In this document: one piece after another, positions 1 through 64,000 of the stretch
Layout of the letters: each line of letters starts with the position of its first letter
Numbering within the stretch: position 1 is the stretch's first letter
Source: Gammaproteobacteria bacterium
Lineage (GTDB): Bacteria > Pseudomonadota > Gammaproteobacteria > SZUA-229
Direction: 5' to 3'
DNA: 64,000 nucleotides
Assembly: GCA_026195255.1 (NCBI GenBank)
Contig: JAPHSS010000005.1
Location: 32,008-96,007 of the forward strand
The notes under the pieces: model-generated
Databases searched by the model: none
What the model saw: the letters and a program-made list of their open reading frames with translations, nothing else
What the model was told of the DNA's origin: nothing
Position numbers and translations under genes: made by a program

Positions 1-2304
1 ACACTGGCGATTGCTAAACAGCCAGGCACAAATGCAGTTGAGATTACCGAACAGGTTATTGAACGCATCGACCAGTTAAAAGGCGTTTTTATTCCTCATG
101 ACATTGAGGTGTCAGTAACACGCGATTATGGAAAAACAGCAAATGAAAAATCACAAACCCTGATTGGTAAACTAATTTTTGCAACAACGTTTGTTGTATT
201 ACTGGTTATGATTGCCCTGGGGAGGCGTGAAGCTTTTATAGTCGGCATAGCCGTGATTATTACACTCGCTATAACCTTATTTGCATCCTGGGCATGGGGC
301 TTTACTTTAAATAGAGTATCGTTATTTGCTCTTATTTTCTCAATAGGCATATTAGTTGACGATGCAATTGTCGTTGTAGAAAATATAAGTCGACATATGC
401 AACTTGGTAATAAAACATTACGTGAGTCTATTCCTTTAGCCGTTGATGAAGTAGGTGGGCCTACTATATTAGCTACGTTTACTGTTATAGCCGCGCTTCT
501 ACCTATGGCATATGTTACTGGTTTAATGGGACCATATATGAGCCCTATACCCATAAATGCCAGTATGGGTATGTTAATTTCACTATTAGTGGCTTTAGTA
601 ATAACACCCTGGCTTTCTTATAAAGTATTAGCTAATCATGCACATGCTAACTCACATACAGAAAAGGCTGACAACTTCCAGAACAACCCGATTTATAATT
701 TTTTTAGAAAATATCTGACGCCGTTTTTAAACAAAACTAATGCCCCACGAAATAGAAAAATGTTACTCATCGGTGTAATAGCATTATTACTATTATCTGT
801 CTCGCTTGCCGCTGTTAAGCTGGTTGTTTTAAAAATGCTACCATTTGATAATAAATCTGAATTTCAGGTTATTGTTGATATGCCAGAAGGCACGCCTGTA
901 GAACAGACCGCAAGGGTTTTAAGTGAACTAAGTAAACATATAGCGACAATATCTGAAGTAACAGATTATCAGGTATACGCGGGTACAGCTGCTCCCATTA
1001 ACTTTAACGGACTTGTGAGACAGTATTATTTACGTCAACAGGCTCATGAAGGCGATATACTGGTGAATCTTCAGGACAAAAGTTTGCGTGATCGAAAAAG
1101 TCATGAGATTGCCAGTTCACTACGCACACCTTTACAAAAAATTGGTGCTCAGTTTAATGCGAATGTAAAAATTGTTGAGGTTCCTCCCGGGCCACCCGTT
1201 TTATCACCCTTGGTAGCAGAGATATACGGACTTGATTATTCCGGTCAACGAGCGGTAGCTAAACAAATTCGTGGTGTATTTGAGAGCACCAAAGACGTGG
1301 TTGATATAGATGACACGATTGAGGCCAGTGCTGAAAGATTTATTATAAAAATAGACCAGCAAAAAGCAGCATTATATGGCGTCAACCAACAGCAAATCGT
1401 TAAACTTATTTCAACCGCTATCAATGGAGAAGATGTCAGTTACTTACATACAGGCAATATGAAATACCCTCTTCCCATACGCTTTGAATTCTCAACATCA
1501 GATAAAGCACGTATTGATAGTTTGTTGTCACTTAGAATAAGAAGTAACAGTGGAAACCTCTTCCCTATTTCAGATGTAATTAATTTAGAGAGAAGTAAAC
1601 TTGAACACGCAATTTATCATAAAGACCTTTTGGCGCTAGTAATGGTTACAGGTGATATGTCAGGTGAACTGGATAGTCCGCTATACGGCATGTTCGATAT
1701 TATGAATAAATTAAAGAAGGTTGATAATCCTTTACAGCAATATCTAATTAACCAGCCCGAGAATCCTTATAAGTACAGTCTAAAATGGGATGGTGAATGG
1801 CAGATAACCTATGAAACATTCAGAGATATGGGAATAGCTTATTCGATTGGACTAATATTAATTTACTTTCTAGTTGTTGCTCAGTTCAGATCTTATCTGG
1901 TGCCTTTAATTATAATGGCGCCTATTCCTTTAACCATCATTGGAGTCATGCCTGGACACGCACTTTTGGGCTCTCAATTTACTGCAACATCAATGATAGG
2001 CATGATTGCTTTAGCAGGCATTATTGTTAGAAATTCTATTTTACTGGTGGATTTCATAAATCAACAGATCAGCGAAGGCATCGTTTTTGAAGAAGCCGTT
2101 ATACGTGCCGGCGCAGTACGAGCAAAACCTATAATTTTAACGGGCTTAGCGGCCATGTTAGGCGCATTTTTTATACTCGATGATCCCATATTTAGTGGTT
2201 TAGCTATTTCACTAATTTTTGGTATTCTAGTATCGACCATTTTAACGCTTATAATTATACCCGTCATGTATTACGCACTGATGCGTAAAAAGCTACAAGC
2301 ATAA
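1..2304 (+). CDS. RND-family efflux transporter permease (AcrB/CzcA-like). The 5' end is truncated by the window edge; the reading frame is open from base 1.
   Basis: Frame 1 is open from position 1. Multiple TM segments. RND hallmark GILVDDAIVVVENI and a C-terminal TM bundle ending ~2304. Confidence 0.85.
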   Translation, partial: TLAIAKQPGTNAVEITEQVIERIDQLKGVFIPHDIEVSVTRDYGKTANEKSQTLIGKLIFATTFVVLLVMIALGRREAFIVGIAVIITLAITLFASWAWGFTLNRVSLFALIFSIGILVDDAIVVVENISRHMQLGNKTLRESIPLAVDEVGGPTILATFTVIAALLPMAYVTGLMGPYMSPIPINASMGMLISLLVALVITPWLSYKVLANHAHANSHTEKADNFQNNPIYNFFRKYLTPFLNKTNAPRNRKMLLIGVIALLLLSVSLAAVKLVVLKMLPFDNKSEFQVIVDMPEGTPVEQTARVLSELSKHIATISEVTDYQVYAGTAAPINFNGLVRQYYLRQQAHEGDILVNLQDKSLRDRKSHEIASSLRTPLQKIGAQFNANVKIVEVPPGPPVLSPLVAEIYGLDYSGQRAVAKQIRGVFESTKDVVDIDDTIEASAERFIIKIDQQKAALYGVNQQQIVKLISTAINGEDVSYLHTGNMKYPLPIRFEFSTSDKARIDSLLSLRIRSNSGNLFPISDVINLERSKLEHAIYHKDLLALVMVTGDMSGELDSPLYGMFDIMNKLKKVDNPLQQYLINQPENPYKYSLKWDGEWQITYETFRDMGIAYSIGLILIYFLVVAQFRSYLVPLIIMAPIPLTIIGVMPGHALLGSQFTATSMIGMIALAGIIVRNSILLVDFINQQISEGIVFEEAVIRAGAVRAKPIILTGLAAMLGAFFILDDPIFSGLAISLIFGILVSTILTLIIIPVMYYALMRKKLQA

Positions 2305-2309
2305 AAGTT

Positions 2310-2345
2310 GCGTAATAATTAACATGATTTTGTTAATTATTACGC
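2310..2345. terminator. 14-bp perfect inverted repeat (GCGTAATAATTAAC / GTTAATTATTACGC) between convergent genes; probable bidirectional terminator hairpin
   Basis: Read directly: the stem arms are 2310-2323 and 2332-2345, with an 8-nt loop. It lies between the RND gene stop (2304) and the exonuclease stop (2367). Confidence 0.4.
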
Positions 2346-2366
2346 GCTAAACAGAATACATATAGA

Positions 2367-2996
2367 TTAATTATTGGACATACTGAGAAGAAAATCATTA
2401 GTGGCTTTTTTTGGTGTTCGTGAAAGCTTTTTCATAATATCAAAAGAAATACATTCAAATGGGTACTCAAGCTTTATATCCTCAATAATTTCCAGCCATA
2501 AATACGCTGTCATTTCAGCATCAGCCAAAGCTCTATGAAAAGTGCCATCATTTGGAAGATTCTTATATTCAACAAGGGTACCCAGCTTATGATTTGGTGC
2601 ATCCGGGTATATACGTCGGGATATCAACATGGAACAGGCAAAAGGGCCAAACTGATTACGTTTTATACGGCTTAGTTCCGCATCGAGAAAACGAGAATCA
2701 AATGACGCATTATGTGCAACCAGATTATAACCATCAATAAATTCTGAAAACTCATGCATCACCTCTGCACAGGGCGCTGACTTACTTAACATTTTATTCG
2801 TAATACCCGTATATTGTTCTATAAAAGCATCAATTCTTCGATGAGGGTTCATTAACTTTTGAAAACGTTCTACTAAAACGCCATTAACTATCTTTACGGC
2901 ACCTATTTCAATAGCTCTGTCACCACAGTCGGGCGACAGGCCTGTAGTTTCAAAATCAAGAACAATTACGGTATCTGAGTTTATATCTAAAAGCAT
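2367..2996 (-). CDS. DEDDh-family 3'-5' exonuclease (DnaQ/ExoX-like, stand-alone)
   Basis: Exo I motif DFETTG, Exo II motif HNASFD, Exo III motif HRALADA. The 209-aa size matches ExoX-type proteins. Confidence 0.8.
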   Translation of the reverse strand: MLLDINSDTVIVLDFETTGLSPDCGDRAIEIGAVKIVNGVLVERFQKLMNPHRRIDAFIEQYTGITNKMLSKSAPCAEVMHEFSEFIDGYNLVAHNASFDSRFLDAELSRIKRNQFGPFACSMLISRRIYPDAPNHKLGTLVEYKNLPNDGTFHRALADAEMTAYLWLEIIEDIKLEYPFECISFDIMKKLSRTPKKATNDFLLSMSNN

Positions 2997-3038
2997 ATTT
3001 ATAAGGGTACTATTTTAAAACAATCATATAGCTATCTT

Positions 3039-3434
3039 CTATTTTAGAACTACCGGCATTTCTTTTTTATCGAGTAAACTTAATACACCGCGGATTATTC
3101 TATACATTACCCATACTCCAGTAATCACTACCATCAGATAGGCAACAGGAATTCCAAAAAAAGTAAGCGCAATTAAAATTGAAATTATCAACCAGAATAA
3201 AGCATACCAGAAAGTACTTATCACCCAATCAAAGTGTGATTGTAAATAAGTACCTGTAACGTCACTACGTTTAACATAACTTAAAATCACAGCAATAATT
3301 GACGGCCATCCAGATAAGAAAGCCGTTAATATAAACGCCGATGATAAAACACCATTAAAGGCACTAAAAAAATGCAGGCCATATATTATGTAAGTTAATG
3401 AAACCAGATCAGATGACGGTTCATTTCTATACAT
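3039..3434 (-). CDS. Small integral membrane protein (3-4 predicted TM helices; DUF4870-like)
   Basis: Hydrophobic stretches throughout the 131-aa product. No catalytic motifs. Confidence 0.45.
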   Translation of the reverse strand: MYRNEPSSDLVSLTYIIYGLHFFSAFNGVLSSAFILTAFLSGWPSIIAVILSYVKRSDVTGTYLQSHFDWVISTFWYALFWLIISILIALTFFGIPVAYLMVVITGVWVMYRIIRGVLSLLDKKEMPVVLK

Positions 3435-3572
3435 AAAATTTAACTCTTCCAGCTCTTTAAATTGTTTATAGTTTTTATCGCTGATAACTCACCTGTTCAT
3501 ATAATTCACAAATTGGATTTTAATAAATGAAACAATATCACTTTGTTTTATGCATAGTATATTGGTAATAAA

Positions 3573-4430
3573 TTATGCCGATTTCTTATGCGTAAACAAT
3601 AAATTCATCACCATAGATGCCTGTGCATCTACTTCTGTTTTAATAGCGGGCATATCTTCAGCCAGCAAACCTGTAATCTGCCAACAGACAGGATGTACTG
3701 ATAATGTTTCAGCTGTGACGGGTGTTTCTGATATGGCATCATGAGTAATTGCTGAAGCAATATGTATTAGCGCTGTTTCAAGCCTAAAATCAGTTGCTCT
3801 TATGGGTTCAACATGAAATTCAGTGATATTTTGCAAGCTTTTTGGTAAATGCCACTCCGCCATCAAAGCAGAACCAACCTGAGCATAATCAAAACCAAAA
3901 ACTTCACGTTCTGCAATATACAAATCTACATTTCTTTGATTAGCGATTTTAAGTGCTAGCTGTGATTCATCAGGCATTTTTTGTTGGGTAACTAAATGCC
4001 CTATATTATGTAATAACCCGGCAATAAAAGGCCTTTCTGTATCTATATTGTTACAATGATAAGCCAATAAACGCGCTGTTACAGCACAATATACACCATT
4101 AAACCAGAAGTCATATATATTAAAAGTATCGTTAGTAAATCCAGAAAAACTATCAACTACAACTGTTGCTAAAACTAGATCGTGTACCTGCTGAGTACCC
4201 AATAAGTTTATCGCGTGAGTCATTGTATCTACTTTTGAAGCTAGACCAAAAAAAGGACTATTCACTAATTTTAACAGGCGAGCTGTGATAGCCGGGTCAT
4301 GAATAATGATTTGCGCTACATCTGACATAGAGGCATTAGGGTCACTAATAACATTTCTCAGGCGGATATAAACATCTGGTAGAGAAATTAGTTCTATAGA
4401 TTCTTTAACAAGACTTTGTGCTGTATGCAT
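3573..4430 (-). CDS. HDOD-domain signalling protein
   Basis: HD-related output domain signature, including conserved His residues in ...GLLHNIGHLV.... The length is typical of stand-alone HDOD proteins. Confidence 0.7.
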   Translation of the reverse strand: MHTAQSLVKESIELISLPDVYIRLRNVISDPNASMSDVAQIIIHDPAITARLLKLVNSPFFGLASKVDTMTHAINLLGTQQVHDLVLATVVVDSFSGFTNDTFNIYDFWFNGVYCAVTARLLAYHCNNIDTERPFIAGLLHNIGHLVTQQKMPDESQLALKIANQRNVDLYIAEREVFGFDYAQVGSALMAEWHLPKSLQNITEFHVEPIRATDFRLETALIHIASAITHDAISETPVTAETLSVHPVCWQITGLLAEDMPAIKTEVDAQASMVMNLLFTHKKSA

Positions 4431-4509
4431 AAAAAATATCTTTATTGGTTCTATTTAAAAGAGAGAATTTATTAACATTAACTTACTACAAATAGGTAAA
4501 AGAATACAG

Positions 4510-5358
4510 TTACTCGCCTTCCCAGCCAGATGAAATAGTAAAACCTGCCGCTTTTTCATGCCCTCCACCCCCATAAAGTAGTGCTACTTTACTGACGTCA
4601 ACACCATCGGCACTAGAACGTAAACTAAAAGATCTACCATCTGCATGATCCCAGTAACACGCAGCAAAAGGCTCGTCCTTTGACATTATGTTACCTGCAT
4701 CAGATATATACGCAGAAGAAACGTTAAGCACAGGAACATTATAACCTCCAATAACCATTCGCCTAACACCCGTAGAGATTAATTCTAAAATATCTTTTTG
4801 TAATTTCCGCTCAATAGCAACACCATCAGCTTTAAGACTCAGTAATTCTGTTGAGTTATAACTCATAAACTTGTCCCATACATCAAAGTCATATGGATAT
4901 GATGCAAGGCCAGTTGTTATCTCTCTTGTATCGGTTAGTTGAAATCGCCAAAGATCTCGGTCCTGTATATGTTTTATTAATTTTGGCACTTCTTCATCAG
5001 GGTAAAACCATTCCCAGGTAATCATGGCACCTGATCTGTTTATATCAAGCACACCTTCAACTAGACCATCATCTAATAAAAACTGAAGATCATTCCTGGC
5101 AGAAATATGGTGATCTAATATTGTAATACTGGATGCAGTTTTAAGCATTTTCTGCAAAATTTCCTTTTTATAAGAAAAATCAACTAACAACACATCCATG
5201 CCCGCTACATCAGGCGGCTGTTTCTGGTGTATTCCCTTAAAAAAAACTACCTTGTCACCTAATACTTTACGAACCACCCAGGCTGATGCAAATCCATCAG
5301 GACAATTAGCATGGTATATGCACAGTAAATTTCTGAAGTTAGTATTAAGCCTGGACAT
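4510..5358 (-). CDS. DHH/DHHA1-family phosphoesterase (NrnA/PggH-like nano-RNase or phosphodiesterase)
   Basis: N-terminal DHH-type motif (LDHH). C-terminal DHHA1 GGGH motif (GGGGHEKAAGF). Confidence 0.75.
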   Translation of the reverse strand: MSRLNTNFRNLLCIYHANCPDGFASAWVVRKVLGDKVVFFKGIHQKQPPDVAGMDVLLVDFSYKKEILQKMLKTASSITILDHHISARNDLQFLLDDGLVEGVLDINRSGAMITWEWFYPDEEVPKLIKHIQDRDLWRFQLTDTREITTGLASYPYDFDVWDKFMSYNSTELLSLKADGVAIERKLQKDILELISTGVRRMVIGGYNVPVLNVSSAYISDAGNIMSKDEPFAACYWDHADGRSFSLRSSADGVDVSKVALLYGGGGHEKAAGFTISSGWEGE

Positions 5359-5617
5359 TAAGTTACCTGAATAAATAGTATGTTAGTTTTACCAATACTA
5401 ATATTGATTCTGTAAAGATCAAGCAAACATGGTATGAAATAATGAATAAGTCATTTCAGTTATGAAATATCCATGATTAATGTGTTATGTCATATAATTC
5501 AATGAATTAGATCTAAATTAACAGCACCAGAAAATGCGTTTTATCGAATACTAAGCTAGAATCAATCCTTAAATGAGAGTTTTTTATTATCTACACAATC
5601 GCTGTTAGGGAGTAACA

Positions 5618-6457
5618 ATGCTAATAAGATCAATAAGTTATGCTTTTATTCTTTTAATATCTACAACTGCTACAGCACAGCCAGTCCAATTGAAAAACAA
5701 TAATCTAATGATGAATGCAGAATATTTAGAGGGCTCTAACAATCAAAACCCGGTAATTATATTACATGGTCTTCTTCAAACGCATCAATTTACAACTGTT
5801 AATCGACTCGCAACAGCGCTTAATGAAGCAGGTTACACCGTTTTAAGCCCAACTCTTTCACTCGGCATTAATAATAGAAAGACAAGTCTTAGCTGTGAAG
5901 CTGTACACACACATTCGATGGATTCAGATTCTGATGAATTGAAGTTATGGATCAACTGGTTAAAAGCAAAGTCAGGTAAAGATATTAATCTAATTGGGCA
6001 CAGTGCTGGTGGAACAACGGTTCTCAATTATCTTGAAAGCTATAATACCAACTTAATTAATAAAGTTATTTTAATAAGCCTTTCCTATTACGCAACAGGA
6101 CCGACGGCTAATGAGACCAGTCAACATGAAGAAATGGCTAAACAACATATTCAAGAAAACTCTAAAAAAATACATACTTATGCATTAAATTATTGCCGAA
6201 GTTACCCTTCATACGCAAAAAACTTTTTATCTTATTATCAATGGAATACTGAAAAAGTTACTCAAGCTGTTGACTCATTTAGAGACAAAATTACAATTAT
6301 TATAGGCACCGGAGACAAACGAGTAGACAGCAACTGGCGAAAACACCTAAAAAATAAATTCGACAATGTAATCTCTATAGAGGGAGCTAATCACTTTTTT
6401 GACCAGTCTCATGAGTTTGAGCTTACAGATGTTATTGAAGGCTTACTGGAACAATAA
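5618..6457 (+). CDS. Secreted alpha/beta-fold serine hydrolase (lipase/esterase-like)
   Basis: N-terminal signal peptide. Nucleophile elbow GHSAGG. Confidence 0.65.
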   Translation: MLIRSISYAFILLISTTATAQPVQLKNNNLMMNAEYLEGSNNQNPVIILHGLLQTHQFTTVNRLATALNEAGYTVLSPTLSLGINNRKTSLSCEAVHTHSMDSDSDELKLWINWLKAKSGKDINLIGHSAGGTTVLNYLESYNTNLINKVILISLSYYATGPTANETSQHEEMAKQHIQENSKKIHTYALNYCRSYPSYAKNFLSYYQWNTEKVTQAVDSFRDKITIIIGTGDKRVDSNWRKHLKNKFDNVISIEGANHFFDQSHEFELTDVIEGLLEQ

Positions 6458-6458
6458 C

Positions 6459-8861
6459 ATGTTATTAAGCATCAAGCAGTACATTATTCTATTTGTCATT
6501 ATAACCGCAATATTGACATCGATATTTGTATATAAAATTGAGACCAGTTTTTCGAAAAACAAGGAGATAATATTAGAATCTAAAACAAAATCCGCTAATG
6601 ATGAATTACAGCAGGCAATCAACTTAACATTAAAATCAGTTAAAAACTCAAGCAGCGAGTTAAGTAACTGGCAGGAAGTTAAGCAGCAAATTAACAATCC
6701 GGAAGTCTTCGACTATTGGTACAGTGTTAGATTTAAAAACTATTCATTTGATTTAAAAAAATACACTAGAGACTTTATTATATACAATAAAAATGGCACA
6801 GCACTTAGAAAAATAAACAACAATCTACCACAACAGATAACAACCGATAATTTAGTAGATTACACTTTTAAGGTTGCAAATAAAAATGAAATAATAAGCA
6901 TAGAGCCTGTTTACGAAAACTCTACAATAATAGGATATATCAGTATTCGTGTTGATTTGATATCCATATTGGTTAAAACGATTCATTTTCAATACATTTC
7001 ACCAGAAACACTCTCCATTAACAGCAAAAATGAAAATTTAATAAGCACATTAGATAATTCTGATTTTTTTTATAAATTACATGAATCGAAAAACCTGGAG
7101 ATTTTAGAAAAACAGATTAGCGATACGTTGATTGAGCTAGTTATATTTATACTATTTCCAATAATCATTTTATTTATTATTATAATATTTCTTATCGTTC
7201 GACCGATTGAAGAAGTAGCGCTCTATATTGATAAACTTAGAGAATCAGCAAACTATAACAATAAAAAACAGCCATCTCAGACAAGAGTTAAAGAAATTGA
7301 AAAAATATATAAGTCACTAAAAGATTATCACAGGGATTTATCAGAAAACGAAGAATACCTTTCATTAACCTTAAACAGCATTGGTGATGCTGTGATCACA
7401 ACAGATGACATGTACAGAATAGTCCACATGAACCCGGTTGCAGCATCCCTCACTGGATGGTCGTTTAATGAAGCAAAAAACAAAAACATTAATGAAATAT
7501 TAGAGTTTGTAAGCGTCAACACAAGAGAACCTATCATAAATATTTTTGCTGAAGTTATCGAACATAGAAAGGTTATTCATATAGATAACGACACATTACT
7601 TATATCAAAAGACAAGGACGAGTATCATATCTCTGATTCAGCCGCGCCCATTCTAGATGGAGAAGGCAACATCCGCGGTCTGGTTATTGTATTTAATGAC
7701 ATCACTGAACAAAAAACAAAAGAAGAGCAATTACAACAAAGCCAGAAAATGGACGCTCTTGGAAACCTAACAGGCGGTATAGCTCACGACTACAACAATA
7801 TGTTAGGAATCATTCTCGGTTACGCTGACTTACTAAACGATTCAACAAAAACAGACTTGAGATCTCACAAGTATGTAAAAGAAATTATTAAAGCCGGTGA
7901 GCGATCCAGAAAACTGACGTCTAAATTATTAACATTTTCACGAAAAGGATCACATGAATCATCAGTCACAGATATAAATGAATTAATTATGTCTGAAAAA
8001 GACATGCTTGAAAAACTTCTAACAGTAAGAATCAATTTAACACTCGAACTTGAAAAAGACCTCTGGCCAGTATACCTGGACAACAACCAGTTACAGGATA
8101 GCATTCTAAACATATGCATTAATGCAATGCATGCCATGCCAAATGGCGGCAAGTTAACCATAAAAACACACAATATACACTTTGACTCAATTGAATCGAC
8201 TCAACTGAAACTTAATCGGGGTGACTATGTTCAATTATCAATTGCCGATACCGGGACAGGCATGAGTAATGAAATTTGTCGAAAAATATTTGAACCATTT
8301 TTCAGTACGAAAGGAGATAAAGGTACAGGGCTTGGTCTGAGTCAGGTTTATGGCTATATTAATCAGTCAGGTGGTGCAGTACACGTTTATTCCGAACCAG
8401 ATGTAGGCACTAAAATTTCACTTTATATACCCCGTCATATTCAAAATGATGCAGCACATCTGGATATAGAAGCAGAACCGTCAATTAAAAAACTTCAGGG
8501 CAACGAAACGATACTTGTTGTTGATGACGAATTATCCCTTCTTGAACTAACATGTCAGATTCTCTCATCTTATGGATATAATACAATGCAGGCCAATACT
8601 GCTAAAAAAGCCTTAAAAATTCTAGAAGACAAGCAGATTGACTTACTTATTACAGATATTATTATGCCAGAAATGGATGGTTATGAATTATCGAAACTTG
8701 CATTAGAAAAACACCCTGATCTTAAAATTCAATTAATTAGTGGTTTCAATATTGAACCTGACGAAAGTATAATAAACACTAATTTATACAAACAACAACT
8801 TAGCAAACCCTATAGCAAGCACGAATTACTTAGTAAAATACGGAATTTATTAGATCACTGA
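6459..8861 (+). CDS. Hybrid sensor histidine kinase (periplasmic sensor-TM-PAS-HisKA-HATPase-REC)
   Basis: H-box HDYNNMLGIILGY. G-box GTGLGLS. C-terminal receiver domain (VVDDE...DLLITDIIMPEMDG). The most plausible start is the ATG at 6459, directly after the upstream stop; the track ORF started at 6399 inside the preceding gene. Confidence 0.85.
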   Translation: MLLSIKQYIILFVIITAILTSIFVYKIETSFSKNKEIILESKTKSANDELQQAINLTLKSVKNSSSELSNWQEVKQQINNPEVFDYWYSVRFKNYSFDLKKYTRDFIIYNKNGTALRKINNNLPQQITTDNLVDYTFKVANKNEIISIEPVYENSTIIGYISIRVDLISILVKTIHFQYISPETLSINSKNENLISTLDNSDFFYKLHESKNLEILEKQISDTLIELVIFILFPIIILFIIIIFLIVRPIEEVALYIDKLRESANYNNKKQPSQTRVKEIEKIYKSLKDYHRDLSENEEYLSLTLNSIGDAVITTDDMYRIVHMNPVAASLTGWSFNEAKNKNINEILEFVSVNTREPIINIFAEVIEHRKVIHIDNDTLLISKDKDEYHISDSAAPILDGEGNIRGLVIVFNDITEQKTKEEQLQQSQKMDALGNLTGGIAHDYNNMLGIILGYADLLNDSTKTDLRSHKYVKEIIKAGERSRKLTSKLLTFSRKGSHESSVTDINELIMSEKDMLEKLLTVRINLTLELEKDLWPVYLDNNQLQDSILNICINAMHAMPNGGKLTIKTHNIHFDSIESTQLKLNRGDYVQLSIADTGTGMSNEICRKIFEPFFSTKGDKGTGLGLSQVYGYINQSGGAVHVYSEPDVGTKISLYIPRHIQNDAAHLDIEAEPSIKKLQGNETILVVDDELSLLELTCQILSSYGYNTMQANTAKKALKILEDKQIDLLITDIIMPEMDGYELSKLALEKHPDLKIQLISGFNIEPDESIINTNLYKQQLSKPYSKHELLSKIRNLLDH

Positions 8862-8991
8862 GATTTAAATACATTACTGATATTAATACTTAGCTGACTG
8901 CTCTATAACTCCCAGCCTATTTTATGAGCAACATATCACAACTTAAATTGAATAGTTATTGCATAACAATATATGTTAGATTTAGAAAAAC

Positions 8992-9498
8992 ATGCCAATT
9001 CATAAATATATAAGAAATTATTCACCCGAACTTATTGATAAGGTGAGTATATTAGTAAAAAATAATCAGCTAAGAAGTTATCTATTAGACAAATACCCTC
9101 AAGCTCATAACATATATAATGATAACGAATTACGTGAATACGTTACATCTTTAAAAAATAAACACATGAAAAAATCACAACCACTACAAAAAGTAATCTA
9201 TGACAACAAGATACACGTTGTAAATAATGCACTTGGTCTGCATAATTATATTTCACGCGTACAGGGAAATAAGCTTAAGTCAATTAATGAAATAAGAATA
9301 AGTAGTATTTTTAAAAAAACACCCGAAGATTTTTTAAAGATGATTGCTGTTCATGAATTAGCTCATCTAAAAGAAAGGCAGCATAACAGGGCATTTTATA
9401 GATTATGCCAGCACATGCTTGAAAACTATCACCAACTGGAATTCGATACGCGTTTGTATCTCATACAAACAGAAACAGGAGACGCCTTATATGAATAA
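8992..9498 (+). CDS. YgjP/DUF45-family HEXXH metal-dependent hydrolase
   Basis: HELAHLKE (HEXXH) motif near the C-terminus. Size ~168 aa. Confidence 0.65.
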   Translation: MPIHKYIRNYSPELIDKVSILVKNNQLRSYLLDKYPQAHNIYNDNELREYVTSLKNKHMKKSQPLQKVIYDNKIHVVNNALGLHNYISRVQGNKLKSINEIRISSIFKKTPEDFLKMIAVHELAHLKERQHNRAFYRLCQHMLENYHQLEFDTRLYLIQTETGDALYE

Positions 9499-9539
9499 TA
9501 TTAAAAGCAGTTTACATTCAAACACAAAGTTATTAGAGA

Positions 9540-9761
9540 ATGCATAAGCCAACATCTCAAGACCCACTACACGGTATAACTTTAAAAACAATAGTTACTC
9601 GACTGGTTGAAAAATACGGCTGGCCGGAGTTAGGCAATCGTATCAAAATCAAATGTTTTATAAACCAGCCTAGCATCACATCAAGCCTGAAGTTTCTACG
9701 TAAAACCGCCTGGGCAAGAGCTGAAGTTGAATCGTTATACCTGCAAAGTAAATGGGATTAA
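9540..9761 (+). CDS. VF530-like small helical protein (DUF2132)
   Basis: Conserved ...HGITL...YGW.ELG..I.I.CF...[19 protein letters not shown] pattern. Confidence 0.5.
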
Positions 9762-9936
9762 TCGTTACTTAAGTCAGTCAAAAGTTAGATTATGGTGTAT
9801 TTAAGCCGAAATGTTTTTTAAATAAATTAAAAATTTAAATACCAATATGTGACTGCTTACTATTTAGATAACCCTGTATATAATCCATAAATCAGTCAAT
9901 AAAAATCATCTAATATTTTATTTTTAAAGCAACCTT

Positions 9937-10665
9937 TTATGAAACCTTAGTTAATGACTGTTTACTACTAGAAGCACATTCATTTTTAATTGTATTTAAA
10001 ATACTCGTGTTTTTTGCATTAATTTCAATCCAGTTAAAAATAGATTGCCAATGATTTCGATCAACTTCTGTTGCCTGGTGTTTTAACTCATGCACACCCA
10101 GCCCCAGCTTAGTAAAGCGATTATAATTTTGCGTGTCTCGTAACTGAGCCAAGACAGGAATATTGAGTTTATTTAAAAAACACTCTAAATCTTTAAAAGC
10201 ATTTGTATTTTTACGAACTTTATTTGTAATAATGGCAATTCGTGCTTTACCCTTCTGTACTTTTAAATTAACGATTAATTCTCGAAGAAAGTCAGCGGTT
10301 GCACAGATGTCCAGCCATGCAGGTAACACAGGTATAAGTATGTAGTCAGCTCCTTTTAATTGTTCAGCGAGATCTGGACCTTTTAATCCAGGAGGTGTAT
10401 CTATAACCATTCGCGTTATATCTACCGGAGTTCGCATATGCCAACTGCGTGTAACACCTTTGGCTGCAGTTCTATGGGCTGTGACGCCATGAATATTGGC
10501 AACAGATGAGGGTCGAGCATCTAACCAGCGCATACTAGAGCCCTGTTCATCGTAATCATACAGAGCTGTTTGAAAGCCCTTACTTGCATAAAAACTAGCT
10601 AAATTGGTTGAAATAGTGCTTTTACCACAACCTCCCTTTGTATTAATTACCACAATGCGGATCAT
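9937..10665 (-). CDS. ParA/MinD-family P-loop ATPase (orphan; no parB partner in window)
   Basis: Deviant Walker A motif NTKGGCGKST. The start is set at the internal Met (MIRIVV...), preceded by a purine-rich stretch. Confidence 0.75.
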   Translation of the reverse strand: MIRIVVINTKGGCGKSTISTNLASFYASKGFQTALYDYDEQGSSMRWLDARPSSVANIHGVTAHRTAAKGVTRSWHMRTPVDITRMVIDTPPGLKGPDLAEQLKGADYILIPVLPAWLDICATADFLRELIVNLKVQKGKARIAIITNKVRKNTNAFKDLECFLNKLNIPVLAQLRDTQNYNRFTKLGLGVHELKHQATEVDRNHWQSIFNWIEINAKNTSILNTIKNECASSSKQSLTKVS

Positions 10666-11083
10666 AAACCCTGCCTGTTGGCAGTAAGATGCCACCCGAG
10701 AGAAACCAGTTTTTTTATCATTTATATTTAATCACCTTAAATAGCCCCAAAAACACATATTCTGGTAACCTTTCATAGATACTAATTAAATTTTCGTGTA
10801 TTAGCAAATACCCCGTCATATAAGGCTATTGGGAGACTGCATTTACATAAAGATGTATTAAAAGTCACACCATGCTTGATCTTATCTTAATAATATTCTA
10901 ATATACCGATAGTCGATTAGGGACGCCCCCTTAATTACTAACTATATCTAGCACAGACCTACCCGTCTAATGCTTATCAAAATGATTAAAGTCTACAGCT
11001 CATGCTGTTATGAACGCTTTTTTATTTCCTGTCAGGTTATTAATAGAAAGCGAGATTTTTTAACTCCCTTATAGGAATGAATC

Positions 11084-11434
11084 ATGAATTTGATACGTAT
11101 TTCACTAATAATCACCACACTATTCTTAAGTTTCAGTATAAATGCAGCTGAATTATCTGATTTTGAAAAACAGCAAATTGCTAATGAGTTTAATAACTAT
11201 TTTAAAAGCACCGACAGCGGTTCGATGCAGACATTAAATAAAAACCCGTGGGCAGGTAAACGTGCAAGACAGAACGAACGCACTAAAAAGATCTTACAGG
11301 TCAGCGCCACATTGGGTAATTGTAAGCAATATTCATTAAAACAACGCCGCCAATGCTTTGTTAATGGCAATAACCCTGCTTCATGTGAACTATCATATAA
11401 AGCAAGACTTGATCATTGCAATAGAAACTTCTAA
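11084..11434 (+). CDS. Small secreted protein with four cysteines at the C-terminus (hypothetical)
   Basis: Signal peptide. It is followed by a strong terminator. Confidence 0.45.
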   Translation: MNLIRISLIITTLFLSFSINAAELSDFEKQQIANEFNNYFKSTDSGSMQTLNKNPWAGKRARQNERTKKILQVSATLGNCKQYSLKQRRQCFVNGNNPASCELSYKARLDHCNRNF

Positions 11435-11450
11435 GCAGATATTATTTATT

Positions 11451-11484
11451 AAAAAAAAGCCCGATTTAATCGGGCTTTTTTTTT
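11451..11484. terminator. Bidirectional rho-independent terminator (A-run, GCCCGAT-TTA-ATCGGGC hairpin, T-run)
   Basis: The sequence shows AAAAAAAAGCCCGATTTAATCGGGCTTTTTTTTT. It sits between convergent genes. Confidence 0.75.
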
Positions 11485-11518
11485 GCTTTAATTTATGTTT
11501 ATTAATTTATGATGTATT

Positions 11519-11872
11519 CTATTCATCAGGCACGTAAAACTCGGTTTGAGTTCCGATTCCTGAATTAGCATCATATATTTTGAATTCATGTGTACCTATT
11601 TTAATAAGATCACTATGACTTAGTCTCTTACTGGTCACTTTAGCACCATTTAAATATGTGCCATTTGTGCTTCCCAGGTCCTCCAGAGTTATATCAAATA
11701 TTGAATCCATATAGGGACTACGCTCTACAATTAATTTAGCGTGATGACTACTAACTGCCCCATCCTCTAGTTGCATACTGTTACCTTTAGCTCTGCCAAT
11801 AGTGAATTCTCCAACCTGTATTTCGAAGTCAGAGACAACTACGCCATTAACAATATGTTTTAATTTAATCAA
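11519..11872 (-). CDS. FHA-domain protein (stand-alone forkhead-associated domain)
   Basis: FHA signature GR....QLED..VS..HA.L ... STNGT.LNG. Confidence 0.75.
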   Translation of the reverse strand: MIKLKHIVNGVVVSDFEIQVGEFTIGRAKGNSMQLEDGAVSSHHAKLIVERSPYMDSIFDITLEDLGSTNGTYLNGAKVTSKRLSHSDLIKIGTHEFKIYDANSGIGTQTEFYVPDE

Positions 11873-12415
11873 TCTCTATAGTCCTCTTAATAATAAAAGA
11901 CAAATTATAACCGTTAATAACAACCATTAATATTATATAAATCACAAACTACCTGTAGCAATCTAAATTTAAGTCATTAAGAGAAAAAGTTTGAATAAAA
12001 ACTGACATTTAAATAAAACAACAAGTAATAATTAAGTATAACGCCTTATTTTATGGAAATATGTAATATACAGGGCACAAGCTCACTAAAAGATGGTCCA
12101 TCTCTTTATCTTTTTATTAGTTAGTCCATACTAATTTCAAGCATATTAAAGGCAAACATCATAACGCTTAGTGTACAGCGATAGTAACAACACGGCATAA
12201 AATGCAACAATCTTCAATGCGTTTATCTACAGCGATTAAGTTACCACTCAATATGAGCATCGGATTATATTAAGTGATAATTTAAAACCAGTTGATAAAG
12301 ATCAAATCAAGCAACCATTAGCAAGCCAGAATATTACTACCATCTAATAAGGGTACCCTAAAGAAAATAGAATCAACCTATTGTAAATAATTATAAAAAA
12401 GTTAATCCGTTTATC

Positions 12416-12856
12416 TTAATCTTTAGCTTCTCTGTTTAAGTTAATCTGCTCAAATTTAGATTCTAATATATCCCTGTATGTATTCATCTTTTCTCTGACA
12501 TCTGACTTTGCATTAACATAATCACCCTTTATACCAGCCGCTTCCCAGCGATCATATCGATGTAATGTAGCGTCACTTTCCTGTATTAGAGATGAGAGAG
12601 CTATGATTTCCAGATTAAGACTGTTCTGCCTTGTTAATATATCAAACTGCTTTTTTTGTGAATCAAATTTTATAACTACAAGGCTCAATGAGAATATTGC
12701 AGCTAATAAAGCCATTATTGAAAACCAGTTATTAACTTTATAAATGTGCTCTTCAATAATAAAGTCTGCTGCATTACTGGAGGGAAGAATAATTGAATAA
12801 TACCAGAGTAATAGAATACTTAATAATAAACAGATTAAAATCATTATATTTTTCAT
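12416..12856 (-). CDS. Membrane-anchored hypothetical protein (two N-terminal TM helices)
   Basis: Hydrophobic N-terminus. No recognisable domain. Confidence 0.4.
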   Translation of the reverse strand: MKNIMILICLLLSILLLWYYSIILPSSNAADFIIEEHIYKVNNWFSIMALLAAIFSLSLVVIKFDSQKKQFDILTRQNSLNLEIIALSSLIQESDATLHRYDRWEAAGIKGDYVNAKSDVREKMNTYRDILESKFEQINLNREAKD

Positions 12857-13299
12857 ATATTTTACCAGATCAATTTATTTTGCAGATGATTATATAAATA
12901 TGTAAAATTTTATAGTGTGAGGAAACTCACATGAAGAAGTTTTTTAAACTGAACCTTGACTTTATTGATTGTTCGCATTTACAAACAATTTTTCGATTTT
13001 TGTGTCAACTCATCCAATATGTATAAAAATGTGAGTGTAGACAGGAACAGTTAGAGCCTTACCGGCATTGCTCTTTCGGGCCTTGCATAACTCATGTCTT
13101 GCACATAAACGCAATGCCACAGGCATAGAATGTCCTCGACTTGTCCGAACATATCAATAAGCAGCCCACTCATGGCACAGACTAATTAGTAAACTCAGAT
13201 ATATAAAAGCAAATAATCTTAGTTGTAATAATGCACTTTCGTTTTAATCATACTAGACTACTAAATAATAAGCTCCGGATGAACCAATGCCAGTGAAAG

Positions 13300-15402
13300 A
13301 TGCGTAAGAAAAACAATATTAATTTATTCAATCACTCTGCTTTATTATTGTGTTTATCGCTTTGTAGTTCTAATGCAATGGCACAGACTGACCCGAATAA
13401 AAGGCTAGATCACTTTATCTCTCTGAGCCTGGAAGACCTGGTAAGCCTTGAAACCACAATTGCCACCGCGTCTAAACAGACCACTACTAAAGCGCCTGCC
13501 GTAGTTACCTTGATAACTGCTGAAGATATTAAAGCAACCGGCGCCATCAATCTGGTCGACGTACTAGAAGGCGTTCCCGGTATACACATTAGAGAAAATC
13601 AGTTTGGCTTTAGACCTCTCATTCAATTTAGAGGTGCCAAAGGCACACAAACTTTATTAATGATTAACGGCAATTCCATGGCAGATCTTGTATGGAATTT
13701 CGGTATTTTCTGGAAAGGTTTGCCAGCAAGTATTATAGAACGAGTAGAAATAATCCGTGGCCCGGGCTCTGCCCTGTTTGGTGCAGATGCATCAGCAGGT
13801 GTTATCAATGTTATAACCAAAACAGCTGTAAATATAGAGCACTCTGAAGCGGGGTTTAGAGCGGGTAGTTTCGACACAAAAACTGCCTGGATGCAACACG
13901 GAGCCAATCTAAACGGCTATCAAATTGCAATAACTGCCAATATTTCAGATACTAATGGTCATAATCCATTTATTGAAACTGACGGTCAGTCGTTAACTGA
14001 CCAGACTTTCAATACTAATGTATCCCTGGCTCCCGCTAATGCTCAATATGGCTGGCGCAATGAGGATATACGTTTCTCAGTTGCAAAAGATCACTGGCGC
14101 TTACAAACTGACTATGTGCGTCACAGTGACCTGGAAATAGGTTTGACCGGGTTCGGGGTTCTAGATCCTGTCACAAATGCGACTGATAGCCGTATTAACA
14201 TCGATCTGTTATATAACAACGCTCAATTTAGTGATAACTGGTCACTTAATATGGACCTGCACTACCAGCATATTGATTCTAACTCAGGCACAGGTTTTCA
14301 GGAGCGCCCTCCGGGTTATGTTGATGCGACAGGCACATACCCTGATGGACTGTTAAATCAATATGAATCGGCCGAACGTCGACTGGTTTATGAAGTTAGT
14401 ACGCTGTTTAGCGGAATTGATGACCATTCCATTCGTATAGGCGCTGGATATACCTGGCAAGACTTATATTCTGTAACACACAGAGTTAACTTTGGTAACG
14501 CACCTGATGGCACTGAACTTCCCGCAGGTGGACCATTAGTTGATATATCCGAGTCTCCATTTGCATTCACACCTGAAGAAACACGGCGGATTAATCATAT
14601 ATACATACAGGACATCTGGACAATTAATGACACATGGGAGCTCACTGCAGGCGGCAGATATGATGACTATTCAGACTTTGGTAATACATTTAACCCCCGT
14701 CTTGCTCTGGTTTGGCAAACTACAGATAAACTCACCAGTAAATTAATATATGGCAAAGCTTTTCGTCCACCATCATATTTAGAGCTTTATGATGAGACCT
14801 CATTTACAACGCCTAACCCTAACCTTGACCCTGAGCGCTCAGAAACCATTGAAGTTGCATTTTCTTATATCGTTAAACAAAACCTGCAGTTAGGTCTGAA
14901 TATTTATAAATTCGATCAAACGGACATTACCCGCCCTACTGGTACTTCAGGACAGTTCATGAACAGCGGCGATCATTCTATCAATGGAATAGAGCTTGAA
15001 GCGCGTTGGCAAGCATCAAAGAATATCAGTATTTATGCTAATTACACCGTACGAGACCAGGATGAGACTAACCTGAGAGCCGTTCAGGAACCTGATGAAG
15101 ACGCTTACTTACGTACTGACTGGGGGTTTTCACCTAAGTGGAACTGGAATATTCAGGCAAACTGGATTGGTAAACGCCCAAGAAACACAAGTGGCACAAA
15201 CCCTGATTTACGCCCTGCAGTGGATGACTATGTAATCACTGACACCACCCTTCGATATGCTGCAACAAATAACTGGGAATTTGCCGCTTCTATTCGCAAC
15301 TTATTTGATAATGATGCCAGGGAATTTACCGGGCGTTCAATTGAAAATGATTTACCTCTACCTGAACGAAATATTTATGCAGAAGTACGTTATAAATTTT
15401 AA
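13300..15402 (+). CDS. TonB-dependent outer-membrane receptor
   Basis: Signal peptide, plug-domain motifs, a long beta-barrel, and a C-terminal aromatic residue (YKF). Confidence 0.85.
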   Translation: MRKKNNINLFNHSALLLCLSLCSSNAMAQTDPNKRLDHFISLSLEDLVSLETTIATASKQTTTKAPAVVTLITAEDIKATGAINLVDVLEGVPGIHIRENQFGFRPLIQFRGAKGTQTLLMINGNSMADLVWNFGIFWKGLPASIIERVEIIRGPGSALFGADASAGVINVITKTAVNIEHSEAGFRAGSFDTKTAWMQHGANLNGYQIAITANISDTNGHNPFIETDGQSLTDQTFNTNVSLAPANAQYGWRNEDIRFSVAKDHWRLQTDYVRHSDLEIGLTGFGVLDPVTNATDSRINIDLLYNNAQFSDNWSLNMDLHYQHIDSNSGTGFQERPPGYVDATGTYPDGLLNQYESAERRLVYEVSTLFSGIDDHSIRIGAGYTWQDLYSVTHRVNFGNAPDGTELPAGGPLVDISESPFAFTPEETRRINHIYIQDIWTINDTWELTAGGRYDDYSDFGNTFNPRLALVWQTTDKLTSKLIYGKAFRPPSYLELYDETSFTTPNPNLDPERSETIEVAFSYIVKQNLQLGLNIYKFDQTDITRPTGTSGQFMNSGDHSINGIELEARWQASKNISIYANYTVRDQDETNLRAVQEPDEDAYLRTDWGFSPKWNWNIQANWIGKRPRNTSGTNPDLRPAVDDYVITDTTLRYAATNNWEFAASIRNLFDNDAREFTGRSIENDLPLPERNIYAEVRYKF

Positions 15403-15672
15403 CTTTTTAGAAAGGGAAAGATTAGCAGAAGGAAGACAACATGAACATATTCCAAAACACACAATCAACTTTTCATTATCTAAAAAAATATTGTGCTGTA
15501 CAATGGTAATTTAATAAATGATATTATTTTGTTTTAATACAGTATCAATTATATCTGTTTACATTCTTAAACTTACATTTTTCATGAAAAGTTTAACTGT
15601 GCCTTATATAGAATATTTCACTATAAACAGTTCTGACGCTATTATTAAACGCCAACACTTTATATATTTAGG

Positions 15673-16227
15673 GTGGCTGATTTGAAAAAATACAGCCTGC
15701 TTTTGTTTTTAACCTGTATATTATTCTCATCTAATGCATTTACAGCAGAGATAGACTCAGAAGAAGAACGCCTGTTCAAAGCAGCCTTTACATATAATTT
15801 TGCTAAATTCACTATCTGGCCAGAAAACACACCAGGCAATAACGGTCCATTAATACTTTGCACTATTGGTAAAAGTAAACTCATTAATGATCTTAACCGC
15901 CTGGAAGGTAAAAATATTAAAGGCAGAGCTGTTGCTATTGAAAAAGTTAGCAGCGACAAATCTAAAGACCATTGCCATATTCTTTATATTGCAAAATCCG
16001 AGAAAAACAGAGTCGCTAACATATTAAAATCCATTAACAGAAAGCCTATACTAACCGTTAGTGAAATATCTAACTTTATTGAAAAAGGCGGTGTAATTCA
16101 ATTCTACCGAAAAGATGGTAAAACAAACCTCATCATCAATCTGAATACTGCTCGTAAATCAGGTTTAGAAATAAGCTCACGCTTGCTCATCTTAGCTGAA
16201 GTTGTCAACAATGAGGAAACACCATGA
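15673..16227 (+). CDS. YfiR-like periplasmic protein (DUF4154)
   Basis: Signal peptide. Its 3' end overlaps the downstream kinase start by 4 nt. Confidence 0.55.
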
Positions 16228-18548
16228 TATTTAAAAACACCTCAATCAAGAGAAAACTTCAAGCTATTATTTTACTAACAGCGACAATCGTACTGTTACT
16301 CAGCTTTACCTTACTTATAATAGTTGAGATAGCGACGTCCCGAGATGACACAGCCGATCAACTACACACATTAGCAACGGTATTAAGTGCAAACAGCAGT
16401 GCTGCAATAACATATCGAGATCAGTTCGCAACTGCAGAGATATTATCGACCTTATCTTCACAGAAAAATATTATATGGGCAGGCATCATAATTGACAATA
16501 ATATACTGGCAGAATATCAGTCACCAAAATTTAAAAAACTGACTGCGAAAAAACAAAAAGCAATAACTCAAAGCCAGACTCAAACATCACTCTTGTCTGG
16601 TACAGTTAGTGCAAATGAGCTCATTAAATTTGACAATGAAATAATCGGAAATTTTCATATAGTTGGCGACATGAGTCAGGCGCAGGCTGTTATAACAAAA
16701 CAGATATATATTCTTCTTGTGATATTTATTATTTCTATGATTATAGCGATATTGCTTTCAAATCGACTTCAGAGAATAGTATCCATACCCGTTAAACGCT
16801 TACTAAATACAATGGAAACTGTAGCCACTAATCGAGATTTTAGCTGTAGAGCTGAACCCATGAGTAATGATGAATTAGGCACATTAGTAAATGGTTTCAA
16901 CTCCATGTTAGATCAGATACAGGTTTACGATAAAAAAATTACCCGTTATCAACAAGATCTTGAAGCACTAGTTATTGATAGAACTAAAGAACTTGAATCA
17001 GCTAAAATATTAGCTGAAACTGCGAATCAGGCAAAAAGTGAATTTATTGCTACAATGAGTCACGAAATTCGTACCCCTATGAATGGGGTTATTGGTTTTA
17101 CTAACCTGTTGCATAAAACACCATTAAATGAAACACAAAAAGAATACCTGACAAACATAACCAGATCAACCGACACCCTGCTTAGCATAATAAATGATAT
17201 TCTCGATTTTTCAAAAATTGAAGCTGGAAAGCTAACACTTGAACATACCAATTTCTCTATAAATAAAGAACTTAATGATATACACGTTCTTTTTCAAAAT
17301 AGTCTCAAAGATAAAAACCTGGAATACAGAACCTTTATTGACAAGAACATACCAGCTGTACTCAGGGGAGACCCTGTAAGACTTAAACAGATCTTAAGCA
17401 ATCTTATCGCTAATGCAATTAAATTCACTCACAATGGAAGCATTACTTTAAGAATTGAATTAGACCCACAGGACGACCAGCCTGATAATATTATTAATTT
17501 AAATATTTCTGTTCATGACACAGGCATCGGCATACATCCTGAGCAACAGGCAAGACTATTTAAGGCTTTTCAACAGGGTGATAGCTCTATTACAAGACGT
17601 TATGGAGGAACTGGTTTAGGCCTGGTCATTACACAGCGACTGGTCGCTTTAATGGGTGGAGAAATAGAACTATCTAGCATACCTGATCAAGGTTCAACTT
17701 TTTCAATTAATATTAAGTTAGAAAAACCAGCAGATCTTAGCCTGAATTCAGCATTACATAAATCTCCTGTTTCAACAAAAAAACTTAAAAACAATATATC
17801 AGATTTACGTGTATTGGTAGTTGATGACAACAATATAAACCTTAAAGTTGCCACTACATTATTAGAAAATGAAGGTGCCAAAGTTATGTCTGCTGAGAAC
17901 GGCACTAAAGCTTTAGACATAATTGGCAAGCATAAATTTGATATCATTTTAATGGATCTCGAAATGCCTGACATGAGTGGCATAGAAACAACTCGCATCA
18001 TTCGAGAATCCGGACTTTGTAGTGAAGACACACCTATAATAGCCCTCACCGCTCATGCATTCTCAGATATAAGAGTCGACGTAATCGAATCAGGCATGAA
18101 TGATTTATTAGCCAAACCTTACAAACCACAAACTTTATTTGAAATAATTAACAGCTGGTTGTCACATAATATCAACAGACAGGAATTACAGAATAGTCTC
18201 AATAAAAATGAACACGAACTACTACAAACCTATAATTATGAATCAGCAATAGAAACGGTTGGTGGAGACAGCAATATAGCCAAAGAATTACTGAATGATT
18301 TTTTAGATAGTTTGGTTGAATTTGAAAAATCTATAAATAACGCCCACAAAAACTCTAATTATGAAAAACTTTATGACCTTACACACAAGCTTTCTGGCTC
18401 CACATCAGCTATCGGCGCATCAGAACTCCATGCAGAAACAATAACGCTACAAAACTTACTTAAACAAAAACCACCATCAGATAAACTTATAGATGCCAGC
18501 GTTGTAGCATTAATTCATAAATGTAATGCTTTCAGAAATTTTTTCTAA
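16224..18548 (+). CDS. Hybrid sensor histidine kinase with HAMP, HisKA, HATPase, REC and C-terminal Hpt domains
   Basis: H-box [15 protein letters not shown]-box GTGLGLVI. Receiver domain VVDDN...[14 protein letters not shown]. Hpt histidine context [12 protein letters not shown]. Confidence 0.85.
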
Positions 18549-18569
18549 TCTGGCTAAGCAAAAAACTTA

Positions 18570-21170
18570 TTATCTGTGCATATTTTTTTTTGTTTTACTT
18601 GTCGCCTGAGCAGTAAAAGGATCATCTGGCCAGTAATGCCTTTTGTATTTACCTCGCAGCTCCTTTTTAACTTCAAAATAGGTCGTTTTCCAGAAGCTAT
18701 TTAAATCCTGTGTAACCTGCATAGGCTTTCTTGCTGGTGATAATAGATGCATCATTAACCTGCAGTGGCCACAGAGAATAACAGGTGTTTCATATAAACC
18801 AAACACCTCCTGCAATCTGACAGCAAGCACAGGCTGTATTATATCACTGTAATCGATACTTATTTTTGAACCACTGGGCACGTTTATTTTTTCTGGTGCC
18901 AGGTGATTTACTAACTGACGTTGATCCCAGCTTAACTGAGACTTGAGTAAAGCATACAAATCAAGATCATTTACCTGTTTGATACTATTCTCTGTTGAAA
19001 GGTGCGGTAGAAGCCATAAATGCATAGTATTAATTAAAGCATCATCTGAAAACTCAGGTAACACACTGGTTTTCAACTCATGAATTTCAATATCATTATG
19101 ATTGACATAATAATCTATAAATAATAACCGGTTTCTTAAGGATTTTGCTTCAGGTGTCCAGTTTAAACAGTCCAGGCCAATACGTTTTATAGATAACAAC
19201 AAACACTCATGAATGGAACGTTTATCTTCAGGTGTAATTAGGTTTTCTTTTAAAGAAAGCTTACCTATTGTCGTAGATTGCTTCACCTCGACTCGTTGCT
19301 GAGTTTCATTCCATTGAGTTGTTTCTGAAGATTCGATCAAATTATTAAAATACTCATGCAACTGGGAAGAACTTATTTCAGCAGCCAGATAAATAATTGC
19401 TTCACCTTGCGCACCTCGACCTGACAGATCATCAAGATTAGCGACTACTATATATTCGTAAAGATGATGTGCTAAATACTCAGGAATAAATGCCCCTTTA
19501 CCATTACTCAACAAATACCGTGCGTCACCAGGGCGTCGTTGCTTTGCTATTCTGTCAGGGTAGGCATAGGCTAATAAAACGCCACTATAGCTAATATCAA
19601 CTTTATTGTTAGACGCATTAACATCTCCTTTGATACGCCTATAAAAATCATCTGCCGTTTTAATAATTCGCTGACATTGCTGTTTATCAACATCATGATG
19701 TAATTTATTTAAAGTCTTAAATTCATTTAGAATATTAATTCTATCAATAATGTCTAATGTTTTATCCTTCTGTGAATAGAACAAATCTTTTTCTGATAAA
19801 ATACTCGCAATAAGACAGGCATGATATGCCTGATTAAGCTTGATAGATGATATTATCATATGTGCTAAACGTGGATGACTGCCTAAGTTTAACAAGGCAC
19901 GACCATGGTCATTAATTTTTCCACATTCATCCACTGCATTAAGTTTACGCAGTAATACTACAGCCTGCTCTACTGATTTTTCTGGCGGTTCATCCATCCA
20001 TTGTAATTCATTAACCTGCAGTGCCCCCCAGTTAGTCAATTCAAGGACTAATGTAGATAAATCGCTATATAAGATTTCAGCTAATGAGTGCTTTACTAAA
20101 CGTTGTTGCTGTTGAGATGTCCACATTCTCAAACAAATACCCGCAGACAAGCGGCCTGCGCGACCAGCACGCTGAGTAGCTGAATCTTCAGAAATAAACT
20201 GGGTTTTTAACCCGTTCATTGCGGATACTGAACTGTACTTTAGTATCCGTTCGAGCCCTGAATCGATAACACAACTTATACCATCTATCGTTAAACTGGT
20301 CTCGGCTATATTGGTTGCTAAAACAATTTTTCTAATGCCATCGGCACAAACATCTATTGCCCGGTTTTGCTGTAACTTGCTTAAACTACCGTGAAGTGGC
20401 GTTACAATAATATCTGTAATTAATTCTGATTTAATAATTTGTTGAAGCTGAGACAGTAATTGATTAATTTCTTTAACGCCGGGCAAAAATACCAGGCAGC
20501 TGCCCTCATATTCATGCATAACCCACTTCACAGCATCCGTTATATGAGAAATAAGTGCTCTATTATTATCATAAACACTGCCACTCTGTTTTATCGGTTT
20601 ATCTAAATATCTGATATCAACCGGGTAGCTTCTTCCAGCGCTCTGTATAATAGGTGCATTATCTAATAAATCTGAAATCGCAGCTGTATTAAGTGTTGCC
20701 GACATTACAAGAATTTTTAATTTTTCATTTAGTATCTGCTGACTTTGTAAACACAGTGCTAACGACAGATCGGCATGTAAACTACGCTCATGAAATTCAT
20801 CAAAAATAACTAAAGCTACTTTTTCAAGCTCTGGATCTGCCTGTAACTTTCTCGTTAATATGCCCTCAGTAACAACCAGTATTTTAGTTTTATCACTAAA
20901 ACAACGTTCCTGGCGAATCTGATAACCTACCGTCTCACCTGGTTTCTCATTTAACAAAAAAGCCATACGGGCGGCTGCATTCCTGGCTGCAATTCGCCGT
21001 GGTTCAAGAACAATGATCTGTTTATCTCTCAACCAGGCCTGGTTAAGTAAGGCAATCGGAACAGCAGTGGTTTTACCTGCTCCGGGAGGCGCCTGTAATA
21101 CAACACGATTGTGTGTACTTAATGTATCTAATATTTCGCTTAAAACGTCTTTAATAGGTAAATTATGCAT
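18570..21170 (-). CDS. hrpB: ATP-dependent DEAH-box helicase HrpB
   Basis: Walker A PPGAGKTT and DEFHER motif. The ~866-aa length and HrpB-type C-terminal region are consistent. Confidence 0.85.
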   Translation of the reverse strand: MHNLPIKDVLSEILDTLSTHNRVVLQAPPGAGKTTAVPIALLNQAWLRDKQIIVLEPRRIAARNAAARMAFLLNEKPGETVGYQIRQERCFSDKTKILVVTEGILTRKLQADPELEKVALVIFDEFHERSLHADLSLALCLQSQQILNEKLKILVMSATLNTAAISDLLDNAPIIQSAGRSYPVDIRYLDKPIKQSGSVYDNNRALISHITDAVKWVMHEYEGSCLVFLPGVKEINQLLSQLQQIIKSELITDIIVTPLHGSLSKLQQNRAIDVCADGIRKIVLATNIAETSLTIDGISCVIDSGLERILKYSSVSAMNGLKTQFISEDSATQRAGRAGRLSAGICLRMWTSQQQQRLVKHSLAEILYSDLSTLVLELTNWGALQVNELQWMDEPPEKSVEQAVVLLRKLNAVDECGKINDHGRALLNLGSHPRLAHMIISSIKLNQAYHACLIASILSEKDLFYSQKDKTLDIIDRINILNEFKTLNKLHHDVDKQQCQRIIKTADDFYRRIKGDVNASNNKVDISYSGVLLAYAYPDRIAKQRRPGDARYLLSNGKGAFIPEYLAHHLYEYIVVANLDDLSGRGAQGEAIIYLAAEISSSQLHEYFNNLIESSETTQWNETQQRVEVKQSTTIGKLSLKENLITPEDKRSIHECLLLSIKRIGLDCLNWTPEAKSLRNRLLFIDYYVNHNDIEIHELKTSVLPEFSDDALINTMHLWLLPHLSTENSIKQVNDLDLYALLKSQLSWDQRQLVNHLAPEKINVPSGSKISIDYSDIIQPVLAVRLQEVFGLYETPVILCGHCRLMMHLLSPARKPMQVTQDLNSFWKTTYFEVKKELRGKYKRHYWPDDPFTAQATSKTKKNMHR

Positions 21171-21202
21171 TATTTACTACAACTGGCTTTTACCTAAAAA
21201 CA

Positions 21203-21415
21203 TTAACTATCAGTTTTTTTATTAGCTTTTATACAAAACATTATAAATAATGAATTCCAGTTATCATAACCTTTAACATCATCGATATTATTTAGATCCG
21301 GTTGATCCTTTAAATACTTTATAGACTGTTCTATTTGATGGTCATTAACACCATTTAATTTAACCAGATCAATTGCCGCTTTAGATGGTGACCAGTCACT
21401 TAATAATTTGCACAT
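21203..21415 (-). CDS. Small hypothetical ORF between the rhlE-like gene and hrpB
   Basis: ORF only. No recognisable motifs. Confidence 0.2.
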   Translation of the reverse strand: MCKLLSDWSPSKAAIDLVKLNGVNDHQIEQSIKYLKDQPDLNNIDDVKGYDNWNSLFIMFCIKANKKTDS

Positions 21416-21452
21416 AAAGAGTATTCTTATACTTTAAAACTTGTTTATAGAT

Positions 21453-22682
21453 TTATTTTTTTCTACGTTTTATTTTAGTTTGTGTGGCTTTATTAACACG
21501 CGCCGGGCGCTTGTTATTTGCTATTTTTTCTAACAATGAGTCACGATTACCTACTTCATAACCAGGCATGGTGACGCGTTTAATTTTATTACCAGTTAAA
21601 CGCTCTATATTATTTAACGAGCGCTCTTCTTCCCTGCTGACAAATGATATTGCCTGACCTTTAGTTCCAGCTCTGCCTGTTCTACCTATACGATGAACAT
21701 AATCTTCCGCTAAATAAGGCAAATTATAATTAATCACATGTTCCAGACCCTGTATATCCAGACCACGAGCGGCAACTTCTGTTGCAATTAAAACCTGTAT
21801 TTTATCTGATTTAAAATCAGCAACCGCCCTTCGTCTTGCGCCCTGACTTTTATCACTGTGACACACAGCTGAGGTTATTTTATTGTGTTTGAGCTCTTTC
21901 TGTAATTCATCAGCCTGTGCTTTTGTGCTCGTAAACACCAACACTTTAAACCAGTTTTCTTGCCATAATAATTCAAGAAACAGATCAGCTTTACGGCGTT
22001 CTTCTACCGCATATACAACATGCTCAACCGTGTCAGCTGTTGCATTCTGTTTAGCAACACTTACCACTTTATGTTTATTAAGAATTTTATGAGCCAGCTC
22101 ATTTACTGCTTTAGACATAGTCGCTGAAAACAGCATAGTTTGATGCCTGGCAGGCGTTTGTTTTAATAAAGTCTGAACATCACTAATAAACCCCATATCC
22201 AGCATACGATCGGCTTCATCTAAAACGACAAACTCAACTTCCGTAAGATGTACATTACATTGAGATAAATGCTCTAGTAAACGCCCCGGTGTGGAAATCA
22301 GAATATCTACTCCGGCCTTTAATTTTTTCTGCTGCCCGGATACCTTAACACCACCGTAAGCCGCCATAACTGAAATAGATGTAAACTGTGCGTAAGCCTT
22401 TATAGTGCTGGCAAGCTGCTCTGCTAGTTCTCTTGTGGGGGTTAAAATGAGCGCACGGGGTCTTTCCGCAATAGTCGGTTTAGAACGATCGAGCAATTTT
22501 TGTAATATAGGTAATGCAAAAGCCGCTGTTTTTCCCGTACCTGTTTGTGCATTGGCTAATATATCCTGCCCCTTACGCGCTAACGGAATGGCATTTTCCT
22601 GTATAGCCGTCATTTGCTTGTAACCACAGGCATCCACAGCTTTCTGAAGCTCTGCAGATAGATTTAAAGAAGAAAAATTCAT
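21453..22682 (-). CDS. rhlE: DEAD-box ATP-dependent RNA helicase (RhlE-like)
   Basis: Q-motif, AQTGTGKT, DEAD (VLDEADRMLDMGF), SAT, HRIGRTGR, and a basic C-terminal tail. Confidence 0.8.
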   Translation of the reverse strand: MNFSSLNLSAELQKAVDACGYKQMTAIQENAIPLARKGQDILANAQTGTGKTAAFALPILQKLLDRSKPTIAERPRALILTPTRELAEQLASTIKAYAQFTSISVMAAYGGVKVSGQQKKLKAGVDILISTPGRLLEHLSQCNVHLTEVEFVVLDEADRMLDMGFISDVQTLLKQTPARHQTMLFSATMSKAVNELAHKILNKHKVVSVAKQNATADTVEHVVYAVEERRKADLFLELLWQENWFKVLVFTSTKAQADELQKELKHNKITSAVCHSDKSQGARRRAVADFKSDKIQVLIATEVAARGLDIQGLEHVINYNLPYLAEDYVHRIGRTGRAGTKGQAISFVSREEERSLNNIERLTGNKIKRVTMPGYEVGNRDSLLEKIANNKRPARVNKATQTKIKRRKK

Positions 22683-22949
22683 GTTATTTCCTGAAGCAAC
22701 ATATTAAGACCAAAATGGACGCCGATTATAGAGGATTTAGAGCTTTTAAGTATGATTCTTTATAGCTGATTTTAACGACCAATAAACTGATTAGAGTACT
22801 TTTTTGAGGCATTTATTATCTATTACTAAATAACCCTCATGGCGAATCATTGAATAAGTCTTAATCACCCCCACCTGTATAATAACAAATTAATAAATCA
22901 GTGTTTTTTATAATTTTAAAAGACATCAACATTATTCAAAGGAATAGTT

Positions 22950-23384
22950 ATGAGTGATTCTCAGTTAATTGTATGTCCAGCCTGTGCAGCCATAAACCGT
23001 ATACCCGCTACACGATTAACAGAACAACCTAAATGCGGTAAATGCCATAAACCTCTGTTTAGTGCCCGGCCATTAGAATTAAACTCGGCTACATTTCAGA
23101 AACATATTAGTAAAAACGATATACCTGTACTGGTCGACTTTTGGGCTCCATGGTGTGGACCCTGTAAAATGATGGCACCGGCGTTTGAACAGGCATCTAA
23201 GGAGCTGGAACCGTCAGTCCGTCTTGCTAAGCTGAATACTGAAAATGAACAATCTATCGGCGCACAATACAATATACGCAGTATTCCTACTTTAGCCATA
23301 TTCAAAAATGGTAAAGAAATTGCCCGACAACCTGGTGCCATGAGTAAGGATGATATTGTACGCTGGGCAAAGTCACATATTTGA
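22950..23384 (+). CDS. trxC: Thioredoxin 2 (N-terminal zinc-finger CXXC-X-CXXC plus WCGPC active site)
   Basis: CPACAA...CGKCH followed by WAPWCGPC. Confidence 0.8.
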   Translation: MSDSQLIVCPACAAINRIPATRLTEQPKCGKCHKPLFSARPLELNSATFQKHISKNDIPVLVDFWAPWCGPCKMMAPAFEQASKELEPSVRLAKLNTENEQSIGAQYNIRSIPTLAIFKNGKEIARQPGAMSKDDIVRWAKSHI

Positions 23385-23448
23385 TAACCTATGTTGTCAA
23401 CTAACATCAGTCTACGCATCTGAAAACATCACACTTTTCAGGTTTATT

Positions 23449-23907
23449 CTATTTACCTGACGATATCAGTAATGCCATAATCTCTCGCCAACCCGCTTCC
23501 GCATGCGGGCCGGCTTGCTTAAACACTTTCTCAAACCGTTTACGCTGCTCTTCAGATAATTCAAATTCCAGCTTTTCACCTTTATTACTCAAGCTAATTC
23601 GCTTTACACGTTTGTCCCTGGTATCCGCTTTTACAACAACATAACCTGCTTCTGTTAACTGTCTTAATGGACGATTTAAATACTGTTTACTGATGCCCAT
23701 TACATCAAGTAACTCATTAACACTGGTTTCAGGGTGCTGGGCAATAAAATACAAAATACGGTGGTGCACACGTGAATATGATATTTCTGCCAGCCGAGCA
23801 TCTGGTTTAGCAATTAACGCTCTGTACCCGAAATGAATTGCCTCAAGTGCATCATTTAACTCTGTATTACGACTCTTTTGAGGATTTTTTTTACTTAAGT
23901 CAATCAT
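23449..23907 (-). CDS. MarR-family transcriptional regulator
   Basis: Winged-HTH MarR pattern. ~150 aa. Confidence 0.75.
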   Translation of the reverse strand: MIDLSKKNPQKSRNTELNDALEAIHFGYRALIAKPDARLAEISYSRVHHRILYFIAQHPETSVNELLDVMGISKQYLNRPLRQLTEAGYVVVKADTRDKRVKRISLSNKGEKLEFELSEEQRKRFEKVFKQAGPHAEAGWREIMALLISSGK

Positions 23908-23974
23908 ATTGACATAATAACACAGGCCATGTAAAAATAAAGGTCACCTATATTGACAAATAAATGGAACAAAC

Positions 23975-24835
23975 ATGTCTACCGAAGCTATTTGCTGGAT
24001 TAACAACAAAATAATTCCGCTTAAGGATGCAACGATTTCAGTTATGGATCACGGGCTATTATATGGTGATGGTGTTTTTGAAGGTATTCGTTTTTATAAT
24101 AACAAAGCTTTCTTATTAGAAGCACATATTAAACGTCTCAACGCTTCAGCAAAAGCATTAGCCCTTAAGTTACCAAAAAGCATTAATGAATTAACTGCGT
24201 TGGTAACAGCACTGGTAAATGCTTACCAGAATGAGTCAGGTTACATTCGTTTAATAGTGACACGAGGTAAAGGCCCGTTAGGTATTAACCCTGCCCTATG
24301 TCAGGAACCAGAATTAATCATAATCGCCAGCCCTTTAAGCATGTCAGATGAACAGGCACAAACTGAGGGCATACGAACAATTACAGCTTCTACACGGCGC
24401 ATCCCTGCAGACTGTTTAGACCCGCGTATTAAAAGCCTTAATTACCTTAATGCAATTCTTGCAAAAATAGAAGCTAACAATGCCGGAGTACAGGAAGCAA
24501 TCATGCTTAATCAACAAGGTTATGTGACAGAAGGCAGTGTTGATAATATATTTATTGTGTCTGATGGCGAGTTATATACCACACCTTCTATAGACGGTTC
24601 ACTAGCGGGTATTACACGTCAGCAGATATTAAAACTGGCAAATGAGTCAGGTATAAAAACACATATAGAAACATTGGCTGTTTATGATATTTACGCAGCT
24701 GATGAATGTTTTTTAACGGGCACAGGTGCCGAGCTAATTCCTGTTAATGAAGTTGATGGTCGGAAGTATGCGAACTGTCCAGGTGATATTTTTAAACAAC
24801 TTAAAGCACTATATAAGGAAAGTTGTTATAACTAA
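23975..24835 (+). CDS. Class IV (fold-type IV) PLP aminotransferase (D-amino-acid / branched-chain aminotransferase family)
   Basis: LYGDGVFEGIR motif. 286 aa. Confidence 0.7.
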   Translation: MSTEAICWINNKIIPLKDATISVMDHGLLYGDGVFEGIRFYNNKAFLLEAHIKRLNASAKALALKLPKSINELTALVTALVNAYQNESGYIRLIVTRGKGPLGINPALCQEPELIIIASPLSMSDEQAQTEGIRTITASTRRIPADCLDPRIKSLNYLNAILAKIEANNAGVQEAIMLNQQGYVTEGSVDNIFIVSDGELYTTPSIDGSLAGITRQQILKLANESGIKTHIETLAVYDIYAADECFLTGTGAELIPVNEVDGRKYANCPGDIFKQLKALYKESCYN

Positions 24836-25798
24836 TCAGGTTTTATTCTTAATCAATTTATCTAACTTTTCATCAGCGGTATCAATATTCAACTGTATCC
24901 ACAAGGGTAAATGATCTGAAAGCTCATAGGTGAATTTTGATTTAGTCATATTTTTGTAGGGTGTTAGTGATTTATAATTATTTTTATAAAAATCCAGCAC
25001 CCCACCTTTATCTGTAAACACCGAACCAGTTTGTTGAGGGTGATGTAAAATTTGATCATATCTTTTATTGGTAGCTAAATTGCTACCAAATTTTGACTTA
25101 ATAATGGCATCGGGTGCTTTTAAGCCATATTGGGAAACCGCTTCATACAGTTCTGACTCATAACTATCAATATTAAAATCCCCCATAAGAATAATATCTC
25201 GATCTACTCTGTACTCATCTTTTAAATATTCTTTTACCCATTTTGCGAGTGCTTCCAGTTCATTTTTTCTACCGCCTCTTGTACCCCACTGTAAATGAAC
25301 CGAGAGCACAACGAAATCAAACGAACCCGCCTTAAACGAACCCATATAAGGTTTTCTCCACCAGGAAAAAGTCGGCTCGTATACTCCGCTTATTTTGTTC
25401 TTCTTTCTAGGTCCGTCTGTTTCTGCAGACATTCCGGTAAACTGAATTGAGCGGGTATCATATATATAAGCAATGCGCTCCTTATTACCACCAGCATCTG
25501 CAATATAATCTGAATAAATAGCACACCAGTACTCACCGAGTAAATTTAAAACATATTTTAATTCAGATACATTACGGCGTAACTCAACAACTGATATTAA
25601 ATCAAATTGCTGCAAGATCTCCGCAATATAATGCAATGAACATTTTTTACGTTTCTTTTGCCCCCAATGTCGAATATTCCAGGTGGCAATATTTACGGTT
25701 TTATCGAGTTTTGATGTAGGAATTTCAGCCAGTTTTATACGCTTACGAATAAGTTTAAGGGCTTTTAATTCATCTAGTTTTAATGGGGAGTGATCCAT
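24836..25798 (-). CDS. Endonuclease/exonuclease/phosphatase (EEP)-family protein
   Basis: N-terminal motif IATWNIRHWG. The start is set at the internal Met (MDHSPLK), which is preceded by an AAGGA. Confidence 0.65.
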   Translation of the reverse strand: MDHSPLKLDELKALKLIRKRIKLAEIPTSKLDKTVNIATWNIRHWGQKKRKKCSLHYIAEILQQFDLISVVELRRNVSELKYVLNLLGEYWCAIYSDYIADAGGNKERIAYIYDTRSIQFTGMSAETDGPRKKNKISGVYEPTFSWWRKPYMGSFKAGSFDFVVLSVHLQWGTRGGRKNELEALAKWVKEYLKDEYRVDRDIILMGDFNIDSYESELYEAVSQYGLKAPDAIIKSKFGSNLATNKRYDQILHHPQQTGSVFTDKGGVLDFYKNNYKSLTPYKNMTKSKFTYELSDHLPLWIQLNIDTADEKLDKLIKNKT

Positions 25799-25935
25799 GC
25801 ACACATCCTTATAGCGTGATAATGACAGTATCAATAGACTAACAGGATGCAACCGATATTTGCAATTAACAATTAATAACAAATTTGCTTATTAATGATA
25901 CGCGCATCATCAGGTATCAGTTTAATTAATGAGCT

Positions 25936-26640
25936 TTAAAACTGCATTAAACCAGCAAGCAAGCCTATTAATCCACCAAACACACCACCCCACACAACTA
26001 ACCATCCCAGGTGCTTTTTAATCATCTGCTGAATAATTTCTTTAACCAGTTGTGGTGTTAGTTCGTTTAACCTTTTCTCAACGATATCTTCAATTTGTTG
26101 GCGTATTTCAGACATCACATCTGGTTGCTCAATCTCATCACGAAGCAGTTGTTGAAAAGTTTCTTCTTTCGTCATCTTAATCAATGACATTTTCATATTT
26201 ACAATAAAAGGTTCTTTTAATGGCGTAAGCGCATCCTGACCACCAAACATACCTAACATACTTCCGAACGAAGACTCCATTATCACTTTAACAAGAGTAT
26301 CAAACGAAGGTGATAAATCTACTTTTTCTATTACTGGAGCCAGGTGAAAATCACTTTCTTTACCTGGACTTTGTAAAAAACGGTCAATATTCTCACTCGT
26401 GAAAAACTGACTCATCATTAAATCTTTAATCGCCAGTTTAAAATCCTCAAAACGTGCTGGTATTACACCTGAGCCATACAAGCCAGGCACCTTTTCAAAT
26501 AACATATGAATGGCCAACCAGTTAGTAAGCGCACCCGACAGAGCAAACAACCCTATACTTAAAACAAGCTGATGTCCGAAGATATAAGCTAAAACAACAA
26601 TAATAATGGCTAGGCCATTAGTAATAACACTTTTATTCAT
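25936..26640 (-). CDS. Membrane protein (DUF445-like)
   Basis: TM helices at both ends. Confidence 0.5.
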   Translation of the reverse strand: MNKSVITNGLAIIIVVLAYIFGHQLVLSIGLFALSGALTNWLAIHMLFEKVPGLYGSGVIPARFEDFKLAIKDLMMSQFFTSENIDRFLQSPGKESDFHLAPVIEKVDLSPSFDTLVKVIMESSFGSMLGMFGGQDALTPLKEPFIVNMKMSLIKMTKEETFQQLLRDEIEQPDVMSEIRQQIEDIVEKRLNELTPQLVKEIIQQMIKKHLGWLVVWGGVFGGLIGLLAGLMQF

Positions 26641-27223
26641 AAATTAACCTGCTTAAAAAAAGGGGGGAGAAACTAAATCTGAGTATATTTTACAGAATGT
26701 TGTTAAATTCTCCATACTCATAGTTTGGTATATGTTCAAGATTATGGGTTCAATTAACTGATAAACGTTTTATCATAAATTAAATAAATAACGAATACTG
26801 AGTGACTTACAACGTATCAAGCTGATGAAATAGACCTTAATCTGTAAACACAAAGTCGTGACGACTGCACAATACTATTTAGCATAAAGGACATGTGTTT
26901 TATATCGAATTCACCAGGTTTATTTAGACTGTGGCATAGTATTTTTGATGTTATACCGTAAATAGCGTACCTGATGCATATTTAGAAAAAGCTGAAACAA
27001 AACTTCTGAGACAACAAGTTGTTCTTGAAGAAGGTTTTCAAACTACTATTGATAGTGTAAATTTGGCAGAAGCCACAAATGTTGACCGCATATTAATTAA
27101 AGATAATAAACTAACTATTATCTACTTTGCTTCAGCTTCAAAGGTAAGTAGATTTGGCGTTTCAAAGAAAGTTAAACTTATCACCGCAGGTGATTACCAA
27201 CAAGCTATTAAAAGGTGAGATAT

Positions 27224-27577
27224 CTAGTTTTTAACCGAGTAATTATTCATTATATATAGAGTCTGATCCTTAATAATACTAAGGGGTAATGGGGTATCTA
27301 ACTCTAATCCAGCGAATTCGTGATCAATACGTACAACCTGCCCACTAAGATCGAACTCCCTGCCATCTGGAAAAGCGATAATAGCGGTTAATTTATCATC
27401 CACCATAAAAGCCGGATCGTCATCAATCCTGAACTTCATACCGTGCTCAGAAACATCCTCGATCTCATAGTTGTCAATATCAATCATTAGAGAAGGACGA
27501 TGAGAGCGAGGGTAAGACAGACGAAAATATTCTCGTTGGTTATATTCTTTCATTTTGACCCTCAACGTATTTTTCAT
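27224..27577 (-). CDS. PilZ-domain protein (putative c-di-GMP receptor)
   Basis: RXXXR (REYFR) and DXSXXG (DVSEHG) motifs. Confidence 0.6.
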   Translation of the reverse strand: MKNTLRVKMKEYNQREYFRLSYPRSHRPSLMIDIDNYEIEDVSEHGMKFRIDDDPAFMVDDKLTAIIAFPDGREFDLSGQVVRIDHEFAGLELDTPLPLSIIKDQTLYIMNNYSVKN

Positions 27578-28030
27578 TTATGATTATAATACTAGTAGAT
27601 ACACACTATTTAAGCAAAACAAATATAATTAAGATTTATCATTAATTATCAATATATTAAGGCTATTTACTATCACCCAAACGAATGCTTTTGGGTTTAT
27701 TTTTGATGATTACTCTTAGTACTCTAAGTAATAATATTATCGGAGAATTATGCTTAACTTTAAACGATAAATAATTTTAACGGCATATTTACAGCAAATT
27801 TAGCCAATTAACTTAATTATGTGACATATTGTACCTGAAATGGACATCATATGTCCCCAGAAAATACTCTAGACCAGGCACTATAAATTCAGACAAAAAT
27901 TGCTATAATTATTTCAGCAAGTTCTACCCGAACAAGTGATTACAAATAAGTAATATATGGTTATATTGACTAAAGATAAATGACGTACGGGAAAGTGTAA
28001 TTATTACACCGGGCCCAAGGAGAAGTATTT

Positions 28031-28345
28031 ATGTCTAAATTATCAGATAACATTATAGAAAAACGATTCAGCCCAAGGGCTGCAATTAATGGTCAAATTA
28101 AATATCGCTTAGCTGATGAGAGTAATTTAAGCTCTGGAATTTTGCTTAATGTAAGCCAGACCGGTGCATTAATTGGATTAAAACACAAAGTACCTGAAAA
28201 TACTGTTTTAACAATATTAATGGAATCTCATCTAGACGATGAACCTCCCGTAGAAATATCAACGAAAATTATTCGCACAGAAAATGACTGCGAAGATCAT
28301 GCTTATTGTTATGGCTGTAAAATAATTGATGTAAAAGATTTTTAA
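28031..28345 (+). CDS. PilZ-domain protein (putative c-di-GMP receptor)
   Basis: RXXXR (RFSPR) and NXSXXG (NVSQTG) motifs. Good RBS (AAGGAG). Confidence 0.6.
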   Translation: MSKLSDNIIEKRFSPRAAINGQIKYRLADESNLSSGILLNVSQTGALIGLKHKVPENTVLTILMESHLDDEPPVEISTKIIRTENDCEDHAYCYGCKIIDVKDF

Positions 28346-28429
28346 ATTTAAAGACTTAACAACAACACTGTTTGAGTATTATAAAATTTAATAATTAATT
28401 ACTGATAGTTGGTAACACATCAAATAATT

Positions 28430-28795
28430 TTATTGTTTATCAAGATACTCTGCTTCATGAAGTTTTTCCTGAGATACAACTTCACCGCTACAGACTTTTA
28501 GCATAAGTGCAGATTGATTTTTAGTTTCATAGTTTTCAAGCTCAGATATTATATTGTAATGTGCTTCTATTGCTGTTTTCAACATCATACGTAAACGTCT
28601 GTTAATTAAACCGACACCTTTTTCTGAGAAGTTTTTTTCAAAAACATCAGCTGCATTCAATAACGCATCACAGGCTACAAGATTGCACTCAGAATTAGGT
28701 GTCTTTGGATAAGCAATAGCAGCAAAATTACGTAAAGCTGTACAAATAATAACACTCATTTCTTCACTGCATTTTATTTCAATATACCGAGGCAT
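28430..28795 (-). CDS. Hypothetical protein immediately downstream of serB
   Basis: ORF lies 36 nt after the serB stop. Confidence 0.4.
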   Translation of the reverse strand: MPRYIEIKCSEEMSVIICTALRNFAAIAYPKTPNSECNLVACDALLNAADVFEKNFSEKGVGLINRRLRMMLKTAIEAHYNIISELENYETKNQSALMLKVCSGEVVSQEKLHEAEYLDKQ

Positions 28796-28831
28796 AAAAT
28801 ATTTCCATTAAGCATTTAAACTAAACAAACC

Positions 28832-30073
28832 TTACTTTTGACTAGTCTCCAGCTCAGCTAATTCTCGATCACGTATACCCAGCAAATATAAAATCGCATC
28901 CAGACCTAGATTTGCAATAGAATGTTTAGCCTGTTCTTTTACGAGAGGTTTAGCATGAAAAGCTATACCTAATCCCGCAATGGCCAACATGGGTAAATCA
29001 TTTGCACCATCACCAACGGCTATAACCTGCTCAGTACTAATTCCTTCTTGCTGTGCAATTTGCTGTAATAGTTTCGCTTTCATCTGGCCATCAACAATAT
29101 CACCTTTCACCTTGCCGGTTAATTTACCGTTTTCGAAATCAAGTTGATTAGCATAAACATAATCAACACCCAGTTTTTCTTTAAGAAAATCAGCAAAATA
29201 AGTGAAGCCACCAGAAAGAATAGCGACCTTATAACCAAAGTGACGCAAATGGCTTATCAATCTAGCTGCGCCTTCAGTAACAGGCAGTTTTTCAGCAATG
29301 CCCTGTAAAACTGATTCATCCAGGCCTTTTAATAAAGCCATTCGTTGTCGAAAGCTTTCTGAAAAGTCTATTTCACCACGCATCGCAGACTCAGTAATCG
29401 CCGCAACCTGTTCACCTACTCCGGCAGCCTTAGCCAGCTCATCTATCACTTCAACCTGTATCAAAGTAGAGTCCATATCAAAACACACCAGTCGCCTGCT
29501 TCGCCGATAAAGATTATCTTCCTGCACCGCTACGTCAAGATCCAGCTGCTGAGTAATCTGCAAAAACCTGGCATGCATAGACGGCACATCCTGAACATCT
29601 CCGCTCAAAGTTAATTGTACTGATGCGCCACGTGGTAACGATGACTGATCATCCTCCGACAAAGACAAACGGCCAGATAGACGAGTAATCTGTTCAATAT
29701 TAAAACCATGTTCACCTACTACCTCAGTCACCTTACTCAAATGTTTTGCGGTGATCTGCCTTCCCAACAGGGTGACAATGTGTTTCGCCTGACCCTGAGC
29801 ATTAACCCAGTGCTGATATTCATCTTTTGTAATTGGCGTGAAACGCGCGTTAAGATTTAACTCATGAGCCTTAAACAGGATATCTTTAAATACTGAACAG
29901 TTTTTATCATCATCAGGTGACTCAATTAAAAAGCCTAACGTCAAACTTTCATGAATAACCGATTGCCCTATATCAAGCACATTTATATCGTAATTAGCCA
30001 AAATACCAGTTAGAGCCGAAGTTAAACCCCTTCGATCCTGGCCCGAGATAGTAATTAAAACAACCTCTGACAT
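28832..30073 (-). CDS. serB: Phosphoserine phosphatase SerB with N-terminal ACT-like regulatory region
   Basis: HAD motif I FDMDSTL. Typical SerB C-terminal motifs. 413 aa. Confidence 0.85.
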   Translation of the reverse strand: MSEVVLITISGQDRRGLTSALTGILANYDINVLDIGQSVIHESLTLGFLIESPDDDKNCSVFKDILFKAHELNLNARFTPITKDEYQHWVNAQGQAKHIVTLLGRQITAKHLSKVTEVVGEHGFNIEQITRLSGRLSLSEDDQSSLPRGASVQLTLSGDVQDVPSMHARFLQITQQLDLDVAVQEDNLYRRSRRLVCFDMDSTLIQVEVIDELAKAAGVGEQVAAITESAMRGEIDFSESFRQRMALLKGLDESVLQGIAEKLPVTEGAARLISHLRHFGYKVAILSGGFTYFADFLKEKLGVDYVYANQLDFENGKLTGKVKGDIVDGQMKAKLLQQIAQQEGISTEQVIAVGDGANDLPMLAIAGLGIAFHAKPLVKEQAKHSIANLGLDAILYLLGIRDRELAELETSQK

Positions 30074-30230
30074 TTACCACCCCTTAATATGAATTAGTTT
30101 AATCTTCTGTATAGATACTTAAGTATCTATACAGAATGCACGATTTTATCAGATTAAGGGCAAGAATTAAAAAAAATGGACAGAGGGGGTTAATTAATAA
30201 TTTGTTTATTACACATATGCAATATTCAAG

Positions 30231-30653
30231 CTAAACAGACTTCTTTCGATGTGAAAATTCTTTGATATCCCTGACAACTTCATTGAAGGGAAAATCCAGC
30301 ACATTCCCATACATGATCTCAGCCTGCTGCATTACATTTAAGACATCTGGTATAGTATCAGGCTGAGCGGATATAACTCGCTGCATACCAATCAAACCTC
30401 CACATCGAATTTTCATTAACTGCATATGAGTTAATTCCTGATCTGGCTTACTAATACCCAGAATAAAGCAGGATTGCTTCTTTAACACATCCACCAGCTC
30501 ATAACAGCCAGCCAGATACTGATCAGATTTCAAACAGGTCATTTTACCAGCACAGCGCTCATCTAGATTGGCGTACTGGCATTTGCACCAGCTTCCGATT
30601 ATGGGTTTTGAAAATGGGCAAAGCGTTTTTTTCATAAATCTATAGCTAAACAT
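30231..30653 (-). CDS. Cysteine-rich hypothetical protein (possible metal-binding)
   Basis: Seven or more Cys residues in the N-terminal half. The start may instead be the internal MKKTL at 30635. Confidence 0.4.
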   Translation of the reverse strand: MFSYRFMKKTLCPFSKPIIGSWCKCQYANLDERCAGKMTCLKSDQYLAGCYELVDVLKKQSCFILGISKPDQELTHMQLMKIRCGGLIGMQRVISAQPDTIPDVLNVMQQAEIMYGNVLDFPFNEVVRDIKEFSHRKKSV

Positions 30654-30801
30654 TATATAGGAAGATAAAACCTAACACAGACATGAAGTCTAAAACAGAG
30701 ATTTAATACACCAACTTGTCCGCTTGTGTTTGATAAAAGTATTTAAGAACTATTCAATATTAATCGAGCATCAACTGGCCCAACAGTTTAAACTACGCAA
30801 C

Positions 30802-31932
30802 ATGAATATATTTGAAATACCTCAGGGCCAGTTTACCCTAAATCGCTATCCTGTCCGTAAGGATGAACAGTTACAGGCCTGGGATGCTGCGGATGAATAC
30901 TTACTTTTACACTTACATGAACAGTCTCTGCTTACTGACTCATCTAAAATTCTTATATTGAATGATGCATTTGGTGCATTAAGTATAAGCCTGGCAGAAT
31001 ACGCACCCTGCTCTGTTTCAGACTCGTATGTGTCTCATCAGGCCATTATTGAGAATGCCAGGGTTAATTCAATAAGCCCGAAACAGATAAGTATTCAGAA
31101 TAATTTTCAATCAGTCAGCGGCATTGTCGATCTGCTCATTATAAAAATACCTAAAAACCTGGCAATGCTTGAGGATGAGTTATTCCGCATTCGTGATAAC
31201 TGCGATGAGAACACGGTCATTCTAGCCAGTGCAATGAGCAAACACATTCACTCATCTACACTTAAATTATTTGAACGCATCCTCGGCACAACCACAACCT
31301 CTCTGGCACGTAAAAAAGCTCGACTGGTTATGTGCAAACTTAATAAAGAACTCAAACCGGGTAAATCGCCCTACCCAGGCCAGTATAAAAATGATGTAAC
31401 TGATGAAGTTTACCTAAATCACGCCAATGTATTTTCTCGTGAAAAATTAGATCTTGGCAGCCGTTTCATGCTTGAGCACATACCACAATCAAATCACTAT
31501 ACAAACATACTCGATCTTGCCTGTGGCAATGGAGTATTAGGTATAACAGCTGCTCACCTTAATCCGATGGCAAAAGTACTTTTTGTTGACGAGTCCTTTA
31601 TGGCGGTTGAATCCGCCAGGTTAAATGCGAAAAATTTACTAGAAGATGATTCACATTGTGACTTTAAGGTAACTGATTGTTTACAGGGTATAGAGGATGC
31701 TTCCCTCGATTTAATTTTAAATAACCCGCCTTTTCATCAGAATCATGTTGTGGGTGATTTTATTGCCTGGCAGATGTTTAATGAAGCAAAAGAAAAATTA
31801 AAAGTCGGTGGCGAAATAATGATAGTGGGCAATCGACACCTCGGTTACCACATAAAACTGAAAAAACTATTCGGTCGTTGCGAAATGATTGCTAGCAATA
31901 AGAAGTTTGTTATTTTAAAAGCCGTTAAATAA
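30802..31932 (+). CDS. rlmG: 23S rRNA (guanine1835-N2)-methyltransferase RlmG
   Basis: SAM-binding motif ILDLACGNGVLG and NPPFH motif. The N-terminus resembles RlmG when the start is taken at MNIFEIP. Confidence 0.8.
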   Translation: MNIFEIPQGQFTLNRYPVRKDEQLQAWDAADEYLLLHLHEQSLLTDSSKILILNDAFGALSISLAEYAPCSVSDSYVSHQAIIENARVNSISPKQISIQNNFQSVSGIVDLLIIKIPKNLAMLEDELFRIRDNCDENTVILASAMSKHIHSSTLKLFERILGTTTTSLARKKARLVMCKLNKELKPGKSPYPGQYKNDVTDEVYLNHANVFSREKLDLGSRFMLEHIPQSNHYTNILDLACGNGVLGITAAHLNPMAKVLFVDESFMAVESARLNAKNLLEDDSHCDFKVTDCLQGIEDASLDLILNNPPFHQNHVVGDFIAWQMFNEAKEKLKVGGEIMIVGNRHLGYHIKLKKLFGRCEMIASNKKFVILKAVK

Positions 31933-31981
31933 TGTAAAAACACGCAAAGTAAACAATCATTCTCTGCGTGCTTTTTATATA

Positions 31982-33475
31982 TCATGTACCACAGAAAGTA
32001 TTTTCAACAACTTGCTCTGGCTCAGGGGGTAACATGTATTTATCCATCCCGGGCTGCAAGGTAAACGGGTCTTCTAACACAACATGCAACTTGTGAAACA
32101 AGGTAAAATCATTATTATCTTCCGCTGCTCTTATAACTTCTTCAATTAGATGATTTCGGGGAATATAAACAGGATTAACTGATTGCATATTAAGTTGACG
32201 TTCTTCATCAGTTGTAGTTTCTTCACTGAGGCGTAGTCGCCACCTACCTAACCAGGCCTCTATCGACTCTGTTTTATCAAATAATTTTTTCAGTTTTTCA
32301 TCTATGTCTGATTCGATTAGATTAAGTCGTGACAGGTAAAAGAACGTTAATGTAAAATCAGCATGGTTCATCTGCATGATTTCAAATAATGATTCGATTA
32401 GTTTTTTATCCTGGATATCACCAGCGTTATCATCAGACCTAACCAGGCCAAACTTAATACGCATGCCTTCTAACCAGGCTTTTTCATAACTCGTTTCATA
32501 AGATTGTAAAACCTCTTTTGCAAGCTCAACAGCTGTCTCTGTATCCTCTGCAAACAGCGGCACCAGGCATTCAGCAAGTCTGGTTAAGTTCCATAAACCA
32601 ATGGGCGGTTGCTGACTATATGCATAACGCCCCCCCCTGTCGATAAAACTATACACCTGATTATGATTAAACTCATCCATAAAAGCGCAGGGGCCATAGT
32701 CAATTGTCTCACCTGCAACCGACATATTATCCGTATTCATAACACCGTGAATAAAACCTAACTGCATCCACTGTGCAATTAATTTAGCCTGACGCTCTAC
32801 TACCGATTTAAAAAATTCAAGATAAAGATTATCAACACCATTAATATTTTGATAGTTACGCTCAATGACATAATCTGCCAATATCTTAATGGATTTAAGA
32901 TCACCTTTAGCAGCAAAATATTGAAATGTACCGACACGTACGAAACTGGATGCAACCCGTGTTAATATACCGCCTGGCCCAAGGGTTTCACGCGCCACTT
33001 CCTCGCCAGTTGTAACTGCAGCTAAGGCGCGTGTTGTAGGCACATTGAGTTTATACATTGCCTCACTCACCAGGTATTCACGCAAAACTGGCCCCAAAGC
33101 GGAACGCCCATCACCATTACGCGAATAGGCTGTTCGCCCTGAACCTTTTAACTGCACATCAAAAGTTTTACCATCAGGCGCATTAACCTCGCCCAGATAG
33201 ATAGCACGACCATCACCAAGCTGCGGATTAAAACTACCAAACTGAGAACCTGAATAAGCCATAGCCAACGGAATAGAACCTTCAGGCAACTGATTACCAG
33301 CGAAAATCAATGTAGCCTCCTGCAGGTTTGTATCCTCTATTGATAATCCCATCATGCTAGCAAGATTTTTATTAAACTTAATTAATGCAGGGGCTGTAAC
33401 TGGTACAGGTTTAGATTTTCTATAAAATTGACTTCCCAAGTCTAAAAAACGATTGTTTAATGGAATATGTTTCAA
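31982..33475 (-). CDS. selO: Protein adenylyltransferase SelO (YdiU/UPF0061)
   Basis: Conserved GDGRA, HGVMNTDNMS and QSVNP motifs. ~497 aa. Confidence 0.85.
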   Translation of the reverse strand: MKHIPLNNRFLDLGSQFYRKSKPVPVTAPALIKFNKNLASMMGLSIEDTNLQEATLIFAGNQLPEGSIPLAMAYSGSQFGSFNPQLGDGRAIYLGEVNAPDGKTFDVQLKGSGRTAYSRNGDGRSALGPVLREYLVSEAMYKLNVPTTRALAAVTTGEEVARETLGPGGILTRVASSFVRVGTFQYFAAKGDLKSIKILADYVIERNYQNINGVDNLYLEFFKSVVERQAKLIAQWMQLGFIHGVMNTDNMSVAGETIDYGPCAFMDEFNHNQVYSFIDRGGRYAYSQQPPIGLWNLTRLAECLVPLFAEDTETAVELAKEVLQSYETSYEKAWLEGMRIKFGLVRSDDNAGDIQDKKLIESLFEIMQMNHADFTLTFFYLSRLNLIESDIDEKLKKLFDKTESIEAWLGRWRLRLSEETTTDEERQLNMQSVNPVYIPRNHLIEEVIRAAEDNNDFTLFHKLHVVLEDPFTLQPGMDKYMLPPEPEQVVENTFCGT

Positions 33476-33751
33476 AATGATCTCTGATATCTGAAATATT
33501 AAGGGTATAAGCTGTAGTTTAACGTGTATACGAGAATAGATAGGCCTAAATATATTGTGGAATTACTTACTTTATTCAGGTGATTTAGTTAAAGATTAGA
33601 TCAGTTAATATTTGTTAATTTACGCAATGTATAATGATGACTGTATATTCAACGACATTTTATTACAATTTCCTCTCTACTCTTATATTAAAACATAAAT
33701 AGAGAAATCCTATAATTTTGCACCTTTGATAAAAAGACTAATCTGTAACAA

Positions 33752-34708
33752 CTATTTTTCTGAATATTTAGAAGCATAAGCATTTTCTAACTTAACAATC
33801 GAGCTTAAAAAATTCTCATCAAACGTCATCCCAGAGGTGAGTAATAAATTCAATTCAGATCTCGCATTATATAAAATTAATTTTAATACCTCCATATAAG
33901 CATCTGACAAATTCATTTTCTTCAAACTTTCATTTAAATTACTTTCAAAACCCAGATATAATTCTGATATATTAATTGCCTGATCATCAAAACTATCGCG
34001 CATGGTTTCAAAAGCTAAATGAGTTTTCTTAAACACATTGTAAATATTTCTATTCAATATATCTAACTCAGCCGATTTAGATAAAGAGTCAATTCTGAGG
34101 TTTGCACCAACACAAACTATTTTTAGATACTTCTCTAACTGCAAACTTTTTACCTCATCTGATACTGGCATATTATTTGCGAATAAAACTATATTATCCA
34201 TGTAAAATATTATGAAATCTTTATCCTTGATAAAACTGGACTCACCATTAAATTGAGATATAATTTTTACAGCCTCTTCCTGGTTATCTGGGTCCAATGA
34301 ATGAACTTTTGATTCTTTATCGGTCGTGATTTTAACCGTGACATTTAAATCTAAGTTTTCAACCGAATGAAAAATTGAAGCTACTACATCGCGATATACA
34401 TCTGCGAGCAAGTTATCTTCGAAAAAGCTAAGCAAGCCATCGTTTAAATCTGCACCTCGATCAACACTATCAGCAAAAGTATCTGGTAAACCGCTTATTC
34501 TGGTTTTTAACTTCTCAAGCTGGATTTGTTCTTCAAATAATTTAACTTTTTCTTTAGCTTCTATTAGTTGCATATTCAGTGAAAAGAAATTCTTTTTAAA
34601 GACTTCCAGATTTACAACTCTTTCTTTAAGATACTTAATCTCATGATGTGATTTACCTTCTTTGGTAAAACAAAACTCATCATTCGACTCTGTAGACTCA
34701 TCGCCCAT
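33752..34708 (-). CDS. Hypothetical protein with N-terminal coiled-coil
   Basis: ORF only. No confident domain assignment. Confidence 0.4.
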   Translation of the reverse strand: MGDESTESNDEFCFTKEGKSHHEIKYLKERVVNLEVFKKNFFSLNMQLIEAKEKVKLFEEQIQLEKLKTRISGLPDTFADSVDRGADLNDGLLSFFEDNLLADVYRDVVASIFHSVENLDLNVTVKITTDKESKVHSLDPDNQEEAVKIISQFNGESSFIKDKDFIIFYMDNIVLFANNMPVSDEVKSLQLEKYLKIVCVGANLRIDSLSKSAELDILNRNIYNVFKKTHLAFETMRDSFDDQAINISELYLGFESNLNESLKKMNLSDAYMEVLKLILYNARSELNLLLTSGMTFDENFLSSIVKLENAYASKYSEK

Positions 34709-35534
34709 AATAATACCCAGACCATTAGAAAATCATAATATGCATTATGTAATATATAGTATATAAAACAAGGTTTTACACAAAATAGCCTATAAAATCA
34801 TATATTATTTATGCGATTGACACATATAAACCCGCCGTATCACGTAATTACTAAAAATTAAGCAAAAACCAGCCATTCCAACTAACTCTGGGCTTTTTCA
34901 GCTGTTTTTTAGCACTCTTATAATAATGATCACTTATTACACTAGTTCGAGCCTGCTAGCGTAATGATATTGGACATATCTATAGAAATACTGATTTTTA
35001 ATTAAAAACACTAGTTTAAATATGTGATCTATCTCAAGTTTTACCCGCGAATCACTTATAAAAGTGTGATGCAAACACACTTTAACCTTTAACAAATGTC
35101 TATAATCAGTTAACAAACAAGCATTAACAGCGGTAAATAATTATGGTAACAGCAAAAAAGATCAACCCTATTACTAACACACCTAAAGCTTCTTCTAGAC
35201 TTAGCCGTCTATTGCTCGACGCTAATTATAAACACAGTCACTCAGCTCGTAATAAGAAACCAGTAGAGAAAGTAAACTTTTCTCGTATTGAAGCAGAGTT
35301 TCAGATGGAAAAATTATTCATGTGTATGTATTAGGAAGGAGGATTAGGGGTAAAATTTCGGTTTTGCCCTTTAAATTAGGCTAAAGCATGATTATAGGAA
35401 TTTAAAAACACCTACTCCCCTCATGCTGTAAGCACCACTCGAAGAAACATATATAATGACAGTATCTATATCTGAATACTTCTTTTCGTATTAACTTACT
35501 CTACTCTACAAATCCCACTTTAAAGCAAACATAT

Positions 35535-36401
35535 TTAACATAACGTCATGCCTGCTATAGCAGGAATCCTGTCTGCTGAAACCGGTCTACATACCAGGTT
35601 TCCCTGTATTAAGTCACATTGACTTGTTAATAAAATATTTCGTTGTTTTACTGTTTCAACTCCCTCAGCTAGAACTTCCATTTTTAGTTTTTTACTCATT
35701 TCAATAATGGTTTCAGTTATGACCGTATTAGCAGAATTTACGCCAAGTAAATTTATAAAACTCCTATCAATTTTAATCATATCAAAAGGCATTGAAGCTA
35801 AATAACTTAATGATGAATAACCAGTTCCAAAGTCATCCATGGCCGTTCTAATACCCAGTTCTTTAAATTCATTTAAAACTCGAATAACTTTAGCTTGATC
35901 TTTAATCAGGCATGACTCAGTCAGTTCAATTTCAAGCGAACTTTTATCTATGTCATATTTACTAATGCAAGACCCAACAAAATCAACAATTTGCTTATTA
36001 TGCACCTGCATATATGAAACATTAACCGCTATACGTATACCACTGCTATATTGTTTTTTCCATAATGAAGCCTGTTTGCAGGCTTTATCGATAACCAGAT
36101 TCCCCAGTTCAGAAATCAAATTAAACTTTTCTGCTGCAGGAATAAAATATTCTGGAAATATCACACCGAATTCTGGTGAGTTCCAACGTAACAGGGCTTC
36201 AACACCTATAACACGTTGCCCCATAATTTCGATCTGGGGTTGATAAACAAGCTCAAACTCATCATATGAGATGGCATTTAACAACTGCTGTTTAAGATAA
36301 GGTTTATTATCTGACTTTAAAAACAGGTCTGTTATTCGCATTGTTTTAAAAGATCCTGGAAAACCCGTGAAATAATTCATTAGCATGTTTTCTGTTATCA
36401 T
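35535..36401 (-). CDS. Stand-alone EAL-domain c-di-GMP phosphodiesterase
   Basis: EAL-family motifs QPQ, LLRW, an EAL variant ELTES, and DDFGTGYSS. Confidence 0.8.
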   Translation of the reverse strand: MITENMLMNYFTGFPGSFKTMRITDLFLKSDNKPYLKQQLLNAISYDEFELVYQPQIEIMGQRVIGVEALLRWNSPEFGVIFPEYFIPAAEKFNLISELGNLVIDKACKQASLWKKQYSSGIRIAVNVSYMQVHNKQIVDFVGSCISKYDIDKSSLEIELTESCLIKDQAKVIRVLNEFKELGIRTAMDDFGTGYSSLSYLASMPFDMIKIDRSFINLLGVNSANTVITETIIEMSKKLKMEVLAEGVETVKQRNILLTSQCDLIQGNLVCRPVSADRIPAIAGMTLC

Positions 36402-36796
36402 TTTATTGTCCTTAGTAGCAATTTAATAATATTATAAGTGAAATTTGACTTGCCACTAGAGCCACTCAGAACTATTAACATTGTTTAACAATTCATGCAT
36501 ATTTATTACTGTTAGTCACATGAAAGCAACTTATCCAGCTATTCCTGGACAAATGATATTTTAAAAATATTATTTTAACTTATTGATTTTTATGTATTTA
36601 AATTAACCCTGACCTTTCTAGACTTTTTAATAGAATCATTTGTTAACATTTTTAAAAATATCACCGACTATATAAAATATACGACTAAATAATGAAATAA
36701 CTATTATTTCAGGGATTATCCGATGCTGATCTTATAGACAGCAAAGCAGATTTCTCTATAATTCTGTATTACAAACTTAAAAGAGTATTTATTGTC

Positions 36797-37489
36797 TTGT
36801 CACTAGAAGTCGCTATATTAGAAGATGAACTTGCACAATCTCAGTTAATTGAATCCTGGTTGTTGCCTGAAAACTATATCTGTCATACCTATGCAACAGG
36901 TCAATCTTTGCTTGATGCATTAAATTCTAACACCTATAACCTTCTGCTAATTGACTGGGAGTTACCAGATATAAATGGCCCTGAAGTTATGCAAACTGTG
37001 CGTAATAAAATGAAAATTGATACACCCATCATATTTATTACCAGTCGTGATAGTGAAGAAGACATAGTTAACGCTTTAAACTCTGGCGCTGACGACTATC
37101 TTGTAAAACCAGTACGTCAATTTGAATTTCTGGCGAGAGTTCGAGCCAACACTAAACGCACTCGAAACTCTACCTCAGAGTCAACACAGCTCACTCACTC
37201 ACCATATGTATTTAAGCCAGACAATCAGCAGGTTTTTATAAATACAGATGTAGTCGAATTATCTAGCAAGGAGTTTGAACTCGCTTTTTATATTTTTAAA
37301 AATCAAGGCAAGTTACTGGATAGAAAAGATATACTATCAACTGTATGGCAACAGGAAGCAGATCTTAATACACGAACAGTAGACACTCATATGTCTATAA
37401 TTCGTAAAAAGTTAAACATTGGCCCTGAAAACGGCTGGCGCTTAAAAAGCATATATGGACACGGTTACAGGTTAGAAAAACTAGACTAA
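36797..37489 (+). CDS. OmpR/PhoB-family response regulator (REC + winged helix)
   Basis: Receiver domain (LLLIDWELPDING) and a C-terminal trans_reg_C pattern. Confidence 0.8.
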   Translation: MSLEVAILEDELAQSQLIESWLLPENYICHTYATGQSLLDALNSNTYNLLLIDWELPDINGPEVMQTVRNKMKIDTPIIFITSRDSEEDIVNALNSGADDYLVKPVRQFEFLARVRANTKRTRNSTSESTQLTHSPYVFKPDNQQVFINTDVVELSSKEFELAFYIFKNQGKLLDRKDILSTVWQQEADLNTRTVDTHMSIIRKKLNIGPENGWRLKSIYGHGYRLEKLD

Positions 37490-37530
37490 TAGCCTCTTAA
37501 GTAACAACTAAATGAAGATATATATACATT

Positions 37531-38943
37531 ATGAATATAATTCCTAAAGTTCTGCACATTTTAAACTTACATCCTGCTTCTTTAAAAAAAGTATGTTTAA
37601 ACCTGGCACTCATCTTCTCACTGTTATCACCTTCAATATCAACTGCCGATGAATGGACATACACTACTCGCCCTAATGATACTATCTGGGATATCAGCAA
37701 GAAATATTTGAAAAGCGTAAACTACTGGAAAAAACTTCAGGCTCACAATTCTGTTGATATTGCAAAGCGTTTATCACCCGGAACAAAATTACGCATCCCC
37801 GTTGAATGGTTAAAGATTCAGGCAGCAGCTGCATTAGTTTTAAGTGTAACGGGAAAAGTAAATCTACAAACGTTTAATAACAAAACCCTTCAAGCCCTCA
37901 ACACTAAACAACTTATTAACATTGGCGACACGATTATCACTGGTGATAATGGTAGTGCCCTTATCCAGTTTGCAGATAATTCAAGTTTACTGGTGCAAAA
38001 GAACAGCCAGGTAGTATTTAATACCTTAAGCGTCTATGGTCAATCAGGCATGGTTGATACTCAAGTTCGCTTACAACAAGGTCGCGTTGAAACAGCTGTT
38101 AAGCCTTTAAAAGACTCAATTTCTCGTTTCGAAATAACTACTCCTGCTGCAGTAGCGGCAGTCCGAGGCACAGCATTTCGGGTTGCTTATGAAGAAACGC
38201 AGGAGACCATGGCAAGTGAAGTAGTAAAAGGCTCTATCAATCTCGCTGCGCAGGGTAGTAAGTTACCTATAAATAAAGGCTTTGGCTCTATTACAGAAAA
38301 GGGTAATCCACCTCAAGCTCCCGTAAAATTATTAGACAAACCAACTTTATCCAAGCTGCCTGAGAAGATTAGACATTTACCGTTTAGCTTTAAATGGTCG
38401 CCACTGGATGGCGCTATAAATTATCGTATTCAGATATCTCCAGCAGAACAAAGTAATTCTTTAGTACTTGAAGGCACACAGGCCACAAATCAATACAATC
38501 TTAAAGAATTAAATGATGGCGAATACCTGATGCGAGTTCGTGGTATAGATAAGAACAGACTTGAAGGTTTTAATGCCGAACACAAATTCACGCTTAATAC
38601 CAACTTCCCTGTTGTTACACTTATTCAACCTGCCGACAAAAGCGAAATATCAACTGAGAACATTGATTTAAAATGGAGTAAGGAAGAAGAAGTTTCACAA
38701 TACCGTGTACAGGTTTCAACGAATATTGATTTTAGTAAAACAATACTCGACGAATTAATTAAAGATAATAGTATATCAATTACTGAAGAACTAACTGAAA
38801 ACACATACTTCTGGCGTGTTATTGCAGTAGATGAGTTAGGAAATACTGGCAAACCCTCAGAAATCAACAAATTCGAAGTCTCTGGGAACCCTTACGAAGC
38901 GTTACTAATATTACTGTATTTATTACCTGCTTTTCTTATATAA
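37531..38943 (+). CDS. LysM- and FecR-domain protein with C-terminal Ig/FN3-like repeats and a C-terminal TM anchor
   Basis: LysM-like segment TYTTRPNDTIWDISKKY...LSPGTKLRIP. FecR-like core ending AVRGTAFRV. Confidence 0.6.
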   Translation: MNIIPKVLHILNLHPASLKKVCLNLALIFSLLSPSISTADEWTYTTRPNDTIWDISKKYLKSVNYWKKLQAHNSVDIAKRLSPGTKLRIPVEWLKIQAAAALVLSVTGKVNLQTFNNKTLQALNTKQLINIGDTIITGDNGSALIQFADNSSLLVQKNSQVVFNTLSVYGQSGMVDTQVRLQQGRVETAVKPLKDSISRFEITTPAAVAAVRGTAFRVAYEETQETMASEVVKGSINLAAQGSKLPINKGFGSITEKGNPPQAPVKLLDKPTLSKLPEKIRHLPFSFKWSPLDGAINYRIQISPAEQSNSLVLEGTQATNQYNLKELNDGEYLMRVRGIDKNRLEGFNAEHKFTLNTNFPVVTLIQPADKSEISTENIDLKWSKEEEVSQYRVQVSTNIDFSKTILDELIKDNSISITEELTENTYFWRVIAVDELGNTGKPSEINKFEVSGNPYEALLILLYLLPAFLI

Positions 38944-38983
38944 AACTATCGACATAAATTAACTCAATGCTAATTCACTGCGT

Positions 38984-41626
38984 ATGACAACATCAACAGC
39001 ATATTCTGCACGCGCTGAGTCTATCAAACTTGGTTTATTATTAGGTTGCCTATGTCTTGCTATTATATATGGCGACTGGACCTGGCGTTGGGATAGACTC
39101 ATTTACGATGCTCAATCGAGTCTTATACGTCAGCAAGCAAGTGATGATATTGTCATAATTGCGATTGATGAAAAAAGCCTTACTTCTATTGGGCGATGGC
39201 CATGGCCTAGAAGTATTCACGCTGAACTTATAAACAAACTGACAGAATATCAGGCAAAAGCCATCCTCGTTGATGTTATTTTTGCTGAACCCTCTTTCGA
39301 TAAAAAAAATGATGAACTATTAGCTATTGCAATTAAAAATAATGGCACAGTTAACCTCCCCGTACTGCTTGAACAAAATCGACTGCAAGGCCAACTACTT
39401 GAAACATTGCCTCTACCGATATTGACACAAGCTAACGCAAAACTGGGTCATGTACACATAGAACTTGATCCAGATGGTATTGCTCGTGGAGCTTACTTAT
39501 ATGAAGGACTTGGTGAAGCGCATTGGCCTCATATAGGGCTTTCAGTTTTGAGTATGTTAAACGAAGTACCTGAAGAATTACTCAACATCAAGAATGAAAA
39601 TACAACCACAGATACTTCTCCGTGGACATGGGTGCGTAAGAATCATTTTTTAATACCCTATATTGGCCCCATAGGAAGTTTTAAAACAACCTCGTATATT
39701 AATGTTCTTAACAACCATGTTTCTGCTGATTCATTTAAAGACAAAATAGTTTTGATTGGTGTCACAGCCGCAGGACTCGGCGACTCTCTGCCAACACCCG
39801 TCTCAGGTTTAACTCGCGCAATGCCTGGAATAGAAATAAACGCAAACATTATTCAGGCCATAAAATCTAATAGCCTCATCAAAACTATAACAGATGAGCT
39901 GCTTTACATAATTGCTGTAGCGCTTGTAATGTTACCCATTTTTATATTCCCCTATTTATCACCACGATTAACATTAATTTTTGTGATTGGTGAAATAACT
40001 TTACTTTTATTCTGCTCGCTACTGCTTTTACATGTTTTTCATATATGGATTCCACTCAGTGCAACTTTAATTTCATTACTATTGTCTTACCCTCTCTGGG
40101 CATGGCGCAGGCTAGAATATACCGTTAAATATCTAAACTACGAACTCGAAACATTATCGAAAGAAGCTCATGAACTAGAACGTTATGTTGCGCAGAATAC
40201 GGATCAATCATTTGAATCACTGCAAAGCCTCATCCCAATCACAAGTCTGAGTATATACTCTAAAACTAATGAACTTATCTTTAAGCAAGGTGATTCATGT
40301 AGCACTAAAAACTCGCTTCCATTATATGAAAACAAGTGGGCACATATTTCTGCTAACATCTATGCAACCAGGCTGTTAATTGAGAAAAACACACATAAAG
40401 CATACATCTCCTGGAATTTAAACACTCCACCAAATGAATCACAAAGTAAAATTATAAAAACATATATTCGCCAGCAGGTGAAACCAAAGATACAGCACGC
40501 AAACACAACAGTAGAGATCATTGAATCTCGCATTCACGACATTCAGACAACAACTGACAAACTAGCAAACCTTCGACATTTTATAACTGATAGTCTGGAA
40601 CAGATGGCCGATGGTGTAATTGTTATTGATAGTCTTGGCATTATTACTCTGGCAAATCACCAGGCAATAAAACAAATAAGTGGACATGATGGAGCGCCGT
40701 TACTTCACCAACCTATACAACCCGTACTAGAACGTTTAATATTAACGACAGGTGAATCATGGAGTGCAATTATAAGTGAGCTCCTGTCAAAAAAACATTA
40801 TGAAAATCTTCAGGTCCGTACACATAAAAACAAAGATCTCGTTGTAAACATCAGCCCTTTGTATAATGCAACGGCAACAGTTATCGGATTTATCATTAAT
40901 CTGTCTGACATAACTGAAATAAAAGATGCACAACGTAGACGCAATGAAATGCTGAGTTTCTTATCACACGATTTAAGATCTCCACTGGTTTCTGTATTAG
41001 CTATAATTGAGAAAAATAAAAGCAATCATCCAGATACCTCTTTAAATAATCGCATTGAAAAAAATATTAATCAGACTATACAGCTCGCAGAAGATTTTGT
41101 GCATTTAGCACGAGTTGAGAGTAATGAAGATATAAAATTCAATACAGTAAACATGTCAGATATAATAGCTAATGCTGTTGACACTGTATGGGACCAGGCA
41201 AAACTTAAAAACATACAGCTTATTCAGAATACCACTGACAGCGAATGGATACACGGTAACGGCTCCATTTTGGAACGTGTTTTAGTCAACCTTTTAACAA
41301 ATGCTATTAAATACAGTCATAAGGAATGTACCGTCACAGTCAAACTAACAAAAAACGAGTCAGTGATTACATGCTGCGTAGAAGACAACGGCCCAGGCAT
41401 AAATAAAGAAGACCTAACATCATTATTTGATCGTTTTCAAAGAGCTCACCAGCAAAGCAGGAAACAATCCAGTTCCACTCTGGGCATAGAACCTGGGCTT
41501 GGACTTGGGCTTGCATTTGTACATGCCGCTATAACAAAACATAATGGGTCTGTCACCGTAGACAGCGAACTCGGTAAGGGCTCTCGCTTTTGCATTCAAC
41601 TTCCTGAAGATTTAGACGCTCATTAA
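38984..41626 (+). CDS. CHASE2-domain sensor histidine kinase (CHASE2-TM-PAS-HisKA-HATPase)
   Basis: CHASE2 signature IDEKSL...GRWPWPR. H-box LSHDLRSPL. G-box GLGLGLA. Confidence 0.8.
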   Translation: MTTSTAYSARAESIKLGLLLGCLCLAIIYGDWTWRWDRLIYDAQSSLIRQQASDDIVIIAIDEKSLTSIGRWPWPRSIHAELINKLTEYQAKAILVDVIFAEPSFDKKNDELLAIAIKNNGTVNLPVLLEQNRLQGQLLETLPLPILTQANAKLGHVHIELDPDGIARGAYLYEGLGEAHWPHIGLSVLSMLNEVPEELLNIKNENTTTDTSPWTWVRKNHFLIPYIGPIGSFKTTSYINVLNNHVSADSFKDKIVLIGVTAAGLGDSLPTPVSGLTRAMPGIEINANIIQAIKSNSLIKTITDELLYIIAVALVMLPIFIFPYLSPRLTLIFVIGEITLLLFCSLLLLHVFHIWIPLSATLISLLLSYPLWAWRRLEYTVKYLNYELETLSKEAHELERYVAQNTDQSFESLQSLIPITSLSIYSKTNELIFKQGDSCSTKNSLPLYENKWAHISANIYATRLLIEKNTHKAYISWNLNTPPNESQSKIIKTYIRQQVKPKIQHANTTVEIIESRIHDIQTTTDKLANLRHFITDSLEQMADGVIVIDSLGIITLANHQAIKQISGHDGAPLLHQPIQPVLERLILTTGESWSAIISELLSKKHYENLQVRTHKNKDLVVNISPLYNATATVIGFIINLSDITEIKDAQRRRNEMLSFLSHDLRSPLVSVLAIIEKNKSNHPDTSLNNRIEKNINQTIQLAEDFVHLARVESNEDIKFNTVNMSDIIANAVDTVWDQAKLKNIQLIQNTTDSEWIHGNGSILERVLVNLLTNAIKYSHKECTVTVKLTKNESVITCCVEDNGPGINKEDLTSLFDRFQRAHQQSRKQSSSTLGIEPGLGLGLAFVHAAITKHNGSVTVDSELGKGSRFCIQLPEDLDAH

Positions 41627-41628
41627 AA

Positions 41629-41674
41629 AAGCCATGTTTAGTTCAATATCATGATATTGAACTAAACATGGCTT
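41629..41674. terminator. 46-nt perfect palindrome (23-bp stem); probable terminator for the minus-strand DUF481 gene (U-run on minus strand)
   Basis: AAGCCATGTTTAGTTCAATATCATGATATTGAACTAAACATGGCTT, preceded by TTAAAAAA. Confidence 0.6.
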
Positions 41675-41691
41675 AATTAAAAACAACTAGC

Positions 41692-42405
41692 CTAGAAATT
41701 ATAGACTAAAGTAATGGCTGTTTCTGTATCTGTCTCTTCGACACCAACAGGCACTTCAGATGTATTCTTATAAGTAAAAGTAATTTTCATTGAAAGGTTT
41801 CCCTCAATCTGGCTTGCCAGACTTGTAACAGATTTTGTTACAGTTACATCTTCACCCGCTTCAACTGTTAACGCTTCACTGAACTTACTGGTTTTACTAA
41901 TAGTCCAGTCAAATGTCGCAGCTGCTCGTAAAATACCTTCGCTGTCAGTTTCTCCTGAATCAAGCTTAGATTGACGTGCACCTGGACCAACTTCAAGATC
42001 CAGAGTCATATCTGTCTCTTCTATCACACGTCGACCATAACCAATAGCTTCAGTTGCACGGTAATCATAACCACTGAACTTATCATCATCATAAGTTATA
42101 ACGCCAAACAAGAAGTTTTTACCTTCAAGTTTATAGTCGCTTTTACCCATTAAAGTATACTTTTCAGCTGTAGTACTAATGTCATCTGATGATTTTAGTG
42201 CTGTAATTTCAGCTTTATGACGCCATTGTGTACGGTCTGTTGATACATTCGCTTTTGCATTCAATGTTTCTGTTTCTGTATTACCACTAGTCATTACAAA
42301 GCCCAGTTCAGCAGATGCTTTCCATAAACTCTTTGGGGCTTCTTCAGCAACCGCATTACCTGTTACTAGCAATGCAGCTGTTAAAATTGAATATGTTTTT
42401 TTCAT
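41692..42405 (-). CDS. DUF481/YdiY-like outer-membrane beta-barrel protein
   Basis: Signal peptide, alternating beta-strand pattern, and a C-terminal Phe. Confidence 0.65.
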   Translation of the reverse strand: MKKTYSILTAALLVTGNAVAEEAPKSLWKASAELGFVMTSGNTETETLNAKANVSTDRTQWRHKAEITALKSSDDISTTAEKYTLMGKSDYKLEGKNFLFGVITYDDDKFSGYDYRATEAIGYGRRVIEETDMTLDLEVGPGARQSKLDSGETDSEGILRAAATFDWTISKTSKFSEALTVEAGEDVTVTKSVTSLASQIEGNLSMKITFTYKNTSEVPVGVEETDTETAITLVYNF

Positions 42406-42442
42406 GTTTATCTCCTAATAAAATATAGTACAGCAGCTTAAA

Positions 42443-43279
42443 TTAAGCCGCTTTTTCTGCTGTGTTCGTTATCATGTGCACATCACGCTGTGGATACGGA
42501 ATTGAAATACCCTGCTCATCAAACGTTTCTTTAATTGTTTGCAACAAGTCTGCACGAACAGGCCAGTAATCTCCCGTTTTAACCCAGGGTCTAACGGCGA
42601 TATTAATACTACTGTCGCCAAGCTCTAGAACCATAATCGTTGGGGCTGGATCAGTTAGAATTAATGAATTCTGTGCAATTATGCCTTCGATAAGTTGTTT
42701 AGCTTTGCCAATATTATCGTCGTAACCAATACCTATTACAAGATCTACTCTACGAGTATCACGTTTGGACATATTAATAATTGAATCACCATAAATATGA
42801 CTATTTGGTATAATGATTTCCTGATTATCACCGGTACGCATAACCGTATTAAATATTTGGATAACTTCAACCACGCCTGTCGAACCACCCGCTGTAATAA
42901 GATCACCTAACTTGAATGGTTTAAACATAATTAACATTACACCTGCAGAAAAGTTCGATAGTGAATCTTTTAATGCTAAACCAACAGCTAAACCGGCAGC
43001 TGCGAAGATAGCCATAATAGACGTTGTATCTACTCCTAACTGTTCTATCGCTGCAATTATTATGAATATTGTTAATACCGCTCCAATAATATTTCCAACA
43101 AATTTACGTAATGATTCATCAACCCTGGATTTTTCCATGAGCTTAACTACACTCTTGACAACCAATTTGGCCACAAAACGACCAATAACATATATTAAAA
43201 TTGCTGCAAAAATCTTTATAGACCAGGGGACAAGGTACTGACTAATTAAATGAGAATTCTCACTGAATAAATTTTCCAT
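42443..43279 (-). CDS. Small-conductance mechanosensitive channel (MscS family)
   Basis: Three N-terminal TM helices followed by the MscS beta domain. Confidence 0.8.
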   Translation of the reverse strand: MENLFSENSHLISQYLVPWSIKIFAAILIYVIGRFVAKLVVKSVVKLMEKSRVDESLRKFVGNIIGAVLTIFIIIAAIEQLGVDTTSIMAIFAAAGLAVGLALKDSLSNFSAGVMLIMFKPFKLGDLITAGGSTGVVEVIQIFNTVMRTGDNQEIIIPNSHIYGDSIINMSKRDTRRVDLVIGIGYDDNIGKAKQLIEGIIAQNSLILTDPAPTIMVLELGDSSINIAVRPWVKTGDYWPVRADLLQTIKETFDEQGISIPYPQRDVHMITNTAEKAA

Positions 43280-43413
43280 TTTTCTTCCTCTTATTTCATT
43301 TTTAGATACTGCTTTGTAAAAAAACCGGCTGAATACCTAAAAACAATGACATTCAGCCTGGTTAGATCTGTTTTAATTGTAGCAAGGGCTGTTGCCCTTG
43401 CTATAAAAGAACA

Positions 43414-44601
43414 TTAATTAAGTAGATGTATTTCAACTCTACGATTATTCGACCTACCTTCTACTGTTTCGTTATTATCAACAGGGTTATCATCTCCATA
43501 ACCTTTTGCATGCATCTGTTGTGCAGTTACGCCCTTTGAAACCAGGTAAGATTTTACACTTTCCGCACGTAATTTAGATAATTCATCATTAAACTTTGGG
43601 TTACCACGGTTATCTGTATATCCGGCAAGCTCAATTTCTAACTCTTTATTCTTATTGAGAACAATCGCAACATCATTAAGTATTTTCTTAGACTCCTCAG
43701 TTAATTGATCAGATGAGGTAAGAAAGCTGACTCCCTTCAAGACAAATGATTTCGACAGTTTACAGCCCTTCAAATCGACAATAACACCTGCTTCAGTTGA
43801 TTTACATTCATCCAGACTATCAACAACACCGTCATTATCACTATCTTTCTCTATAGCAACAAGCTTAGTCTGAGAGCTATCTTTTGATGTAGTAGCTAAT
43901 TCACAGCCATTTGAGTCAACAGATACACCTTTAGGCGTATTCGAACAGTTATCTCTAGCATCCATCACACCATCAGCGTCTATGTCGTTGAACTCAACTA
44001 CTGCAGCTACCTGTTTCATACTAGATGATTCGATTCTGTTAGATTGCTGCTTGCCTCCAAATGGAATGCTTAAACCCACATTAAACATAAAATCATTAAA
44101 CTCGTCTTCTGTTGAAATTGATTCATCATCCATATCCATTCTATATCTAATATCAGCTCTAAATTTCATACCGCTATCAGATACTTCCTGCATAATACCG
44201 ACTCCGATATTAATCATAGGGTTTGTAATATCATTAACACCCGTATCAGTTGACATCACACCAGCACCTATTATTGCGTATGTCTGCATAACAGTTCGAC
44301 GATCAAAGAAATACAGCCCATCCAGCATTAAACCGCGCTGTTTATATTCACCAGACAAAGTTTCAAACTCCAGATTATCAATAACTGCATTAACTTCCAG
44401 ATTCCAGTTATCATTAACTTGTTTACCGATGCCAAGCATTAATCCAATATCATCGTCAGACTGACGATCACTATCTGCTTTTATAAAAGATAACATTGGA
44501 GATACGTACCATGAATCAACCTCTTCTACTGCTTTTAGAGCCGTACTCTGCCCTGCGATTAATACAGATACAATTGACATACCTAGAATATTTTTCTTCA
44601 T
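43414..44601 (-). CDS. OmpA-family outer-membrane protein with thrombospondin type-3 calcium-binding repeats
   Basis: Signal peptide and N-terminal barrel. TSP3 repeats DIDADGVMDARDNC and DSDNDGVVDSLDEC. C-terminal OmpA-C domain (NRRVEI). Confidence 0.75.
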   Translation of the reverse strand: MKKNILGMSIVSVLIAGQSTALKAVEEVDSWYVSPMLSFIKADSDRQSDDDIGLMLGIGKQVNDNWNLEVNAVIDNLEFETLSGEYKQRGLMLDGLYFFDRRTVMQTYAIIGAGVMSTDTGVNDITNPMINIGVGIMQEVSDSGMKFRADIRYRMDMDDESISTEDEFNDFMFNVGLSIPFGGKQQSNRIESSSMKQVAAVVEFNDIDADGVMDARDNCSNTPKGVSVDSNGCELATTSKDSSQTKLVAIEKDSDNDGVVDSLDECKSTEAGVIVDLKGCKLSKSFVLKGVSFLTSSDQLTEESKKILNDVAIVLNKNKELEIELAGYTDNRGNPKFNDELSKLRAESVKSYLVSKGVTAQQMHAKGYGDDNPVDNNETVEGRSNNRRVEIHLLN

Positions 44602-44708
44602 TTTAATTACAACCTATATATTTTTGTTAGTAACAAAACTCAACGTACATTTAAACTCGCGCAACTCTACTGATTACTAACAAATCAATCAATGGTTTCA
44701 CTATTCTC

Positions 44709-44727
44709 TTAACAATTGTTAACAATT
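44709..44727. repeat. Palindromic 19-mer TTAACAATTGTTAACAATT (copy 1)
   Basis: Identical to the copy at 45068-45086. Contains the 14-bp perfect palindrome TTAACAATTGTTAA. Confidence 0.7.
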
Positions 44728-44743
44728 AGAATGACAGCAACTG

Positions 44744-44983
44744 CTATCGCCTTCTATCGATATTCATTCTTCTTGCAGGCCCAGTATAATCATGACCATG
44801 ACTGATTCTACGATCATTATTTAGTCCTCTTCTTTCAGCGATTGACTTAGTATCATAATCTTCATCTTTTCGCTCAATATCAACTTTGCAGTTTGTCTCA
44901 TCTTTCACAGCATCATTAACCTTATTAATAACATTTAAAACTTCATTATCTTTAGCAGAAAACGTGTCATCTGATTTTTTCAT
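44744..44983 (-). CDS. Small highly charged hypothetical protein (79 aa)
   Basis: ORF bracketed by the two palindromic 19-mers. No known motif. Confidence 0.3.
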   Translation of the reverse strand: MKKSDDTFSAKDNEVLNVINKVNDAVKDETNCKVDIERKDEDYDTKSIAERRGLNNDRRISHGHDYTGPARRMNIDRRR

Positions 44984-45067
44984 TTCTTCACTTTATAACC
45001 GTTTTATATTTAACTCATGTGATTTATACAGGAATATAAAGTTTGATAATACAAAACCAAGAGGCTT

Positions 45068-45086
45068 TTAACAATTGTTAACAATT
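45068..45086. repeat. Palindromic 19-mer TTAACAATTGTTAACAATT (copy 2; 16-bp perfect palindrome CAATTGTTAACAATTG)
   Basis: Read directly from the sequence. Confidence 0.7.
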
Positions 45087-45324
45087 GGCTCTATGACTTA
45101 TTAACAGATTTAACTTAACCTACTGTTTTTATTGGGTTTATTTGTTTTATTGATATACACGGAATGTGAAATTTGATTAACTTATAGCTGTGCCAGTGAA
45201 TCTTAATAGAAATTAATTCATTGTTAGACTATCCTGCTAAGTCTATAAGCAGAAATAACTCAAGTGATAGTTGTGAAATGATTAGGTTAATTCTGATTAG
45301 ATAATAAATTTTATCTTCACTAAG

Positions 45325-46740
45325 CTAGTCAACCTCAAGCTGACCATAATCATCTACCTTTAAACTAAGTGCAGCACCCGTTGCAGATTTCAACTTAGCT
45401 GCATATTTATCCGCAGATACCTGGTAAGAAAGTACTTCATATCTAAGACCCGCGTGTTTAAGCAAATCTTTAAAATTTTTCTTATCAGGGTACTCCCCCA
45501 TCATCATATATTTCTGTTGCATGTACCTGTGAATACTGTGTGCATTAACCTTGTTTTGAGTTGAAGTGACTGCATCCATAGCATTACTAGTTGCATGGTG
45601 CTGGTCTAACCTTCGCTGAATTTCTCTGGTTCGTTGAAAATCGTGCTGATTATTAACCAATGCTTTTTTATAAATGTCATTAATCTGGCTTAACATAATT
45701 TTATCTTTTCCCGACCGACTGTACTTCTGAAAATTACTACCCAGATCAATCGCCAATGCCTGAGCTTCAAACATGGGTAACGCGTAATTTAACTCATCTA
45801 AAATTAAACTACTCAGGCCAGATGAAATTGATAGTCTCATTGCTTTAAGTAAATTATATTCAGATTTTCGATACTCCTTGGATCGTTTAAATTCCTGTGC
45901 TTCATTATAGAGCTTTTGAGCTTTTTCATCATCACGCCCGGGCTCTGCATTTTCAGATATTTTATTCTGACCAGATAACGGGTTTTCAATTACATAACTT
46001 TGATTAACATTAATTTGTGTTGTGGTTTTACTGTCTATTTTTTTATTAAGCTGCCCTACTTCACTCAAGACTTTATCTATTTTTATACCCTGCTTTTGTA
46101 TGTCTTCTTTTTTTGCCAGATCAGCATAAGCATTTTTCATTGAAGACAGTTCATTTAGAATAAATTCCAGTTTTGCCTCGCTGCGAACAGCGTTATTAGC
46201 TGGTTGTTGAATGATTTTATTATTTATACTGATTATCTGGTTTTCCAGATAACGTATACGAGCCTGATCACGAGGATGTATTTTTATATTCGTTACTACT
46301 TGAGGGCGTAACTCAAGTATTTTGACTATTTTCTTACCCGCCATCTGCCCTGCTTTCTGAAACTGTTTATATATACCATCAAAATCTTTATTCTTTAATG
46401 ATTCAGAATGGGTACTAGAAACGGACTCACCGTCTAGCTGCTGTAGCAATATACTTACAGTCGCCGTTTCAGCGGCCTCAATGAGATTGATGTTTATCTT
46501 TAGATAACCAGTTTTTAAACCTTGTTGAGAACGTGTAAAAAAGGCAAACCGCCTGGTTTTAGAGATCTCTGCCAAGGCGGAATCAACAGCAGCTGATTTA
46601 ATCTTATCTTCTGGCAATGGCTGCCATGCACCAATTTTAAAGCTGGTTTCTAATACAACAGGTGATACATCCGCCTTTAAGTGAATAGCACTTAACACTG
46701 TAAAGAGAAACAAACACAGATGAATGATCCGTTTAATCAT
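45325..46740 (-). CDS. Secreted hypothetical protein, predicted coiled-coil rich
   Basis: Signal peptide. No catalytic motif. Confidence 0.45.
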   Translation of the reverse strand: MIKRIIHLCLFLFTVLSAIHLKADVSPVVLETSFKIGAWQPLPEDKIKSAAVDSALAEISKTRRFAFFTRSQQGLKTGYLKININLIEAAETATVSILLQQLDGESVSSTHSESLKNKDFDGIYKQFQKAGQMAGKKIVKILELRPQVVTNIKIHPRDQARIRYLENQIISINNKIIQQPANNAVRSEAKLEFILNELSSMKNAYADLAKKEDIQKQGIKIDKVLSEVGQLNKKIDSKTTTQINVNQSYVIENPLSGQNKISENAEPGRDDEKAQKLYNEAQEFKRSKEYRKSEYNLLKAMRLSISSGLSSLILDELNYALPMFEAQALAIDLGSNFQKYSRSGKDKIMLSQINDIYKKALVNNQHDFQRTREIQRRLDQHHATSNAMDAVTSTQNKVNAHSIHRYMQQKYMMMGEYPDKKNFKDLLKHAGLRYEVLSYQVSADKYAAKLKSATGAALSLKVDDYGQLEVD

Positions 46741-46900
46741 GTTTTTCCTTTAAATTAATAACTTATTGAACATAAAATAATGTAACTCATAAATCAACTT
46801 TTTATAATATCAGGCATTATCAAATATTGAACCAGAAGCACTCTTTATGGTTTACTATAATTGTTAAATTATAGCTAATTCATCTATTAAGGAGATTTAA

Positions 46901-47068
46901 ATGAAACTTACTATTAAACCTGCAATCATTTTAATACTTGCCGCCATGGCAATTGCCAGTTGCTCTAGTACATCGGGTCCAGCAAGAGATCCTTATAATG
47001 ATGCTGATTCGCAGAGATCAAGATCAGGTCAGGCGCAGGACGAGATGAGCAGAGATATCCCCAGATAA
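46901..47068 (+). CDS. Small putative lipoprotein (55 aa; not in the supplied ORF track)
   Basis: AAGGAG RBS 7 nt upstream of the ATG. Signal peptide ends in a lipobox (IASC). Confidence 0.4.
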   Translation: MKLTIKPAIILILAAMAIASCSSTSGPARDPYNDADSQRSRSGQAQDEMSRDIPR

Positions 47069-47517
47069 GCGGAGATTCTGTTATTTGCCCAGCTTAAGCC
47101 TTGCTCCTAATGTTATGAAAGAGTAAGACTTAAGCCTCAACAGGCTTAGATAATCAAACAGAAGTTCTCTTTATAAGCTTAAATATACAGGCTTAGGAGT
47201 TGCGACTGCTTATCAATATTATCAAGTTTTAGCTTATTCTAAATATTTAGCAGGCCACTTTAATCAGGAAATGCCGCGGCGGATGACAACCATGATTTAG
47301 TCTTTTACAGATATATATACATTGATTTGTGTGTAAACGTTGGCCTGGCCCTGGAAGCCGCGTAAAAGCAGATAAAGACATGTAACATACTGTTATTTAG
47401 ACTATTTTAAATATTTTCCGTTTTCACACTCTATGCTTTACACAGTTAGTTATAGTGCCAGGCTGTTTAAAGTTATCAAAAATATATTATAAGAAAGACA
47501 TTAAAACACACTAAATA

Positions 47518-47546
47518 TTGACATAAGGTTTGAAATTACGTATGAT
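47518..47546 (+). promoter_or_regulatory. Sigma70-type promoter for the csp gene (TTGACA-17nt-TATGAT) giving a ~150-nt 5' UTR
   Basis: Consensus -35 and near-consensus -10 with 17-nt spacing. A long 5' UTR is typical of cspA-family genes. Confidence 0.5.
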
Positions 47547-47705
47547 CCATTCAGCTTTAAAGTAGTTCTTATATTTATGCAACACCTTTTCGATGTCACA
47601 TCATTAGTTTCTCGTCCTGTTATTCATAATTTGTAGCAACACATTCAGCTAAACGACTTCAATTTGAAGTTATATTTTTTATATTATTATTAATAGGATA
47701 CAACT

Positions 47706-47912
47706 ATGTCTACTACAACTGGCACCGTAAAATGGTTTAACGAATCTAAAGGTTTTGGCTTTATCGAACAGGAAAATGGCGCAGATGTTTTTGCTCATTT
47801 CAGTGCAATTTCTGGTTCAGGTTTTAAAACATTAACTGAAGGCCAAAAAGTCGAATTCACAGTTACAGACGGTCAAAAAGGCCCACAAGCTGAGAATATC
47901 GTAGCACTTTAA
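47706..47912 (+). CDS. CspA-family cold-shock protein
   Basis: RNP1/RNP2 motifs [12 protein letters not shown] and VFAHFSAI. 68 aa. Confidence 0.9.
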
Positions 47913-47923
47913 TTACGATACAA

Positions 47924-47956
47924 GTGACCTGTTTTTTATTAAACAGGTCACTTTTA
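47924..47956 (+). terminator. Rho-independent terminator after csp (GTGACCTGTTT...AAACAGGTCAC + TTTT)
   Basis: 11-bp stem followed by a T-run. Confidence 0.6.
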
Positions 47957-47980
47957 CATTTATTTATAAATGTAAAAAAG

Positions 47981-48012
47981 GGTAAAGCCAGATGGCCTTA
48001 CCCTTTTTTTTG
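47981..48012. terminator. Second, bidirectional terminator hairpin (A-run, GGGTAAAGCC...GGCCTTACCC, T8)
   Basis: Read directly. Likely serves the convergent minus-strand gene as well. Confidence 0.6.
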
Positions 48013-48152
48013 TCTACAATAAACCGATAAATACAAACCTGACAAACGATGAATTAAATAACACATTTGAGAAAGAGTGAAAGACTCTTAATATTAAAAT
48101 TAGCATTTTTTCAGGTGTAGTTAAAATTAAATAATAATTACCATGGCGATAA

Positions 48153-48755
48153 TTATCCTAGTGCCTTGTTAATTAAAGGCACTAGCGACTCAGGCAATTT
48201 AAGAGCACCGGACAATGCAAACTGCTGACCTCTCGTAGACATCTTTTTCCAGGTCTTACGGATAATTTCTATCCATTTTTCTTCACTGTAATCAGGGTGT
48301 TTCTGTACAAAGTCAAACAGGTAATATTCTATAAATACCAAATCAACAACATCTTCCAGTAATTGTGTATCTGAGTTGCTTTTAATGGCCTTTTTACCGA
48401 CCATTTTTTTTGCACGTTCAACATCTTCTGATGAATAACCGGCTTTTAACATCAAGTCACCCATTGTCTCAGCATGAAACTTATACAGATCTGTTCGCCA
48501 TTTTAAATATCCTATACGATCCATAGGGTAAGCATCTCGAGGTGATTTCCAGCGTTGAATATGCTGTGAGCGTATTGCAAGTTTACAAATATCATCAGCT
48601 TCTGGTTCATAACGCTGAAGAATTTCAGACATACGATGAGAATAAAGAAGCTCTTTCGGCCACTGCTTGTTATTTTCATCAGTGACCTGATTCGGATCTT
48701 CACTATTAGCAGCATCGATGAGTTCAAGTGCTTTTTCATAAACAGTTTGTGACAT
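48153..48755 (-). CDS. DUF4202-like hypothetical protein
   Basis: Start set at the internal Met (MSQTVYE), preceded by GGAG. Confidence 0.5.
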   Translation of the reverse strand: MSQTVYEKALELIDAANSEDPNQVTDENNKQWPKELLYSHRMSEILQRYEPEADDICKLAIRSQHIQRWKSPRDAYPMDRIGYLKWRTDLYKFHAETMGDLMLKAGYSSEDVERAKKMVGKKAIKSNSDTQLLEDVVDLVFIEYYLFDFVQKHPDYSEEKWIEIIRKTWKKMSTRGQQFALSGALKLPESLVPLINKALG

Positions 48756-49687
48756 ATTAAATCTCCAGTAACTGCCTGACCGTAGGTGCGATTGACAGTT
48801 AATACTATAGGGGTTCACATTAATTAAAGACTAAAACGAGATTTAATCTTTAACATGAATGACTGCGATAAAGGCATAATTTTAAAAGTTACACCCGTAA
48901 TTTACTATTAACCCGTAATGATACAAGTTAAGCACTCCCCTTACCATAATATATTGCAATCAATTTTTGACACTCTGAGTGAATCTTAGGCAGATTACCG
49001 AATTAAGTATGTTAATTAATTTTATTTTCTCAATAAAATATATGCAGCACTAAACTAAAACCGCTAGCTTTACAATAAATTTAAATCACTTTCAAGTATC
49101 AGGATGACAAGCCTTTAGTAATACCTCGATATTAACCATATAGAATGTATATGAATAATAAACCAGAATATTTGATCAATTAATCTGACATTAAAGTTAT
49201 ATTTTATTTCTATGTTTATATAAGTTGATAAGATTGAAGTAAAATAAAAAAAGTGACACTCCTGTTGTATATCTGATAAGAAACAAGTTATAAAACTGTC
49301 ACTCTGAATGCGTGAAAACCACAGCAAACTAAGTGTTTTCTGGTTGCCTTAGAATAGATATTTTCTGTTAGTTAGCAAATTTCCAGATATTCTTAATACA
49401 TCTTTTAACTAACTCTATCTGAAAAATAAAAATATAGTGTGTTCATAACGTATAGCTTAAAGCATACGAGGTATGTTTATATACATATGTAACTGTAAGA
49501 TGAAAAAGTCTTTGCTGCCTTTAAATAATGATTAGCATTGTTTTGTGCAGCACTGTTTAAGCAGAACATAATGGTGAATCAGATGTAATACAGTTATTGT
49601 ATTTATGTCAAAAATAAATAGATATCAAATGCCACATTACATTTTTTCTAATCAGGCATGAGGGTTTAGGTAGATTAAAATTTAAAC

Positions 49688-50650
49688 TTATTTAGCAAGA
49701 CAAACCTTGTTTCTTCCACTGTTTTTTGCCTCATACAATGCAGTATCTGCTCTAGTCAACCAGTTACTCGCTGTTTCACCACTAATATATTCGGCAGTAC
49801 CCAATGATATTGTTATCTTTTGGGCATCTAACCATTCTGCTGATTCTATTAAGAGCCTTATCTCCTCAGATATCCTTTCTGCTGACATTAAATCTGCGCC
49901 CGTCAGTAACACTACAAACTCTTCACCACCTAACCGATACATAGTATCTGTCTCGCGTATGCGTGCATTAATCAACTTAACTAAATTAACCAGCACTTTA
50001 TCCCCGGCGGCATGGCCAAAATTATCATTAATTCGTTTAAAGTGATCAACATCAATCAATACAAGTGAAATAGGTTGTAGTGACCGTTTTACATTCGCAA
50101 TAACATCATCTAACTTTTCATCAAATGCGCGACGATTACCCGCATTAGTTAATGGGTCTGTTCTTACTAATAATGCCAGTTGATCGCGTTGCCTAATTTG
50201 ACCCATAGCAAATATATATGCGAAGGCGTTATTGACCATCAATGTCATAACAATTGCCATAAACATCGATGTCTCAAGATGTTTAGCTAACAAAGGAGCA
50301 AGTATGGCTGCTGCCAATAAGCATAAAAAAACAGCCGTTCTTGGGGCAAGCACAAAATACATACCTACCATAGTAGGGTAAGCCCAATAAATTAGAGACG
50401 GCCCTTTTATATAAATTACAGTACACATACCACCTAAAGACAATATGCTTAAGATAATAGCTGTATATTGTGTTTTTCTTGTTAGATATACATATACACC
50501 AAGTATCAAAAACCCCAGAACTAATGACGAATCAACTAAGGCAATTATCCATTCACTCTTGATAATTCTCATGGTTGCAAATGGTGATATTGCAAAAGCA
50601 GCTCCAAATGCCATTGCCATAATAATATATTCTTTGCTGGTCCTGCTCAT
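49688..50650 (-). CDS. Membrane-anchored diguanylate cyclase (multi-TM N-terminal domain + GGDEF; active-site GGEEF)
   Basis: RLGGEEF, DVDHFKRIND, and the inhibitory-site context RXXD. Confidence 0.85.
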   Translation of the reverse strand: MSRTSKEYIIMAMAFGAAFAISPFATMRIIKSEWIIALVDSSLVLGFLILGVYVYLTRKTQYTAIILSILSLGGMCTVIYIKGPSLIYWAYPTMVGMYFVLAPRTAVFLCLLAAAILAPLLAKHLETSMFMAIVMTLMVNNAFAYIFAMGQIRQRDQLALLVRTDPLTNAGNRRAFDEKLDDVIANVKRSLQPISLVLIDVDHFKRINDNFGHAAGDKVLVNLVKLINARIRETDTMYRLGGEEFVVLLTGADLMSAERISEEIRLLIESAEWLDAQKITISLGTAEYISGETASNWLTRADTALYEAKNSGRNKVCLAK

Positions 50651-50969
50651 ATAATATTTTCTTTTTAGTTCGCTTAATCCAGTTTAATAAATTAGATTGA
50701 ATTAGTCGATAAGTGAAAACTGACAAAGTTGAGAGTCTGAAAAAACAATTGAATTACTAGCTAACATAAAACATTTTATTACTCTTAGAGTTTTAAAATA
50801 ATCTGATAATTTCATCTTTAACACGGCTTAAAATCGCGACTCTGCACGAACACTTTATATTAAAAATAAATAATAACTGACATTCAATCATTGTAAGCTT
50901 ATTAATAGAAAACCAGAAACTAACAACACCAATAATGCATTAATAGTAACCTGATATATAAACTTTCGA

Positions 50970-51350
50970 TTATACTTTTTTCGCCATCTTACTGGCTTCA
51001 CGTTCAAGCGCAGCATCATTAACAATATTTAGACCAGATGAACCGGCATTAATGCGAATAACTTGAGCATCTCGTGGCCCGGACATAGTCGCCTGAACAG
51101 GTGTGCCGCTCATTTGAAACGTGGGTTTCACCTTGCCCTGTTTTTGCTGCACGACATGCCAGGCTTCATGGGCTAAATGTTTCTCCTGACCGGGAGCAAT
51201 ATGAATATCAGTGCCCTGTGCGTACGCAAGAGCACCAATTTGAGCTGGCTTAGAACTATTATAGTGAACCTTTACATTATGAAGACTTAAACCAGAAAGA
51301 TTTTCCAGACCTGACTTTAGGCTATCAGGTAAACCTGTGTTATTTGGCAT
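50970..51350 (-). CDS. Stand-alone DUF4157-like protein with HEXXH motif (HEAWHVVQQ)
   Basis: A short protein built around the conserved HEXXH-containing segment typical of DUF4157. Confidence 0.6.
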   Translation of the reverse strand: MPNNTGLPDSLKSGLENLSGLSLHNVKVHYNSSKPAQIGALAYAQGTDIHIAPGQEKHLAHEAWHVVQQKQGKVKPTFQMSGTPVQATMSGPRDAQVIRINAGSSGLNIVNDAALEREASKMAKKV

Positions 51351-51517
51351 TTATTAGCTTCTTATAATATAGAGTCATTTGAAGTTATAACTATACGCTA
51401 TATTTATCAGAAAGCGTGGAGAAACCACACATAAATCAATTAAAGACTGTGTTGAGTACTTTTGCAAAAAAGTAAGGGGGATTATCGGGGCTTAAACCAC
51501 GCCATTATGTGCTTTAA

Positions 51518-52030
51518 TTAGTTAGTAAATAAATTACCTAATGCCGACTCACAAGGTATCCACATATGATTCGAATCGAACTCAACCCAGTCTGCTTTAT
51601 TCTTAATAAGTGAAAATAGTTCATTTGAAATAACCAGACCTTCTGTTGATTCTATATCTACAATTTTTCCTTCTTCATTATACTTGAGATAATCGTATAA
51701 CTTACCGATTTCCCAGCCGACCAATGCGATTTGAAATTTAGGTAAATCTTTAATAAATTCATACATATGTATACTAAGATTTAAACATTCCTTGTCATCA
51801 ACTTTGTGCATAAAGCCGTCATCATCAAACGGGACAGCTAAACCCACATTCTTTGGAATTACATTTAACTGTTCATAAGCAGTGTTATCGAAACCATGAA
51901 ATACGTTATCTAAGGGATGGAAATGAATGTTTTTATAGGGCGTTACCCTTTTATCAAGAAGCGAGGAAAACTCGTGAATATTAATAACTTCATCCAGGAA
52001 ACTAATTTGCAGATCAAAACAGATAGCCAT
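51518..52030 (-). CDS. Hypothetical cytoplasmic protein (AT-rich gene upstream of the DUF4157 gene)
   Basis: ORF only. Confidence 0.4.
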   Translation of the reverse strand: MAICFDLQISFLDEVINIHEFSSLLDKRVTPYKNIHFHPLDNVFHGFDNTAYEQLNVIPKNVGLAVPFDDDGFMHKVDDKECLNLSIHMYEFIKDLPKFQIALVGWEIGKLYDYLKYNEEGKIVDIESTEGLVISNELFSLIKNKADWVEFDSNHMWIPCESALGNLFTN

Positions 52031-52418
52031 AATTTTCTCATTTATAGAACAACTGCGTATGGTTAAAACAAATTCAATAAACTATATAGAATAAATTAAT
52101 CCCAAAACCTGAACCAGTTCAAAAAATTAAATTTCAGAACAGGTAACTTGTAAATCGTCACTAAACAGCAGAATTCATTAATATTATAAAATATAAATTT
52201 AGTAATCTATAATAAACTATCAGGCTTTAATCTCAGATAATCTAAAGTACACGGGCATTTTATTAACCGAGAACAATCAAAACTCCATATTTTGAAACAG
52301 ATAAAGACAATATAACTAAAACCCATAGTAAACTATTAATATAAACATCAGACGAAAGATAATGATTCAAAAGCTTAATTATCGTATAATTCTGCTTCTA
52401 TTATAAAAACCGCTCACA

Positions 52419-52664
52419 TTGAAAACCAAGACTGTAACCGACCACCTGGAAAAATTACCGCGCATTCTTAAGCAGAAATTAGACCAGAACCTGTGTGTCT
52501 GTAATGAAGTACCCAAAATAGATATAATTAATGCCATCGTAAATGGTGCCACTACTGTAGCGGAGATAAAAAAGCAAACATACGCCACCATGGGAAGTGC
52601 TTGCTGTACTCAACAGGTTGAGCGATTGATTGAGTGCCTTTCCTGGCAAGAGCCGAATGATTAA
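52419..52664 (+). CDS. BFD-like [2Fe-2S]-binding domain protein (TTG start)
   Basis: Cys pattern C-X-C ... C-C (CVCNEV ... GSACCTQQ). Confidence 0.55.
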   Translation: MKTKTVTDHLEKLPRILKQKLDQNLCVCNEVPKIDIINAIVNGATTVAEIKKQTYATMGSACCTQQVERLIECLSWQEPND

Positions 52665-52714
52665 CAACTTACCTTGTCGTTTAGATATCCCAGGACCAGG
52701 TGATTTTAAATATA

Positions 52715-53731
52715 CTACACCTGTGTTAACAGCACCCTACTACCATACTGTTGCCGATAAGACTCCATCGTCATCTCCATTTGTTTTTTAAATAATCGCC
52801 TAAAACTACTCTCATCTTTATAACCCACTTCATAAACAATTTTTGTTGAAGGTAACAGTGTAAGCTCTAACAAGTTACAGGCGCGGTTTATACGAATAGT
52901 TTGTAAATATTGCACTGGTGAACATTGCAGTGATTTTGAAAAACGTCGATTTAATTGTCGGTCACTTATACTTAACATATTAGAAAGATCATTGATATTT
53001 ATATCTTCATGGCTGTGTTTTTCTATATGCCGTTGTGCACGTAACACGAGTTCATCAGCGTGGTCGGTTGTCTCTACATTAGTTCTAAATGCTTTAGTTG
53101 AGGGTGCGTTTAAATGCATCATTAATAATTTTGCAGTGTCTACAGCAGTGCGGTGTCCGGCAAAACGCTCAACCAGATGCATAACCATGAGCTCACATGA
53201 CATGCTGCCACCTATAACACTAATAATATTGCCATAGTCCGCGACAGCATTATGTGTATCTATTTTTAAACCGGGAAATGAACGCCGATAAAAACTTTCA
53301 CTCTTCCAGTGCATAAGTGCAGGCAGGTTTTCCATAAGCCCCGCTTTAGCTAACAGAAACGAACCACTACAGATGCTGATGAGCAACCCTCCACGATCAT
53401 AATGCTGCTGAATAACAGGAATAACGGGTTCCGCATTAACAAGAAAACGTTCAACCTTTTCATAGTCAGTTAAAGACTCAAAAACGGAAGGAAGTATCCA
53501 TGCATCCGCTCGGCTATCGAGTTTCAGGTAGTCTTCAAGACTGTAATCAGCCTGTATAACCAGACCATTAGTTGGTGTCACCGGCTTTCCGTCGATGGAA
53601 ATCAGGTCCCATTCAAATAAGGGCTTATGATCTGCTTTCACCAGGGTGTAATTGGTGGCTATGAGTGTATCCAGAATGCTATGAATGCCGCTACCAAAAC
53701 AGCGATTCATAAGTAATATCGCGATTCTCAT
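52715..53731 (-). CDS. AraC-family transcriptional regulator with N-terminal DJ-1/PfpI (GATase1-like) domain
   Basis: C-terminal double HTH (AraC signature). N-terminal MRIAILL...ICSGSF. Confidence 0.8.
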   Translation of the reverse strand: MRIAILLMNRCFGSGIHSILDTLIATNYTLVKADHKPLFEWDLISIDGKPVTPTNGLVIQADYSLEDYLKLDSRADAWILPSVFESLTDYEKVERFLVNAEPVIPVIQQHYDRGGLLISICSGSFLLAKAGLMENLPALMHWKSESFYRRSFPGLKIDTHNAVADYGNIISVIGGSMSCELMVMHLVERFAGHRTAVDTAKLLMMHLNAPSTKAFRTNVETTDHADELVLRAQRHIEKHSHEDININDLSNMLSISDRQLNRRFSKSLQCSPVQYLQTIRINRACNLLELTLLPSTKIVYEVGYKDESSFRRLFKKQMEMTMESYRQQYGSRVLLTQV

Positions 53732-53828
53732 AATTATGTCCATTCTCACCAGTATTTTGTCAAATATGACACTTACCTGGTTTCAAATCAACCGCCATAC
53801 TTATTATCCCACTTCAGGAGCCTTTCAG

Positions 53829-54806
53829 ATGGATCATGAAACATTGCCAGTTGATAAAACCAGACAAACTAAAAACAGACTTTTCAATTCATCCGGGCAG
53901 GATAAACGTGTGGTTCCTTTCAGTTATCAAATGCTCGGCCATGCATTAAACATAATTTCATATATACGCAACGAATGGGCAGCAAGTATTATTAGTGACC
54001 TGTGGTTCACCGTGTTTAAGAGCAAAGCTAAACCCTGGACGATAAAATTCTGGCAAACTGCCGACGCTTGCGTAGAGCTGCAACTTAAAGATAAAGCCAT
54101 AACAGTTCATTTATGGGGTGAAGGCCCTCTGGTAGTTATGATGCATGGCTGGAGTGGTTCTGGTTCGCAGTTTCGCAAACACATACCCGGGCTGGTTAAT
54201 GCGGGTTATCAGGTTGCCTCATTCGACGCACCCGCGCATGGCCTTAACCCGGGCAAACAAAGCCATCTGCTTGAATTTTGTGACACGCTGCTTGCCATAG
54301 AACAACAGATAGGACAAGTTGATACGATAATGGCCCATTCATTTGGCGCTATGGCCGCGGTTGTTTCCACAATACTCGGTTTTTCACCTCGACAGATGAT
54401 ATTAATCGGCCCGCATCTGGATGCACATGAAATGCATCAGACCTACAGTGAGCTGTTAAACCTTAACCCCAGATTAACTCAACGATTTAGAGACAAGATT
54501 GAACAGAAGATGACCGACATTATTAACAGCAGTTTACTTAAGCTGGATAAAGATGTGTGGCACTTTTTATCACCCGCCAGCTTATTATCAAAAACAAAGT
54601 GCAAAGGTCTGTTAATCTATGATGTTGATGATGAAGAAATTCCACAAAGCCAGTTTAAAGAAGTAGAAAAATACTGGCAAGATTGCCAGACAATTGAAAC
54701 CAGTGGTTTAGGTCATCATAGAATATTAAAAGACAGAGAAGTAATTGAAAATGTACTGACATTTATGGGTGAAGCTACTTTAAAAACGCAATCAACTGTT
54801 GCTTGA
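53829..54806 (+). CDS. Alpha/beta hydrolase (divergent from the AraC regulator)
   Basis: HGWSGS oxyanion region and AHSFG nucleophile elbow. The start at 53829 is preceded by AGGAG. Confidence 0.75.
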   Translation: MDHETLPVDKTRQTKNRLFNSSGQDKRVVPFSYQMLGHALNIISYIRNEWAASIISDLWFTVFKSKAKPWTIKFWQTADACVELQLKDKAITVHLWGEGPLVVMMHGWSGSGSQFRKHIPGLVNAGYQVASFDAPAHGLNPGKQSHLLEFCDTLLAIEQQIGQVDTIMAHSFGAMAAVVSTILGFSPRQMILIGPHLDAHEMHQTYSELLNLNPRLTQRFRDKIEQKMTDIINSSLLKLDKDVWHFLSPASLLSKTKCKGLLIYDVDDEEIPQSQFKEVEKYWQDCQTIETSGLGHHRILKDREVIENVLTFMGEATLKTQSTVA

Positions 54807-55109
54807 TATACAGATTTCAAAAGCAGGCAACCCGGTGAATCTAAACTCAAGCAGTCATTTTATTTATTGTAGGTGAACAATTCATCAGAAATACCAGTTT
54901 TCAGTATTTTATAAAAAACAGGATGACAGAAAAATTAAGATATTTTTAGAGGCGGCAAACAGTCTCTATATTCGAACTGTATTTTACTGATTATAATAAT
55001 CGCACTTTTATCACTCTATATAATACCCAATATCATGCCATCCATAATTGATAAGGCATTTGAATTTTATAAATTTAAATAAAGTTAATCTATTTAGCTA
55101 CCAGCATCA

Positions 55110-55940
55110 TTACTTCTTTAAGAGTTTTTCTAACATACCTTCTATTTTAATTAAGCGCTGATCCATGTCTCGTGTTCTTTGCTCCATAATATGCACTTCA
55201 CCTGCTTCGCCTTCTCCATTTTCACGGTCATTTTTCTGATGTTCAGCCTGTAAGGTTTCTAATACTATTCCAATCATCATATTTAAAAAGACAAAAGCCA
55301 CAATAAAAATAAACGACAAATAAAATATCCAGCTAAATGGATAAACCTCCATTGTTTCATACATTACATCTGTCCAGTCTTCAAATGTAGCAATACGAAA
55401 TAATGTTAACATTGATATCGAAATATTATCCCAGAGAACCGGATTAATATTTGCAAAAAATATACTGCCCATCGCGGCATAGATATAGAAAAATATAAAC
55501 ATTAACAACGAGACATATCCCATTCGTGGAATTGCCGTGACAAATGCGGCCAGCAATACACGCAATTCAGGAATTATAGAAATAAGCCTCAATACACGAA
55601 ATATTCGTAACAGACGACCCAACATCGCCGTTTCTCCATGTTCAATAGGCAGAATACTGGCCACTACAATTATAAAATCAAATATATTCCATCCTTTACT
55701 AAAAAACCTGAATAGATTTTTTTCAGCAAACATACGTATGATAATTTCAAAAAGAAATATTCCAGTAACCGCAATATCTAAAACCTTTAACACATTAAAT
55801 GCTGCAGGTGAAATAGCGTAGGTTTTTGCACCAATCACTAAGGCAGAAACAAGAATAACCACAATCACGAATGTTTCGAATATTTTATTCTCGCGTAAAT
55901 GAACTAATCGATCTTGAAGGGCTTGAAAATCTAAAGACAT
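55110..55940 (-). CDS. Single-domain 6-TM voltage-gated ion channel (NaChBac/BacNav-type architecture)
   Basis: S4 motif LGRLLRIFRVLRLISI with Arg at every third position. Pore loop FRIATFEDWTDVMY. Confidence 0.75.
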   Translation of the reverse strand: MSLDFQALQDRLVHLRENKIFETFVIVVILVSALVIGAKTYAISPAAFNVLKVLDIAVTGIFLFEIIIRMFAEKNLFRFFSKGWNIFDFIIVVASILPIEHGETAMLGRLLRIFRVLRLISIIPELRVLLAAFVTAIPRMGYVSLLMFIFFYIYAAMGSIFFANINPVLWDNISISMLTLFRIATFEDWTDVMYETMEVYPFSWIFYLSFIFIVAFVFLNMMIGIVLETLQAEHQKNDRENGEGEAGEVHIMEQRTRDMDQRLIKIEGMLEKLLKK

Positions 55941-56111
55941 ATAAAACTACTACTTAACAGTAAAAACGCGGGCAGTATAACTGAAATCACAGTTATTAAA
56001 TATACTACCTGGCCTAGGTTTAGTTACATTCTATCGCTTGTGCCTGACATCAGGAAAACCACAAAGCAAAATACATAAATTATAGCGTGGAAAACTTAAA
56101 AAGTAATTTGA

Positions 56112-58313
56112 CTATTTATTCTTACGCGGCGGCAAACCCGTATGTTGGGTAAGCATCTTTTTACCTTTGCCTATATTAGAATGGGTTCGATGTTTATGCC
56201 CCGAGGCAGAGTTTTTTCTACGTGCTGCGGCGTAATCTTTATTAGTTGCTGGCTGATCTTTCGGTATCAACTGCCTGTCTGCATCACCAATTAAATCTGC
56301 ACGCCCCATTCGCTTTAGCGCCTCACGTAATAATGGCCAGTTTGCAGAATCGTGATAACGTAAAAAGGCCTTGTGTAATTTACGCTGTTCCGGGTCTTTA
56401 ACGCTCTCCACCTCTTCACTTTTATAACTAACACTACGTAACGGGTTTTTGCCAGTGTGGTACATTGCTGTTGCCGTCGCCATAGGTGACGGATAAAAAG
56501 CCTGCACCTGATCTGCCTTAAAACCATTACCTTTTAACCACAACGCCAGATTCATCATATCTTCATCGGTGGTACCCGGATGTGCCGCAATAAAATACGG
56601 AATAAGGTACTGATCTTTACCCGCTTGTCTGGAATATTTTTCGAACATCTTTTTAAACTTGTCGTAACTGCCCATGCCGGGTTTCATCATTTTCGACAAT
56701 GGCCCGTCTTCTGAATGTTCCGGTGCAATTTTTAAACAGCCACCCACATGGTGAGTAACCAGCTCTTTTACATATTCAGGGTCGCGTATCGCCAGATCAT
56801 AACGTAAGCCCGATGCAATCAAAACTTTCTTAACACCGGGTAAAGAACGCGCTTCACGATAAATTTGCGTAAGCGCAGAATGATCCGTCACTAAGTTATG
56901 ACAAATACCTGGGTAAACACAACTCGGTTTTCGGCAGGCCGCTTCAATTTCCCGTGTTTTACAGGCAATACGGTACATGTTGGCTGTAGGCCCACCAAGG
57001 TCAGAAATCACACCGGTAAAACCCGGCACCTTGTCTCGAATATCTTTAATTTCCTGCAGAACAGATTCTTTAGAACGGTTTTGAACAATACGACCTTCAT
57101 GCTCAGTAATAGAACAAAACGTACAGCCGCCAAAACAGCCGCGCATAATGTTTATTGAAAAACGAATCATCTCATAAGCTGGAATTTTTTTACCCCTGTA
57201 TTGCGGGTGCGGCACGCGTGCGAATGGCATCGCAAAAACGTAATCCATTTCATCCATGGTGAGTGGAATGGGTGGTGCGTTTAACCACACATCAACAGCT
57301 CCATGTTTCTGCACCAGTGCACGTGCATTACCCGGGTTAGTTTCAAGATGTAGAACACGATTGGCATGCGCATATAAAGCCGCATCATTACTGACTTTTT
57401 CAAATGCAGGCAAACGGATGACACTTTGAGCGCGATCTAGTTTTATTTTTTTGAGCTCAATTTCCTCACCCTGTTCATTGTATTGCGCACCATAAAAAGC
57501 ATTGTCACGGCGCTCACGCTCACAGGCGCTCATCTCCTGTGTATTAATATACGGATTTACAATTTTGTCTATTTTTCCTGGGCGGTCGATGCGCGACGAA
57601 TCAATTTCCATCCAGTCTTTGGGAGTATCATGACGCACAAATACCGTGCCGCGCACATCCGTAATCTGCTCAATTTTTTCACCCTGTGCAAGGCGATGGG
57701 CCACTTCAACAATCGCCCGTTCTGCATTGCCGTATAACAACATATCGGCAGTTGCATCCACCAGAATTGAGCGTCGCACTTTATCCTGCCAGTAATCATA
57801 ATGCGCGATACGACGTAATGATGCCTCAATGCCACCCAGAATCACCGGCACCTCTGTCCAGGCCTCCTTGCAACGTTGCGCATACACCAGTGAAGAACGA
57901 TCAGGCCGTTTACCGCCGATATCGCCGGCTGTATAAGCATCATCGTTACGAATTTTACGATCAGCCGTGTAACGGTTAATCATCGAATCCATATTACCCG
58001 CCGCAACACCAAAAAACAGATTAGGTTTGCCCAGCACTTCAAAAGCGTCTTTAGAGCCCCATTCAGGTTGTGAAATAATACCCACACGAAAGCCCTGTCC
58101 TTCAAGCAGGCGACCAATAATTGCCATGCCAAATGAAGGATGATCGACATAAGCATCACCGGTAACAATAATAATATCGCAGGAATCCCAGCCCAGTGCG
58201 TCCATCTCAGCACGGCTAGTTGGCAGGAACTCGGCCACGCCATAACACTCGGCCCAGTATTGTGGATAATCAAATAAGGCAGTTCTGGCGACGGGTACTG
58301 AAATAGCGGACAT
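56112..58313 (-). CDS. ygiQ: YgiQ-family radical SAM protein (UPF0313)
   Basis: Strong N- and C-terminal similarity to the YgiQ pattern, including CFGGCTFCS and a basic tail. Confidence 0.85.
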
Positions 58314-58711
58314 AGGGGGGTACTTATGTTTAAAACGCTATTATACCAAGTAATACACAATACAAGTGGCCTATATGAGCACCGGACATCAATTATTTCT
58401 AATATTCGTCCAGCTTATTCTCTGAGCTGATTTATTGCCTCGATTTTTAAAATTTAAGTATTCTCAGGTTTTTCTTTAAACTTCTTTGAACATGAAAAAC
58501 GACTAACCAGACTTACATTTAACTGGGCAAAATACTTATAAATTAGACCTTAAAGCAAACATCTTTAATAAATAATAATCAGCTAAGTTGGCAGACCAGT
58601 TATTTTCTATTATATTTTTACAAACAGAAAATCGATTAACATTAATTTTTTATAATGTTAATCCGTTAAATTATCAAGTCTGTTAATTTGTTCTTATAGT
58701 TAGCAAGTTCG

Positions 58712-59446
58712 TTATGGGGTAGTTGCCGGCAGCCATGAATTTGTTGTATGACAAAAACCACACTCTTCTGTAGTAATTAAATGATCCTGGGCTTTACCTG
58801 TTGCTATAACATTATTATGGCAACTTGAGCAGGCTCCGCTTACAGTTGAATGATCAAGAGTAACACCAAGCCATGTTAATGTAGTGAGATGACAATCATC
58901 ACACGCACTAAGAGTGGGTATGTGGTGAGCATGTTTGCCCGTGGCAATTACCCCGTTATGACATGACTCACAGGTGCCGATAACAGCAGTGTGATCAACC
59001 CTGGAAACACGATCGAAAGTAATTGTATTATGACAATCTTCACATATTGCTGTGCTCTGAATGTGTGATGCCGATTTACCAATTGCAACAACATTATTGT
59101 GACAGGTTTGACATGCACCCTGAACATCACTGTGGTCATATTTTGCACCCGTCCAGGTATAGTCTGAATGGCAATCATCACAAAAATTACTACTGTTAAC
59201 GTGTTGCGGGTGTTTGCCGGGAGCTCGACTACCATTATGGCATTGCGAGCATACAAGCGGTGTACCTTTAAACTGACTGTTAAAATGACAATCGGAGCAC
59301 TCAACAGTTTCGTGTTTACCTATTAACGGAAAACCTGTTTCAAAGTGATCGAATCCCCTTTTTGCGTCAGCAGCTTGAACCAGAAAACTTAGAGAGAAAC
59401 CAAGCAGTAGTAATATTGGCGTGAGGCTCAAGCGAATAGCTTTCAT
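58712..59446 (-). CDS. Secreted nonahaem c-type cytochrome (9 CXXCH motifs in 244 aa)
   Basis: Signal peptide, then nine CXXCH motifs spaced ~20 aa apart. It carries the same CXXCHNNVIA(T/I)GK module as the giant cytochrome. Confidence 0.8.
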   Translation of the reverse strand: MKAIRLSLTPILLLLGFSLSFLVQAADAKRGFDHFETGFPLIGKHETVECSDCHFNSQFKGTPLVCSQCHNGSRAPGKHPQHVNSSNFCDDCHSDYTWTGAKYDHSDVQGACQTCHNNVVAIGKSASHIQSTAICEDCHNTITFDRVSRVDHTAVIGTCESCHNGVIATGKHAHHIPTLSACDDCHLTTLTWLGVTLDHSTVSGACSSCHNNVIATGKAQDHLITTEECGFCHTTNSWLPATTP

Positions 59447-59625
59447 AAATATATGCTCAATTTCTTATTATGCAGATTAGTTAGTTTAGCGTTTAATACT
59501 TAAAGCTTTCAAACTTTTGTACTATAACTGTCGTCGTAATGTCGATCCCATCACGTACTAACTGTAACTGTTGATAGTACGTTTGAGACAGCCGTCAGTT
59601 TTTCACAGCAGAAGCTTCATTCAAT

Positions 59626-60150
59626 TTAATTTTTTTGAGACGTCAGATTTATATCAAACACCTTGCCTATTACATCTATAGCTATCGGGCTATCCCAATT
59701 GTATGATCCGCGAACTTTTTCCAGCACACGACCATTAGCGTCGACAAAAACTGTCAGCGGAATAGTATTGGCACCCAGCATGTTTTCCAGAAACAGTTTG
59801 CTGTCGATAAAATTTTCAAAGGTAATTTTACTCTGTTTAATAAAAGCCATCGCCTTAACACGATAGTCGTCCGTGGAAATACCAATCAGGTTGAACTCTT
59901 TACCGTTATATCGTTGTGCAAGCCGCTGCAGAGAACCGATCTCATCCCGACAGGGGCCACACCAACTGGCCCAGATGTTAATGATCAGTGGTTTGCCTTT
60001 AAAATCAGAAAGCTTTTTTGATTTGCCATTAAGCCCATCCATAATCGCTTCGCGCAGATATTCACCACTCTCGACTTCACCGGGTGTAGCAGCAAACGCA
60101 ACTGTGGATAGCGTTGATATTATAAAAAATGTCAGAATAAATATTCGCAT
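59626..60150 (-). CDS. TlpA/ResA-like periplasmic thiol:disulfide oxidoreductase
   Basis: Signal peptide. WASWCGPC active site. Start set at the internal Met (MRIFILTFF). Confidence 0.75.
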   Translation of the reverse strand: MRIFILTFFIISTLSTVAFAATPGEVESGEYLREAIMDGLNGKSKKLSDFKGKPLIINIWASWCGPCRDEIGSLQRLAQRYNGKEFNLIGISTDDYRVKAMAFIKQSKITFENFIDSKLFLENMLGANTIPLTVFVDANGRVLEKVRGSYNWDSPIAIDVIGKVFDINLTSQKN

Positions 60151-60505
60151 GCAAGTATTACCTGTTTGTAAAAAACATATTTCTTTAACGCCGCAAGGCA
60201 ACTAAAACCTAAACTTGAATCGCTACAGTTCAGTCGATTTTGCCCTGCACGCTAATTAAGGTGCTGCAGAATTTATGGTAAATAGCTGTTCAAATCTCTA
60301 ATTAATATGATTTTTTGTAGAGGAGTCGACAAAAACAGCGCTAAAAGTGGGATAATATTCCCATAACTTCAAGCACAGCGCAATTATTGACCTTATTTAT
60401 TAGGTCATAGGGCGTGTGACTAAACTTAAAAAAATTATATGAAAGACAAACAGAAAGCGTCACATCTACTGTTTCACTTTCAATAGCATATTTGGTACTT
60501 AGATA

Positions 60506-63500
60506 ATGGACGTCAAGAATAGACTAAAAGCACTAACCACCTACTTATTAACGTGTTTGATAACTGTCATTGTCGTCGGTTGTGGCAGCGGATCAGGGGA
60601 TCAACCTAAAGACGAAACAATAAGCCCATCACCTTTTTCTTCAACTTATAATGAGCTAACCGCCGTACCTGGCCCCATGTCTGGCATTAGAGTGGGCGGA
60701 GTGGCGACATTAGATGGCAGCCAGTCATCTACCACATCAACCGAACCGTTGAGTTATAACTGGTCTTTTTCCAATATACCGGATGGCAGTAAAGCCGTAT
60801 TACAGGGCGCCACAACAGCAACCCCCAGTTTTACCGCCGATGTTGCGGGTGTTTATATGGTGCAACTGCTGGTTAGCGCAGAGGGCGTAACCAGCCCACG
60901 CGCCGTAGCGATGGTGGTGGTTACCAATGAAAACGAAAGTTTAATCGGCCCGTTTCCTGGCCATCAGGGCATATCATCTAATTGCGGGAGTTGTCACGAC
61001 GGCTTTACCCGAAATAGTAAAGGCGATTTTCTACCTCAAAAAGTACCAGACCACCCTGCTAGCAGTAATATGTGCCAGTCATGCCATACTCCACAGGGTT
61101 ACAACATCATCCCCTATGTTGATCATCAGGAAGTCTTTGGGAGTTGCAGCGGATGCCATGATGGTGTCAGAGCAATTGGTAAATCTGAATTTCATTCAGC
61201 AACCAATGCCGAATGCAGCGACTGTCATAATACCAGCCATTTTCTGGAATTAGGGCCGGACGGCAGCTTTGATCATTCGAATATAACCAGATCATGCTCT
61301 GGCTGTCACAACAATATAATTGCTATAGGTAAAACACCTGGCCCATCCGACACACCTCCCGGCAGTCACCCGGTAACTAACTCTGAATGTGGCAGCTGTC
61401 ATACTACGAGTAGTTTTCTGAGCGCCTACCCCGACCATACCGCCCCCGCTGTAACAGATTTCACCTGTGATTCCTGTCATATTGCAAACGGCTCAGGCTC
61501 AGCAAGAGGTCAATCCACCGGCCATCCAATATCAAATGCCGATTGTAATAGCTGTCATAACATTCAGAGTTTCAAAATGCCCGGTGGTATATTCAATCAC
61601 GCCTTGCTGGATGTAACAGTCCAGTCGTGTGAGTCTTGCCACAACGATAATACGAGCATTAATGCACCCGCCAAATCGTCTGCGACGCCTGCCCACCCAG
61701 CGACTGACAGCGATTGTGGAGCGTGCCATAGCACAGAGCAATTTAGCCCCGTATTTGCTATCGACCACACTGACCCGGCGGTACTAGCCGCCAGTTGCGA
61801 CTCCTGTCACGGTGTTAGCGCTAGCGGCAAACCGGCTAGCACTGCCGTTTACGCACATATGCCAACCACCGAAGACTGTAAGGTTTGTCATACTCCCGGT
61901 ACCTTTAGAACGGGCACCTTTAGTCACAGCGGCCCGTCTTACGTAGGTAGCTGTAACTCCTGTCACGACAATGTAATTGGTGTGGGTAAGTTACCAAATC
62001 ACATACCAACCAGCCCTGATAATCAGAATTGTGCCGATTGTCATGTCACAACTAGCTTTGCTGATGTCACGTTTGATCACAACTCAACAGATACCAGCAA
62101 CTGCCTGGCCTGTCACGACGGAAATATCAGTCAGGGTCAATCACCAGATCATGTAAACACCGCCGAGAACTGCTCCTCCTGCCACACGACCAGTACTTTT
62201 ACTACATTCGCGGGCACTTTTATTCATAATCCAGCGATAGTCAGCGGCGATTGCGCATCATGCCATAACACCGGTATTGCTCTGCCTAAAAAACTCAATC
62301 ACATTCCAGCACAGGCTGAATGCAGTGAGTGTCACGATGACACCACCGTTACTGGCGGTTTTGCAATATCTACATTTTTTGGAAATGTGCATCCCGGCAT
62401 TACTAATGGATGTGGAGGCTGTCACAGTGGTCAGTTCACTAGCATATCTACCAATCTCTACGGAAAACCCGTTAACCACTTACCAACGACCCAGGATTGT
62501 GACGTTTGTCATACCAGCGCTTCGTTTACAGCTCCTACACAATTTGCCCATGCGGGTATAAGCGGTAACTGTACCTCGTGTCACAATGGAGATTTTGTAA
62601 CAACTGGTGCCAGAGCAAAGTCAGCAACTCACCCAGTGACCACCGCAGACTGTGGAGCCTGCCATTCAATTAACAACAATTTCAACGATGGCACATTTGA
62701 TCATACTGGAATTGTAAGTGATTGCGCATCCTGTCACGGTGAAACCACCACGACGACTCCAGTAGGCCCCAAAAAGAATGTAGGTCACCTCCCAACCACG
62801 CAGGACTGCAGCTCCTGTCACACGGTCGGCACCTTTAATCCTGCAGTGTTTGATCATACGGGAATCATAGATAACTGTGTCTCGTGCCACGGTGATAGCG
62901 CAACAACAGCGGTAACCAAGAAGAATATCGGTCATGTCGCGACTTCGCAGGATTGCTCGGTGTGTCATAACACCAGCACTTTTGCTGGTGCCGCATTTGA
63001 CCATACGGGCATTACTAACAACTGTGCATCCTGCCACGACGGGGCAACTGCCAGAGGTAAAACACCACCGCCAAATCATCTGCCAACTACTCAGGATTGT
63101 TACGTGTGCCACCAGACCACCGGTTTTATACCGGGAACGTTTGATCACACTGGTATCTTAGATAACTGCAGGTCCTGTCATGATGGCGCAGTTGCCGTAG
63201 GTAAAACAGATACTCACGTACAAACAAACCAGGATTGTAGCGTTTGTCATAACACAAGCACCCCGCTTACTTTTATCGGCGGCGTGTTCGACCATACGGG
63301 TATAGTGAACAACTGTGAATCCTGTCATGACGGCGGTACGGCGATTGGTAAAGATGCAAAAACCAACCCAGCGCACATTCCTACCTCGCTGGATTGTAGC
63401 TCCTGTCATACGACGGCAACATTCCAGGGAGGCACATGGGTTCATGATTCCACGACGGCTAATAACTGTAATAGCTGTCACTTTGATGGCAGCGTCGCGA

Positions 63501-63850
63501 AACGCTACAAGTTATCTGGGCATTTAAATACAAACGAACAATGCGACGTTTGCCATACCACTAATGCCTGGGCACCGACCGACTTCACGCACAGCTCTCA
63601 AGGCAACTACCCGGGTGACCATAGAAGAGATCCGGGCTGTACAGGTTGTCACAAAGGCTCACTAAGCTCTGGCATTAACAGTGACAATTATCCTAATCAA
63701 TTAAGATACGCACCATTTTGTGCTGGCTGTCATGCAAATGATTTCGATTCAAAAGATGATCACATTGGTGGTAAAAACGGCACCATCGAACAGAATAAAG
63801 ATTGTGCGGGCAGTGGATGTCATCGTGTAAGAGACAGTGCCTTTGATTGA
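60506..63850 (+). CDS. Giant multihaem c-type cytochrome lipoprotein (~36 CXXCH + 1 CX4CH; N-terminal Ig/PKD-like domain)
   Basis: Lipobox VVGC after the signal peptide. 36 CXXCH motifs counted in the translation. Built from paired-CXXCH repeats. Confidence 0.85.
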   Translation: MDVKNRLKALTTYLLTCLITVIVVGCGSGSGDQPKDETISPSPFSSTYNELTAVPGPMSGIRVGGVATLDGSQSSTTSTEPLSYNWSFSNIPDGSKAVLQGATTATPSFTADVAGVYMVQLLVSAEGVTSPRAVAMVVVTNENESLIGPFPGHQGISSNCGSCHDGFTRNSKGDFLPQKVPDHPASSNMCQSCHTPQGYNIIPYVDHQEVFGSCSGCHDGVRAIGKSEFHSATNAECSDCHNTSHFLELGPDGSFDHSNITRSCSGCHNNIIAIGKTPGPSDTPPGSHPVTNSECGSCHTTSSFLSAYPDHTAPAVTDFTCDSCHIANGSGSARGQSTGHPISNADCNSCHNIQSFKMPGGIFNHALLDVTVQSCESCHNDNTSINAPAKSSATPAHPATDSDCGACHSTEQFSPVFAIDHTDPAVLAASCDSCHGVSASGKPASTAVYAHMPTTEDCKVCHTPGTFRTGTFSHSGPSYVGSCNSCHDNVIGVGKLPNHIPTSPDNQNCADCHVTTSFADVTFDHNSTDTSNCLACHDGNISQGQSPDHVNTAENCSSCHTTSTFTTFAGTFIHNPAIVSGDCASCHNTGIALPKKLNHIPAQAECSECHDDTTVTGGFAISTFFGNVHPGITNGCGGCHSGQFTSISTNLYGKPVNHLPTTQDCDVCHTSASFTAPTQFAHAGISGNCTSCHNGDFVTTGARAKSATHPVTTADCGACHSINNNFNDGTFDHTGIVSDCASCHGETTTTTPVGPKKNVGHLPTTQDCSSCHTVGTFNPAVFDHTGIIDNCVSCHGDSATTAVTKKNIGHVATSQDCSVCHNTSTFAGAAFDHTGITNNCASCHDGATARGKTPPPNHLPTTQDCYVCHQTTGFIPGTFDHTGILDNCRSCHDGAVAVGKTDTHVQTNQDCSVCHNTSTPLTFIGGVFDHTGIVNNCESCHDGGTAIGKDAKTNPAHIPTSLDCSSCHTTATFQGGTWVHDSTTANNCNSCHFDGSVAKRYKLSGHLNTNEQCDVCHTTNAWAPTDFTHSSQGNYPGDHRRDPGCTGCHKGSLSSGINSDNYPNQLRYAPFCAGCHANDFDSKDDHIGGKNGTIEQNKDCAGSGCHRVRDSAFD
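62495..63600 (+). repeat. Tandem near-identical ~140-nt (~47-aa) coding repeats inside the giant cytochrome gene
   Basis: Repeated units of the form DC.(S/V)CH.T.TF....FDHTGI..NC.SCH.G....GK....H.PT. Confidence 0.6.
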
Positions 63851-63909
63851 TTAAGCTAATATCAGCCCTCAATTAATTCGTTGCTTTGCGCCCTGCTCTT
63901 CATCAACTC

Positions 63910-63933
63910 GTTCCCACGGAATTTCGTGGGAAC
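63910..63933. repeat. Perfect 24-nt palindrome GTTCCCACGGAATTTCGTGGGAAC downstream of the giant cytochrome gene
   Basis: Read directly. No flanking T-run on either strand. Confidence 0.4.
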
Positions 63934-64000
63934 GCATAAACAACTTCTCGTGGTGATTCCAGTTAATCAAGTTCAAAAGCAAAAGCACTTTCCGCTAATG

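What the first reader, a model, noticed from the sequence alone, without database searches (positions are those of the whole stretch)
58712..63850. Divergent locus: nonahaem cytochrome + TlpA-like reductase <-> giant cytochrome
A secreted 9-haem cytochrome (58712-59446, minus) and a TlpA/ResA-type thioredoxin-like protein (59626-60150, minus) lie head-to-head with the giant cytochrome (plus). The intergenic region between them is 355 nt (60151-60505). Both cytochromes share the same CXXCH-NNVIA-GK module, so they are paralogous building blocks. TlpA/ResA-type proteins reduce apocytochrome cysteines before haem attachment (established knowledge), which fits a dedicated maturation helper. No beta-barrel porin partner lies within the window on the minus side; the next minus-strand gene is ygiQ, 398 nt downstream. 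Any porin would have to lie beyond 64000 or elsewhere. By inference this is an accessory multihaem electron-transfer module of undescribed function.
Basis: inference. Interest (0 to 1): 0.7.

Follow-up and report, generated by a model that had tools for sequence, protein, structure and literature searches.

The report
Orphaned multihaem cytochrome wire cassette
Three genes at the end of the window encode a small 9-haem cytochrome, a 37-haem outer-membrane lipoprotein cytochrome and a thioredoxin-like helper. They travel together as a conserved cassette derived from the predicted but untested "PCC3" electron conduit of sulfur- and iron-oxidising bacteria, and here they sit without that conduit's porin, periplasmic cytochrome or inner-membrane protein.

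Summary
At 58712-59446(-) lies a secreted 244-aa cytochrome with 9 CXXCH. At 59626-60150(-) lies a periplasmic TlpA/ResA-like thioredoxin (WCGPC). At 60506-63850(+) lies a 1114-aa lipoprotein with a PKD-like domain, 36 CXXCH and one invariant CX4CH.

The 9-haem protein is 75-77% identical to the short "extracellular" cytochrome of PCC3 clusters (He et al. 2017). Those clusters read inner-membrane protein / 21-haem cytochrome / extracellular cytochrome / ~680-aa outer-membrane protein. In four lineages a homologue of the giant cytochrome lies within 10 kb of such clusters. None of the other PCC3 genes is in this 64-kb window.

The trio keeps its internal layout in five different genomic neighbourhoods, down to 73% identity for the giant protein. 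All three genes are under purifying selection (dN/dS 0.07-0.16).

The giant belongs to an unnamed, very uniform family of 35-36 CXXCH proteins; the anchoring cysteine is invariant in the 54 aligned. Conserved histidines fit bis-His ligation of nearly every haem, so it is a wire and not an enzyme.

The thioredoxin subfamily recurs beside PCC3 and giant genes in three separate layouts, once next to a CycH-type biogenesis domain protein. It also occurs alone elsewhere.

Function remains inferred: an accessory extracellular or periplasmic electron-transfer module. It is a new variant of a known kind.

The parts
58712..59446 (-). Secreted 9-haem c-type cytochrome (244 aa). It is the orthologue type of the short 'extracellular MHC' of PCC3 clusters and carries the conserved N-terminal FDHFxTGFPL motif.
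   Evidence: It has 9 CXXCH motifs. All nine motifs and nine further His are conserved in at least 90% of 38 homologues, which fits bis-His ligation. It is 77% identical to the PCC3-embedded gene of L001 and 75-76% identical to those of L111, L117 and L119. dN/dS is 0.07-0.16.
59447..59625 (.). 179-nt spacer between the thioredoxin gene and the 9-haem gene. Whether the two genes are co-transcribed is not settled.
   Evidence: There is only a weak promoter-like match on the minus strand at 59512-59483 and no terminator-like site in the spacer. Spacer length varies among relatives: 172 nt in L024 and 401 nt in L029.
59626..60150 (-). Periplasmic TlpA/ResA-like thioredoxin-fold protein (174 aa). 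It has a cleavable signal peptide and a WCGPC active site (residues 63-67).
   Evidence: Pfam gives AhpC-TSA at 68.6 bits and Redoxin at 68.6 bits, both above their cut-offs. NCBIfam gives TlpA at 86 bits (cut-off 230), ResA at 80 (170) and DsbE at 55 (123), all below cut-off. The closest solved structures are 3kcm, TlpA 1jfu and ResA. The start codon is supported by conservation in relatives. It is 73-85% identical across the trio loci and 47% identical to the thioredoxin upstream of the giant gene in L026.
60151..60505 (.). Divergent promoter region with blocks conserved across the five trio loci, including the palindrome TGGGATAATATTCCCA (60348-60363).
   Evidence: Mean column identity is 81% among three loci and 66% among five, although synonymous sites between the three closest loci are already heavily diverged (dS 0.56-0.89). 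The palindrome occurs once in the 64-kb window. It is kept, with one spacer base varying, in L024, L029 and L114, and has one arm mismatch in L115. One promoter-like match lies on the minus strand at 60463-60434.
60506..63850 (+). Giant c-type cytochrome lipoprotein (1114 aa). In order it has a signal and lipobox (Cys26), a Gly/Ser linker, a PKD/Ig-like beta-sandwich (~residues 50-150), then an array of 36 CXXCH plus a C-terminal CX4CH (residues 160-1106).
   Evidence: Pfam gives Cytochrome_C7 at 164.7 bits in 10 stretches, Paired_CXXCH_1, Mtrc-MtrF_II-IV_dom at 66 bits and K319L-like_PKD at 28.7 bits. NCBIfam TIGR04257 nanowire_3heme scores 65 bits against a cut-off of 40. Cys26, all 37 haem motifs and 36 extra His are conserved in 54 homologues, and no Met is conserved. 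Only the N-terminal beta-sandwich is confidently modelled, at pLDDT 78-94. dN/dS is 0.08-0.13.
63910..63933 (+). Stem-loop GTTCCCACG-GAATTT-CGTGGGAAC, 60 nt after the stop codon of the giant gene. It is a probable transcript-end hairpin.
   Evidence: The 65-nt stretch around it folds to -21.3 kcal/mol in total, and that fold includes a second, outer stem. No T tract follows, so the terminator scan did not report it. It is not conserved in the relatives examined.

Best explanation
The locus is a three-gene cassette that supplies the distal, haem-wire part of a PCC3-type electron-transfer pathway across the cell envelope in a sulfur-oxidising gammaproteobacterium.

**Shown by the sequence and comparisons**

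- The small protein is a Sec-exported 9-haem cytochrome with conserved histidines that fit bis-His ligation. It is of the same orthologous type as the 'extracellular' cytochrome that sits between the 21-haem periplasmic cytochrome and the outer-membrane protein in PCC3 clusters.
- The large protein is a lipid-anchored 37-haem cytochrome with a PKD-like domain. Its conserved histidines fit bis-His ligation of at least 36 of the 37 haems. Its haem repeats and its non-repeat C-terminal cap are homologous to those of long PCC3 extracellular cytochromes.
- The third protein is a periplasmic CXXC reductase of the TlpA/ResA superfamily.

**Inferred**

- The thioredoxin-like protein keeps the 92 haem-binding cysteines of the two apocytochromes reduced for haem attachment.
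- The 9-haem protein acts as the adaptor that contacts a trans-outer-membrane conduit or another periplasmic donor.
- The outer-membrane-anchored giant carries electrons over roughly 30 nm. This assumes 37 haems at about 0.8 nm per haem, a spacing recalled from MtrA and OmcS structures and not checked here.
- The 9-haem protein and the giant together mimic a single long PCC3 extracellular cytochrome that has been split in two.
- The direction of flow is not determined. It could be export of electrons from sulfur oxidation to minerals or partner cells, or uptake.
- The porin, the 21-haem cytochrome and the di-haem-b inner-membrane protein that this scheme needs are not in this window. They must be encoded elsewhere in the genome if the cassette really works through PCC3.
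For: **Relatives carry genuine PCC3 clusters.**
- Relatives carry the order IMP / 21-haem / 9-to-67-haem / ~680-aa OMP.
- Their IMPs have the published PCC3 signature of two WX3HX13H motifs plus SGXXG.
- Their OMPs have a signal peptide and end in YRWDF/Y.

**The window's 9-haem protein belongs with the PCC3-embedded copies.**
- It is 75-77% identical to them.
- Trio-type copies form a clade sister to them, with 150/200 NJ bootstraps.

**The giant gene associates with PCC3 clusters that have a short extracellular cytochrome.**
- Giant homologues lie within 10 kb of PCC3 in L001, L117, L119, L027 and L026.
- They appear only where the PCC3 extracellular cytochrome is short: 5 of 8 short loci against 0 of 9 long loci, Fisher p=0.009. 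The sample is limited to +-10 kb and is not corrected for phylogeny.

**Long PCC3 extracellular cytochromes look like a fusion of the two window proteins.**
- They start like the window's 9-haem protein (50-54% identity).
- They align with the giant through to its last residues. L010 and L006 also share its CAGCHAND... cap motif; only L010 ends in the same ...CHRV tail.

**The trio behaves as a unit under selection.**
- Its order is kept in five different neighbourhoods: window, L024, L029, L114 and L115.
- dN/dS is 0.07-0.16, and the divergent promoter region is conserved.

**The giant family is uniform.**
- Of the 120 best hits, 116 have 35-36 CXXCH.
- 100 of the 117 hits longer than 1000 aa match a lipobox pattern, and the anchoring Cys is invariant in the 54 aligned.

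**Haem ligation fits a wire.** 36 extra His are conserved for 37 motifs in the giant, and 9 for 9 in the small protein.

**The thioredoxin recurs beside these genes.**
- It is next to a CycH Ig-domain protein and the giant gene in L026.
- It is next to the FeS-FAD gene of PCC3 in L035 and L043.
Against: - **No core PCC3 genes nearby.** No IMP, 21-haem cytochrome, OMP, FeS-FAD or ankyrin gene lies in the 64-kb window (tblastn) or in the +-10 kb read around the other trio loci. None of the 120 best porin homologues has a longest-contig length equal to that of a trio-bearing contig (33-187 kb). That check is indirect, because matching contig lengths is a weak proxy for contig identity.
- **Whole genomes not examined.** Whether trio-bearing genomes have a PCC3 core at all is untested.
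- **PCC3 itself is unverified.** It has no experimentally verified function, so any mechanism that rests on it is second-hand inference.
- **Localisation unknown.** Surface or periplasmic orientation of the lipoprotein cannot be read from the sequence.
- **Thioredoxin not exclusive.** Six of its closest metagenomic homologues have no cytochrome gene in the readable part of their contigs.
- **No usable structures.** The structure models were too poor to test any docking idea.
Confidence: 0.55

Rival explanations
1. The trio is a porin-independent periplasmic electron buffer or bridge. The giant lipoprotein faces the periplasm from the outer membrane and stores or relays electrons from sulfur oxidation, acting as a 37-haem capacitor or a periplasm-spanning rod. 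The 9-haem protein is its soluble shuttle. Nothing crosses the outer membrane.
For: - No porin gene accompanies the trio in any of its five contexts.
- In L029 the trio lies next to soxX/Y/Z/A.
- The haem number is nearly fixed at 35-36 CXXCH across more than 100 diverged homologues, whereas PCC3 extracellular cytochromes range from 7 to 67 haems here. This could reflect a fixed distance to span, which is inference.
- By the Lol sorting rule (established knowledge), a Gly or Ser after the lipidated Cys sends a lipoprotein to the inner leaflet of the outer membrane by default.
Against: - PKD/Ig-like domains are typical of surface or secreted proteins (established knowledge).
- The closest homologues of both cytochromes are the components of PCC3 that were predicted to be extracellular.
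- Giant genes co-locate with porin-containing clusters in several lineages.
- MtrC and OmcA are lipoproteins that still reach the cell surface (established knowledge).
Confidence: 0.25
2. The thioredoxin-like gene is a general periplasmic thiol reductase, serving oxidative-stress repair, copper-protein maturation or general Ccm support. It merely happens to lie beside the cytochromes.
For: - Six of the closest metagenomic homologues (L031 71%, L032 65%, L037 61%, L034 56%, L045 55%, L042 53%) have no multihaem gene in the readable part of their contigs, from under 1 kb to 10 kb per side.
- The protein scores below every NCBIfam equivalog cut-off, so it is not a recognised CcmG, ResA or TlpA.
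- L001, L027 and L117 have the giant gene without an adjacent thioredoxin.
Against: - It is retained in the trio in five contexts with a conserved shared promoter region.
- It has become linked to PCC3 or giant genes independently in two further layouts (L026; L035/L043). In L026 it is directly beside a protein with two CycH Ig-like biogenesis domains, E=1.3e-32.
Confidence: 0.25
3. The cytochromes form a catalytic multihaem enzyme complex, such as a nitrite, sulfite, hydroxylamine or tetrathionate oxidoreductase, and not a wire.
For: Only the general fact that many multihaem proteins are enzymes. One haem of the giant, near residues 556-583, lacks a distal His conserved at the 90% level.
Against: - Neither protein has a CXXCK or other atypical catalytic motif.
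- 36 conserved distal His for 37 motifs in the giant, and 9 for 9 in the small protein, point to saturated six-coordinate haems.
- NrfH, HmcA and TmcA models score far below their cut-offs.
- No catalytic-subunit gene is nearby.
- The sequence is a regular ~50-residue di-haem repeat.
Confidence: 0.04
4. The locus is a decaying remnant of a PCC3 cluster left after deletion of the core genes.
For: The core genes are absent locally. The genes immediately flanking the trio differ between the window and its closest relative L024 even though the wider neighbourhood is shared.
Against: - The ORFs are intact, dN/dS is 0.07-0.16, and every haem motif is kept.
- The same arrangement is preserved in five contexts at 73-89% identity for the giant protein.
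- No pseudogene fragments of core genes were found in the spacers.
Confidence: 0.03

Closest known systems
PCC3 porin-cytochrome gene cluster (He, Barco, Emerson & Roden 2017, PMC5566968; Gallionellaceae survey PMC10734462)
   Same: The 9-haem protein is 75-77% identical to the gene in the 'extracellular MHC' position of gammaproteobacterial PCC3 clusters. The giant shares repeat type and C-terminal cap with long PCC3 extracellular cytochromes and often lies beside such clusters. Like PCC3 cytochromes, both are very haem-dense (about 26-30 residues per haem) and built from repeats.
   Different: The window has no IMP, no 21-haem periplasmic cytochrome and no porin. The giant is a lipoprotein with a PKD-like domain and a nearly fixed 37 haems. 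It is a separate gene from the one in the PCC3 extracellular position. A thioredoxin gene is part of the unit. The passages of the PCC3 papers read here do not mention the giant lipoprotein family, the thioredoxin or the trio.
MtrC/OmcA outer-membrane decahaem lipoproteins of the Shewanella MtrCAB system
   Same: The giant is a lipoprotein multihaem cytochrome with conserved histidines that fit bis-His ligation, and local matches to the MtrC/MtrF domain II/IV model (66 bits, cut-off 30). Functionally, it looks like a terminal cytochrome that may work with a smaller partner and a porin-sheathed periplasmic cytochrome.
   Different: It has 37 haems, not 10. It has no split-barrel flavin-binding domains. 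TIGR03507 scores 117 bits against a cut-off of 209. There is no adjacent MtrA/MtrB pair.
GSU1996-type 'nanowire' cytochromes built from c7-type domains (NCBIfam TIGR04257)
   Same: Both are a long single polypeptide of tandem small multihaem units. The giant passes the TIGR04257 domain cut-off (65 bits against 40) and matches Pfam Cytochrome_C7 in 10 stretches.
   Different: The repeat here is a ~50-residue di-haem 'paired CXXCH' unit and not a triheme c7 domain throughout. The protein is lipid-anchored, carries a PKD-like domain and is three times longer.
TlpA / ResA / CcmG periplasmic thiol-disulfide oxidoreductases
   Same: It has a thioredoxin fold with a CXXC site, is exported, and finds TlpA (1jfu, E=9e-20) and ResA as its best named structural relatives. 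Its genomic link to c-type cytochromes mirrors ResA and CcmG.
   Different: The active site is WCGPC, as in classical thioredoxin (recalled, not tested here). It appears to be soluble after signal cleavage, not membrane-anchored. It scores below all equivalog cut-offs. The subfamily also occurs away from cytochrome genes.

Membership tests
PCC3 gene cluster (He et al. 2017) | A gene for an 'extracellular' multihaem cytochrome with many CXXCH repeats | tested here: met
   The window's 9-haem protein is 75-77% identical over its full length to the gene in that position in L001, L111, L117 and L119.
PCC3 gene cluster (He et al. 2017) | A periplasmic multihaem cytochrome (median 21 haems) in the same cluster | tested here: not met
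   tblastn with the L001 21-haem protein finds only weak repeat-level matches (22-26% identity) inside the two window cytochromes. The window has no third multihaem ORF.
PCC3 gene cluster (He et al. 2017) | An adjacent outer-membrane beta-barrel (porin-like) protein | tested here: not met
   tblastn finds no match to the L001 OMP in 64 kb at E<=1e-3 and none in the spacers even at E<=10 beyond noise. The relatives L024, L029, L114 and L115 also lack it within +-10 kb.
PCC3 gene cluster (He et al. 2017) | A ~300-aa inner-membrane protein with two WX3HX13H motifs and SGXXG | tested here: not met
   It is absent from the window. The signature is present in the IMPs of L001, L009, L026, L027 and L043, which confirms that those relatives are genuine PCC3 clusters.
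OmcA/MtrC decahaem family (TIGR03507) | Whole-protein score above the curated cut-off, with a ten-haem, four-domain architecture | tested here: not met
   The score is 117.1 bits against a cut-off of 209.3. The protein has 37 haem motifs, and the only non-haem domain is PKD-like.
OmcA/MtrC decahaem family (TIGR03507) | Lipoprotein signal peptide | tested here: met
   The lipobox is VVGC with Cys26, which is invariant in 54 homologues. A lipobox pattern is found in 100 of the 117 hits longer than 1000 aa.
c7-type triheme 'nanowire' domain proteins (TIGR04257) | Domain model score above cut-off | tested here: met
   The giant scores 65.1 bits against a cut-off of 40, in 2 stretches. The 9-haem protein scores 24.4 bits, below the cut-off.
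TlpA (NF047696) / ResA (NF002854) / DsbE-CcmG (TIGR00385) | Score above the curated family cut-off | tested here: not met
   The scores are 86 against 230, 80.4 against 170 and 55.3 against 123. The protein belongs to the superfamily only: Pfam Redoxin and AhpC-TSA score above their cut-offs.
TlpA / ResA / CcmG | Exported thioredoxin fold with a CXXC active site and a cis-Pro loop | tested here: met
   The signal peptide, WCGPC (residues 63-67) and IPLT (130-133) are invariant in the four-sequence alignment. The protein aligns with the TlpA and ResA structures over residues ~35-160.
TlpA / ResA / CcmG | Reduces apocytochrome c (or another defined periplasmic substrate) | not testable with these tools
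   Only synteny bears on this. It favours the role in the trio loci, L026, L035 and L043. It is neutral or against in L031, L032, L034, L037, L042 and L045.

The most novel reading that the evidence does not exclude
The trio is a self-sufficient two-protein wire of 46 haems that sulfur-oxidising Gammaproteobacteria use without any dedicated porin. It would be a split, lipid-anchored version of the PCC3 extracellular cytochrome. Its nearly invariant 37-haem length would act as a molecular ruler of about 30 nm, either spanning the periplasm or projecting a fixed distance from the cell to exchange electrons with minerals, sheaths or partner cells. A cytochrome-linked thioredoxin would be needed to mature it.
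Probability: 0.2. Interest if true: 0.75.

Novelty: new variant of a known kind. Interest (0 to 1): 0.5.

Why it matters
Sulfur-oxidising Gammaproteobacteria dominate many marine sediments and animal symbioses. How they dispose of or acquire electrons when oxygen and nitrate are out of reach is an open question.

The giant lipoprotein cytochrome belongs to a large family: 580 database hits, of which the 120 best are 50-89% identical to it and nearly all are full length. I found no name for it and no description in the library searched. It is linked by synteny and by shared domains to PCC3, a conduit predicted in 2017 that still has no experimental test.

The cassette offers three things to follow up:
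- A compact three-gene unit that could be expressed heterologously.
- A Rosetta-stone argument that the 9-haem and 37-haem proteins work together.
- A fixed haem count that implies a defined geometry.

If the module proves to work without a porin, it would change how extracellular or periplasmic electron transfer is looked for in genomes, because current screens key on porin-cytochrome pairs.

Tried and rejected
- **Structure prediction.** AlphaFold2 with family alignments gave unusable models. The 9-haem protein had mean pLDDT 49.7 and the giant 42.7, with only the N-terminal beta-sandwich confident. No fold search was run, because matches to such models would be meaningless.
- **Sequence search of the PDB.** It found only marginal hits to an MtrA-like decahaem chain, at E=1e-4.
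- **Exact look-up of the giant protein.** It found nothing. No locus fully identical to the window turned up in the genome or metagenome scans either. The window's organism therefore could not be named, and its full genome could not be checked for a PCC3 core.
- **Looking for the PCC3 core of trio-bearing organisms.** Contexts of the five porin homologues looked up (P0123-P0126 and L001 itself) all showed standard PCC3 clusters with their own 9-haem gene. None could be tied to a trio-bearing genome.
- **Pseudogene remnants.** A sensitive tblastn of the four spacers gave only noise. One 25-residue match to the FeS-FAD protein (E=0.004 in a 1-kb database) is on the wrong strand and in the wrong position, and I treat it as chance.
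- **RNA features.** Rfam and tRNA scans of the whole window were empty.
- **Literature.** Searches for a 35- or 36-haem cytochrome family, and for multihaem cytochromes in Thiodiazotropha, Beggiatoaceae or Thiotrichaceae, gave nothing relevant. The supplementary PCC3 tables of He et al. are held only as images.
- **Long thioredoxin ORF.** The version starting at TTG 60201 was rejected in favour of ATG 60150.

Full report
**1. What is in the sequence**

- **9-haem protein.** The minus-strand ORF 58712-59446 encodes 244 residues with nine CXXCH motifs spaced 16-24 residues apart, 18 Cys and 21 His. It starts with a typical Sec signal ending VQA|ADA.
- **Thioredoxin-like protein.** The minus-strand ORF 59626-60150 encodes a 174-residue thioredoxin-fold protein with a signal peptide and a WCGPC site.
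  - It scores above the Pfam cut-offs for AhpC-TSA and Redoxin. It is best matched by TlpA, ResA and DsbE models, but below their curated cut-offs.
  - Its nearest solved relatives are 3kcm, TlpA (1jfu) and ResA.
  - The longer TTG-initiated ORF in the mechanical list is not supported. The ATG and the signal peptide are conserved in relatives, and the upstream stretch is not.
- **Giant protein.** The plus-strand ORF 60506-63850 encodes 1114 residues with 36 CXXCH, one C-terminal CX4CH, 76 Cys and 75 His.
  - It has a lipobox (VVGC, Cys26) followed by a Gly/Ser linker.
  - A PKD/Ig-like domain covers residues 57-137. This is the only part that AlphaFold2 models with confidence.
- **Rest of the window.** These are the only multihaem ORFs in the 64-kb window. 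The rest of the window holds ordinary chromosomal genes, including efflux, sensor kinase, helicase, OmpA, MscS, AraC-type regulator and YgiQ-family radical-SAM genes. There are no ccm, dsbD or secretion genes.

**2. The genes are functional and move as a unit**

- Against the two closest loci (L024 and L029) the three genes have dN/dS of 0.07-0.16, with dS of 0.56-0.89.
- The same order, 9-haem <- thioredoxin <-> giant, is found in five different neighbourhoods:
  - the window (AraC, hydrolase, ion channel and ygiQ on one side);
  - L024 (same wider region, but eCIS_core and DUF6988 genes next to the trio, and Sel1 and a TonB receptor after the giant);
  - L029 (tol-pal and queCE on one side, soxXYZA on the other);
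  - L114 (tol-pal/queCE and recBCD);
  - L115 (LysR, ADH and TetR on one side, a che operon on the other).

  Giant-protein identity falls to 73% across this set.
- The divergent spacer is conserved in blocks. They include a palindrome TGGGATAATATTCCCA at 60348-60363 that is unique in the window.

**3. What the proteins are related to**

A scan of species-representative genomes with the 9-haem protein found 23 loci. They are mostly uncultured sulfur-oxidising Gammaproteobacteria: Thiotrichaceae, Candidatus Thiodiazotropha, Chromatiales and Ectothiorhodospiraceae.

In nearly all of them the homologue lies in the order ~280-300-aa protein / 21-haem cytochrome / homologue with 7-67 haems / ~680-aa protein. 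A 4Fe-4S plus FAD oxidoreductase gene, usually with an ankyrin/Sel1 gene, faces the other way in most loci.

This is the 'PCC3' cluster defined bioinformatically by He et al. 2017: inner-membrane protein, periplasmic MHC with a median of 21 haems, extracellular MHC, and porin. I checked the published signature:
- The ~300-aa proteins of L001, L009, L026, L027 and L043 each have exactly two WX3HX13H motifs and one SGXXG.
- The ~680-aa proteins have signal peptides and end in an aromatic residue, YRWDF/Y.

The window's 9-haem protein is 75-77% identical to the PCC3-embedded copies of L001, L111, L117 and L119. In a neighbour-joining tree the five trio-type copies group together in 150 of 200 bootstraps, as sister to those PCC3 copies.

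**4. The giant cytochrome family**

- The database search returned 580 hits. The 120 best are 50-89% identical, and almost all cover the full length.
- Of those 120, 116 have 35 or 36 CXXCH. Of the 117 longer than 1000 aa, 100 match a lipobox pattern, usually followed by Gly or Ser. The C-terminal ...EQNKNCAGSGCHRV motif is widespread.
- In a 54-sequence alignment Cys26, all 37 haem motifs and 36 further His are conserved, and no Met is conserved. This fits bis-His ligation of essentially every haem. The same holds for the small protein, with 9 motifs and 9 extra conserved His.
- Source annotations give only 'hypothetical protein', 'cytochrome c3 family protein' or a cytochrome c7 domain label. 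I found no description of the family in the literature library.

**5. Links between the giant, the 9-haem protein and PCC3**

- Giant homologues lie just downstream of PCC3 in L027/L028, and after an intervening ribonucleotide-reductase pair in L001, L117 and L119.
- In the 5.47-Mb genome behind L026 the order is OMP <- 9-haem <- 21-haem <- IMP <-> FeS-FAD -> ankyrin -> CycH-Ig protein -> thioredoxin -> giant.
- Within the flanks available, a separate giant gene appears only where the PCC3 extracellular cytochrome is short (7-9 haems): 5 of 8 such loci. It never appears where that cytochrome is long (15 or more haems): 0 of 9 loci. Fisher p=0.009, with no phylogenetic correction and only +-10 kb examined.
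- Long PCC3 extracellular cytochromes begin like the window's 9-haem protein (50-54% identity, including the FDHFxTGFPL start). They align with the giant through to its last residues. L010 and L006 also share its CAGCHAND... cap motif, and only L010 ends in the same ...CHRV tail.

By the Rosetta-stone argument, the 9-haem protein and the giant probably act together and jointly correspond to one long extracellular PCC3 cytochrome. This is inference, not demonstration.

**6. The thioredoxin**

*For a cytochrome link.* The thioredoxin is part of the trio in all five contexts. A 47%-identical homologue sits directly before the giant gene in L026, preceded by a protein with two CycH Ig-like cytochrome-biogenesis domains (E=1.3e-32). 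Homologues of 53-56% identity follow the FeS-FAD gene of PCC3 clusters in L035 and L043.

*Against exclusivity.* A metagenome scan anchored on the thioredoxin found a distinct subfamily of at least 41% identity, clearly separated from generic TlpA-like hits at 27-39%. In six of its members no cytochrome gene lies in the readable part of the contig, from under 1 kb to 10 kb per side. L001, L027 and L117 have giant genes without it.

The maturation-helper idea is therefore reasonable and supported by synteny. 'Dedicated' is not shown.

**7. Mechanism**

*Shown.*
- One exported and one lipid-anchored cytochrome, with conserved histidines that fit bis-His ligation of 9 of 9 and 36 of 37 haems.
- An exported CXXC reductase.
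- Co-inheritance of the three genes, purifying selection, and homology to PCC3 components.

*From established knowledge.* Bis-His multihaem arrays transfer electrons and do not catalyse reactions. CcmG/ResA-type proteins re-reduce apocytochrome cysteines. Lipoprotein cytochromes such as MtrC and OmcA can be surface-exposed.

*Inferred.*
- The thioredoxin services the 92 haem-binding cysteines.
- The 9-haem protein is the adaptor to a trans-outer-membrane conduit.
- The giant is a wire of about 30 nm. This figure uses a spacing of about 0.8 nm per haem, recalled from MtrA and OmcS structures and not checked here.

The weak point is that the conduit itself (IMP, 21-haem cytochrome, OMP) is absent from the window and from the flanks of every trio locus.

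Either the core is elsewhere in these genomes or the trio works without it. The second possibility is the periplasmic buffer or bridge rival. It is helped by the fixed haem number and by the sox neighbourhood in L029. I put about 0.55 on the PCC3-linked reading and 0.25 on the porin-independent one. Catalytic-enzyme and decaying-remnant readings are close to excluded.

**8. Comparison with what is known, and novelty**

- PCC3 itself is known only from genomics. Papers up to 2025 still call it functionally unverified, with modest and unresponsive expression in Sideroxydans.
- The window fails three of the four defining features of a PCC3 cluster, so it should not be filed as one. It is a PCC3-derived or PCC3-associated cassette.
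- The giant passes the c7-type 'nanowire' domain model and matches the MtrC domain II/IV model locally, but it fails the OmcA/MtrC family test.
- I found no prior description of the 37-haem lipoprotein family, of its pairing with the short PCC3 cytochrome, or of the trio cassette.

I rate it a new variant of a known kind, with moderate interest. The real value lies in the PCC3 connection, the split-wire argument and the strikingly fixed haem count.

Noticed in passing
L001:5639-6976(-), L026:5112-6440(+), L035:8648-9961(+), L043:3499-4806(+) and equivalents in about 25 other PCC3 loci: A ~440-aa protein with an N-terminal membrane helix, a 4Fe-4S dicluster domain and a Pyr_redox_3 FAD/NAD(P) domain lies next to the PCC3 cluster in 27 of the 32 loci tabulated; most of the five without it are cut contigs. 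In most loci it faces away from the inner-membrane-protein gene and has an ankyrin/Sel1 gene beside it (21 of 32). He et al. likened the inner-membrane protein to the di-haem-b domain of NOX/ferric reductases. The pair therefore looks like a split NAD(P)H-linked transmembrane electron module. It is not part of the four-gene PCC3 definition in the passages I read.
   Followed up: partly
window 60348-60363: The palindrome TGGGATAATATTCCCA lies in the divergent promoter region. It occurs once in 64 kb. It is kept, with one spacer base varying, in L024, L029 and L114, and has one arm mismatch in L115. Other conserved blocks lie at 60291-60331 and 60414-60423. It is a likely operator for an unidentified regulator.
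   Followed up: partly
window 63910-63933: A perfect 9-bp stem, GTTCCCACG/CGTGGGAAC, lies 60 nt after the stop codon of the giant gene. Its arms contain the same GTGGGA/TCCCAC hexamers as the promoter palindrome. It is not conserved in relatives and has no T tract.
   Followed up: partly
L029:13988-16119(-); L115:14663-23417(+): In one relative the trio abuts the soxX/Y/Z/A sulfur-oxidation genes. In another it abuts a complete chemotaxis (che) operon. The flanks of the cassette differ in every context seen.
   Followed up: no
L035:2082-5377(+); L043:5502-8742(-): PCC3 clusters that carry the thioredoxin after the FeS-FAD gene also contain a DUF6502 protein, a DUF5666 protein and an unassigned ~270-aa protein. 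These lie between the two halves of the cluster.
   Followed up: no
window 56001-64000 versus 1-56000: The last 8 kb (ygiQ plus the trio) has 40-48% G+C, against 32-39% for the rest of the window. This may simply reflect the Cys/His/Gly/Ala-rich cytochromes and a conserved radical-SAM gene, and need not mean foreign origin.
   Followed up: no
window 52715-58313 versus L024:3920-7948: The window and its closest relative share the MscS, OmpA, AraC and hydrolase neighbourhood. They differ in the genes immediately next to the trio: an ion-channel gene plus ygiQ here, and a 175-aa ORF plus eCIS_core plus DUF6988 there. This marks an insertion/deletion hot spot at the cassette border.
   Followed up: no
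P0241-P0360 (homologues of the 9-haem protein): The PCC3 extracellular-cytochrome family falls mainly into length classes of about 205-215 aa (7 haems in L027, the one such protein counted), about 244-260 aa (9 haems) and about 380-400 aa. This fits growth by whole di-haem repeat units.
   Followed up: no

Follow-up and report, generated by a model that had tools for sequence, protein, structure and literature searches.

Putative porin–cytochrome conduits of the PCC3 type are defined by three components: a beta-barrel porin, a periplasmic cytochrome with ~21 haems, and a ~300-aa inner-membrane protein that carries two WX3HX13H motifs and an SGXXG motif (He et al. 2017, PMC5566968). Their "extracellular" multihaem cytochrome (MHC) has a median of 34 haems and up to 85 (PMC5566968; Hoover et al. 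2023, PMC10734462), with 22–39 aa per haem, a composition rich in T/S/A/G, and internal repeats (PMC5566968). PCC3 cytochromes have been proposed to serve as capacitors (PMC10734462), and in proteomes of Sideroxydans ES-1 the extracellular cytochrome of the putative PCC3 was not detected (PMC12016527; PMC12442390). The giant cytochrome described here, encoded in a 64-kb stretch of DNA (the window, by which we mean the whole stretch that was analyzed), is most likely an undescribed variant of this described kind, a PCC3 giant cytochrome.

Read from its sequence, the giant is an intact, strongly conserved lipoprotein cytochrome with 37 predicted haem-attachment sites in a row. The gene and its parts are as follows.

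60506 to 63850, plus strand: gene of the 37-haem lipoprotein cytochrome (a class A giant MHC, as defined below), 1114 aa in one uninterrupted frame

60506 to 60583, plus strand: signal peptide with the lipobox V-V-G-C (Cys26), by direct reading of the sequence

60659 to 60934, plus strand: N-terminal PKD/Ig-like beta-sandwich, aa ~52–143, by Pfam, AlphaFold and Foldseek

60962 to 63823, plus strand: haem array, aa 153–1106, 37 sites, by motif and repeat analysis, alignments and Pfam

63590 to 63823, plus strand: non-repetitive three-haem cap at the C-terminus, reading YPGDHRRDPGCTGCH ... YAPFCAGCH ... NKDCAGSGCH

The N-terminus reads MDVKNRLKALTTYLLTCLITVIVVGC followed by GSGSG, in agreement with the VVGC lipobox and linker reported in the preliminary description. 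The signal peptide (...ITVIVVGC26) carries K4, R6 and K8 within its first eight residues and then a hydrophobic core, and it conforms to the lipobox pattern [LVI][ASTVI][GAS]C, with the Cys at 15–35 and K/R near the N-terminus. Cys26 is followed by a Gly at +2 and by a Gly/Ser-rich linker (aa 27 to ~50); under the +2 rule of E. coli, Gly at this position speaks against inner-membrane retention. The mature protein has 1089 aa and a computed mass of ~113 kDa without haem, or ~136 kDa with 37 haems. The Ig/PKD-like module that had been proposed to precede the array is confirmed by three approaches: the Pfam model K319L-like_PKD matches aa 67–137 (28.7 bits, cut-off 27), AlphaFold models aa ~52–140 with a pLDDT of ~90 or more (second model), and the top Foldseek matches of the domain are the PKD domains 2yrl, 6ihb_R and 4u6t_A, with target TM-scores of 0.7–0.8. 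The same region also matches multi-PKD proteins in a search of protein representatives, and PKD domains are typical of extracellular proteins. The AlphaFold modeling that the preliminary description called for thus recovers the PKD domain but not a continuous haem wire, as the haem array has a pLDDT of just 30–60 in two runs and no confident fold.

The array contains 36 CXXCH motifs at aa 160–1072, spaced 23–32 residues apart, and ends in CAGSGCH (CX4CH) at aa 1100, so that the motif count first reported holds. This number is far beyond chance, since 1000 residue shuffles give a mean of 0.3 CXXCH and a maximum of 4. The earlier estimate of one haem site per ~26 residues is likewise reproduced, with 25.8 aa per haem measured over aa 153–1106; over the full length the value is 30, and T, S, G and A make up 39% of all residues. 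Two types of unit alternate, A (..F.H.G...C.SCH) and B (..G..A.GK...H.PT..DC..CH), giving ~17 di-haem repeats of ~50 aa each.

A cytochrome of this size was thought not to be expected in such a genome, an assessment that the homologues overturn: the family is large and tightly conserved in related bacteria, with 569 matches (E ≤ 1e-10) and full-length orthologues numbering more than 100, at 50–89% identity, all from uncultured Gammaproteobacteria and mostly of the sulfur-oxidizer type. Almost all of the best 120 homologues have 36 (or 35+1) CXXCH motifs, a terminal CX4–6CH and a lipobox, and the lipobox with its Gly-rich linker is kept in nearly all of them; in alignments A1 and A2, no fewer than 90% of the sequences have Cys26. 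Every haem-motif Cys and His is invariant in a 34-sequence alignment, and the same is true of a 115-sequence alignment except at C964, C967 and H968, which are kept in at least 90%. Besides 37, haem numbers of 32, 38 and an approximately doubled 66–80 occur.

In relatives, the giant closes a PCC3-type cluster in about a quarter of cases. The cluster opens with Sel1/Ank and Fer4-flavoprotein genes, followed divergently by the inner-membrane protein, the 21-haem cytochrome, a 7–15-haem cytochrome, P700 and the class A giant, and it was found in L003, L004, L006, L016, L018, L032, L037, L086 and L097. L003, L004, L006, L018, L032, L037 and L097 contain all that the PCC3 definition names, while L016 and L086 contain the 21-haem cytochrome and porin on contigs that stop short of the inner-membrane protein gene. 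Two WX3HX13H motifs and SGXXG are present in 16/16 inner-membrane proteins, and P700 is a ~700-aa SPOR/TPR beta-barrel with a C-terminal outer-membrane beta-signal (...GYRWDF or ...GYAYFF). A porin lies within 10 kb of ~10 of the 38 class A genes that have at least 8 kb of upstream flank, and a linked class A gene is missing from most PCC3 cores. In the nearest cluster-bearing relatives (60–63% identity), all components sit together at one locus.

By sequence comparison, we distinguish two classes of cytochrome. Class A, to which the protein in the window belongs, has a lipobox and PKD domain. Class B corresponds to the "extracellular" cytochrome of canonical PCC3; it begins with a Sec signal and an FDHxxTGFxL N-module, lacks lipobox and PKD, and is encoded between the 21-haem cytochrome and porin. 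Class A genes are usually unlinked; when clustered, they follow the porin and are accompanied by a short class B cytochrome. The three-haem cap is common to the giant, to canonical class B giants (L076, L077, L081, L082, L087) and to the 15-haem cytochrome of L037, with a final site that is CX4CH in our protein and CX3–6CH in relatives. As a regular expression (YPGDH..C..CH .. P.CAGCH .. CX3-6CH), it matches 59/69 PKD-positive class A and 6/11 N-module class B proteins, those without a match being mostly cut at contig ends or variant in sequence.

The preliminary description regarded every other gene of the window as ordinary, which stands for most of the window but not for the two nearest neighbors, which sit immediately upstream of the giant gene and are divergent from it.

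58712 to 59446, minus strand: 9-haem cytochrome, 244 aa with 9 CXXCH, by profile and sequence comparison

59626 to 60150, minus strand: TlpA/ResA-like thiol:disulfide oxidoreductase, predicted periplasmic, with a WCGPC site, by profile matches

The 9-haem cytochrome has a Sec signal peptide (...VQAADA) followed by the N-terminal module GFDHFETGFPLIGKH, and its di-haem repeat is that of the giant. Its identity to cluster-encoded copies in L016, L004, L086 and L018 is 60–77%, which identifies it, at the level of sequence, as a short class B protein, orthologous to the cytochrome whose gene lies between those of the 21-haem cytochrome and the porin in PCC3 clusters. The thioredoxin gene likely starts at the ATG at 60150, while the listed ORF opens at TTG 60201; the protein scores 68 bits with AhpC-TSA/Redoxin, 86 with TlpA (cut-off 230) and 55 with DsbE (cut-off 123). 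Its orthologue group (44–84% identity) is found beside class A genes at 9 distinct loci and shares just 27–32% identity with CcmG of ccm operons; either this orthologue or a short CycH/CcmI-like protein adjoins class A genes in 18/72 loci. The trio of 9-haem cytochrome, thioredoxin and 37-haem lipoprotein is kept as a unit in L001 and L009, and dN/dS values of 0.08–0.12 for the giant (against its L001 and L009 orthologues), 0.09 for the thioredoxin and 0.07–0.14 for the 9-haem cytochrome indicate strong purifying selection on all three.

A tblastn search of the window returned no PCC3 inner-membrane protein, 21-haem cytochrome, P700, Fer4-flavoprotein or Sel1/Ank homologue, and the same core genes are absent within 10 kb downstream in the syntenic L001. 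A candidate core is found on L106, an AT-rich metagenome contig (GC 38%) whose PCC3 genes are those of the inner-membrane protein, 21-haem cytochrome and P700; the last two are just 207 bp apart, and the contig has neither class A nor class B genes. The tetranucleotide correlation of L106 with positions 1–58000 of the window is 0.975, compared with 0.984 for L001 and 0.988 between the halves of the window, and it is at most 0.936 for other AT-rich loci except L059, an unlinked class A locus, at 0.964. The L106 proteins also show a pattern of identity to L004, L086, L016 and L018 like that of the cytochromes in the window. This compositional and circumstantial link suggests that the L106 core and the trio are one system split over two loci.

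Taken together, we think it probable, with moderate confidence, that the giant is the distal, membrane-tethered wire of a putative PCC3-type extracellular electron-transfer conduit that is here encoded at two loci, an interpretation that upholds the earlier suggestion of a dedicated electron conduit in the periplasm or at the cell surface. The protein would be exported by Sec and receive its haems from the Ccm system, with the neighboring TlpA-like reductase keeping its 74 haem-binding Cys reduced. Cys26 would be lipidated and the protein, with Gly at +2, sorted to the outer membrane and placed on the cell surface as MtrC and OmcA are, with the lipid anchor and PKD domain at the membrane-proximal end and the three-haem cap as the tip. 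The ~17 di-haem repeats would form a rod that, at 26 aa per haem, leaves no space for a globular fold, and from the ~0.9 nm per haem in MtrCAB we estimate a length of roughly 30 nm. Electrons could travel along a chain that links the quinone pool to the inner-membrane protein, then to the 21-haem cytochrome, the 9-haem class B protein at the porin, and the 37-haem wire, with a mineral, electrode or partner at the outer end and the flow serving either uptake or disposal. The lack of a PCC3 core in the window or near L001, of porin linkage for most class A genes, and of a linked class A gene at most PCC3 cores counts against this proposal, as does the absence of the PCC3 extracellular cytochrome from the Sideroxydans ES-1 proteomes.

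It is also conceivable, though we consider it rather unlikely, that the giant faces the periplasm as a wire or electron store, its lipid anchored in the inner leaflet of the outer membrane. Its 37 low-potential haems would then work like a capacitor, bridging or buffering electrons that move between the membrane and enzymes of respiration or sulfur oxidation, whether PCC3 takes part or not. The periplasmic face is the default of Lol sorting, and neither a type II secretion system nor Slam, nor any similar secretion partner, is encoded in the window; moreover, ~70% of class A genes are unlinked to a porin, the 9-haem neighbor has an ordinary Sec signal, and the capacitor role already proposed for PCC3 cytochromes (PMC10734462) would suit such a store. 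However, the role of spanning the periplasm is already ascribed to the 21-haem cytochrome of the clusters, next to which a second, longer rod would be redundant, and the tip module of class A is shared with the canonical PCC3 cytochrome that is predicted to be extracellular. The presence of class A also goes with short class B cytochromes: those with at least 20 haems occur in 0/9 clusters with a linked class A gene versus 15/28 elsewhere (Fisher p = 0.005), which is what one would predict if the long distal part had passed to class A. The PKD domain, too, fits an extracellular location better.

We consider it improbable that the trio is a stand-alone module without a PCC3 core, using another outer-membrane route or serving as a sink or donor for soluble or colloidal substrates. 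Such a module would account for the lack of a PCC3 core within 60 kb upstream of the giant and for the conservation of the trio as a selected unit, and the GC3 of the giant gene (0.44 versus a median of 0.30) hints at separate mobility. Yet L106 resembles the matching core of the same lineage, lacking exactly the two cytochromes that the window supplies, the 9-haem protein is orthologous to a cluster-internal class B cytochrome, and the nearest cluster-bearing relatives have everything together.

A catalytic role, as an HAO/ONR/MccA-like oxidoreductase or as a metal reductase with a substrate-binding haem, is very improbable given the haem ligands. While the atypical terminal CX4CH recalls the special haem sites of some enzymes, the giant has 39 His outside its motifs, nearly all placed 7 or 10 residues upstream of a motif, and only 7 Met, and so offers one candidate distal His per haem (bis-His coordination). 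In the 34- and 115-sequence alignments, some 36–37 of these 39 His, including nearly all distal ligands, are either invariant or retained by at least 90% of sequences, and no Met is conserved; nor is there a conserved Lys or Tyr ligand or an open site. A conserved distal His at nearly every site points to electron-transfer haems rather than catalytic ones. The profile searches suggested in the preliminary description gave matches to Cytochrome_C7 (164.7 bits, cut-off 24.8, 10 stretches, 4e-49), Cytochrom_c3_2 (95.4), Paired_CXXCH_1 (67.2) and the MtrC/F II–IV domain (66 bits), with the PKD module the sole non-haem domain in Pfam. Close homology to a well-characterized enzyme family, which would have argued against the original proposal, was not seen: no family-level NCBIfam model (subfamily, equivalog or exception) reached its cut-off, and the best structural matches are distant (MtrA, 2e-9). 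Finally, a recently transferred gene that is decaying or unexpressed is hardly credible, for although its GC3 is raised relative to the host in both the window and L001 and no convincing promoter or ribosome-binding site is apparent, the reading frame runs uninterrupted over 3.3 kb, none of the 37 sites is lost, and dN/dS is ~0.1 across three lineages.

More broadly, and as a tentative possibility, class A giants may be a separately encoded, exchangeable extension module of PCC3 conduits in marine sulfur-oxidizer-type Gammaproteobacteria. Such a module would consist of a single polypeptide forming a wire, anchored by lipid and PKD, and its near-fixed 37 haems would act as a molecular ruler with a reach of ~30 or ~60 nm. 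It would bring its own maturation helpers, the TlpA-like reductase and a short CcmI/CycH-like chaperone, and class B would shrink to 7–15-haem adaptors at the porin as the distal role passes to class A. If this is true, lineages regarded as ordinary sulfur oxidizers that respire oxygen or nitrate would have a modular design of three cytochromes for exchanging electrons over long distances with minerals, hosts, or partners such as cable bacteria.

The likeness to c7-polymer cytochromes first drawn for this protein holds for haem density. Like GSU1996 and GSU0592 of Geobacter, the giant is a long, dense array of c7/c3-type units, and the TIGR04257 "nanowire_3heme" domain model matches two stretches of it (65.1 bits, cut-off 40). 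GSU1996 is built from a tri-haem unit with one His–Met haem per domain; in contrast to such tandem ~75-aa units, the giant has a ~50-aa di-haem, all-His repeat, a lipid anchor, a PKD domain and three times the haems. MtrC and OmcA of Shewanella MtrCAB are also lipoprotein multihaem cytochromes with bis-His haems, located at the outer membrane, as class A giants are predicted to be, and partnered with a periplasmic cytochrome and porin, such as cluster-bearing relatives encode beside the class A gene. There is weak similarity to the pentahaem domains II/IV of MtrC (66 bits in Pfam; ~2e-8 to MtrC in the PDB), but the giant has 37 haems rather than 10, one PKD rather than two split-barrel domains, and a linear repeat array in place of a staggered cross. 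The OmcA/MtrC decahaem family (TIGR03507) was rejected, with 117.1 bits against 209.3 in addition to the 37 haems and single PKD, as was the DmsE/MtrA family (TIGR03508), with 124.5 bits against 192.2. The giant has the low residue-to-haem ratio of the MtrA/DmsE decahaem cytochromes and would, like them, be an elongated, insulated haem wire, and MtrA is its best match, albeit distant, among solved structures (6r2q_A, 2e-9); MtrA, however, is soluble, sits inside a porin, and has neither lipobox nor PKD. With the OmcS, OmcE and OmcZ filaments it shares proposed electron transport over tens of nm or more outside the cell but no sequence similarity detectable in the solved-structure search, and its length would come from one 37-haem polypeptide rather than polymerization. 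On sequence, its closest known relative is the giant cytochrome of PCC3 clusters, not the Geobacter c7-polymer. It differs from canonical class B in having a lipobox, linker and PKD in place of the Sec signal and FDHxxTGFxL module, yet like the PCC3 "extracellular MHC" it has a giant haem count, 22–39 aa per haem, a T/S/A/G-rich composition with internal repeats, and the same C-terminal cap, and relatives encode each with the same inner-membrane protein, 21-haem cytochrome and porin, the function being putative in both.

The giant cytochrome gene is flanked directly upstream, on the opposite strand, by the genes of a second multihaem cytochrome and a thioredoxin, and the three together form the trio considered here.

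60506–63850, forward strand: giant 37-haem cytochrome, a single uninterrupted ORF of 1114 codons
59626–60150, reverse strand: TlpA/ResA-like periplasmic thioredoxin with a WCGPC site
58712–59446, reverse strand: 9-haem cytochrome of 244 aa with a Sec signal, 9 CXXCH motifs and the same repeat as in the giant

The preliminary description, which regarded every other gene of the window as ordinary, overlooked both neighbours; its account of the giant itself was largely right. A motif count in the uninterrupted frame confirms 36 CXXCH motifs and a terminal CAGSGCH in 1114 aa: the CXXCH motifs run from residue 160 to residue 1072, spaced 23–32 residues apart, and CAGSGCH at residue 1100 closes the series. 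When the residues were shuffled (1000 rounds), CXXCH occurred 0.3 times on average and never more than 4 times. The density estimated earlier, about one haem site per 26 residues, measures 25.8 residues per haem in the array, and 39% of the protein's residues are Thr, Ser, Gly or Ala. A typical lipoprotein signal with Cys26 opens the sequence (MDVKNRLKALTTYLLTCLITVIVVGC-GSGSG), in agreement with the lipobox and GSGSG linker first noticed, and a linker of ~25 aa leads from it to a PKD-type beta-sandwich (residues ~52–143). This Ig/PKD-like module, proposed to precede the haem array, was recovered by Pfam (K319L-like_PKD, 28.7 bits against a cut-off of 27), AlphaFold (pLDDT about 90 or more) and Foldseek, whose best matches to the giant models are PKD domains (target TM-score 0.7–0.8) and whose PDB matches, for both models, are exclusively PKD/Ig; Foldseek matches to the haem region carried no meaning and were set aside. 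AlphaFold2 models of the full protein have a mean pLDDT of 36 with 34 homologues and 53 with 115, the PKD domain alone being confident and the haem array lying at 30–60.

The haem units alternate between two types, A (T.s.F....FDHtGi..nC.SCH) and B (dG..A.GK....H.PT.qDC..CH), to give ~17 di-haem repeats of roughly 50 aa, and a non-repetitive three-haem cap ends the protein (YPGDHRRDPGCTGCH ... YAPFCAGCH ... NKDCAGSGCH). As 39 further histidines lie outside the motifs, nearly all of them 7 or 10 residues ahead of one, and the protein has only 7 methionines, each haem has a candidate distal His. In an alignment of 34 sequences the Cys and His of all 37 motifs are invariant. In one of 115 sequences the same is true of all motifs but one, which at least 90% of the sequences keep; of the distal His, nearly all are invariant or reach this level in both alignments. 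These data establish a strongly conserved c-type cytochrome with 37 sites of predicted bis-His ligation, a lipoprotein signal and a PKD domain.

In relatives, the giant is the final gene of a conserved cluster (loci L003/L034, L004, L006, L018, L032, L037 and L097), and the same arrangement is visible from the 21-haem cytochrome on in L016 and L086, whose contigs begin there. The cluster starts with a membrane protein of ~290 aa, continues with cytochromes of 21 and then of 7–15 haems and with a protein of ~700 aa (P700), and ends in the giant, after which a short CycH/CcmI-like protein or a TlpA-like thioredoxin is often encoded; a divergent arm encodes two further proteins, one of the Sel1/Ank kind and the other a 2x[4Fe-4S] flavoprotein anchored in the membrane. 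Two WX3HX13H motifs and SGXXG, present in 16/16 cluster membrane proteins, define the inner-membrane protein of the putative porin-cytochrome cluster PCC3 (He et al. 2017, PMC5566968). With its N-terminal SPOR/TPR region and C-terminal outer-membrane beta-signal (GYRWDF or GYAYFF), P700 fits the 'porin' of that description; at L004 7017–9068 and L006 7588–9729 a peptidoglycan-binding SPOR domain and TPR are followed by the beta-barrel.

The PCC3 cores of L003, L004, L006, L018, L032, L037 and most of L089–L168 almost always have the divergent genes alongside, the flavoprotein being ~440 aa with 2x[4Fe-4S], FAD/NAD(P) and a membrane anchor, and the Sel1/ankyrin-repeat protein ~610–780 aa. These flanks suggest that the conduit is linked to cytoplasmic pyridine nucleotides. 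Upstream of the inner-membrane protein gene, and adjoining it, L135, L146, L165 and L163 carry a ccm-like cytochrome c maturation operon, judged by gene sizes, gene order, and CcmG-like and CcmI/CycH-like matches. In L011, L014, L016 and L086 the ribonucleotide reductase genes, for both the large and the small subunit, sit between the porin and the giant; in L004 they lie immediately downstream instead. Such an insertion suggests a way in which this clade is breaking up the cluster.

Comparison of N- and C-termini across 89 loci separates two classes of giant cytochrome that share the three-haem cap. Class B occupies the canonical PCC3 slot between the 21-haem cytochrome and the porin; its members, with 7 to 81 haems, have a Sec signal followed by a module FDHxxTGFxLxGxH and lack both lipobox and PKD domain. 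Class A, found at 64 loci or more, has a lipobox, PKD domain, repeats and C-terminal cap, never the N-terminal module, and carries 32, 36+1, 38, 66, 70, 76 or 80 haems. By its predicted domain layout the window's giant is class A. The 9-haem protein beside it, which starts ...AADAKRGFDHFETGFPLIGKH and carries the N-terminal module GFDHFETGFPLIGKH, is 60–77% identical to the cluster-internal short cytochromes and is, by sequence, a short class B protein, that is, a shortened canonical PCC3 'extracellular' cytochrome. A representative search with residues 1–165 of the giant was dominated by generic multi-PKD proteins, which confirms the PKD identity and means that class A cannot be counted in this way. 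Members with 66–80 haems in 1700–2110 aa (L038, L044, L049, L050, L052, L057, L062 and L084, Ca. Thiodiazotropha and Sedimenticolaceae MAGs among the carriers) look like approximate doublings of the 36–38-haem form, and the 81-haem class B protein, at L163, has 2357 aa. L065 1937–4264 (P0081) encodes a 28-haem copy of 771–775 aa, 69–70% identical to the window's giant and apparently devoid of signal peptide and PKD domain; its MAG is that of L016, which has the full cluster and its own 38-haem class A gene. The copy could represent a truncated paralogue or result from misassembly.

The giant is genetically linked to a class B cytochrome and to a dedicated thiol reductase. Thioredoxins adjoining class A genes form a separate orthologue group (9 loci, 44–84% identical, WCGPC or WCSPC) in which a class A gene adjoins in every case, and which is only 27–32% identical to CcmG of the core-flanking ccm operons. 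The lengths of the two classes are also related: where class A is linked, class B has 7–15 haems, with 20 or more in 0/9, whereas class B of 23–43 haems occurs in 15/28 unlinked cases (Fisher p = 0.005, with kinship ignored).

We propose that the giant would be matured by the Ccm system. The TlpA-like enzyme would keep the giant's 74 haem-binding cysteines in the reduced state, and a chaperone resembling CcmI would help in relatives. The giant would then be sorted to the outer membrane and exposed at the surface, as suggested by analogy with MtrC/OmcA, by the extracellular habit of PKD domains, by the tip shared with class B, and by the length complementarity of the two classes. At about 0.9 nm per haem, the value in MtrCAB structures, we estimate a rod of roughly 30 nm. 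Such a rod would extend a conduit that starts at the quinone pool and passes through the inner-membrane protein and the 21-haem cytochrome to the short class B protein at the porin. Judging from the hosts of class A giants, electrons may be taken up from Fe(II), minerals or partners, or disposed of where cells lack access to oxygen or nitrate. That the giant is instead a periplasmic wire or capacitor is unlikely given the indications of surface exposure, though it deserves some weight.

How tightly class A belongs to the conduit was assessed in 38 non-redundant genes of the class, each with 8 kb or more of sequence upstream. Within 10 kb, P700 was found for 10 of the 38, the inner-membrane protein or 21-haem cytochrome for 7 and a class B cytochrome for 10. 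In 80 metagenome loci found via the inner-membrane protein, this protein, the 21-haem cytochrome, class B and P700 form a very uniform core, and class A follows it in one (L097). On both counts class A is an optional component, in most cases unlinked. Its recurrent neighbours are class B, the CycH-like protein, the thioredoxin, P700 and the inner-membrane protein, and unlinked class A genes have none beyond these five. Homologues of the inner-membrane protein, 21-haem cytochrome, P700, flavoprotein and Sel1/Ank protein are absent from the window and from the 10 kb downstream in L001, a syntenic contig.

This separation would suit a stand-alone module, a reading we consider improbable in view of the clusters of relatives and of a metagenome contig, Ga0316204_10002105 (L106; GC 38%), from the same JGI sample series as locus L002. 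L106 encodes the inner-membrane protein, 21-haem cytochrome and P700 at 9908–14699, with Sel1/Ank and flavoprotein genes divergent; the gap between the 21-haem cytochrome and P700 is just 207 bp, and neither a class A nor a class B gene is present. Its tetranucleotide correlation with window 1–58000 is 0.975, compared with 0.984 for L001, 0.988 between the window halves, and at most 0.936 for other AT-rich loci except L059, an unlinked class A locus (0.964). The L106 proteins are 57–69% identical to those of L004, L086, L016 and L018, the same pattern as for the window's giant (58–63%) and 9-haem protein (60–77%). The L106 core is thus a candidate second half of the window's system, and its pattern is as predicted if the outer cytochromes and thioredoxin moved to a second locus, that in the window; this evidence is circumstantial.

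In the giant, Pfam finds 10 Cytochrome_C7 stretches (4e-49) as well as c3, Paired_CXXCH and similarity to MtrC/F domain II–IV. No NCBIfam family-level model matches at its cut-off, so the giant has no such match to a well-characterised enzyme family, the finding that the preliminary description had set against its own reading; scores of 124 for DmsE (cut-off 192) and 117 for OmcA/MtrC (cut-off 209) rule out membership of the DmsE and MtrC families, and the HmcA and NrfH models are far under cut-off. The sole model passed is the tri-haem 'nanowire' domain (65 against 40). The likeness to c7 polymers proposed earlier therefore holds at that level, but the di-haem repeat and the lack of a His-Met haem rule out membership of the c7-polymer family. 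A PDB sequence search returned distant matches only (MtrA 6r2q_A 2e-9, MtrC ~2e-8, HmcA 5e-5) and no close solved relative. That the giant is an enzyme is highly improbable, the predicted bis-His ligation of its haems ruling out that reading.

A search of 5.8 billion proteins gave 569 matches at E<=1e-10, and a sequence look-up found no exact copy in the protein collection. The best 120 of the 569 are 50–89% identical, nearly all 1050–1165 aa long, and unnamed or named 'cytochrome c3 family'; almost all have 36 CXXCH, or 35 and one CX3CH, with CX4CH or CX6CH in the C-terminal part and a lipobox that leads into Gly-rich sequence. A GTDB scan, with one genome per species, found 210 relatives, of which the 80 loci listed are all MAGs. 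The closest listed (79%) is labelled Thiotrichaceae; other labels are Ca. Thiodiazotropha, Sedimenticolaceae, Thioalkalispiraceae, Ectothiorhodospiraceae, Thiohalomonadales, Ca. Azotimanducaceae and a few Nitrospirota.

Against L001 (89% identical) and L009 (79%), the giant has a dN/dS of 0.08–0.12, its 9-haem neighbour one of 0.07–0.14 and the thioredoxin one of 0.09, low values that indicate functional genes; at about 0.1 they rule out a pseudogene and leave a decaying import barely worth entertaining, despite the giant's unusual composition. Its GC3, which tracks the host in most other genomes, is 0.44 (0.40 in L001), against a median of 0.30 and a maximum of 0.40 for other window genes, 0.30 for the 9-haem neighbour and 0.31–0.35 for the L106 core genes. 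Amino-acid composition explains part of the high GC (44% expected, 48.8% observed), and no tRNA, integrase or repeat flanks the region. The raised GC3 could reflect recent replacement from a relative of ~45% GC, or codon selection.

The other ~56 kb of the window is ordinary, with an RND pump, sensor kinases, c-di-GMP enzymes, helicases, a TonB-dependent receptor, OmpA, MscS and YgiQ. Signalling genes are dense (HDOD, YfiR-like, EAL and GGDEF at 3573–4430, 15673–16227, 35535–36401 and 49688–50650), and three sensor kinases are of hybrid or CHASE type (6399–8861, 16224–18548 and 38984–41626). At E<=1e-5 Pfam matches none of the reverse-strand genes at 4510–5358, 33752–34708 and 45325–46740 (282, 318 and 471 aa); there are no tRNA or Rfam matches in the window, and its promoter/terminator and Rfam scans gave nothing informative. 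The spot beside the trio is variable: between the alpha/beta-hydrolase and the 9-haem gene, the window (55110–58313) has an ion-transport channel and a YgiQ radical-SAM gene (GC3 0.40), and L001 (6075–7948) has three small genes instead, including an eCIS_core-domain protein and DUF6988. L001 also encodes a 309-aa Sel1 protein immediately downstream of the giant.

Taken alone, the window yields a moderate result: a further orthologue, from an uncultured organism, of a family that is large, conserved and unnamed. The general kind, the PCC3 giant cytochromes, has been in the literature since 2017. What is new is the distinction between classes A and B, an optional and trans-encoded class A with near-fixed 37 haems, its dedicated maturation helpers, and the evidence for a split system in the window's lineage. 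An optional class A, often away from the core and accompanied by a shortened class B, gives a concrete model of protein placement, and the thioredoxin or CcmI-like helper with which it travels should be useful for heterologous expression of a 37-haem protein. The hosts are uncultured Gammaproteobacteria of sulfur-oxidiser type (labels Thiotrichaceae, Thiodiazotropha, Sedimenticolaceae and Thioalkalispiraceae); extracellular electron exchange in them, if true, would alter the view of their roles in sediment and symbiosis.

PCC3 giant multihaem cytochromes are widespread and among the largest known haem proteins, and we know of no demonstration of their function. Papers from 2025 still term PCC3 functionally unverified, and its extracellular cytochrome was undetected in Sideroxydans ES-1 proteomes (PMC12016527, PMC12442390). 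We found no published description of class A in the literature searched, and He et al. (PMC5566968) do not mention lipoproteins. Their PCC3 'extracellular' cytochromes have a median of 34 haems and up to 85, with 22–39 residues per haem and T/S/A/G-rich repeats, the Riftia-symbiont example (39 haems, 26 aa per haem) having the class B ratio; those of Gallionellaceae have 10–35 haems (Hoover et al. 2023, PMC10734462). The giants form two anatomically distinct classes, the canonical class B with a Sec signal and N-terminal module and class A anchored by lipid and PKD domain.
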